From Acaryochloris marina MBIC11017 (GTDB lineage Bacteria > Cyanobacteriota > Cyanobacteriia > Thermosynechococcales > Thermosynechococcaceae): a DNA stretch of 32,000 nt. The position numbers were made by a program, and so were the translations under genes. The notes below the pieces were generated by a model. The model did no database searches. It was not told the DNA's origin and worked only from the letters and a program-made list of their open reading frames with translations. Shown here in pieces: positions 1 through 32,000 of the stretch (position 1 is its first letter; the number at the start of each line of letters is the position of its first letter). The DNA is taken from assembly GCF_000018105.1 (NCBI RefSeq), contig NC_009931.1, positions 92,962 through 124,961 on the forward strand. The letters are read 5' to 3'.

Positions 1-60
1 AAATCATAATGAGACACTCAGATACCAATAACGGCAAAGAAAATATGTAGGTTAAATTGT

Positions 61-68
61 GCGATCGC
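61..68. repeat. HIP1 octamer GCGATCGC (further exact copies at 4567-4574, 21871-21878, 22357-22364)
   Basis: Exact palindromic octamers read directly in the sequence. HIP1 is a hallmark repeat of many cyanobacterial genomes. Confidence 0.9.
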
Positions 69-85
69 TTGTCCAAATCAACTGA

Positions 86-394
86 TTGACGGGGAACTAT
101 CTGGCTATCAATAGACTCAACTTCACCAACGCAGATAATAGAAGGTTTCTAATGACTGATTTCAAGCATAGACCTACTAACTTAGGGCAGCACCTATGGA
201 GTCTAAGGAATTTAGCTGAACAGACCCACGCTGCTGCTCAAAGCGCTGAACTACACTCCCGTACTGTTGGACAAGCCAGTCTCTCCCAGAAATTACTGGA
301 TATCCAACGTCAATTATGTATCCTTCAACTAAGACTCAAAGATCCTGAAATTCAAGAGTGGACTGGAAAGCAAATGCAGCTACCATTCAGATAA
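86..394 (+). CDS. hypothetical protein (weak call; TTG start in the ORF track, alternative ATG at 152)
   Basis: Open frame only. No recognisable motif and no clear ribosome-binding site. Confidence 0.2.
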   Translation: MTGNYLAINRLNFTNADNRRFLMTDFKHRPTNLGQHLWSLRNLAEQTHAAAQSAELHSRTVGQASLSQKLLDIQRQLCILQLRLKDPEIQEWTGKQMQLPFR

Positions 395-426
395 AATGCT
401 CAACTCTCCCAGGTTCATACCTGTTC

Positions 427-650
427 TTAACAATGAAGCTCTCCCACCTTCAAGAGGATGGGAGTTTCTAATGCTAATCTAGAGCTACGCCAGTAGACCA
501 TAGATCACATAAAACAGGCCAGCTTCTAGCCTTACGCCTGGAACTTTTGCCAGAACGTAACTGACGGTCATTTCTGCCGATCAGCTTAAGAATGCCTCGA
601 GCTGCAATATTCCGAGACCCGTTAATGTCAGCATTTATAGGAAAGACCTT
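427..650 (-). pseudogene. 3'-terminal remnant of an IS200/IS605-family TnpB (OrfB) gene
   Basis: Minus-strand translation from 650 gives KVFPINADINGSRNIAARGILKL. This resembles the C-terminal RuvC-III region of TnpB (AD-x-N-[AG]-x-x-NI...RG). The rest needs a frameshift to stay open, ending ETPILLKVGELHC-stop at 429..427. An imperfect hairpin (ctcccacc / ggatgggag, 441..464) lies at the 3' end, as in many cyanobacterial tnpB ends. The N-terminal 300+ codons are absent. Confidence 0.45.
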
Positions 651-848
651 TTAACCCCAACACTCCGTTACCCGCTCCCACTCAAGCTCCGCCTGAACCC
701 TCTCCCAGATCCGCTTCATCGCCTTCTGTGGACGAAGCTTAATCACTTGTAAAATCTCAAAGTTCTCCTCAATTTCGACGGCGCACTCAAATCAACCCCC
801 CGGTGTAGCAAACGATTCCCTCACGAAAGGCTTCCCCGTTCTCTTCAC
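651..848 (-). pseudogene. decayed paralogous copy of the last ~65 codons of the 1802..2413 gene
   Basis: Minus-strand translation is LVKRTGKPFVRESFATPGG*FECAVEIEENFEILQVIKLRPQKAMKRIWERVQAELEWERVTECWG-stop. The intact gene reads TVAGTGKPFVRNTFATPEFCWECAVEIEENFEIGEVIELRPPETMERIGEMVGVWLERERVSRVWG-stop. The copy has one in-frame TGA and a stop (TAA) just upstream of the homologous part. It ends at TAA 653..651, immediately abutting the TnpB remnant. Confidence 0.65.
668..848. repeat. direct repeat copy 1 (partner 1819..2000), flanking the response-regulator gene
   Basis: Hand alignment of 668-848 with 1819-2000 matches at roughly three quarters of positions, in the same orientation. Long identical runs include ctcaaagttctcctcaatttc and ctcacgaaaggcttccccgt. 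Confidence 0.8.
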
Positions 849-915
849 CAAAACTATTATTGCCCTAAGTTATTCTTGGAGATGGTCAGCGTCTCTAACT
901 CGCTTCGACATCCAT

Positions 916-1659
916 CTAGTTAGGAGATTGTTCGCATTTCAGTGTATAACCTACCCCTCGAATCGTATGGATAAGTTCGGTTCCAACCTGATTGGCTTTG
1001 AGCTTATTCCGAAGACGAGACACATGGACATCAACTACTCGCGAGTCAACGATGCTCCCATTACTATATCCCCACACTTTCTCTAACAACTCTTGACGAG
1101 AAACTACTGCTCCAGGGGTACTTGCCAATAGTTCTAACAGACTAAACTCCATGTGGGTTAGGATGATACGTTCTTGACCTCTGAAGACCTTCCGCTTGTT
1201 GGTATCAATGTGGAGTGAACCGATGTTCAGCACTCCGGTCACTCGATAATTAAAAGGTTTTAGAGAACCCATTCGGCGTATGATGCATCGCACTCGAGAT
1301 TCTAGTTCCTTGGGTGAAAAGGGCTTGACCATGTAATCATCCGCACCCATTTCTAAGCCAGTAATCCGATCTCCTACCTCAGAAAGTGCCGTCAGCATAA
1401 TGATTGGAACCCTCGAGGTCTTACGGATGGCCCGACAGACACCATACCCATCCAGTCTGGGCATCATAACATCTAAAACAATCAAATCAGGGTGCTGACG
1501 ATCAAAGATTTCTAGTGCTTCTACGCCGTCAGCAGCAGTGAAGACGTGATAGCCCATCATGGATAGCCTAGTGTCTAAAATTCGTCGAATCGGCCCTTCA
1601 TCATCAACTACCAAGATAGAATGCTGCTTATTGCTCTGATTATTCATGAATTCAGGCAT
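916..1659 (-). CDS. OmpR-family two-component response regulator (RpaB/Ycf27-like)
   Basis: Receiver domain motifs ILVVDDE, DLIVLDVMMP (phospho-acceptor Asp) and GADDYMVKPFSPKEL. C-terminal winged-helix motifs VDVHVSRLRNKL and IHTIRGVGY. Strong resemblance to cyanobacterial RpaB. Confidence 0.92.
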   Translation of the reverse strand: MPEFMNNQSNKQHSILVVDDEGPIRRILDTRLSMMGYHVFTAADGVEALEIFDRQHPDLIVLDVMMPRLDGYGVCRAIRKTSRVPIIMLTALSEVGDRITGLEMGADDYMVKPFSPKELESRVRCIIRRMGSLKPFNYRVTGVLNIGSLHIDTNKRKVFRGQERIILTHMEFSLLELLASTPGAVVSRQELLEKVWGYSNGSIVDSRVVDVHVSRLRNKLKANQVGTELIHTIRGVGYTLKCEQSPN

Positions 1660-1801
1660 CTTTGGCTACGCTTTAGTTCAACGTAGCATTTATACCTAAG
1701 CAATAATGCTTAAGACGCTTGATAGAAATGATTCTTATGATTAGGTCATTTTCGAGGGAAATTGCCAAGTCTGCTGCTTCGGCATTTGCCCAAAACTCAA
1801 C

Positions 1802-2413
1802 TCATCCCCAAACCCTACTCACCCGCTCCCGCTCCAACCACACACCAACCATCTCCCCAATCCGCTCCATCGTCTCCGGTGGCCTCAGCTCAATCACTTC
1901 CCCAATCTCAAAGTTCTCCTCAATTTCAACCGCGCACTCCCAACAGAACTCCGGCGTAGCAAAAGTATTCCTCACGAAAGGCTTCCCCGTCCCTGCCACC
2001 GTAATCAAGCACTCCTCAGACTCATTCTTGGAAACAGCCAGATACTCCAGCTCCCCTCGCGTCCTGGTCTGCTCCACCAGATTCTTCTGCTTCAGCTCCA
2101 GATTCCTGAATCGCCTCTCCAGCTCTGCCGACACTCTAGGGGTTCTCAGTTGATTGACCTGGGGAGCTTCTGAGGATCGTGTCTTAGGAGTGAACTCAGG
2201 TTTGGTTGATTGAGAAGGACGCCTAGAACTCCGGCGTATTCCTCGCAGCTCCTCATGCCCTTGTTCTCGCTTGGCTGGCCGGGTTCCTTCCGGTGTTTTC
2301 TTAGGAAATGCTGTCCTACTCACCAGTTTGGGTGCGGAAGGGACGGACTTAGGTGGTTGTGGGATGGTCTTGGGTACGGGCTCGGGGTTGAGGGCGACGA
2401 TTGGGGGAGTCAT
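1802..2413 (-). CDS. hypothetical protein: Pro/Lys/Arg-rich disordered N-terminus plus conserved ~70-aa C-terminal domain
   Basis: 203-aa ORF. The minus frame is supported because the decayed paralog at 651-848 is conserved at the protein level in this frame and stops at the equivalent position. No family recognised. Confidence 0.6.
   Translation of the reverse strand: MTPPIVALNPEPVPKTIPQPPKSVPSAPKLVSRTAFPKKTPEGTRPAKREQGHEELRGIRRSSRRPSQSTKPEFTPKTRSSEAPQVNQLRTPRVSAELERRFRNLELKQKNLVEQTRTRGELEYLAVSKNESEECLITVAGTGKPFVRNTFATPEFCWECAVEIEENFEIGEVIELRPPETMERIGEMVGVWLERERVSRVWG
1819..2000. repeat. direct repeat copy 2 (partner 668..848)
   Basis: See the 668..848 entry. This copy lies inside the intact 1802..2413 CDS. 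Confidence 0.8.
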
Positions 2414-2440
2414 TGGGGAATCCTCAAATGCACTAAAGTC

Positions 2441-2719
2441 TCAATACTTGGATTGTTTCACAATTGGAAAAGTTTGAGGAGCAAACAGATAAACACCATT
2501 TCCTACTTCTGTATATTCACCACATAAAGAGTTAGTACAACCTGCAAGATAATTACTTATTCTCTGGGCCGATTTTGGAGATAGATTTTCTAAATTGACG
2601 AGTAGCAGTTGTCCGTTCTTCAGGCAATGTGCCGCTTCTTTAGCCTCCCTAAAAGAACTCGGATTCGACAAATATATTTCAGATGAAGATTGTCCTGGGA
2701 ATATGACTAAATTGTTCAC
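2441..2719 (-). CDS. SepF-family (DUF552) core-domain protein, 92 aa, lacking the N-terminal membrane helix and linker
   Basis: IYLSNPSSFREAKEAAHCLKNGQLLLVNLENLSPKSAQRISNYLAGCTNSLCGEYTEVGNGVYLFAPQTFPI aligns position for position with the B. subtilis SepF C-terminal domain ([67 protein letters not shown]). Confidence 0.75.
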   Translation of the reverse strand: MNNLVIFPGQSSSEIYLSNPSSFREAKEAAHCLKNGQLLLVNLENLSPKSAQRISNYLAGCTNSLCGEYTEVGNGVYLFAPQTFPIVKQSKY

Positions 2720-2831
2720 AGAATGATGCTATTACTTGCTCAGAGGTATGTCTTAATTCTTCCATGAAGGAATTTGCTTTTCTTTAATCGAAAAATAAGT
2801 TTAATGTTCACATCACTTCAAAATCGCATCC

Positions 2832-3305
2832 TTAGCCTTTAGAGGGTGAAATGTGACATAGACCTTCCTCTGGCCTCTTCAACAACATCTCCGCAGCCCC
2901 CATCTTAGCTTTCTTCTTCGATGCTCCCTCGCCTACTCCCTGTAATCCCATCGACTGCACTAAACAACGAAACCCTTCTGATATCTCTGAAAACTCGTAC
3001 CTGGGCAACGATATTTGCTGTTTCTGGCAAAGCTCTTGCAATTGTCCAATCGGATTCTTCACCTGTTCATCAACCTGGCTGATGGGCTGATCAGGGGAGG
3101 TCTCAGGTTGCTCGGCTTCTTCCTGGCGTGGATGTAAGATATGTACCTGCTGTTCGGCCTTGAGGATAGCTCGGTTCCTAGCCCGTTCAAGGAGCCTGAT
3201 CAAAGCATCTTCTGGATCAACATTGGGGTACAAATAGTCGAGAAATCCAAGCTGCTCTTCGGTTAGTCGAACGTTTAGGCTGAGGGAAGGTCGAGATTCA
3301 ATCAT
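2832..3305 (-). CDS. small protein with a C-terminal double-stranded-RNA-binding domain (DSRM) and an N-terminal helical, possibly RHH-like, region
   Basis: NPIGQLQELCQKQQISLPRYEF...GVGEGASKKKAKMGAAEMLLKR matches the DSRM consensus seen at the RNase III C-terminus (P-x-x-x-LQE...LP-x-Y...G-x-G-x-SKK-x-A-x-x-x-AA). The start is in a 4-nt ATGA overlap with the upstream gene stop (3302-3305). Confidence 0.75.
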   Translation of the reverse strand: MIESRPSLSLNVRLTEEQLGFLDYLYPNVDPEDALIRLLERARNRAILKAEQQVHILHPRQEEAEQPETSPDQPISQVDEQVKNPIGQLQELCQKQQISLPRYEFSEISEGFRCLVQSMGLQGVGEGASKKKAKMGAAEMLLKRPEEGLCHISPSKG

Positions 3306-4378
3306 ACCTGGAGAGTGGAAGATTCCAATTTAGAAAGGACTTGGTCGATGATGTCCTGATCTTTGATTTCTGGATCAGTGATTTCCTGGTCAGTGGATTC
3401 AGTAGCGTTACTCTTAGGCGTTGAACGTTCTCCAACAGCCACAACCTTGACGGTAACGCCATCTCTATGGCAGATGAACTCATAGAGCTTTCCATCCTTG
3501 AGCTTCTCCAGGCAGTCCTCACTCACGAGCGGGGAATGCTGGCGGATATGAATCTCTGGGTCGCGCTCCTGATCCCGCTGTATCAAAACCCTTTGCTTAT
3601 CTGCTCTCCATACTCCGATCAATACCCAGTTCTCTGTCTTTGCTGATGCCCGTTGCGAGGTACCTGTTAACTGCAAAGATGTAATCTGACCATTCATGAT
3701 ATTGGGATAACCAAACACCAAGACTGGTTTGTCTAAAACTGACTTGACTTTCTTAAAGCTCTTCTTCGATAGGAAGAGTTTGATGGGTTGTCCATCAACT
3801 TCCACAAAATACAGAGACTTTGTTCTCCCGGCTTCAAACTCCTTCTCTCGTACTCGAATAATTCCGGGAATACGACACCAAGCCCGATGAGTGCCATTTC
3901 CAGGGAGCAGTGGAGGTTTCTCGGAAAGTTCACCTGATTTTGACTTAGATGTTGTCTTTGCTTGTTTTTGATCTTTTGAATTTGAATTCTTTCTGTTAGG
4001 AGTGTCTACAGTCTTAACATGCAGCTTTTCCTGGGCTGGATTTGGGAGATTCTTGCTCTGAGAGATTACTTCAGGTTTTGGCTCTATTTTGTTGAGTGAA
4101 GGGGGTTTCAACGTTGTTCTTTGTTTTTGTGATGCCTTCTGCCTAGACTTCCTCTCTGATTTTTTGTGTGCAGCTTTCCGCTGAGCTATCTTGGAAGAAT
4201 TCGTATTAGTTGTCTTTATCTGGTCTATCTTAGATACCTCGATCTGGTCCTGGCCTATGTTGAGCTGGGCTTCAAGCTTTGCAATCGTACTCTTGAGTAG
4301 CTTGGCAGCAGTGGGGTTAATACAATCCTGAAGCTGCCTCTTAAGCTGGTTCAGCTTATCGATAGATGCAGAGGGCAT
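3302..4378 (-). CDS. hypothetical protein: N-terminal coiled coil, long Lys/Ser/Gln-rich low-complexity centre, globular C-terminal ~200 aa
   Basis: 358-aa ORF translationally coupled to the DSRM gene. No family recognised. Confidence 0.6.
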   Translation of the reverse strand: MPSASIDKLNQLKRQLQDCINPTAAKLLKSTIAKLEAQLNIGQDQIEVSKIDQIKTTNTNSSKIAQRKAAHKKSERKSRQKASQKQRTTLKPPSLNKIEPKPEVISQSKNLPNPAQEKLHVKTVDTPNRKNSNSKDQKQAKTTSKSKSGELSEKPPLLPGNGTHRAWCRIPGIIRVREKEFEAGRTKSLYFVEVDGQPIKLFLSKKSFKKVKSVLDKPVLVFGYPNIMNGQITSLQLTGTSQRASAKTENWVLIGVWRADKQRVLIQRDQERDPEIHIRQHSPLVSEDCLEKLKDGKLYEFICHRDGVTVKVVAVGERSTPKSNATESTDQEITDPEIKDQDIIDQVLSKLESSTLQV

Positions 4379-4500
4379 GGGAACCTCCCTGGGATCGGAC
4401 TTGCGGCCATTCTAGTGTAGAGAATTGGGATTTGGGGAAAGTAAAAGTTTTTTCCACAAATCATTACTGGGTCTTTAATCTAGGCTTAAGATCAGAAATT

Positions 4501-4815
4501 ATGAACACTTGTGCTTTACAAGGAATACTCCTAGAGAAATCCCTGCGATATACCCAGGAGAAACGTGCGATCGCGGAATTTGTCATTGAGATTAACCCTC
4601 TGAAGTAAGGAGACCCCAAGGAAAATCTCAAGGCCATCTATTGGGGAGAGAATGAGGAGAAAGCACACAATGCATTACAAGCTGGCGACCAACTCATTTT
4701 GCAAGGTCAACTGAGGATAAACAAGGTGACTCATAGGTTGGGCAATGAGGAATATGTGGATCAGCAAGCCAGTCTAATCGTTGATAAAATTAATCGAATC
4801 TACGATCCAGATTAA
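4501..4815 (+). pseudogene. cyanobacterial-type short SSB-like (OB-fold) gene interrupted by an in-frame TAA at 4606-4608
   Basis: MNTCALQGILLEKSLRYTQEKRAIAEFVIEINPLK-TAA-GDPKENLKAIYWGENEEKAHNALQAGDQLILQGQLRINKVTHRLGNEEYVDQQASLIVDKINRIYDPD-stop. Both halves are in the same frame (checked codon by codon). The layout is that of the ~100-aa cyanobacterial SSB-like proteins: MN-x-C-x-L...P-x-LRYT, then W G...GD-x-hh-h-x-G-x-L. Confidence 0.6.
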
Positions 4816-4844
4816 TCAGCAATCATCAAGGTTTCCACTCTGTT

Positions 4845-5234
4845 TTAAAAGCTAGAAAGTTCATAGTAAGACGCCTCTATGTGGTTCCCATCAAGGTCAT
4901 AGATTGAAGCACTATAAAATTCATGACCATATGTTGGTCGATACCCTGGTGAGTCGGATGCTTCAGCACCAACCTCAAGGCCAGTTTTATAAAATGCATC
5001 GACTGCTTCAAAGGAAGGTGCTGAAATGGAAATATATGTTTCCTTTCTAACCTCTGAATCTTGGCTTAAATCTGATCTTTGTGTAATCCAAAACTCTGGC
5101 CATGTTTCCCCATAACCAACGACTTGACCAGGGTCTTCATACAATCGGACATATCCCATGATCCCCAGAATCACATCATAAAATGATGTGGCTTGATCAA
5201 TGTCTGTCACTCCTACAGAAACATAGTTAAGCAT
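4845..5234 (-). CDS. VOC-family (glyoxalase/bleomycin-resistance/dioxygenase fold) protein
   Basis: 129 aa. N-terminal MLNYVSVGVTDIDQATSFYDVILG and C-terminal YSASIYDLDGNHIEA are typical VOC beta-alpha-beta-beta-beta module signatures. Confidence 0.75.
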   Translation of the reverse strand: MLNYVSVGVTDIDQATSFYDVILGIMGYVRLYEDPGQVVGYGETWPEFWITQRSDLSQDSEVRKETYISISAPSFEAVDAFYKTGLEVGAEASDSPGYRPTYGHEFYSASIYDLDGNHIEASYYELSSF

Positions 5235-5406
5235 TTCTGCAAAGCCTAAAAAAGATAGGTCTCTGTATTAAATTTTACCCAAAAAAAGACCTAATCCAAG
5301 CTAAGGGCTGGGTTCTTGGAGAACTCTAGAAATAATGCTACATAGTCAGAAGCAAGGCGGATGGTCAGCCTGGAAGATGGCTGGAGAGTAGGCATAATTT
5401 TAAGGA

Positions 5407-6750
5407 TCAATCCAAAATCATTTTGATGCCTTGCTTTGGGCGTAAAGTTATCGATGGTAATAGCTCAATGGACTGATCTGGAACAAGCTTAAAATGAAAC
5501 TGATTGGCAATCATTGCTAGGATCAGAGTTGCTTCCATCATCGAAAAGGCTTTTCCGATACAAACTCTTGGCCCCGCTCCAAATGGGAAATAAGTGCAGC
5601 GAGGTAACTTTTGCTCAAAATTATCCTGCCAGCGTTCGGGTAAAAACTTCTCTGGCTCTTCAAAGAAGCGAGGATCACGATGTACCACCCATTGGCTAAC
5701 AACAACACCAGCTCCCTTTTTTAGCCTATAGGGACCAATTTGACAGTCTTGAATGGCTTCACGAGTTAATATCCAGGCAGGTGAGTACAGCCGCATCGAC
5801 TCACGAATCACCTTCTGTGAGTAAGCTAATCGAGGAAGGAAGGTTATGTTGGGTATCTTTCCATCCAGTTCCGTTTGTGTTTCTTTGCGTAGCTGATTTG
5901 CAACTGTTGGATGTTGAGCCAATAGCATTATTGTCCAAGTTAGAGCATTGGCCGTAGTATCATGACCAGCCAACAACAGGGTCATGACCTCATCTCGTAA
6001 TTCTTCAAATGAAAGCTGATTACCGTCTTCGTCTTTTACAGAGAGAAGAGTAGACAACAAATCATCCTTAGGGGATTGATAGCGTTGTTCAATGATACTG
6101 ATAACAATCTTGTTGAGGTATTGAATAGCCCTATTTGCGCGGAGATTACTTTTAGTTGGCATCCAGTCTGGAAGCAAAAAGTTGGTCTGTGCCCTGTGAT
6201 AAATCTGGAGTGAGATTGCTTCAAGGGCATCCCCAATCTCTAGGGCAGTCTGAGTAACATCTATCCCAAAGAGCGCCTTGGCGATGACTTTAACTGTAAG
6301 CTGCCTCATCTCTTGATAGATATCAAGGATACCTCCTTTCTTCCAATGCTTAAGCAGATGGGAAGTTTCTTCCACGACTATCGAAGCATAGGCGGATATC
6401 CTCTCCTGGGAGAAAGCTGGTGTCATCAGTTGCCTATGTCGTCGCCATAACTCACCATCGCTGAGCACCAACCCATTCCCCAAAACCTTTGACAGAGAAC
6501 GATAGCTAACGTCTTTGATAAAGCTCTGATATTGCGTATTTAGTACTTCAGCAATCAAATCAGGATGATGAAAAAGAAAAATCTCAATTGAACCCAAGCT
6601 AAGAATTGCAGTGTCTCCATATTCCTGGGCCGATTTGGTTACAAACTCAATTGGATTTCTTGCAAATGTAAAGAGTTCCCTCAACGCTGCCAGTCCGCTG
6701 ATCCTATGGGCTTCATCATGAAGGGGTAGTTGGGAAGCGTTAGCTGTCAT
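5407..6750 (-). CDS. cytochrome P450 monooxygenase
   Basis: Heme-binding loop FPFGAGPRVCIGKAF, I-helix LLLAGHDTTANAL and K-helix ESMR. The 447-aa length is typical. Confidence 0.93.
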   Translation of the reverse strand: MTANASQLPLHDEAHRISGLAALRELFTFARNPIEFVTKSAQEYGDTAILSLGSIEIFLFHHPDLIAEVLNTQYQSFIKDVSYRSLSKVLGNGLVLSDGELWRRHRQLMTPAFSQERISAYASIVVEETSHLLKHWKKGGILDIYQEMRQLTVKVIAKALFGIDVTQTALEIGDALEAISLQIYHRAQTNFLLPDWMPTKSNLRANRAIQYLNKIVISIIEQRYQSPKDDLLSTLLSVKDEDGNQLSFEELRDEVMTLLLAGHDTTANALTWTIMLLAQHPTVANQLRKETQTELDGKIPNITFLPRLAYSQKVIRESMRLYSPAWILTREAIQDCQIGPYRLKKGAGVVVSQWVVHRDPRFFEEPEKFLPERWQDNFEQKLPRCTYFPFGAGPRVCIGKAFSMMEATLILAMIANQFHFKLVPDQSIELLPSITLRPKQGIKMILD

Positions 6751-7233
6751 GAATAATTTACTCCGTGACCTTCTGAATAAAGATGGCTAAACCTAATAAG
6801 TCTCATCCTATTAATTTGAACTAGGAAAAATAGAGCTGAGCTGGTTTATCACATGAATTCCAAGGCTATCAAGAGTTAGTGGTGACTGAAATTCTAGTCT
6901 CAATAAGCAGGGGTGAAAACTAATCTTAATATTATGCAGAAAAAATAAAAAATTCAAGGCTATACAGTTAAATTAGTCAGATCAACTCGGTTTTTTTGAA
7001 AATAACCATTACAAAAATCTAGCTAGTATGAGTGCAGCAATAATACAGACTATTAACCAGTTAGATCGAGGAGATTATGCCCATATCACTTGAACGAAGG
7101 CAACTTTGAATCTCTTTTCTGAGACCGTTGATTAGCTAGTAACAAATTTTAGGAAGTTACGGAGGATTTCATTTTCTGGTACTGCCTCAAAATCAAAGTC
7201 AGATCCAATTACCTTAGTCAAAAGCTCAAGCAC

Positions 7234-7524
7234 ATGATTGAGTCTTCAGTGGGAAAATATGGATGGTCGCTTTTCCCATTTAATCAACCCATTACGAATG
7301 CTTATCTTTTTGATGAAAGCAATACTATCCAAGGACCATCTAACTGCTCAGTAGCTAAACTAATTAGGAGTTTAGATTTTGATGGTAATAGCGTTGGAAA
7401 ATGCATACTCAGGGAAGAAACTTTGTGCGAAACCTATGTATGTAATATCACTGGACTAGTGAAAGCGCTTGATCACCTAGATATGCGGATAATTTCTAAT
7501 GTTGTTCAAACAGCCTATGGATAA
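7234..7524 (+). CDS. hypothetical small protein upstream of the TpsA-like gene (weak call)
   Basis: 96-aa ORF ending 24 nt before the TpsA start. No motif recognised. Confidence 0.25.
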   Translation: MIESSVGKYGWSLFPFNQPITNAYLFDESNTIQGPSNCSVAKLIRSLDFDGNSVGKCILREETLCETYVCNITGLVKALDHLDMRIISNVVQTAYG

Positions 7525-7548
7525 ACCACTTACTTTTTCTATTCAGAT

Positions 7549-10080
7549 ATGAATTATCGAAGTCTTCTAGAAAAACCTTTTTTAGCATTAGGGTTTCTTT
7601 TACTGTCAGCAAACCATGTAAATCCGCAGATCCTCCCAGATACAACACTCGGACCTGAAAGTTCAATCTCAATGCCTAACCAACTTATTAATGGTATACC
7701 GAGTATACGGTTGACTGGAGGAGCGACAAGAGGGTCAAATCTTTTCCACAGTTTTTTAGAGTTCAGTATCAACAATGGGCAAGCTGTTTATTTTGATAAT
7801 CCACTAAGTGTCAAAACTATCTTATCGAGAATAACTGGGAACAAGGTTTCACTAATTAATGGGGTACTAGGAAGTACAAGTAACGCTGATCTATTCTTTG
7901 TTAATCCTAATGGAATTATTTTTGGGCGAAATGCTGTCTTAGATATCAACGGTTCATTTTTTGGCAGCACTGCCAATCATCTTAGATTTATGGATGATTC
8001 AATTTTTTCCGCGAATCAGACCCATCAGGCTCCACTGTTAACAAATAGCTTGCCAAAAAGTCTTGAATTTGAAGGAGGGAATGGCCCAATACAGGTGATA
8101 GGCGAAGGCAATCGATTAACTGATTTCACAATTCTTCCTATTTTTAACCCTTTCGATCGTCCTCTCGGGCTAGCCCTAAGACCCCAAAATACATTTGCTT
8201 TGATCGGTGGAGAAATTCAAAGCCAAGGTGGTGTTATTAGATCTTCCAGTGGGCGAATTGAGTTGAGTAGTATCACCAAAGGAAAAGTACTTCTGAATCA
8301 ACTGAATTCAGATTGGACATTTGAGTATTCTGAAGTAGACTCTTTTGGGGACATCGCTCTCAACCAGCGATCCTTAATTGATACATCGGGTCTGGTCGGA
8401 GGACCCATTAACCTTCAAGCTAAGAACATCCTCCTGAATGATGGATCAACTGTTTTAATTCAAAATCTGGGCAATCTACCTTCAAGCGATATCACAGTTA
8501 ATGCTACCGATACAGTAACAGTGAGTGGAGTATCAAACGATCCTCGCTTTACACTTCCAGAAATCGCTCTAATCGCAGGGGATGAGTTGAACGTTAAAAT
8601 CCCCAGTACCTTTCTCACAGAAGCCCTTGGCCTTGGCACATCTGGTAACATTAAGATTTTTTCCCCAACAATACTAGTAAATGGTGGTGGACAAATTCTG
8701 GCTAGAACCAATGGGCCTGGAACTGCTGGAGATATAACAATCACATCCCCAGAATCTGTTCAAATAGACGGATTCGCACCAAATTTACCTGTTGTTTTTA
8801 GCAATATAAGCACTGCCACCTTTAATAGGGGTAATGCTGGAAATCTTGCAATATTCACCAACCAGTTGCTTGTGACCAATGGGGCTAATGTTGGTTCTTC
8901 GACTTTTGGGCTTGGAAATGGAGGAGATGTCCTTATCAATGCGAAAGATATTACTTTGAAAGGGATCGTGCCTGTCTTGTTTATTCCTAGTGCAATTAGT
9001 TCTGCTACTTTCAGTTTTGGTTCAGCAGGTACGTTGACCCTAAATACCTCTACATTGACATTGTTGGATGGCGGTAGGCTCGGAACATCGACAGTATCCT
9101 CAGGTAATGCAGGCAAAGTCACTATCAATGCATCTCAATTGATCAAAGTCAGTGGGACAGTTCCTGGGTCAATCAATCCTAGCTTGATTGATTCTTCCGC
9201 AAATATTGTTGACCCAGCATTAAGAGAACAACTCGGACTGCCGGGTGCGCCCCTACCCAATATTCCCAGCGGTACTGCTGGGGACGTAACCATTAGAACA
9301 AAGACCCTTCTCGTAAATAACGGTGGTCTCATCAGTGTTCGGAATGACGGCACAGGTGACGCTGGAACCCTGAGAATTTTTGCTGATTCCATCAAGTTAG
9401 AAAACAGAGGGAATATTGCTGCTTCAACGGCTGTAGGAAATGGAGGTAATTTAGTTTTTCAAATCCAAGATCTTTTATTTCTTAACCAATCGAGTAACAT
9501 TACTACCTCTGCCCAAAAATTTGGTATTGGCGGCAATATTGATATTAATTCAGGTGTAATTGCACTGTCGAATAATAGTGTCATATCTGGAAATGCTGAA
9601 CAAGCCAGTGGAGGTAATATTCGCATTGAGACCCAAGGAATATTTGTTTCAAGCGATAGTAAAATCACTGCTTCCTCACAACTTGGCCCTCAATTTTCGG
9701 GCAATATTGAGATAAACACACCAAATATCGATTTCACAAAAGCAACATTGGATCTGGCTGTAAGACCTGAAGTTGAAGAGGTTGCCATAAGCTGCAATAT
9801 TGATCCTGGAGAAGTAGCCAGCGAATTTACTCGTCCTGGCTCTGGTGGGGTTGCCTCAAATGCAGAAAAAACAGGGGAATTGAGAGTCGTTAAGAACAGG
9901 AATAATAATCTACAAACTCAAGAATATTATCTTGATCCAGAAACAGGAGAACCGAAAGTATACCCAAAGGTTGTTGGCTGGAAACGCAACCCAAATGGCA
10001 CAATTGCCATGACTTCAGACCCGACAGAAGCAGTCCAGACTCAAGCGTTTTGCTCAAGAACTGCTCACAATAATCTATAA
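7549..10080 (+). CDS. TpsA-type exoprotein with filamentous-haemagglutinin N-terminal (TPS) secretion domain and beta-helix repeats
   Basis: Signal peptide. TPS-domain motifs GGATRGSNLFHSFLEFSI and LFFVNPNGIIFG (NPNGI box). Repeated GNAG/GTAGD-x-T-I beta-helical units follow. Confidence 0.9.
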   Translation: MNYRSLLEKPFLALGFLLLSANHVNPQILPDTTLGPESSISMPNQLINGIPSIRLTGGATRGSNLFHSFLEFSINNGQAVYFDNPLSVKTILSRITGNKVSLINGVLGSTSNADLFFVNPNGIIFGRNAVLDINGSFFGSTANHLRFMDDSIFSANQTHQAPLLTNSLPKSLEFEGGNGPIQVIGEGNRLTDFTILPIFNPFDRPLGLALRPQNTFALIGGEIQSQGGVIRSSSGRIELSSITKGKVLLNQLNSDWTFEYSEVDSFGDIALNQRSLIDTSGLVGGPINLQAKNILLNDGSTVLIQNLGNLPSSDITVNATDTVTVSGVSNDPRFTLPEIALIAGDELNVKIPSTFLTEALGLGTSGNIKIFSPTILVNGGGQILARTNGPGTAGDITITSPESVQIDGFAPNLPVVFSNISTATFNRGNAGNLAIFTNQLLVTNGANVGSSTFGLGNGGDVLINAKDITLKGIVPVLFIPSAISSATFSFGSAGTLTLNTSTLTLLDGGRLGTSTVSSGNAGKVTINASQLIKVSGTVPGSINPSLIDSSANIVDPALREQLGLPGAPLPNIPSGTAGDVTIRTKTLLVNNGGLISVRNDGTGDAGTLRIFADSIKLENRGNIAASTAVGNGGNLVFQIQDLLFLNQSSNITTSAQKFGIGGNIDINSGVIALSNNSVISGNAEQASGGNIRIETQGIFVSSDSKITASSQLGPQFSGNIEINTPNIDFTKATLDLAVRPEVEEVAISCNIDPGEVASEFTRPGSGGVASNAEKTGELRVVKNRNNNLQTQEYYLDPETGEPKVYPKVVGWKRNPNGTIAMTSDPTEAVQTQAFCSRTAHNNL

Positions 10081-10086
10081 TTTTTC

Positions 10087-11790
10087 GTGATTACAATAAA
10101 AAAAACCGTTGTCCTTGGCATTGCTGGACCCTGTTTTTTTGCGCATCCAGCTATCGCCCAAGCAGACTCTTTAAACCCATCGGATCTGATCCCTCGGAAA
10201 TCGCCTTTCCCTGAAATACCCAGGCTTCCACAATCAGATAAACCCCTTAAAACTCCCTTGCTGCCGGGGCAAAATCCTCCTGTCTTAGTGGATGAATCTG
10301 TTCAAGTTGAAACCTTTATTTTTAAGGGCAATACCGTTTATTCGGATCTTGATTTATCTAAAATTGCTGTACCTTATCTACAGGAACCACAGACGTTATC
10401 TGACTTACAGGAACTTACGCAGAAAATCTCTGAATTTTACGCTAATGCCGGGTACGTCGCTACCTCAGCAACGATAGCTCAACAGGAAAACTCAAAGATA
10501 ACGCCTGACAAAGCTGTGATCACAATATTGATCACGGAAGGGAAATTAGAAGCAGTCGATATCCAAGGCGCAGATCGGCTAGAAAAATATATTCGTCGGA
10601 GGCTACCTAAGCCCAACACGATTATCAACGAAGACACCATTTTAGAAGATATCCGACTGCTCCAGGCCAATCCTTTGGTTAAGCAGATTTCCGCTAGCTT
10701 GATTAAAGGAGCCTATCGGGATCGCTTTACCCTTAACGTTGAAGTGGTGCCAGCAAAACAGAGAAGTTTAGCTCTAATCTTGGACAATGATCGGTCGCCC
10801 TCCATTGGCAGTTTTCAGCGGAGTGTGGACTTTACAGATCGCAACCTCTTGGGGTTAGGAGACACCGTAAACTTCAAGTTCTCCAACACCGATGGCAGTA
10901 ATTCCGTTCAATTCTCCTACTTCCTTCCTGTTAATTCACAAAACGGTACTGTGGGTGTGAAGTACTTCTACGGCTCCAGCAAGGTGGTAGAAGACCCATT
11001 TGATGAAGTCGATATCAGCGCAGTTGCTGATTATACTGAAGTCTTCTTCCGACAACCGATCATCCACGAGGCAACCGCTGACTCTGTTCAAGAATTTGCC
11101 TTGGGGCTGTCCTTCAGTCGAGAAACTAGCGATTTCACGCTACTGGGCATACCATTCCCTGTTTCTCGCGGATCTGATCCTATGGGTGAGACAAAGACGT
11201 CTGTTTTACGCTTCTCGCAGGACTGGTCTAAGCAATCTGCTGAGAACGTGTTTTTTGCCCGATCTCAGTTCAGTTTTGGCTTACCGATATTGGATGCAAC
11301 CATCAACTCTACGGGTCCAGATGGGCGCTTTTTCCTATGGCGATTGCAAGGGTTGTGGGGTCGGAGATTATTCGACGACTGGACAATAACTTTTCGTTCC
11401 GAACTCCAGCTTGCGGATAGCCCCTTGGTCCCCGCTGAGCAGTTCACATTGGGGGGGTTCTCGTCCGCTCGGGGTTATCGTCAAAACCTGTTGTTGGGGG
11501 ACAATGGCTGGCTCGGGGCAGTCGAGCTGGGGATTCCACTTTACTCCGGTTCATTGGGGAATTTAAGCCTCGCTCCTTTCTTTGAAGTTGGAACCGTTTG
11601 GGATAACCAACCTCAACTTATTGCCACTCCAAGCACCCTCGCCTCTACGGGCTTAGGATTACGGTTTCAGGCCAAAGACTGCTTGAGTGCGCGGATAGAT
11701 TGGGGTATACCGTTAATCAACATGCCTGACAATCGCTCCACACTTCAAGAATCTGGCGTTTATTTCTCACTGCGATGCGATATTCTCTAG
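10087..11790 (+). CDS. ShlB/FhaC/HecB-family TpsB outer-membrane transporter (POTRA plus 16-strand barrel)
   Basis: Signal peptide ending AIAQA. ShlB-type POTRA (FIFKGNTVYSDLDL...ISEFYANAGYVATSA). Barrel motif FTLGGFSSARGYRQN. C-terminal aromatic-rich strand. GTG start 6 nt after the TpsA stop. Confidence 0.9.
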   Translation: MITIKKTVVLGIAGPCFFAHPAIAQADSLNPSDLIPRKSPFPEIPRLPQSDKPLKTPLLPGQNPPVLVDESVQVETFIFKGNTVYSDLDLSKIAVPYLQEPQTLSDLQELTQKISEFYANAGYVATSATIAQQENSKITPDKAVITILITEGKLEAVDIQGADRLEKYIRRRLPKPNTIINEDTILEDIRLLQANPLVKQISASLIKGAYRDRFTLNVEVVPAKQRSLALILDNDRSPSIGSFQRSVDFTDRNLLGLGDTVNFKFSNTDGSNSVQFSYFLPVNSQNGTVGVKYFYGSSKVVEDPFDEVDISAVADYTEVFFRQPIIHEATADSVQEFALGLSFSRETSDFTLLGIPFPVSRGSDPMGETKTSVLRFSQDWSKQSAENVFFARSQFSFGLPILDATINSTGPDGRFFLWRLQGLWGRRLFDDWTITFRSELQLADSPLVPAEQFTLGGFSSARGYRQNLLLGDNGWLGAVELGIPLYSGSLGNLSLAPFFEVGTVWDNQPQLIATPSTLASTGLGLRFQAKDCLSARIDWGIPLINMPDNRSTLQESGVYFSLRCDIL

Positions 11791-14243
11791 CCATACTTCT
11801 CAGTACAACTATGGTCCTGACAGGCCTACCCGTCTGGGCAGACGCCATCGAGGACGCAGGCCAGTACGCTGCAAAAGGCCAATCTCTTCTGGAGCAGGGC
11901 AACCCCAGTGCTGCGCTGGAGACCTGGCGGAAAGCTTTGCAGATATACAAAAAAGAGAAATCAGAAACAGGCGAGAAAAATGCGCTTGTGAACATGAGCG
12001 TAGCGCATCAGGCGAAAGGCCAATACCCTAGCGCCTGTTGGGTACTGATGGATGCGCTTGAGGTAGATAGGAGTGCCATTTGCCGCAATGTCAACCGACC
12101 CACGCCTGAAGAGGTTGACAACGCCCTGAATATCATCAAGAAACAACCAGACACATCACTCACCCTCAAAGCCCTACAAGAGCTAGGTATCACGTTACGA
12201 GTGATTGGGAATCTTGATGAATCTGTATCCGTCCTGGAGCTAGCTCTAGCCTCAGCTCAACGGCAAAATCTAGGTTTAGAGCAGAACGCGATCAGGATGA
12301 GCTTGGCGAATGTGCAAGCAGATATGATTCGCCAAGCTCAGAATCGATTTTCTTTATCAGACAATCCACTGACTAAAGCTCAATTTGTGGCGGTCCCAAC
12401 TTCGACCCTCCCGGAAGTGTCGCAAACTTATCTGGATCTGGCTGAACAAGGGCCAGAATTTCTGCAAGCGCGATTAAATTGGCTCAAATTGTTCTTAGCT
12501 ATTCATCAATGGGCTAACCAAGATCCAACAAATCCTAAGCTATCTGCACTCAGAGCCAGCTTGTTACCCCACCTGGCCTCCACGCTGAACAAAGCCGTGG
12601 TCGCAGATTACACCATCGAATCACCCATCGAAAGTATCTACAGTCGAATCAAGTTAGCAAAATACCTTCTGGAGATACAGCAGAATGATTTACCTGTATC
12701 CACGGAAAAGCATCCACTCATTCACGCCTTTGAACTGGTAAATTCAGCTCGCAATGATGCCCTGAATATCAAGAACAAGCGGGCGGAATCCTTTGCTATA
12801 GGGGTTCTTGGGAAGTTATATAAAACCTCGCAGCAAATTGAACAGGCACAAGAAGCGTTTGAGGCTGCTAGAGTTCTCGCGGCCACGAGTGAATCATCCG
12901 ATTCAGCCTATGAGTGGGAATGGGAGTTAGCTCAACTTTACCGAGAAAAAGGGCAAACCCAAGAGGCTATCTCAGCCTATGAACGCTCCTTCAAACATCT
13001 CGATCAGGTGCGAGGTGATTTGCTCCCTATCGACTCGGAACTACTGTTCAGGTTCTCCGATAAAGTTAAACCCGTTTATCAGCAATACATCAGCCTATTG
13101 TTGGAATCTGACTCACCAGATCTTGAGAAAGTTGTTCTAACCAATGAGCAACTGCAAGTCGCCCAAATTGAGAATTTTCTCCACTGCGGAAAGCTGATTT
13201 TTGTATCCACAACCAAAATCGAGGATGCACCGACAACCATCCACATTCTGGAACTTGAAGATAGGTTTGAGATTCTCGTGCCCAACAACGAAACTTGGGC
13301 ACGGTTCTCAGCGGATGGAGAGAGAGTCAGGGGACTTGCCCGTAAGCTCCTGATCGAGCTTCAAGATCAAGGCTTCTCTGATACGGATGACAATTATTTG
13401 TTAGCAGAGTCCCAATCGCTCTACCAGCTATTGCTAGGCCCCATTGAGCAACAGGGATTATTGCCAGACCAGGAGGATACGATTGTATTTGTCACGGATG
13501 GCCTGCTGAGCAACATTCCGCTATCCATACTCCATGATGGGAAGGAATACTTAATCGAGCGCTATAGCATTGCAACTAACCTGGGGAGGTTGCAAGCTCC
13601 CAAAGCAACGAACCCAGAACGACTTAAACTGCTGATCGCGGGAATATCGAAAGCAAGTCCAAGCCTATCTGCTCCACAGGTGCCCCAGGATCTTGAAGTC
13701 TTGACAGAAACTGAAGAAGAAGCCAATTTAATTAGCAGCAGTATAAGAGCATCTACCTTGCTGAACAAAAATTTTACTGCTGACAACCTTCAAAGGAAGT
13801 TGAACGACGATTACAATGCATTGCATATTTCCACCCACGGGCAGTTCTCCTCTGATCCCAATCAGACATTTTTACTGGCCTGGGACAAACCTCTACCATT
13901 ACAAGAACTTGATTCCATCCTAAGACAGGGCACTCAGGTTGCTGCCAACAATTTGGAGCTACTATTTTTGAGCGCTTGCCAAACCGCCAAGGGTGACCCC
14001 TTATCAAGCCTGGGGATTGCGGGTGTCTCCATCCAGGCGGGTGCGCGATCAACAGTTGCCTCATTATGGCTAGTAGATGCTCAATCCACTGCTCAACTTG
14101 CAGGCAGCTTCTACGAATCACTAGCTAATGGCAAGACGAAAGCTGAGGCACTACGGAAGGCTCAATTAGCATTATTGGACAAACCCGCCACTCGTCATCC
14201 GTACTACTGGGCTTCATTCTTTCTCTCAGGGAGCTGGCTTTGA
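11775..14243 (+). CDS. exported TPR-repeat / CHAT-domain (caspase-fold peptidase-like) protein
   Basis: N-terminal signal peptide MRYSLAILLSTTMVLTGLPVWADA. TPR-like helical repeats. CHAT core with the His/Cys dyad: LHISTHGQF (His codon 13836-13838) and LLFLSACQTAKGD (Cys codon 13977-13979), then HPYYWASFFLSGSW. The start overlaps the TpsB stop by 16 nt. Confidence 0.9.
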   Translation: MRYSLAILLSTTMVLTGLPVWADAIEDAGQYAAKGQSLLEQGNPSAALETWRKALQIYKKEKSETGEKNALVNMSVAHQAKGQYPSACWVLMDALEVDRSAICRNVNRPTPEEVDNALNIIKKQPDTSLTLKALQELGITLRVIGNLDESVSVLELALASAQRQNLGLEQNAIRMSLANVQADMIRQAQNRFSLSDNPLTKAQFVAVPTSTLPEVSQTYLDLAEQGPEFLQARLNWLKLFLAIHQWANQDPTNPKLSALRASLLPHLASTLNKAVVADYTIESPIESIYSRIKLAKYLLEIQQNDLPVSTEKHPLIHAFELVNSARNDALNIKNKRAESFAIGVLGKLYKTSQQIEQAQEAFEAARVLAATSESSDSAYEWEWELAQLYREKGQTQEAISAYERSFKHLDQVRGDLLPIDSELLFRFSDKVKPVYQQYISLLLESDSPDLEKVVLTNEQLQVAQIENFLHCGKLIFVSTTKIEDAPTTIHILELEDRFEILVPNNETWARFSADGERVRGLARKLLIELQDQGFSDTDDNYLLAESQSLYQLLLGPIEQQGLLPDQEDTIVFVTDGLLSNIPLSILHDGKEYLIERYSIATNLGRLQAPKATNPERLKLLIAGISKASPSLSAPQVPQDLEVLTETEEEANLISSSIRASTLLNKNFTADNLQRKLNDDYNALHISTHGQFSSDPNQTFLLAWDKPLPLQELDSILRQGTQVAANNLELLFLSACQTAKGDPLSSLGIAGVSIQAGARSTVASLWLVDAQSTAQLAGSFYESLANGKTKAEALRKAQLALLDKPATRHPYYWASFFLSGSWL

Positions 14244-15169
14244 TATCGATCCAGCGCTTGCAGTCCCTCAGTCGCTTTCTTTAGGGCAATTTGATTACCC
14301 TGAGCCTTTGCCAGTTGCTTAGCCTTGAGATACTGCTTCCTGGCCTCACTGAGTAATTTCGCATCAATATACCGTTCGGCTAAGACTCTAAAAATCTCTG
14401 GGTGGTTGCTACCCGACTGAACCCTATCCCTTAATGCTTTAATACTCTGATTTAGTAGACCCTCATCCAAGTAGGCAGCGTTTAAGTCTAGATAGGCTTC
14501 TTGGTCTGGATCAAGATTTAGACGGCGAATGAGCTGGATAGTCTGCTGAAGCCGCCTGGTTTTAGCGGAATCAAGTAAACGGAATATTGATGAATCCGCG
14601 ACAATCGGAACGTCATTTCTATAGGCAACCACACTGACCTTGTAATGATTCTCTGAACTCAAGGGGGCTTGTTCGGTAGGATATGCCGCAGACGTTGAGG
14701 TTGTGGTTATTGACCATAATCCTTTTTCCTGATCAGCAACTTCTAGCTGATATTTCGTTGCGCCAGGAACAGCTAACCAAGTAAAGCTTGGCCGGGTTTC
14801 TAGCAGCCAACGACCATAGGGAGTGATAATTCTGGGTGTTTCTCCTGACCCTTGTCCTCCCTTGATTCGCTTACAAAAGCTACGAGAAGAAAGAGGACAT
14901 TTTTTTCTGGAATTCCTAGTCTGTTTTTTAGGCTGACACGGTTGCTCAGATCCGCTGAAGTAGCAGAGGACCATACCACCCTTAATTTGTGAAACTATCT
15001 GGTCACCATTGCAAAGTAATTTACCGACGAGGTTCTGCTGATTCGTCTTCAAAATTCGGCCAATCGGTTCACAGGCATCGTTCTTGGGTTGCACCTGAGC
15101 CATAGACAAAGCAGGCCAAAGAATAAGTGAGGCCGTCAGAGTTAAGCTAACTTGCACCGCGAATTTCAT
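14204..15169 (-). CDS. secreted Cys-rich protein with a DUF928-like central module and helical (TPR-like) C-terminus
   Basis: Signal peptide MKFAVQVSLTLTASLILWPALSMAQV and 8 Cys in the first ~100 mature residues. KRIKGGQGSGETPRIITPYG...TRPSFTWLAVPGATKYQLEV resembles, from memory, the R-x-GG-x-x...P-T-F-x-W layout of cyanobacterial DUF928 proteins. The 3' end overlaps the CHAT gene 3' end by 40 nt, convergently. Confidence 0.65.
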   Translation of the reverse strand: MKFAVQVSLTLTASLILWPALSMAQVQPKNDACEPIGRILKTNQQNLVGKLLCNGDQIVSQIKGGMVLCYFSGSEQPCQPKKQTRNSRKKCPLSSRSFCKRIKGGQGSGETPRIITPYGRWLLETRPSFTWLAVPGATKYQLEVADQEKGLWSITTTSTSAAYPTEQAPLSSENHYKVSVVAYRNDVPIVADSSIFRLLDSAKTRRLQQTIQLIRRLNLDPDQEAYLDLNAAYLDEGLLNQSIKALRDRVQSGSNHPEIFRVLAERYIDAKLLSEARKQYLKAKQLAKAQGNQIALKKATEGLQALDRYQSQLPERKNEAQ

Positions 15170-15218
15170 CTGAAGAAGGGTAAAATACCTATTTTTTCTT
15201 TGTTAATAAGATTATAGG

Positions 15219-16955
15219 CTACGGTTTTTGAAATATTTTATCAAGAACACCGTCTTTCCATTCTTCGACCTCTGGTAAAAAAGAATCTAGCCGCAAGCAA
15301 GCCTTCCATGATTGCTGGGCAAGCGTATCATTACCTTGTTCCTGATAGACTTGGGCGATCAGGCAATGGGCGGCTGCCATTTCAGGATCTGAGCGAATCG
15401 CTTGTTGTAAACGTCCCTCAGCTTGCCTGTAATCTCCCAGCTTGAATTCAGCCCATCCCAAATTCTTCAGCAGACGCGCTCTACTTAAATCCTCGGCAGC
15501 CTTATCCAGTGCCCCTATCACCAAAACTTTGGCTTCTTCATAATTACCCTGCAAAATTTTGAGACGAGATAAATTACTTGCTGATCCTACGACTTGGATG
15601 TCTGTAGCGTTATCAATTACCAGCTTGTAGTATCTCTCGGCTAAATTGTTATTCCCTTGATCTTCATACATGGCAGCAAGATTGAATGTTGATATCCAAT
15701 AATTAGGATTTGTCTGAGCAGCTTTTTGAAAATTCTCAATAGCACAGGGAAGATTCCCCTGGACCTCACAAACAAGACCGAGATTGTTGTAAGCTTCTTC
15801 GTTGTTGGGATTGAGACGTAATGACTGCTGGTAATTTTGTTTTGCAGCATCAAGCTGATTATTCAATTGCTCATCACGCCCCTTTATAAAGTGACGTTCG
15901 GCCATGAATTGATCGTATTCGCCCTTAATCTCCCTAATAGCAAAGGAACCCAAAACAGCTAATAAAACAGCTAAAAAACCCACACTACACTTGAAATAAG
16001 GAGAGCGGCTGGTTTTCTCCCAAAGCTCCAACTTTCCTATATCTTGAAGTAAATACTGAGTACTTTGATGCCGATCTCCTGGTTGAATCGACGTCATTTT
16101 ATCCAGAAGATTAGCAAATCTGCGGTGTAAGCGGGGAGCTTGATCTTGCCAAATGGGTTGACCAGTTTGCTTGTCGATGGGGAGTTTGTAGGGCTGAATC
16201 CCCGTCAGTATTTCGATGATTGTCCGACCTAGTGCATAAAAATCTGACTGGGGTAGCGCTTTTCCATTAACCTGCTCTAGCGGGGAATAGCCCATGCTTT
16301 GAATCAAAGTAATATCGTCAAAGCGCTCAGTAATGTCATCAGTATTCTCAGGCGTTGCTAACTTAGCAATGTAGGTTTCGCTGATTGGCCTAATTGCACC
16401 GAAGTCTATTAAAGCCAGTGTTCCATCGGGTCTCACAATGATGTTTGAGGGTTTAATGTCTCGATGGAAAAACCGTTCATTGTGTACTGCATGGAGAATT
16501 TCAGCTAGTTGCTTAAGCCAGTTGAGTGCTTGATGGGGTGGTACTGGATCATGAGTTTTTAGCCATTCCTTGAGATTCTGTCCCTCAAAGCGCTCCATCA
16601 CAAATCCATAGATCTCGCTTGGGCTTTGGATAGGATTTAGTTTGATGGTGTAATACTCCCACCATTCCGCTCTGGGAACGCAAGGATGGCGAATACTCCT
16701 AAGTGCAACATATTCACGCTCAAACATCGTTACTAACTTTGGTTGCACATCCTTGAGGATCTTTATGATTTTGATATCGTCATCACCAGCTTGCGCTTCA
16801 TAGATATCGGTACGCCTAAGTGGGTGAAGATCATTCAACGGTTTTAGCAGGCGATACTTTTCCCCTATAAGCAAGGAAACACCACACCCCTGACAACACT
16901 CCAAGTGATCTGGATTTTGCCGCTGATCACAGTTTGGGTTTGGACAGTAACTCAC
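15219..16955 (-). CDS. transmembrane Ser/Thr protein kinase: N-terminal 4-Cys zinc-ribbon, Hanks kinase domain, one TM helix, C-terminal TPR array
   Basis: CPNPNC...CQGCG; catalytic loop HRDIKPSNIIV; DFG (LIDFGAIR); GYSPLEQ (APE equivalent). TM VGFLAVLLAVLGSFAI. At least five TPR-like units (AYNNLGLVCEVQGN, AAMYEDQGN, LIAQVYQEQGN and others). GTG start 15 nt downstream of the STAND gene stop. Confidence 0.9.
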   Translation of the reverse strand: MSYCPNPNCDQRQNPDHLECCQGCGVSLLIGEKYRLLKPLNDLHPLRRTDIYEAQAGDDDIKIIKILKDVQPKLVTMFEREYVALRSIRHPCVPRAEWWEYYTIKLNPIQSPSEIYGFVMERFEGQNLKEWLKTHDPVPPHQALNWLKQLAEILHAVHNERFFHRDIKPSNIIVRPDGTLALIDFGAIRPISETYIAKLATPENTDDITERFDDITLIQSMGYSPLEQVNGKALPQSDFYALGRTIIEILTGIQPYKLPIDKQTGQPIWQDQAPRLHRRFANLLDKMTSIQPGDRHQSTQYLLQDIGKLELWEKTSRSPYFKCSVGFLAVLLAVLGSFAIREIKGEYDQFMAERHFIKGRDEQLNNQLDAAKQNYQQSLRLNPNNEEAYNNLGLVCEVQGNLPCAIENFQKAAQTNPNYWISTFNLAAMYEDQGNNNLAERYYKLVIDNATDIQVVGSASNLSRLKILQGNYEEAKVLVIGALDKAAEDLSRARLLKNLGWAEFKLGDYRQAEGRLQQAIRSDPEMAAAHCLIAQVYQEQGNDTLAQQSWKACLRLDSFLPEVEEWKDGVLDKIFQKP

Positions 16956-16970
16956 TGGTCAACAACCTTG

Positions 16971-18356
16971 TTAAGCTGCCTGGGTAATCCGACTTTTGAC
17001 CGCTCCAGTAGGATCTGTGTTCAGATATTTCTGAAGAACTGGAGGCATCTTCAATTCCAAGGCTCTTGCTGTGAATTCCTTCTCAATAACTGAACGCTCT
17101 GTTAGGGAATTGAGTGCTTCCAGGATTTGGGATTTTGAGGTAACACATTGGCACTCCTCAACTAAGTACTGAACCAAACTATCTAAGGTGATTGACTCAT
17201 TCTGTTCTAGCTGCTGGGCCACGAAAACTAGGATTTGTATCTCCAGCAAATTGTAGTTTCCTTTATTGCTAAATTGCTGATCAAACTTAGAAAGGAAAGG
17301 ATCACCCAGCCAGGTAGTTTCATACTCGACAAATCGACTAACCTGTCCACCAAAAAACTCTTTAATGCGACTTGCTATACTATTGAGCGCAAGTGGATTT
17401 CCACGATATTGACCAGCAATTTTTATCCATTCTTTTTTACCAGATAAATCGTATTCTTTATATATCCCTACAGACTCATCTGCAGTAACTCCCAACAATT
17501 GCAAAGTCTTGACTGGCTTCCCTGTATTACCCAATTCATCGAGATCTTTAAATATTTCTCTACTGGTTAAAACTATGCAACTCTGGTGAGATTCTTCTAT
17601 AACTCTTCTTAAGAAAATCCCATAGCTGGAGTTCTCTTCTCCATATGGATTAAAAGAGTTACCTTTCAGTATTGATTCACACTCATCCAGAACTAACAAA
17701 CATCGATTTGTCTTGAGTAGTTCTATGAAATCATCACTTGTGTATGCTTTGTCTTTATCAAAAGCTTCTGGGTTGACATCTCGAATAATATCTCGACATA
17801 AGTCTTCCATCTTGGGGGAGTAACCAATTGACTTCCAGATATACAGAGCATATTCATAATCTGGGGACTGGCGAACGGTGTCAACCAGCTTCGCAGCTAA
17901 ACTGCTTTTTCCAATTCCAACCGGGCCTGTTATAACAACACAGTGATTAGCCTGGGTGTCCTTCAGTAAGGTTTCTACTTCTTTTGCTCGACCATATATA
18001 TTCTCATGAGTCGGTAAGTAGCCAATCAAAGGCTGAGCTTTGTCAATCCATAATTCACCATTTTTAGGCAATTCATCTACCGATTGGAGTAAGTTTCTAA
18101 CAAATCCCTGTATGTATGGCTTCCCAATTTTATGCTCATCGCCAACTGCTTCTTGGAGGAATCGCCATAGCCCAGGCCCAGCAGTATTACAGAGATAGAC
18201 CTTCTCAAATCGTGACTTATCTGCCAAAGCCTCATAAGACAAGCCCTCGATAGAACCCCGCAGGATATAATTCTCAACCTCATTGAGCTTCTTGCCTCGA
18301 ATTTTGAGGGATTGATCATCAACCCAGGCATAAAACTCTTCCAATGTTATAGCCAT
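16971..18356 (-). CDS. short STAND (NB-ARC-like) P-loop NTPase with N-terminal HTH-like domain and no repeat sensor array
   Basis: Walker A VVITGPVGIGKSSLAAKL and Walker B CLLVLDECE. The N-terminal ~90 aa (LNEVENYILRGSIEGLSYEALA...GPGLWRFL...KIGKPYIQGFVRNLL) follow the pattern common at N-termini of cyanobacterial NB-ARC/WD40 proteins. At 461 aa, no WD40/TPR/LRR follows. Confidence 0.85.
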   Translation of the reverse strand: MAITLEEFYAWVDDQSLKIRGKKLNEVENYILRGSIEGLSYEALADKSRFEKVYLCNTAGPGLWRFLQEAVGDEHKIGKPYIQGFVRNLLQSVDELPKNGELWIDKAQPLIGYLPTHENIYGRAKEVETLLKDTQANHCVVITGPVGIGKSSLAAKLVDTVRQSPDYEYALYIWKSIGYSPKMEDLCRDIIRDVNPEAFDKDKAYTSDDFIELLKTNRCLLVLDECESILKGNSFNPYGEENSSYGIFLRRVIEESHQSCIVLTSREIFKDLDELGNTGKPVKTLQLLGVTADESVGIYKEYDLSGKKEWIKIAGQYRGNPLALNSIASRIKEFFGGQVSRFVEYETTWLGDPFLSKFDQQFSNKGNYNLLEIQILVFVAQQLEQNESITLDSLVQYLVEECQCVTSKSQILEALNSLTERSVIEKEFTARALELKMPPVLQKYLNTDPTGAVKSRITQAA

Positions 18357-18671
18357 ACCCGTCCCTGTATAGATTCTTTGCTAGAAATCCAAAGTAAGTT
18401 AATACAGATAAGTATAAATGATAGCTATTAACCTATTGAATTAATATCATTATCTGATGAATATTCACAGACTCGATGGTAATTATCTCTCAATCTCATG
18501 TAAGCAAGAAGCCATATAGCCCCATCAACAGCACTATAAGTCAGATGTCATAATAGATTATTAATCCTTTTCTAGTGGATATAGTGAATTATCTAGTAAA
18601 AAAACTATTAATTTAATTCTATATTTGTAGTAATCTTGCTTTTAAGGTCTACTAAACCTGGAGTCAAGATA

Positions 18672-19256
18672 ATGCTTGAGCATAATTCCATCCCCGAACA
18701 GATTCAGCCACAGCTACTCAAGCTCTCCCTAATAGAGCTAGACGAGGGAATTCAACCCCGACAGAAACTCAGTCAGGAGGTGATTACTGAATATGCGGAG
18801 GCTATGAGACAGGGAGCTACGTTTCCGCCTGTTATTGTTTTCTTCGATGGCAATAAATACTGGTTGGCAGACGGATTTCATAGGATTGCTGCAAAAAAGG
18901 CGAATGGCGATCTTGAAATCATCACGGAGAAAAAGCTCGGCTCCCGTCGAGACGCGATTTTATATGCCGTTGGAGCTAATGCAACTTACGGGCTTCAGCG
19001 CAGTAATGACGACAAAAGAAAGGTGATTAAAAAAATGTTGAGCGATCACCAGTGGTGTCAGTGGAGTAACCGCGAAATTGCTCGGCGCTGCAAAGTTAGC
19101 TATGAGATGGTCAGAAACATCAGAAATGAGCTGCCTGACAACCGCTGTCAGATACAAAAGTTAACAAAAATCTCGCGAAAAGGAGATCGACGTCTTGTTC
19201 TACGAAAAGGTAAAACTTATAGCATGAACATATCAAATCTTAAACACCCTAAATAA
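18672..19256 (+). CDS. ParB/Srx-fold N-terminal-domain protein with HTH (short paralog)
   Basis: PPVIVFFDGNKYWLADGFHRIAAKK (DGFHR box), ILYAVGANATYGLQRSNDDKRKVIKKML and SNREIARRCKVSYEMVRNIR (HTH). The ATG at 18672 with GGAG 8 nt upstream is preferred over the TTG at 18636 given in the ORF track. Confidence 0.85.
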   Translation: MLEHNSIPEQIQPQLLKLSLIELDEGIQPRQKLSQEVITEYAEAMRQGATFPPVIVFFDGNKYWLADGFHRIAAKKANGDLEIITEKKLGSRRDAILYAVGANATYGLQRSNDDKRKVIKKMLSDHQWCQWSNREIARRCKVSYEMVRNIRNELPDNRCQIQKLTKISRKGDRRLVLRKGKTYSMNISNLKHPK

Positions 19257-19455
19257 AAAAAAGAGAATACTGCCTATTTACAATAAGCAGCGAGGGCCAG
19301 TTTGAATCCTGCTTATGCAAAGCAATAAAGAAAAAAAACTTAATACTATCAAATCGCTGCAGTTGACGAAACATTTTCAATTCTCGGAATCACTTTATTG
19401 CTGAGGGATTTACATGTTTTTATAACGATATGCTGTTCTCTATCGTTAGCTTTTA

Positions 19456-20556
19456 ATGCCGCCCCAAAAGCCCCAAAGCAATTCTTCAGAACCCACCGTT
19501 CAGTCTATTGTGATAGCCAATATTCGCGTGGATGGAGGAACGCAACCGCGCTCCCAATTATACGAAGAAGTGGTAGCAGAATATGCTGAAGAAATGAAGG
19601 AAGGGGCAGATTTCCCACCTGTAACTGTTTACTTTGATGGCAAGGAATATTGGCTAGCTGATGGCTTCCATAGAGTACGGGCCAAAGAAACTTTAGGAGA
19701 AAAGAAAGTTGCTGCTGAAGTCTATTGTGGAACTCAACGAGATGCAGTGCTATACGCTGTTGGAGCTAATGCTAAACATGGATTGAGACGAACGAATGCA
19801 GATAAACGTCGTTCTGTAGAAAGACTACTACGCGACTATGAGTGGAGCAGATGGAGTGATCGCGAGATATCTAGAAAATGTGGCGTTAGTTCTACTATGG
19901 TTAACAATCTGAGAAAATCTATAGAATCGCCTGAACAAAGCTCTGCAAAAGACGATAATTTTATTTCAGATGATCTCTCTAAAATACGCCTTGCCCAAAG
20001 GGGTGGGAAAACATATGAGATCGATACCACTAACCTCAGTAAAATTAATCAGAAGAAGACATTATCACCAAGGCGAAAAAGAGCTAAAAAGCAGCCTAAA
20101 TCTACTTCAGAGTCTATTGAGGCTCCACCTAAGCGCGTTCGGCCAGGTGAGGTATGGAAGCTTGGGAGGTTTCATTTTCTTTTTTGTGGTAATCCAGACT
20201 CTGATGAATTTCAGCAGCTTTTACCATCGGAAATTTCATTGCTACTTGTCTTTCCTCAGTCATCCGAGCAGTGGCCCCAAACTAGGCCACAAAATGCAAG
20301 AAGTGTAGTGGTATTCGATACTCCTTTCGGTGAAGACCTGCATTTGGAAACTTTAAGAGGAATTATCGAAAATTCCCTTGCAGGGACTACAGATGCTAAT
20401 GATCCGGTAGTTATCATAAATCTCCTTGATCCATCACTGTTTATTCTGATAGACGATTTGCAATGCAGATGTTGTTGTGCTGAACCTGATCCACAGCGCT
20501 GCTCAGATGCTTTAACGGCATGGTCAGTGACAAATCAGCCATCAAAGAGGTTGTAA
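19456..20556 (+). CDS. ParB/Srx-fold N-terminal-domain protein with HTH and a degenerate DNA-methyltransferase-like C-terminal tail (long paralog)
   Basis: The core is collinear with the upstream paralog (PPVTVYFDGKEYWLADGFHRVRAKE, VLYAVGANAKHGLRRTNADKRRSVERLL, SDREISRKCGVSSTMVNNLRK). The tail GEVWKLGRFHFLFCGNPDSDEFQQLL...LLLVFPQS mirrors the G-D-x-W-x-LG-x-H-R-L-x-CGD...DLV-x-TDPPY start of ParB-fused N6/N4 methylases. FPQS (20251-20262) sits where DPPY would be. Confidence 0.85.
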   Translation: MPPQKPQSNSSEPTVQSIVIANIRVDGGTQPRSQLYEEVVAEYAEEMKEGADFPPVTVYFDGKEYWLADGFHRVRAKETLGEKKVAAEVYCGTQRDAVLYAVGANAKHGLRRTNADKRRSVERLLRDYEWSRWSDREISRKCGVSSTMVNNLRKSIESPEQSSAKDDNFISDDLSKIRLAQRGGKTYEIDTTNLSKINQKKTLSPRRKRAKKQPKSTSESIEAPPKRVRPGEVWKLGRFHFLFCGNPDSDEFQQLLPSEISLLLVFPQSSEQWPQTRPQNARSVVVFDTPFGEDLHLETLRGIIENSLAGTTDANDPVVIINLLDPSLFILIDDLQCRCCCAEPDPQRCSDALTAWSVTNQPSKRL

Positions 20557-20728
20557 TATTCCGTCAAACTTATCATTCGACCTATCATTTTGGAATTTTT
20601 GCTCAGTAATAGGTGAGCAACTCTCATTGAACACTTAATATTTTTCAATCACTCTTCCTACTTTGGGACGTTTGTTGTAGGATCTCAACAAGCTATTGAA
20701 ACCCCTAATAACCTTTTTCGGTCATTCT

Positions 20729-20750
20729 TATCCTCCTCCTAAGGAGGATA
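20729..20750. repeat. perfect 8-bp inverted repeat tatcctcc-N6-ggaggata
   Basis: Read directly. Lies in the 594-bp non-coding gap between the ParB-like and Rep genes. Confidence 0.8.
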
Positions 20751-20860
20751 GTCTTAACTTGCCCTAGTTAGATTCGGCTAAATCAGGCTAATTTTCCCAG
20801 GAGATATATCTTTACATCTCCCTAGCGTCTACTAGTTGTGTATCTTAGTATCGAAATTCG

Positions 20861-20889
20861 CTGAATGCTTGATCGATCAAGCGTTTCAG
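20861..20889. promoter_or_regulatory. 29-bp near-perfect palindrome with perfect 16-bp core gcttgatcgatcaagc (20867-20882); candidate protein-binding site (ParB/centromere-like, operator or origin element)
   Basis: Sequence ctgaatgcttgatcgatcaagcgtttcag. The arms pair with one bulge. It is the only copy of the core that I found by eye in the window. It lies 305 nt after the ParB-like stop and 262 nt before the Rep start. The function is inferred. Confidence 0.35.
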
Positions 20890-21150
20890 TGTATTTAAAG
20901 TCTAGTTCATTAGTTCTGGAGGTGACAAAGAAGAAAAAGCCCCTTTAAACGACAAACCCCCAACTTGGCAGGAGGGGAGAGTCGTAAACATATATTTTGC
21001 GGTAGGGCGGGAACCTAAGCTTCTTGGCAGGGGCATTGGTTACCTGGGTTTTACCGTGCTTAGATTTTAGAACACATTTGCGGAAAAATGCAACCGTGTA
21101 CTTAAACCTTTGCTACGGCTCCCTTCCGCTACACAAATAGGGAGTATGCC

Positions 21151-23172
21151 GTGAACGCGGAACCAGTTTTTTATGGTCATGAGAACAAATCTCGTGTACC
21201 TCATCGCAGAACTCATGACCCATTACCCGCAGATCCTGTGGGTCAACGATTAGCTCTTTTATTTCCCAATGGTTGGGACTGGATCTTTGCTTCAGCACCA
21301 GATCCAGGTAATCCTGTTGATTGGGAAACAGTGAAGAAATTTCCCCTCTCCCCCGTGGAGATGTGGAGCCACCACCAAGACCCAGACTGCCTGATCGGAG
21401 TTAGGCCGAGTGCCCAAACCCGGTGGCTCGTCCTCGATATCGACAAGGACTCTCGCTATCACCCTTCGAGTGATCCCGAGTGGCTTCCAAAGATCCGACA
21501 TGCCCTGGAAGACATCGGTATCTGCCGCTCACTCCTTTGCCAAAGCAGCCACAGTGGGGGGCTTCACCTCTACCTGCCTCTCCCCGAATCCGTCAGCAGT
21601 TTTTGGCTGAGTGTGTGTATCAAGCTCAACCTGGAAGCTGAAGGCATCAAGTTCTATGGAGGCCAATGCGAGCTTTACCCCAACCCCAAAAGGTATGTGC
21701 CCAAAGGTAAGGGCTACAGTCTCTTTGCGGCATTCCGTCTCCCTATGCAGCCGGGTAGTGGTTTTCATCCCCTTGACGCTGATCTAAATCCGCTCCCCTG
21801 GTCTCTGGAAACTTGGCTAGAGGCTTTCGAGCTATGTGCCGATGGCCAGGACATGGGGCGCTTGAGTCATGCGATCGCAGACGCGCAGCAGAACTTCAAA
21901 GTCCGAAAATCCGGTAACGCCTCCTCCCTCGCCACCTGGCAGGAAAGAATCCATGAAGAAAAACAGCAAGGCTGGACAGGCCCCTGCCAAACCAACGAGA
22001 AGCTGAAGATCATCGCCTGCGAAGCCCGCGTATTTTTGGGAATGGATAGCCCAGAGCAGATCGCAGAATATGTTTGCCAAACTGCTCAGAACACCCCAGG
22101 CTTTAACGAACATTGTCGCCATCAGCATGAAATCGAGCGCCGTAGCTATGAGGTGGCAACCTGGGCCATGCGCTACTACTGGCCCGCTGGTTCAGCCCCC
22201 ACCCGAGACGCCAAATACCACGATAAGCAAGTTGCCCCCGCCGATTTCGGCTACCACCAATCCAAGCGTGAAGCCGCCCAGAACCGGATCAAACAAGCCG
22301 TTCTAGAACTCAAACGAGTCGATAAACTTCCCCCTGGTATCGCAGCTCGTGCCAGTGCGATCGCAAAACTAGCTCACACCAGCCAGAAAACCTTATACCG
22401 CAAGTCAAACCTAGAACTCTGGCACCCTCATCATTTACCCCCAGAACCCCCTCAGAAAGCCCCAGAAGCCTTACAGAAAGGGACTATTACACAACTAGGG
22501 TCAAACAATACTCACCTTTTAAACCAGCGAAAGCTGGAACTACTGTTATTCCGTTCCTTTTTACAACTCTATATTTATGTAGGGTTTGTAATCCAAACGA
22601 TTAGAATCCAAGCCGCCGTCGCCCTGGCCCCTAAAGGCCAAAGGGCGGCGAAAGCGGCGCTTGAGAGTTCTGAAGATCTAGATCGGGGGGGTCTGGGGGG
22701 GAACTCCAAGGTTATTCCCATCCAAAATTGGGATCAGCTGCACTTATCCCTACCTCCGGGCCTGCAGCAGAAAATCTCTAACGCTAAGCGACAACAAAAG
22801 CGAGAGCTTGAGCTGGAACAACGCCGACGTCAACGGCTGAAAGCAAGAAAGTCACAGCGAAAGGCGCATAGTGAAGCAAACACAGAATTGCGGCCGCAAC
22901 AAGAACAGCTTCCCCTTCACTTAGTTACTACCGGTGATCAGCCGATAGAACGACAGGCGCGACTCAGTGAACGAGAAGAGTTCGACCGTTGGTATCGGCT
23001 GGCTCAACAGTGCAAACTGGTCGCAGACTACTCTTGGAGGGACGGAGAGTATTGGGTACTAGCCGAAGAACAATGGCAGCCTTATTCGGAGTTATCAGCG
23101 GTATTTACACTACGGGCAATGGAAAGGATGTTTGGAGTTTCTTTTGATTTTGGAGACGGTAGGGATGATTAA
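21151..23172 (+). CDS. replication-initiator candidate with an archaeo-eukaryotic primase (PrimPol)-like N-terminal domain
   Basis: GTG start with AGGGAG 7 nt upstream. AEP-like motif I WLVLDIDKD (Asp codons 21436-21444). Motif II SSHSGGLHLYLPLP (21547-21573). Later GGQCELYPNPK...AFRLPMQPGSG. Basic coiled-coil C-terminus. Sits next to the ParB-like genes and the T4SS. Confidence 0.65.
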   Translation: MNAEPVFYGHENKSRVPHRRTHDPLPADPVGQRLALLFPNGWDWIFASAPDPGNPVDWETVKKFPLSPVEMWSHHQDPDCLIGVRPSAQTRWLVLDIDKDSRYHPSSDPEWLPKIRHALEDIGICRSLLCQSSHSGGLHLYLPLPESVSSFWLSVCIKLNLEAEGIKFYGGQCELYPNPKRYVPKGKGYSLFAAFRLPMQPGSGFHPLDADLNPLPWSLETWLEAFELCADGQDMGRLSHAIADAQQNFKVRKSGNASSLATWQERIHEEKQQGWTGPCQTNEKLKIIACEARVFLGMDSPEQIAEYVCQTAQNTPGFNEHCRHQHEIERRSYEVATWAMRYYWPAGSAPTRDAKYHDKQVAPADFGYHQSKREAAQNRIKQAVLELKRVDKLPPGIAARASAIAKLAHTSQKTLYRKSNLELWHPHHLPPEPPQKAPEALQKGTITQLGSNNTHLLNQRKLELLLFRSFLQLYIYVGFVIQTIRIQAAVALAPKGQRAAKAALESSEDLDRGGLGGNSKVIPIQNWDQLHLSLPPGLQQKISNAKRQQKRELELEQRRRQRLKARKSQRKAHSEANTELRPQQEQLPLHLVTTGDQPIERQARLSEREEFDRWYRLAQQCKLVADYSWRDGEYWVLAEEQWQPYSELSAVFTLRAMERMFGVSFDFGDGRDD

Positions 23173-23401
23173 AAAAACGATTTTTATCCTGAAAGATGAA
23201 GAATCCTTTGTGAAGGATTTTGATTTTAAGCAACAGCAACTGATGCTGACGAAAGAGGTGTCTGACGCGTATTGTTTCAACTTGATTGAGGCGACTGAAG
23301 TTGTTCGTTGTCTGGGATGGCTAGCGTCTGAAAGGCTTGTTATTAAGCCCTTTAAAGGAAAATTTGCCCCTGGTCAGATTATACTGACTCGTTCAATGTA
23401 A
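23165..23401 (+). CDS. small hypothetical protein (78 aa from the ATG at 23165; the ORF track starts it at 23132)
   Basis: The ATG at 23165 overlaps the Rep stop (23170-23172) and follows GGAGACGGTAGGG. No motif recognised. Confidence 0.4.
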   Translation: MIKKTIFILKDEESFVKDFDFKQQQLMLTKEVSDAYCFNLIEATEVVRCLGWLASERLVIKPFKGKFAPGQIILTRSM

Positions 23402-23420
23402 ACGACTGTAACAGCTAGCT

Positions 23421-23450
23421 TTGACGTATTTCCCTCGTTGGCGCTAGAGT
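23421..23450 (+). promoter_or_regulatory. sigma70-like promoter candidate TTGACG-18-TAGAGT for the T4SS operon
   Basis: Hexamers read at 23421-23426 and 23445-23450. It would give a ~250-nt leader before the 23706 ATG. Sequence match only. Confidence 0.25.
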
Positions 23451-23521
23451 ACTCCCAAGTGAATCAAGTTTTGGTTTCCAAGACCCAATTGATTTAATTT
23501 TGTTTTCTCACTTTTCTCAAT

Positions 23522-23549
23522 AAAAAAACGGCAAAGGTATATCCTTTGC
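23522..23549 (-). terminator. intrinsic terminator-like hairpin on the minus strand (gcaaagg-atata-cctttgc, then cg + T7)
   Basis: 7-bp perfect stem 23531-23537 / 23543-23549 with a 5-nt loop. On the minus strand it is followed after 2 nt by seven T (23528-23522). On the plus strand the nearest T-run is 24 nt away (23574-23581). Confidence 0.4.
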
Positions 23550-23621
23550 TAGCTCTGTTTACAGTTTTTTTTAAGCAGTATTTCGCCTGAAGATACCTGC
23601 CTTCATTCCGTTCGTCAGACC
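23522..23621 (-). ncRNA. candidate ~100-nt small RNA antisense to the T4SS operon leader
   Basis: The minus strand has TTGGCA (23656-23651), a 17-nt spacer and TAATCT (23633-23628), with the terminator above ~100 nt downstream. No ORF covers it. Purely sequence-pattern based. Confidence 0.25.
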
Positions 23622-23705
23622 CCATCTAGATTAAAAAGACAACCACGGTCTGCCAAGTTCCAGCGAGTCAGACCGTGATCTACTCCCTGTAGAGGAGATG
23701 ATTTC

Positions 23706-24137
23706 ATGCTAACTGTTAATTCTTCACAGGTCACTACTGAACCTGTCGAAGATAGGCAACAACCACAGATTTCTAAAGCAACACCTGAACTCGTTAAAGA
23801 GGTTTATCAGCAACAATATCGAGAGACTTACGCTGAGTTGGCTATCACAGTTCAACAATCCCTTGGCTTCCCCGTGTTGGGAACCTTTGAGGCGTTGTTT
23901 CAACTGGGATGTCGCGAACCTGAAAAAAGCAAGTTGATAGATCAGGGGGTTGCTGAGCATCCTCTGTTGAAGGACTGGCCAATGGGCCAAGAGGACTGCA
24001 TTGGCCTAATTTCGCAGGGGCCGTATGTTCAATCCCAACTCAACTATCATGGCGTCGCCGTTGGAGACATGATGCAGTACGTCTACGAGTTGTTTAGGGA
24101 CAGGACTGTTGAATTTGCAGAGGTCTCTAACGCTTAG
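23706..24137 (+). CDS. hypothetical cytoplasmic protein, first gene of the T4SS operon
   Basis: 143-aa ORF with AGAGGAG 9 nt upstream. No TM segment and no motif recognised. Confidence 0.6.
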   Translation: MLTVNSSQVTTEPVEDRQQPQISKATPELVKEVYQQQYRETYAELAITVQQSLGFPVLGTFEALFQLGCREPEKSKLIDQGVAEHPLLKDWPMGQEDCIGLISQGPYVQSQLNYHGVAVGDMMQYVYELFRDRTVEFAEVSNA

Positions 24138-24194
24138 GTTTAGCGTTGAACACTGGTTCTTTTTAGTTTTTTTATCGCTGTTAACGAGGTCAAT

Positions 24195-24410
24195 ATGCAA
24201 CCTCTTTCGCATCCTATTGGGCGAAGACTGTCTTTCAATCTCTCAATTAAAACGATTCTTGCGGTGATCTTTGGGTTAGGTCTTGGACTGCCCATTGGTT
24301 ACTTCGCCATCCTCTCCTTTTTGCAACCCACTTCTCCAAGCACAGGCCAGAATGCCATTGAAAATGCTGGTGTTGAGCTTGGAAAAGGTGTTCGTCCATT
24401 GACTCCCTAA
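24195..24410 (+). CDS. small single-pass membrane protein
   Basis: 71 aa. Hydrophobic helix ILAVIFGLGLGLPIGYFAILSF. Operon position. Confidence 0.5.
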   Translation: MQPLSHPIGRRLSFNLSIKTILAVIFGLGLGLPIGYFAILSFLQPTSPSTGQNAIENAGVELGKGVRPLTP

Positions 24411-24431
24411 CTCACGTATTGGAGAAACCGT

Positions 24432-24929
24432 ATGTCTTCCCTAGCTCCCTATGTACTGTGGCCTCACGGTCGTGCTCGTCATGCTCGACAGCATTACCTT
24501 AAACGGTACTTTCACCGCTATACCCACCACCTGACTTTTGTGCTGACCTTCTTGGGTGTACTCCTTCTCAATGCTCAGTCAGCCCTATCTCAGAATCCAG
24601 GGCAGACTCTTGGGCAAGGTGCCAGGAATACTGGCACTCGTTCTGGAGCTGCTAGCTCGTCTTGCTTAGGCTGGATGTGTGGTCCTAAAAGTGCCATCGC
24701 AGCAAGCCCCCATTTCAATGATTCAGGATCACTGGTCGATCTGGCGTTTCTACTTCTACAAATTGTCGTGATCATGATTGTTGTTGTCCCCGTGGTCATT
24801 GGAGCTTGGAAAGCCTCCCGCCATGAGGAGTACGGGGGCTTTATTGCCTTTGCCTTCGTGGTGTTTGTCGGTCTGATTTTCTCTAATGCCCTCGCTGGCT
24901 ACGTGATGGGCACGGGCAATTTAGCCTAA
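24432..24929 (+). CDS. membrane protein with VirB2/TrbC-pilin-like topology
   Basis: Long leader with hydrophobic segment LTFVLTFLGVLLLNAQSALS, then two C-terminal TM helices (LLLQIVVIMIVVVPVVIGAW; FIAFAFVVFVGLIFSNALAGYV). It lies immediately upstream of the VirB4-like gene. Assignment is by topology and synteny only. Confidence 0.5.
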   Translation: MSSLAPYVLWPHGRARHARQHYLKRYFHRYTHHLTFVLTFLGVLLLNAQSALSQNPGQTLGQGARNTGTRSGAASSSCLGWMCGPKSAIAASPHFNDSGSLVDLAFLLLQIVVIMIVVVPVVIGAWKASRHEEYGGFIAFAFVVFVGLIFSNALAGYVMGTGNLA

Positions 24930-24942
24930 AGGATGAGGGGTT

Positions 24943-27900
24943 ATGAGCGATAACACGATTCAATACACTCCCTCACTGGATAAAGCCCCAGATCGGTTTT
25001 TTATTCCGGGACAATTTCTGATTCCCTGGATAGCCATTATCACGGGTGTAGCTGTTTTATACCTACTGGTGGCTAGCGTAACCCCAGTAAGTCCCTGGCC
25101 CTTTGGCTTATTGCTAGTGGTTCTGATTGCGTCTCACTGGATCATTGTGGGGGATAAACCCTGGAAATTTGGGGGGAGTTTACATCGACCCAAGGAATAT
25201 GTGACAGCTCACGCTGAATATAAGACCACCTCGACGAGTCTCAAGCCCAAGATTGGCCCCAAAGTCGTCGGGGGTGCCCGCAAGCGAAAAGCTTTTCCCA
25301 TTGAAGATGAAGTTGATCTTGCTTGTATGGCGATTATTCGCCTTCAGGGTTATGTCGTGGGTGCTTACCTGCTGCAAGTGGGGCGGCGTTTTCGCTTTGT
25401 GTGGGTGTTTGATAGTCCTGGGTTGTCCAGCACCTTATCCGTGGACCAAGCGAAAGCTGCGGCCCAGAAGTTGGAAGAAGGCTTGATGGATCTCCCCCAC
25501 GCAGAGCAAATGACCCTGCATATGGGGACAATGGCCGACTGCCAGGAACGACTCAACCAGCTTGAAGATCTCAAACGCCGCGCCCCATCGGATCAATTCC
25601 GATTTTTGTTGTCTTGGTTAAAAGAGCGAGTCAAATCCCTGACCCGACGGGGACAATATAACCCTAAATTCCTGCGGTTCTACGTCACCTATACCGTGGG
25701 TGTGGGTATGAGTCAGCAAGATGACCAAATCCAAGCGGTCGCCCAAAGCCTGCAAGAGATGTGGCAAGAGCATATGGGAAGTGGGGGCAGCAACATCTAT
25801 GCCCGTACCGAGCAAATGCTCTTAGATGCCTTCCGCCACGGATTTTTACCCACCCTCGATTTCTTTGAGAAAGTGGGGCTTAAAGTCACCCCCATGACGG
25901 CAGATCAGATCTGGGCCTTCAGTTATCAGCGGGTCAATAGCGGTAAAGTTCCCCCCATTCCCCAATGGGTACAGCTGGATGAAAACGGGATAACTTGGGG
26001 CAAAAAATCAGAGCTACGGATTGCTAGCGTCCTGTTTGGGCAAGGCATCTTTATGGATAAGCGATTCGTCCATCTACCGGGACGGAATCTCTACTGTGGG
26101 GGTGTGGTTCTCAACAAGCGCCCAGCCCGAGAGTATGACCCTGATACTGGTCGTCTCCAACAGCTTATGGATGCGTCCTCTCCCATTAACGCCAAGAAAG
26201 TCAGCAATACTGAACTGATTGTCGAATTCACCCCAGATAACCAGCAGGATGTTCTCAAGTCCAGTCAGAAACGGACGGGACAGAGCAACCTCTCCTTGGT
26301 CATGTCTCAGAACCGCAAGAAGTTGGACGGTGGAGCCATTCATAACACCAATACTGATCTGGCTGCTGAGATGAAGTTGCGCCAAGGGGCGAGAGTGGTT
26401 CGCTGTGCTTGGATGGCGTTGATCTACCGCTCCACCCCAGATGCGTTAGATGTTGCCCTCAAACGGTTTCGCACGAACCAATCCCTGTTTGCGGGGGAAT
26501 GTCTCGTGCGGGAACGAGGCTACTTTGATCAACTGTGGCTGGAGGCTCAACCCTATACCTGGCGTACCCTTTTGGCGGGGGGAGGGTTACTCAAAATATC
26601 CTCCTTCGAGCGCCGCATCCGGGAAACGACACCAGCGGTGTTGGGCATAACCCCCGTGATGCTAGATCGCCGTCCTCACAAAAAAGGCGTAGAGCTGCTC
26701 ACGGATAATGGCACTCCCCTTTATGTGGATCCGTTGGCATCCGAACCCAAGCATAACCACATGATCATCCTGGGGGGTACGGGATCTGGGAAGTCATTTG
26801 CCGTCTCGGCTTGCTGTGAGCAGGTCTTAGCCGAAGGGGGGCAAGTTCTGATTATTGATGCCACCCGTGGGGATGGATCTGGCACCTACGATGAACTGAC
26901 GACGTTTTTGGGCGGTGCCTATTTCAATACCACAACGGATTCCTTCAATCTCATTGAGGGGACGGATTTTCGACAGTTGCTAGGTAATCAGGACGCCTAT
27001 AAATCGGCCCAACAGACTTTTCGCCAATTCGTCCAAACGGCCTTGATGGATCTGTGTCTGCCAGAGGATGTCAACAGCGAGAAGCGAGAATCCGTCAGTC
27101 GGGCACTCACCTTTTTGCTGGATAACTTTTTTAAAGAACCCAGCATCTTGACCCGGTATAACCGAGCCTTTGATGCAGGAATGGGAACCCCCGCTTGGGA
27201 GCAAATCCCTACACTGACGACGCTGACGGAATATATTGACCCATCGAATGTACCGCCAGAAGTCCTGACTCAGGACATTATTGCCGCGATAGACACCCTC
27301 AAGGTCTCCCTCTCCGCTTTACTAAGACGACCGATTGGGGCGATTATCTCTCGACCCACCACCTTCAACACGGATGCCAATCTCGTCGTCTATGCCTTGG
27401 GCAATATCGATAATGACGAAGATATGGCACCGCTGGCCCTCGCTGCTCAAGCGAGTGTCCTCAGTCGTTCCCTGGGTCAGAAGCCTACCTTGCTCGTGGG
27501 GGAAGAAGGCTCCAAGCTCCATAAATTTAAATCCTATCGGCAGATGCTGGGGAGTTTTTATAGTATCGGTCGTAAGAACGGGATTTGGACTATTTGGGTG
27601 GGAACGGATCTGCAGGTCTTGGCGAAGGCTGATAATGCGGCTGAAATCCTAGCCAACGTGGGCACCTATCTTGTTGGGGCCATTAACGAAGAGGAAGTAC
27701 CTCTGCTCGTCAAACTGGGTATTCCCCGCGAACTGCTCATTCAAAACGTCGATGAAGAGTTCATACCCTCCCGGAAAGATGCCTGTAGCAAATGGCTGAT
27801 TAGCAGTAACGGCAACCACCAGTTTGGCCGATATCATCCCAGCTTTGCCAACTTTGGGCTGACCATGAATGGTCCTGATGAAGTGCCCGTCAAAGCATCT

Positions 27901-27990
27901 TACAAAGCCCAATGCCCACATGAACCTTACCGATGGGTCTCAGAACTGGCCCATCATCTTAAGTCCCAAAGCCACGATGCCAACCATTAG
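24943..27990 (+). CDS. VirB4/TrbE-family type IV secretion ATPase with N-terminal VirB3-like double TM segment
   Basis: 1015 aa. Two N-terminal TM helices. Walker A MIILGGTGSGKSF (GGTGSGKS = 26773-26796). Walker B-like PTLLVGEEGSKL. Size and position are typical for VirB4. Confidence 0.88.
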   Translation: MSDNTIQYTPSLDKAPDRFFIPGQFLIPWIAIITGVAVLYLLVASVTPVSPWPFGLLLVVLIASHWIIVGDKPWKFGGSLHRPKEYVTAHAEYKTTSTSLKPKIGPKVVGGARKRKAFPIEDEVDLACMAIIRLQGYVVGAYLLQVGRRFRFVWVFDSPGLSSTLSVDQAKAAAQKLEEGLMDLPHAEQMTLHMGTMADCQERLNQLEDLKRRAPSDQFRFLLSWLKERVKSLTRRGQYNPKFLRFYVTYTVGVGMSQQDDQIQAVAQSLQEMWQEHMGSGGSNIYARTEQMLLDAFRHGFLPTLDFFEKVGLKVTPMTADQIWAFSYQRVNSGKVPPIPQWVQLDENGITWGKKSELRIASVLFGQGIFMDKRFVHLPGRNLYCGGVVLNKRPAREYDPDTGRLQQLMDASSPINAKKVSNTELIVEFTPDNQQDVLKSSQKRTGQSNLSLVMSQNRKKLDGGAIHNTNTDLAAEMKLRQGARVVRCAWMALIYRSTPDALDVALKRFRTNQSLFAGECLVRERGYFDQLWLEAQPYTWRTLLAGGGLLKISSFERRIRETTPAVLGITPVMLDRRPHKKGVELLTDNGTPLYVDPLASEPKHNHMIILGGTGSGKSFAVSACCEQVLAEGGQVLIIDATRGDGSGTYDELTTFLGGAYFNTTTDSFNLIEGTDFRQLLGNQDAYKSAQQTFRQFVQTALMDLCLPEDVNSEKRESVSRALTFLLDNFFKEPSILTRYNRAFDAGMGTPAWEQIPTLTTLTEYIDPSNVPPEVLTQDIIAAIDTLKVSLSALLRRPIGAIISRPTTFNTDANLVVYALGNIDNDEDMAPLALAAQASVLSRSLGQKPTLLVGEEGSKLHKFKSYRQMLGSFYSIGRKNGIWTIWVGTDLQVLAKADNAAEILANVGTYLVGAINEEEVPLLVKLGIPRELLIQNVDEEFIPSRKDACSKWLISSNGNHQFGRYHPSFANFGLTMNGPDEVPVKASYKAQCPHEPYRWVSELAHHLKSQSHDANH

Positions 27991-28001
27991 CGAGGAATCC
28001 G

Positions 28002-29036
28002 ATGTCACCTCATAAATCCATCATTTGTTCCGTTCTCCTACTCAGCGTATTAAGCCCGCTCTCTGTCTATGCCAATCCTCAGCCAGGGGATAGTCCTTAC
28101 AACGTCAGTGATGTCTTTACCCCATCTGGAGATCAACCCAAGTCCAAAGGGGGGCTGCTCGGCAAGCTAGCAAAGGTCTCTAATAGCAAGGAGTTCAAGT
28201 CCGTCCAAGATATTGCCAAGTATGTCAATTTAGGGGCGGGACTTCTACGGACGACGGGCCTCAATGTTACGCCCTACCTCAATTATCCCAATATCCTGCT
28301 GGGGTTGCTGAGTCTCCAGCAAAAGCCAGATTCAGACCTCCAAAACCCTGAAGCGATAGCTGAGTCTCAAAGTCTCTTAGAAGTTTTAGGGGCAGCGGGT
28401 CTCCCAGATCCTGAGAAAGCCAAGATTGTCTTCTCTGATTATGACCTTGATGCTGAAGCGGATTCTGAGAATAATATCTTTGGTGTGCCCCCCGCCCTCC
28501 AGAAGCGGATCAGCAATAACCTCTCTCAGATTAAGGCAGGTCAGGCTGAATTAAATTTGCTGCTGGGTAGCAAGGGCCAGGAGCTAATTAAAAGTGCGAG
28601 AAGTAGTATTGCTCAGGCGGTTGCGAGTTCAGCGTCGATTGCAGATCAGGCTGAACAAGCCACTTCAAGTCAAGATGTCCTCAAGCTTGCTAGAAGGCAA
28701 GAAGCTGAGACGGCAAAGATTGGTCAGGCAACCTATGAAGAAGCCGTGCAAACCCGTGCCGCGATTTATCAGGGCAATAAGCAGTTGTACAACTTGGCTG
28801 AAATTGCTCAGGAGCGGAAAAAAGCTGAGCAAATCGAAAGAAGCTTTGTCAATTCAGGGCAAATGGGGGAGATGGGGCGATTGGCGGGGCTAGTCGGTCC
28901 TGCGACTCCCAATCGGCCTACCCGAAATAACCGTTCAGTTCCTCAATCCCAACTACCAAGACTTCCCCGTCTACCCGGTAACCCAGTTCCCCCGGCAACC
29001 CCGTCGTCCCCCAGAACCCCACCTTTTCGACCATGA
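28002..29036 (+). CDS. secreted coiled-coil protein with Pro-rich C-terminus (TrbJ/VirB5-like position)
   Basis: Signal peptide MSPHKSIICSVLLLSVLSPLSVYANP. Ala/Gln/Glu-rich helical centre. It precedes a small membrane protein and a polytopic protein, as in trbJ-trbK-trbL. Confidence 0.65.
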   Translation: MSPHKSIICSVLLLSVLSPLSVYANPQPGDSPYNVSDVFTPSGDQPKSKGGLLGKLAKVSNSKEFKSVQDIAKYVNLGAGLLRTTGLNVTPYLNYPNILLGLLSLQQKPDSDLQNPEAIAESQSLLEVLGAAGLPDPEKAKIVFSDYDLDAEADSENNIFGVPPALQKRISNNLSQIKAGQAELNLLLGSKGQELIKSARSSIAQAVASSASIADQAEQATSSQDVLKLARRQEAETAKIGQATYEEAVQTRAAIYQGNKQLYNLAEIAQERKKAEQIERSFVNSGQMGEMGRLAGLVGPATPNRPTRNNRSVPQSQLPRLPRLPGNPVPPATPSSPRTPPFRP

Positions 29037-29254
29037 ATCACCTGTTCACACTACTGCCAGAAGTCATGGGCAGGTTAGAGGTCAGCCAATCTCTAAACCT
29101 CGCGATTGATGACCTCTGGCAGCAAACCCCTTTCTCATTCTGGTTTTTGACTGCTACCCATGTCAGTGCTTTGATTGCAGCCATCCTCTTTAGTACAGGT
29201 TGTATGCGTTGGATTAAGCGCTCTACCCGGTCTCTCTTTCCCCCATTGTCATGA
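29033..29254 (+). CDS. small membrane protein
   Basis: 73 aa. TM FSFWFLTATHVSALIAAILFSTG. ATGA overlaps at both ends (29033-29036 and 29251-29254). Confidence 0.5.
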   Translation: MNHLFTLLPEVMGRLEVSQSLNLAIDDLWQQTPFSFWFLTATHVSALIAAILFSTGCMRWIKRSTRSLFPPLS

Positions 29255-30327
29255 ACATTCTGATTGCCCAAGCACGGGAAGACCAAGCCTCCCGCATCCT
29301 AGAAAACACACTGGAAAGTAGTGCCACCCTTCGGACTGCTATTGATACGACCTGGCAGCAAACCATCAAAGGTCCGCTATTTGTGGCTTTAGGGGATGTG
29401 GGAGCCATTATTGCCGTTGTCTTTATTGGCTTTTGGTTTATTAGTTGGGTCAAGATTCTCGTCAGTGATGATGCAATTGTTGGTCCCCATGCCTTGCAGG
29501 AACTGATTGTACCGATCTTGCTCCTGTTCTTATTGGGAAATCCCACCAATCGCGGCAACCTCCTGGGTGAGACGATTCTGAACTCCAACAAAGTGATGCA
29601 GAATATCTCGGATTATGTGATTGTATCGCTGCGCCAAGATATCAAGGACTTTAACCCCGTCCATGAAGCTGCCGTACAGATGTCCGCTACTCGCATATAC
29701 CGCAGGGCTACCAAAGACTGCCTAAAATACGAATTTGGGGATAAAAATCGTCGGGCCTGCTTATTAGATGCGGACCAAAAAATCTTTGACTTGTTGTATC
29801 CTTACCGGACTCGTTCCTGGTATCGAGAGTTTCGAGAGCAGGTCAAAATTCCAGTGCAACTGTTATCCACGGGGATACCGGATATTGGTGAAATTAGAGG
29901 CCAAGATCCACGGGAAGTTAGTCACTTCTTGACGGGACTATCGGATGTGGTGTCGGATGCCGTGACATCCATTCTGTTCGGGATGGGGGTGGCCTTCGTT
30001 ATTGCGATTGAACATGCCAAGCTGCTGACGGCCTTAGTTGCCCCCGTCTTTTTAGGCGCGTCCATCTTGCCCGTTCCTGGTAAGCCGATTACTTGGTGGG
30101 GAACGACCTACTCAGGACTGGGACTATTGGAAATCCTGTACAAGACCCTAGTGGGGTTAGGATCCCTTTCTATTCTGAATGCGGGACCTACGGACCCCTT
30201 GATTTTCCCCTTAGTGATTTCCTTATTTGGCATCTTCATTGCCATTTTGCTGGCAGGTGGCGGAGGAATCGCCTTATTTAGTGGCATTGCCCGTATGGGC
30301 ACCGCAGGCTTACCCCGGAGGTACTGA
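29251..30327 (+). CDS. polytopic inner-membrane protein, VirB6/TrbL-like
   Basis: 358 aa with at least five hydrophobic helices (for example GAIIAVVFIGFWFISWV, VAFVIAIEHAKLLTALVAPVFLGA, LIFPLVISLFGIFIAILLAGGGGIALF). Synteny supports the call. Confidence 0.65.
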   Translation: MNILIAQAREDQASRILENTLESSATLRTAIDTTWQQTIKGPLFVALGDVGAIIAVVFIGFWFISWVKILVSDDAIVGPHALQELIVPILLLFLLGNPTNRGNLLGETILNSNKVMQNISDYVIVSLRQDIKDFNPVHEAAVQMSATRIYRRATKDCLKYEFGDKNRRACLLDADQKIFDLLYPYRTRSWYREFREQVKIPVQLLSTGIPDIGEIRGQDPREVSHFLTGLSDVVSDAVTSILFGMGVAFVIAIEHAKLLTALVAPVFLGASILPVPGKPITWWGTTYSGLGLLEILYKTLVGLGSLSILNAGPTDPLIFPLVISLFGIFIAILLAGGGGIALFSGIARMGTAGLPRRY

Positions 30328-31067
30328 TGACTTTCTTTGATCGGCTGGAACGCCGCAGCATAAACCTACAGCCCATTTTGACACTGTTAAACACAGGTAT
30401 CTGTGGTGCCCTTCTCCTCGTGATTGTGGGCCAGGGCTTCAATATCAATGGTCTTCGTCGCCAGGTGGAGACACTGGAGGCCCGCCCGGTTGTGGTGCAA
30501 GCGGGTCAGAACCAGGAATTGGTGAACGTGGAAGCCGTAGACCCCCGGAACAACATGCGGAACTTCGTTGAAGAGTCCCTTCCTCTATTGTTCTTGCTGT
30601 CGAAGCGCGTCCCGGAAGAAATTATTCCCGGTGGGCTGGATGAGGGGATTGACCTCCATGACATTGGCCGAATTCCGAGTATCGTCCATGCCTCATCATT
30701 CATTCTTAGCAGTGAGTATCAGCCTACCTTCCTGGCGGGAATACCCAATTTGATGCCAGAAGATTATGAACATGGCGGATCTAAAGTTCTTCGGGTGAAT
30801 CGTACCGCAACCCCCAAGCCTGTCAAAGATGAACCCGGACATTGGCGGATCTACACCCAAGCGACCCTGTATCAGTTTGATGCCCAACAGAAGCCCGTGC
30901 AGGCCCGCACCTTTAATCGTGATGTTTATGTGCGGCCCGTGTCTCCCCCCAAATCATCCGCCACCCTGACCCCTGTGCAGGCTCTGATCAATGCCACTCG
31001 TAATCGAGGCTATGAAATCTACGACATTGCTGTTAACCCCACGGAGGTAGCTCGTCATGCCCAATGA
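30327..31067 (+). CDS. bitopic membrane protein, VirB8-like topology
   Basis: Short N-terminus, single TM (ILTLLNTGICGALLLVIVG), ~200-aa periplasmic domain. The start overlaps the previous stop (TGATG). Confidence 0.55.
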   Translation: MTFFDRLERRSINLQPILTLLNTGICGALLLVIVGQGFNINGLRRQVETLEARPVVVQAGQNQELVNVEAVDPRNNMRNFVEESLPLLFLLSKRVPEEIIPGGLDEGIDLHDIGRIPSIVHASSFILSSEYQPTFLAGIPNLMPEDYEHGGSKVLRVNRTATPKPVKDEPGHWRIYTQATLYQFDAQQKPVQARTFNRDVYVRPVSPPKSSATLTPVQALINATRNRGYEIYDIAVNPTEVARHAQ

Positions 31068-32000
31068 AGGAACCACGACTGTTGTTGAGCCAGTCGTTGC
31101 AGATACTGCTGGAGAACATAACCTGGAAGCAGATGTAGGGGCAACGCCAAAGGATGCTGCCACCCCTGAAGCGGCATTAGAACCCCATTGGCAAGCCTAT
31201 ATTGATGCCGCCCCATCCTCCCTCAATACTTCAGATGAGGTTGGGGCCGAACAAGGAGATGAAGGTGGAGACGAGACCCCTGAAGATGAGGACGCCCCCC
31301 AGCTCCAGATGGATACCTATGGTACGGAGGCCGTCACGGACCCTTACACCATTAAGACCACCTATAACTTTGTGAACTCTCCCTATACAAGGGTGGCGAT
31401 CATCGTGGGGGGGCTGAGTTTGGGGATTTTCTTCCTATTTGGCCTGTACAAAGTCTTTGTTACCGCTCGGTCACAACCCCCAGAAAACCCTATCCTCAGT
31501 GATGCCTATGCAGAATACCCCCAAGATTACGGACCTGAAGGCTCCCCACGGGAACAGGAGCTGGAAAACCAGCTGGACGACTCGCAACAACGGAATACCT
31601 ACACAGACCAGTTAGATGAGGTTACGACCTTTAATCAACAGGCCCAAACCCCGCAAAAACCACCAACACCCACAGTTACTCAAAGACCTGCTGCTCCATC
31701 CCCGCGTTTAGTGGCAGCGAGATCCCCCATCCCCTTGCGGCCCTTAGCCGTACCCCCAACGCCACAACCCCAGCCCCAGGTTGCCCGACCCACCGCTGTA
31801 TCGACGACTCGGCCAGAACCGGAGGCTGATCCAGTGGCTCAATTTGGCAGCGTTGAAAACGTGGGCTTCTATGGTGCCCCCGCATCAGAGTCCTATACAC
31901 CCGTTGCTACAGCACCGGATCCTGCACCTCCCTCAAACACCACGGCGACGGCTCAACCTCAATTCCCCATTGAAGTGGCCCAGGCCAGCCCCACCCAGTC
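31057..32000 (+). CDS. bitopic Pro-rich membrane protein, VirB10/TrbI-like N-terminal part (partial; runs off the window end)
   Basis: Not in the ORF track because it has no stop. ATG at 31057 with GGAGG 9 nt upstream. I read the frame codon by codon to position 32000 without a stop. Acidic N-terminus, TM VAIIVGGLSLGIFFLFGLY, then a Pro/Gln/Thr-rich linker typical of VirB10 family proteins. Confidence 0.6.
   Translation, partial: MPNEGTTTVVEPVVADTAGEHNLEADVGATPKDAATPEAALEPHWQAYIDAAPSSLNTSDEVGAEQGDEGGDETPEDEDAPQLQMDTYGTEAVTDPYTIKTTYNFVNSPYTRVAIIVGGLSLGIFFLFGLYKVFVTARSQPPENPILSDAYAEYPQDYGPEGSPREQELENQLDDSQQRNTYTDQLDEVTTFNQQAQTPQKPPTPTVTQRPAAPSPRLVAARSPIPLRPLAVPPTPQPQPQVARPTAVSTTRPEPEADPVAQFGSVENVGFYGAPASESYTPVATAPDPAPPSNTTATAQPQFPIEVAQASPTQ

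Follow-up and report, generated by a model that had tools for sequence, protein, structure and literature searches.

The question raised by this locus is whether six genes in two converging operons on a plasmid of Acaryochloris marina MBIC11017 form one system, and what such a system might do. The window, which is the whole 32,000-nt stretch of plasmid DNA that was analysed, carries a plus-strand operon (ORFs spanning 7549-14243) encoding in order a TpsA-like exoprotein, the transporter TpsB and an exported TPR-CHAT protease, and a minus-strand operon encoding an HTH-NB-ARC STAND ATPase, a zinc-ribbon/kinase/TM/TPR protein and a secreted 321-aa protein, here p4. An earlier note had described these six ORFs and the convergence of the two operons with overlapping ends; all six were present in the ORF list, the shared 40 bp were located, and profile searches matched the TPS, ShlB/POTRA_2, CHAT, NB-ARC, Pkinase and TPR domains that it had named, DUF928 excepted (Table 1). 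All catalytic motifs in the cluster are intact and invariant among orthologues. A literature search on the six-gene cluster or on the TPS, CHAT and DUF928 combination found no paper describing either.

Table 1. Genes, domains and sites of the six-gene cluster, in window coordinates.
Feature	Residues	Position (nt)	Strand	Basis or remark
TpsA-like exoprotein, 843 aa		7549..10080	+	Pfam PF05860, TIGR01901
TpsA TPS secretion domain with NPNGI motif	27-283	7627-8397	+	
TpsB outer-membrane transporter, 567 aa		10087..11790	+	ShlB, Omp85, POTRA_2
Predicted exported TPR-CHAT peptidase, 822 aa		11775..14243	+	CHAT and TPR families
CHAT protein signal-like N-terminus		11775-11846	+	hydrophobic stretch
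CHAT domain, downstream of TPR region	546-820	13410-14234	+	
CHAT catalytic His	688	13836-13838	+	verified in window
CHAT catalytic Cys	735	13977-13979	+	verified in window
CHAT/p4 tail-to-tail overlap, 40 bp		14204..14243	.	ORF coordinates, sequence
p4, putative secreted adaptor, 321 aa		14204..15169	-	AF2, Foldseek, hhalign
p4 signal peptide		15098-15169	-	
p4 six-Cys small beta domain	33-99	14873-15073	-	
p4 FN3/Ig domain	113-198	14576-14833	-	
p4 TPR-like six-helix domain	201-311	14237-14569	-	
Receptor Ser/Thr kinase, 578 aa		15219..16955	-	Pkinase, TPR, 4Cys_prefix_kin
Kinase 4-Cys zinc-ribbon prefix		16872-16949	-	
Hanks-type kinase domain	60-301	16053-16778	-	Pkinase
Kinase TM helix, single	~321-341	~15927-15995	-	hydrophobicity test
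Kinase extracytoplasmic TPR domain	354-570	15246-15896	-	
Sensor-less STAND ATPase, 461 aa		16971..18356	-	NB-ARC, NACHT, nSTAND1, PF26355
STAND N-terminal HTH_VMAP-M9	~1-95	18072-18356	-	PF26355
STAND NB-ARC NTPase	~120-345	17322-17999	-	profile match
STAND C-terminal winged-helix region	~370-445		-	

The linkage of the cluster genes is not by chance, and p4, kinase and STAND occur all-or-none. A block of TpsA, CHAT, p4, kinase and STAND was recovered by STAND-, CHAT- and p4-anchored searches alike. The kinase gene adjoined STAND in 32 of the 33 STAND-anchored genome loci, and where enough sequence was available these loci also held p4 (30/30), CHAT (26/27) and TpsA (22/22). Among 60 CHAT-anchored metagenome loci, nine carried p4, all of them with the closest CHAT relatives or L075; with sufficient flank, these p4-bearing loci contained the kinase in 5/5 and the STAND in 5/5 cases, and the p4-less loci in 1/36 and 0/36, respectively (Fisher test ~1.3e-6, uncorrected for phylogeny). 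The p4-anchored search returned 47 plasmids, and the block was present in each of the nine inspected. It ranges over Acaryochloris, Nostocales, Leptolyngbya, Microcoleus and Thermosynechococcaceae and is kept at 30-40% protein identity in Acaryochloridales, Nostocales, Leptolyngbyales, Oscillatoriales and Thermosynechococcaceae, staying together through inversions and insertions, with the STAND gene inverted in most Nostocales and TpsB often lost. The single unit proposed in the earlier note is borne out by this co-occurrence of the two operons in other genomes, as well as by the CHAT dyad and NB-ARC assignments.

The TpsA protein matches the TPS domain at 3.5e-50 (PF05860) and 1.1e-20 (TIGR01901), after which come beta-helix-type repeats and a C-terminal region that is conserved; the NLFHSF and NPNGI motifs are kept in 18-20 of 20 orthologues, and in the STAND-anchored loci conservation spans the full length, with no toxin-like variable C-terminus. 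TpsB, built of POTRA domains and a ShlB/Omp85 barrel (ShlB 9.7e-22, Omp85 3e-14, POTRA_2 2.6e-10), is the variable member: it is missing in most Nostocales copies and dispensable in cis, and only 4 of the 22 STAND-anchored loci have it in the interval from TpsA to CHAT, with a remnant in L025. The CHAT protein combines a CHAT domain (Pfam, 3.9e-54) with TPRs; at 60% identity its orthologues form 16 clusters, and the previously suggested dyad His688/Cys735 is invariant in 25/25 orthologues. In the overlap, the final 13 codons of CHAT and p4 are mutually antisense, the p4 tail SQLP..AQ being the mirror of the CHAT tail YYWA.F.L.GSWL. Such an overlap, of 26-59 bp, recurs in 23/34 related loci, also in annotated plasmids of PCC 7120, N. 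punctiforme, T. variabilis and Leptolyngbya; a terminator scan of the CHAT/p4 junction returned no terminator-like site.

The p4 family has 1363 representatives, with six invariant or near-invariant Cys residues and a conserved [KR]-G motif in the linker alignment. The structure model (AF2 pLDDT 85, pTM 0.82) matched the MtxA C-terminal domain (8e-7), FN3 domains and the PcrH TPR in Foldseek. The description of p4 as DUF928-like survives only in a distant sense: p4 matches no Pfam family, DUF928 included, DUF928 is weakly matched by 3 of 66 family members, and hhalign of p4 against DUF928 gave a probability of 69.5% (E 4.2e-5), so that p4 would be at best a remote DUF928 relative with FN3 plus TPR-like domains. 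The association of TPS, CHAT and DUF928 given in the earlier note proved real. The TPS-CHAT secretion set is widespread in cyanobacteria, normally accompanied by a secreted DUF928 protein, and a true DUF928 gene (Pfam E ~1e-56) was found in 31/51 p4-less CHAT loci, often immediately after CHAT. p4 and DUF928 are mutually exclusive, the DUF928 gene occupying p4's position in p4-less loci, which suggests that p4 is a DUF928 replacement that occurs specifically with the kinase and STAND. In one protein from the same neighbourhood (P0172), the FN3 and TPR-like region of p4 is fused after the kinase TM, replacing the TPR ectodomain. Through the CHAT overlap, the DUF928 position and this kinase::p4 fusion, p4 links the secretion module to the signalling module.

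The kinase matches Pkinase at 3.7e-22 together with TPRs (Pfam) and the NCBIfam 4-Cys prefix at 24.9 bits vs a cut-off of 24; 35/35 orthologues keep K65, D166, N171 and D184 as well as all four Cys. In PCC 7120 the kinase gene is split by a TnpB element on pCC7120alpha, which implies that the system is dispensable in that laboratory strain. The STAND protein matches NB-ARC at 6.1e-11 (42.5 bits vs a gathering score of 23.5) as well as NACHT and nSTAND1, its profile matches plant NLR NB-ARC structures at 1e-12, and its Walker residues, K150 in motif A and D224 in motif B, are unchanged in 35/35 orthologues; its structure model is poor (pLDDT 64). Profile searches matched no repeat or sensor domain, in line with the repeat-less STAND described before. 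The STAND and receptor-kinase pair also occurs with a periplasmic-binding-protein-type ectodomain and without CHAT or TPS, which marks it as a signalling pair.

The STAND protein further carries an N-terminal HTH that had gone unmentioned. HTH_VMAP-M9 was taken from precomputed Pfam on a protein identical to the window STAND (P0211) and is found on relatives too; the Microcoleus orthologue has a GerE/LuxR HTH at its N-terminus (9.2e-8, above the gathering score), and hhalign between the two types of N-terminus was weak. The HTH suggests that the STAND acts on transcription or DNA and does not trigger an effector, and the domain is probably DNA-binding; because HTH_VMAP-M9 belongs to a class of helical domains for which invader sensing in conflict systems has been proposed (PMC7159879), DNA binding by the STAND is only a candidate function. 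A search for an operator motif common to the region upstream of TpsA and the one between kinase and STAND found none.

The heuristic hydrophobicity test gave signal-like N-termini on TpsA (with a hydrophobic stretch), TpsB, CHAT and p4 and no TM in the STAND. Together with the kinase ectodomain, five products rather than the four counted earlier are thus predicted to be exported or to reach the periplasm. The test is crude, being passed by 19/25 CHAT and 14/20 TpsA orthologues, with failures due partly to start-codon choice. An envelope-spanning layout, as the earlier note had suggested, agrees with these features and with the kinase::p4 fusion.

We tentatively favour, at somewhat less than even confidence, the reading that all six genes belong to a single composite system, a trans-envelope signalling circuit around a secreted protease and exoprotein that is part of the plasmid backbone beside CyRepA1. 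TpsA, the TpsB pore and the Sec-exported TPR-CHAT cysteine protease would form an envelope secretion and processing module, and p4, the single-pass receptor kinase with its periplasmic TPR ectodomain and the cytoplasmic HTH-NB-ARC STAND a signalling module. The putatively DUF928-derived p4, with its Cys-rich, FN3 and TPR-like domains, would connect the CHAT/TpsA machinery with the kinase ectodomain in the periplasm, as a co-receptor or a CHAT substrate. The kinase would pass the state of p4, CHAT and TpsA through the inner membrane, and the sensor-repeat-free STAND, switched by the kinase via phosphorylation or binding, may act on DNA through its HTH, likely at its own cluster or the adjacent plasmid replication/partition region.

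A mobile element had been suggested earlier, correctly and with less force than the data allow: the gene combination adjoins replication genes in dozens of cyanobacterial plasmids, and in the window two ParB-like genes and a gene for a VirB4/TraG-like ATPase lie directly beside the STAND gene. A PIN/DUF2281 pair and a caspase-family gene lie near some copies of the cluster. The module might serve the plasmid itself, its HTH-STAND making replication, partition or transfer respond to cues from the envelope or from outside the cell, or the module providing plasmid-specific surface identity, exclusion or policing. We consider this unlikely, although besides the window neighbours it has in its favour a CyRepA1/DUF3854 replication gene lying 4.5-7.5 kb from p4, directly past STAND, in 36/38 plasmid records (those present in both the p4 and Rep lists), a Rep gene next to the cluster also in WGS loci and two metagenome loci and in no p4-less CHAT locus, a STAND gene that in most Nostocales runs in the same direction as Rep and diverges from the kinase, and strains in which several plasmids have one copy each. 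Against it, 89 plasmids have this Rep vs 47 with p4, so Rep functions without the cluster; Rep is remote on a Fischerella plasmid (127 kb) and one N. flagelliforme plasmid (76 kb), and Leptolyngbya has no Rep gene closer than 9 kb to p4; and pCC7120alpha is stably maintained despite its disrupted kinase. Most Nostocales copies share the same rep-proximal backbone block, so part of the synteny within the cluster, which counts for the signalling circuit, and the adjacency to Rep may be inherited rather than selected.

Hanks-type receptor kinases signal outside-in as a rule, which counts against an inside-out control of an adhesin in the LapD/LapG/CdrA manner. Here the state of the cytoplasm, as set by the nucleotide bound to the STAND and by the activity of the kinase, would be sent outward, with p4 and the TPR ectodomain of the kinase holding or freeing periplasmic CHAT, which would trim or release surface TpsA. 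TPR-type protein-binding modules on CHAT, kinase ectodomain and p4, the p4/DUF928 gene physically locked to the CHAT gene, and a TpsA conserved over its full length speak for this scheme, as do known cleavages of TpsA proteins (PMC5422565). It leaves the HTH unexplained, though, the cluster has no c-di-GMP or comparable input domain in the cytoplasm, and CHAT cleavage of TpsA is an assumed step; we regard the scheme as doubtful.

Equally improbable, in our judgement, is a conflict or anti-phage system in which the STAND senses an invader and triggers the kinase and thereby CHAT and TpsA as envelope effectors. CHAT and STAND proteins recur in prokaryotic conflict systems, with VMAP-M domains proposed as invader sensors (PMC7159879); the cluster is plasmid-borne, diversified and in several copies per cell, some close to the PIN/DUF2281 and caspase-family genes; and the kinase matches PADLOC PD-T4-6 models at 5.8e-86. 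This was, however, the only PADLOC match, with no defence system matched, and in S. thermophilus the same models pick up a housekeeping protein, the PASTA kinase, in every genome (PMC11514479). Avs4 scored ~15 bits vs a cut-off of 1500, the STAND is without a sensor repeat domain, its Microcoleus orthologue bears a DNA-binding HTH of LuxR type, and the ancestral TPS-CHAT-DUF928 module occurs without NTPase or kinase. The predicted export signal places CHAT outside the STAND's compartment, where the cytoplasmic STAND could not activate it directly; a cytoplasmic STAND-to-caspase death switch was rejected. The earlier interpretation therefore stands as to the conserved unit, the envelope-spanning layout and the mobile context, and finds no support as to programmed death or defence.

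That the TPS/CHAT and kinase/STAND operons lie tail-to-tail by accident, hitch-hiking on a plasmid lineage, is disfavoured and very improbable, for although many sampled loci come from related Nostocales plasmids and TPS-CHAT, STAND or STAND-kinase pairs are also found alone, three samples with independent anchors all show the all-or-none pattern, the set persists across orders despite its divergence and rearrangement, the p4 replacement is limited to kinase and STAND loci, and the kinase::p4 fusion exists.

The trans-envelope signalling circuit that we favour can be compared with known systems at both of its ends. Dedicated proteases mature or release TpsA proteins, as SphB1 does for FHA and, in P. 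aeruginosa, the periplasmic Cys protease LapG, controlled by LapD, does for CdrA by cleavage (PMC5422565). For the kinase-STAND step, the precedent is AfsK, which phosphorylates the DNA-binding STAND AfsR and alters its ATPase activity and DNA binding (PMC10936776).

The six ORFs that the earlier note had read from the sequence were recovered at exactly the same positions by ORF calling in the window, and their domains, called by Pfam and NCBIfam profile searches, are listed in the table together with the neighbouring genes. The product of p4, our working name for the small secreted protein encoded between CHAT and the kinase, is 100% identical to AM1_F0125 on a 172,728-bp plasmid record. With the TPS domain of TpsA alongside a TpsB carrying POTRA and an Omp85/ShlB barrel, both components of a type Vb system are present in the window, and the NPNGI motif of the TPS domain was kept in 19–20 of 20 orthologues. 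Residues were checked on orthologous proteins extracted from related loci. The anticipated CHAT dyad, His688/Cys735, was confirmed in the window and found invariant in 25/25 orthologues, and the dyad and the profile match together assign the protein by sequence to the CHAT peptidases of clan CD. Likewise, K65, D166, N171 and D184 of the kinase and its four zinc-ribbon cysteines were invariant in 35/35 orthologues, as were Walker A K150 and Walker B D224 of the STAND, in which YRGNPLAL is also conserved. Export was predicted by a heuristic hydrophobicity test only, which gave signal-like N-termini for TpsA, TpsB, CHAT and p4, a single hydrophobic 19-mer (~320–343) separating the catalytic domain of the kinase from its TPRs, and zero TM helices for the STAND. 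The GenBank starts of CHAT (residue 13, 810 aa) and p4 (residue 23, 299 aa) cut off the signal-like segments, which are carried by the longer ORFs and by the orthologues of both proteins. A 96-aa ORF at 7234-7524 was rejected as a cluster member, having no family match and no annotation in the A. marina S15 plasmid.

Genes of the cluster and of its flanks (window positions)
Feature	Position	Strand	Profile match or remark
OmpR-type response regulator	916-1659	-	upstream of cluster
dsRNA-binding-motif small protein	2832-3305	-	upstream of cluster
Cytochrome P450	5407-6750	-	upstream of cluster
TpsA	7549-10080	+	TPS PF05860 3.5e-50; TIGR01901
TpsB	10087-11790	+	ShlB, Omp85, POTRA_2 (Pfam)
TPR-CHAT	11775-14243	+	CHAT PF12770 3.9e-54
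p4	14204-15169	-	321 aa; no Pfam family
Kinase	15219-16955	-	4-Cys prefix (NCBIfam), Pkinase 3.7e-22, TPR
STAND	16971-18356	-	NB-ARC 42.5 bits (gathering score 23.5)
ParB-N-like genes (two)	18636-19256, 19456-20556	+	directly beyond STAND
VirB4/TraG-like ATPase, 1015 aa	24943-27990	+	beyond STAND

The co-occurrence of these genes was assayed from three independent anchors, STAND, CHAT and p4. For the first, a family-specific motif from the STAND alignment retrieved 33 loci from species-representative genomes (p4 has no sufficiently conserved stretch on which such a genome scan could be anchored), and these were scored by tblastn with the six window proteins. The kinase adjoined STAND in 32/33 loci, the exception (L035) being a partial paralogue; p4 was present in all 30 loci that reach beyond the kinase, CHAT in 26 of 27 testable loci (the other, L011, borders on an IS transposase where its contig ends) and TpsA in 22/22, with much of the Nostocales sample representing one rep-proximal backbone, so that locus counts exceed the number of independent events. 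TpsB lay between TpsA and CHAT in only 4/22 loci and is found in a minority across orthologous clusters. The second anchor comprised 80 metagenome loci with full-length CHAT relatives. Among the 60 with at least 1 kb downstream of CHAT, p4 was found in nine, namely those of the closest CHAT relatives plus L075; where such p4 loci had enough flank, kinase and STAND were each present in 5/5, whereas the p4-less CHAT loci with at least 5 kb downstream had STAND in 0/36 and a strong kinase match in 1/36 (Fisher test for STAND, ~1.3e-6 with loci treated as unrelated). From the third anchor, tblastn of p4 against PLSDB gave 47 plasmids, all cyanobacterial, and the block was present in all nine that were opened.

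The set is also kept through inversion of the STAND gene (most Nostocales) and loss of TpsB, and at 30–40% identity; clustering of the CHAT orthologues at 60% identity gave 16 groups. Neither of the outcomes that the earlier note had named as fatal, independent occurrence of the two operons or failure of the domain calls, was found, and the genes form a linked set. The cluster is a conserved composite of a secretion/processing module (TpsA, with or without TpsB, exported TPR-CHAT and a DUF928-type partner) and a signalling module (receptor kinase and HTH-STAND). Insertions, too, have left the set together. On pCC7120alpha of Nostoc sp. PCC 7120 (L124, record 245494-248706), the kinase gene is broken by an inserted TnpB element (IS200/605-type) that separates the 4-Cys prefix from the kinase body, and this copy is probably non-functional; on Fischerella plasmid2 (L128), kinase and p4 are kept apart by an integrase cassette that includes a gene for an 'S23 ribosomal protein'.

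The two operons meet at a convergent junction, where the ends of the CHAT and p4 genes overlap tail-to-tail by 40 bp and the last 13 codons are mutually antisense. An overlap of 26–59 bp, most commonly 40, was found in 23/34 related loci, and it is present in the deposited plasmid annotations of Nostoc PCC 7120, N. punctiforme, T. variabilis, Leptolyngbya boryana and Acaryochloris 'Moss Beach'. Read antisense, the conserved p4 tail SQLP..AQ corresponds to the likewise conserved CHAT C-terminus YYWA.F.L.GSWL; a terminator scan gave no terminator-like site at the junction. At one related locus (L046, 1128-4613), p4 is co-directional with CHAT.

An exhaustive search gave 1363 representative relatives of p4, mostly 300–350 aa and matched over full length. 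The AlphaFold2 model from 66 homologues (pLDDT 85, pTM 0.82) comprises, in order, a signal peptide, a small beta domain with six conserved cysteines, a linker, an FN3/Ig domain and a six-helix TPR-like domain, and its best Foldseek matches in the PDB were the MtxA C-terminal domain, FN3 domains and the TPR chaperone PcrH. The linker, of low model confidence, holds a conserved C-x3-4-[KR]-G motif, of which the [KR]-G part is a candidate CHAT cleavage site. The FN3 unit is an Ig_Rha78A_N-type repeat that occurs in up to 18 copies in giant proteins; the protein relatives P0063 (2182 aa), P0065 and P0103 carry 10–18 such tandem domains, with an FGE-sulfatase domain at the C-terminal end of P0103 and an Lcl C-terminal domain at that of P0065.

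The label 'DUF928-like' given to p4 in the earlier note held in part. Membership of Pfam DUF928 (PF06051) was rejected, since the window protein is unmatched and only 3/66 relatives match, weakly (best 4.1e-5). Remote homology is possible: hhalign of the p4 family against true DUF928 gave a probability of 69.5% (E 4.2e-5, 144 columns) over both the beta-sandwich and the helical parts. The cyanobacterial TPS, CHAT and DUF928 neighbourhood named in the earlier note proved real, with true DUF928 genes (Pfam ~1e-56) in 31/51 p4-less CHAT loci, often directly after CHAT and sometimes convergent and overlapping, and with TpsA and/or TpsB in 22/25 p4-less CHAT loci. DUF928 and p4 were together in 0 loci, being mutually exclusive at the same position; therefore, p4 would be the DUF928 counterpart of the kinase-associated clade. 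A natural fusion, P0172, has the zinc ribbon, kinase and TM helix followed by the FN3 and TPR-like region of p4 in place of the TPR ectodomain, and its neighbourhood matches the cluster, with an HTH-STAND upstream and a convergent CHAT remnant. Read from sequence, this fusion would connect p4 with the extracytoplasmic side of the kinase, in support of the predicted topology. Between the secretion and signalling modules, p4 is the physical and evolutionary hinge.

On the signalling side, the STAND (461 aa) belongs to the NB-ARC class of NTPases and has a winged-helix region at its C-terminus. It was rightly described as repeat-less: the protein stops after this region, and no repeat family (TPR, WD40 or LRR) was matched. 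Direct PDB sequence searches with CHAT, STAND and TpsA gave zero matches, and PDB profile searches returned TPRs only for CHAT and NLR NB-ARCs only for STAND (1e-12). A STAND model from a 10-sequence alignment was poor (pLDDT 64), and its Foldseek matches (NLRs, CED-4, Apaf-1 and ORC/Cdc6) confirm the AAA+/STAND plus winged-helix class only. The N-terminal ~95 residues are HTH_VMAP-M9 in the precomputed Pfam assignments of the identical protein and its relatives; a Microcoleus orthologous cluster has a LuxR/GerE HTH in the same position (9.2e-8, above gathering threshold), and hhalign of the two types of N-terminus gave a weak match from shallow alignments. Distant STAND relatives stand alone in Pseudanabaena and elsewhere are paired with a receptor kinase without CHAT or TPS. 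At locus L043 (2332-6252), which has no CHAT, TPS or p4, a short related STAND, which carries the annotation of a LuxR-family regulator, precedes a Ser/Thr kinase with an ANF_receptor/Peripla_BP_6 ectodomain, which suggests that a wider family of STAND and receptor-kinase pairs exists. As the pair occurs with another ectodomain and without CHAT or TPS, it looks like a signalling unit able to take different inputs.

The mechanism that we prefer, tentatively and at slightly below an even chance, would run from p4 through the kinase ectodomain and the sensor-less STAND to DNA. Here p4, as a co-receptor or a CHAT substrate, would report the state of CHAT and TpsA to the kinase ectodomain, the kinase would switch the STAND, and the STAND would act on DNA through its N-terminal HTH. 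Precedents are AfsK/AfsR (PMC10936776) and protease-matured TpsA proteins including LapG/LapD-controlled CdrA (PMC5422565). The Lap precedent also offers an alternative, unlikely in our estimate, in which the cluster controls its adhesin from the inside out. TpsA proteins with a dedicated maturation or release protease are known from FHA/FhaC/SphB1 and CdrA/CdrB/LapG-LapD, and in the Lap case a transmembrane protein couples cytoplasmic state to the periplasmic protease (PMC5422565). Like FHA/SphB1 and CdrA/LapG, the cluster combines a TpsA exoprotein and its TpsB pore with an envelope protease, and by analogy CHAT may cleave TpsA; however, its protease has the CHAT (caspase) fold rather than the subtilisin or LapG type, its membrane partner is a Ser/Thr kinase with TPRs rather than a GGDEF/EAL receptor, and a STAND is added.

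The mobile-element setting proposed for the cluster was borne out, as it is plasmid-borne and lies beside maintenance genes. The A. marina S15 plasmid is syntenic with the window as far as the CyRepA1/DUF3854 replication gene (Rep), and in 36 of the 38 plasmid records found in both the p4 and the CyRepA1/DUF3854 position lists, Rep lies 4.5–7.5 kb from p4, directly beyond STAND. Rep also adjoins the cluster in ~26/33 WGS loci and two metagenome loci, and was not found beside p4-less CHAT loci; it occurs without the cluster as well, 89 plasmids having Rep against 47 with p4. Several strains carry one cluster copy on each of three to five plasmids. At other plasmids and loci (L001, L125, L126, L129 and L130), the Rep beyond STAND is often accompanied by an integrase. 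It is this neighbourhood that would bear on a role in the plasmid backbone, in replication, partition, transfer or plasmid identity, an alternative that we hold to be rather improbable. In its 'surface-to-replicon' form, to which we give an equally small chance, the periplasmic or extracellular state of a diversified secreted exoprotein and caspase-like protease, of which each megaplasmid would have its own, would pass through the p4/TPR receptor kinase and a minimal NLR-like HTH-STAND to replication, partition or transfer genes, and the state sensed may be self/non-self contact, cell density or envelope damage. If true, this would be a plasmid-encoded sensory system with a sensor-less NLR as a phospho-regulated transcription switch.

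On the other flank, the dsRBD and P450 genes are syntenic in the A. marina S15 plasmid and lie outside the conserved block, because they are missing from other related loci. G+C has its minimum at the cluster start (0.37 at 7–8 kb), is 0.40–0.51 across the cluster and ParB-like genes (8–21 kb), and is mostly higher in the conjugation-like region beyond 21 kb (0.43–0.55, generally 0.49–0.55). An operator common to the TpsA upstream and kinase–STAND intergenic regions was sought, and one weak shared 8-mer (AATCAACT) was the only result; TpsA upstream flanks are unrelated between loci. The Nostocales divergent kinase/STAND intergenic regions (L009, L010, L020-L030, L038 and L039) hold conserved blocks, among them ATGTTACTTTC and two AATCAACT-like 8-mers at a spacing of 19 bp. 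Such blocks are candidate promoter or operator elements, and no clear counterpart was found upstream of TpsA. Within the cluster, promoter-like sites (16 against 20.4 in shuffled controls) and terminator-like sites (4 against 10.0) were fewer than in the controls, and Rfam gave zero matches.

A conflict or defence system, the flavour suggested by the earlier note, draws on the proposal that VMAP-M domains are invader sensors (PMC7159879), and we doubt that the cluster is one. Four points make this reading weak: PADLOC matches went no further than promiscuous PD-T4-6 kinase models, the Avs score is negligible, the STAND is without a sensor, and CHAT is predicted to be exported and hence beyond the reach of the STAND. 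With PADLOC component profiles, the search for a known anti-phage system returned the kinase only, the other four proteins having no relevant match. Models PDLC04044 and PDLC04051 matched kinase residues 1-317 (5.8e-86 and 2.6e-83), which was rejected as a sign of defence, since these models also call housekeeping kinases. The Hanks-type kinase is indeed common to the cluster and PD-T4-6, a single-gene defence of E. coli; however, the match spans the zinc-ribbon and kinase part only, and the cluster kinase, by prediction a TM receptor whose ectodomain consists of TPRs, belongs to a block of five or six genes. With Avs/AVAST and vWA-MoxR-VMAP, the cluster shares an NB-ARC-class P-loop and the VMAP-M9 N-terminal family, first defined in VMAP proteins (PMC7159879). 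Unlike Avs/AVAST, its STAND has no C-terminal sensor repeat and no fused nuclease or protease, and its score with the Avs4 profile is ~15 bits where the cut-off is 1500. None of the ORFs in the window encodes a vWA or MoxR domain, and only the VMAP-M9-type HTH is common to the cluster and the vWA-MoxR-VMAP system. Coincidental synteny is very improbable given the co-occurrence from three anchors.

Whichever reading holds, 'CHAT + STAND' should not be equated with death or defence without a compartment check, and PADLOC PD-T4-6 kinase matches should not be taken at face value. The large orphan families DUF928 and p4 are given a definite setting, in which they would partner exported CHAT proteases in the periplasm. 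The cluster is a test case for the role of exported caspase-fold proteases in bacteria, for how a sensor-less STAND/NLR-type ATPase gets switched, possibly by a receptor kinase, and for conserved cargo beside the replication genes of cyanobacterial megaplasmids. It is experimentally tractable through intact copies in genetically tractable strains, N. punctiforme (two copies, on pNPUN01 and pNPUN02) and T. variabilis ATCC 29413 (plasmid A).

Csx29 of the type III-E CRISPR 'Craspase' and HetF of Nostoc likewise have a TPR region followed by CHAT with a His/Cys dyad; they are found in the cytoplasm or associated with membranes, and either RNA-guided complexes activate them or they have a developmental role, whereas the cluster CHAT has an export signal and TPS partners. 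In the literature searched, no description of the cluster, of TPS with CHAT or of DUF928 function was found, and TPS and POTRA are both absent from the main survey of STAND/CHAT conflict systems (PMC7159879); the conserved five- or six-gene system appears to be undescribed. Closest on the secretion side is the TPS, TPR-CHAT and DUF928 neighbourhood, which has the same TpsA, sometimes TpsB, exported TPR-CHAT and small secreted beta-sandwich-plus-helical protein directly after CHAT. Here, p4 replaces DUF928 and brings an additional Cys-rich domain at its N-terminus and a clear TPR-like one at its C-terminus; the cluster also gains the receptor kinase and HTH-STAND and is rep-proximal on plasmids. 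On the signalling side, AfsK, a Hanks-type kinase of Streptomyces, phosphorylates the DNA-binding STAND AfsR, altering its ATPase activity and DNA binding (PMC10936776). The two systems have in common an N-terminal domain, DNA-binding in AfsR and putatively so in the cluster, followed by NB-ARC/NOD and a Hanks-type kinase gene nearby; AfsR has a SARP domain and a C-terminal TPR sensor, whereas the cluster STAND has an HTH_VMAP-M9 or LuxR-type HTH and no sensor, and the cluster TPRs are on the kinase, by prediction outside the cytoplasm. Every part is from a known family and both halves have known analogues, so the cluster is not categorically new, and we see in it a TPS system plus accessory protease, coupled to a STAND of the putatively kinase-regulated type.
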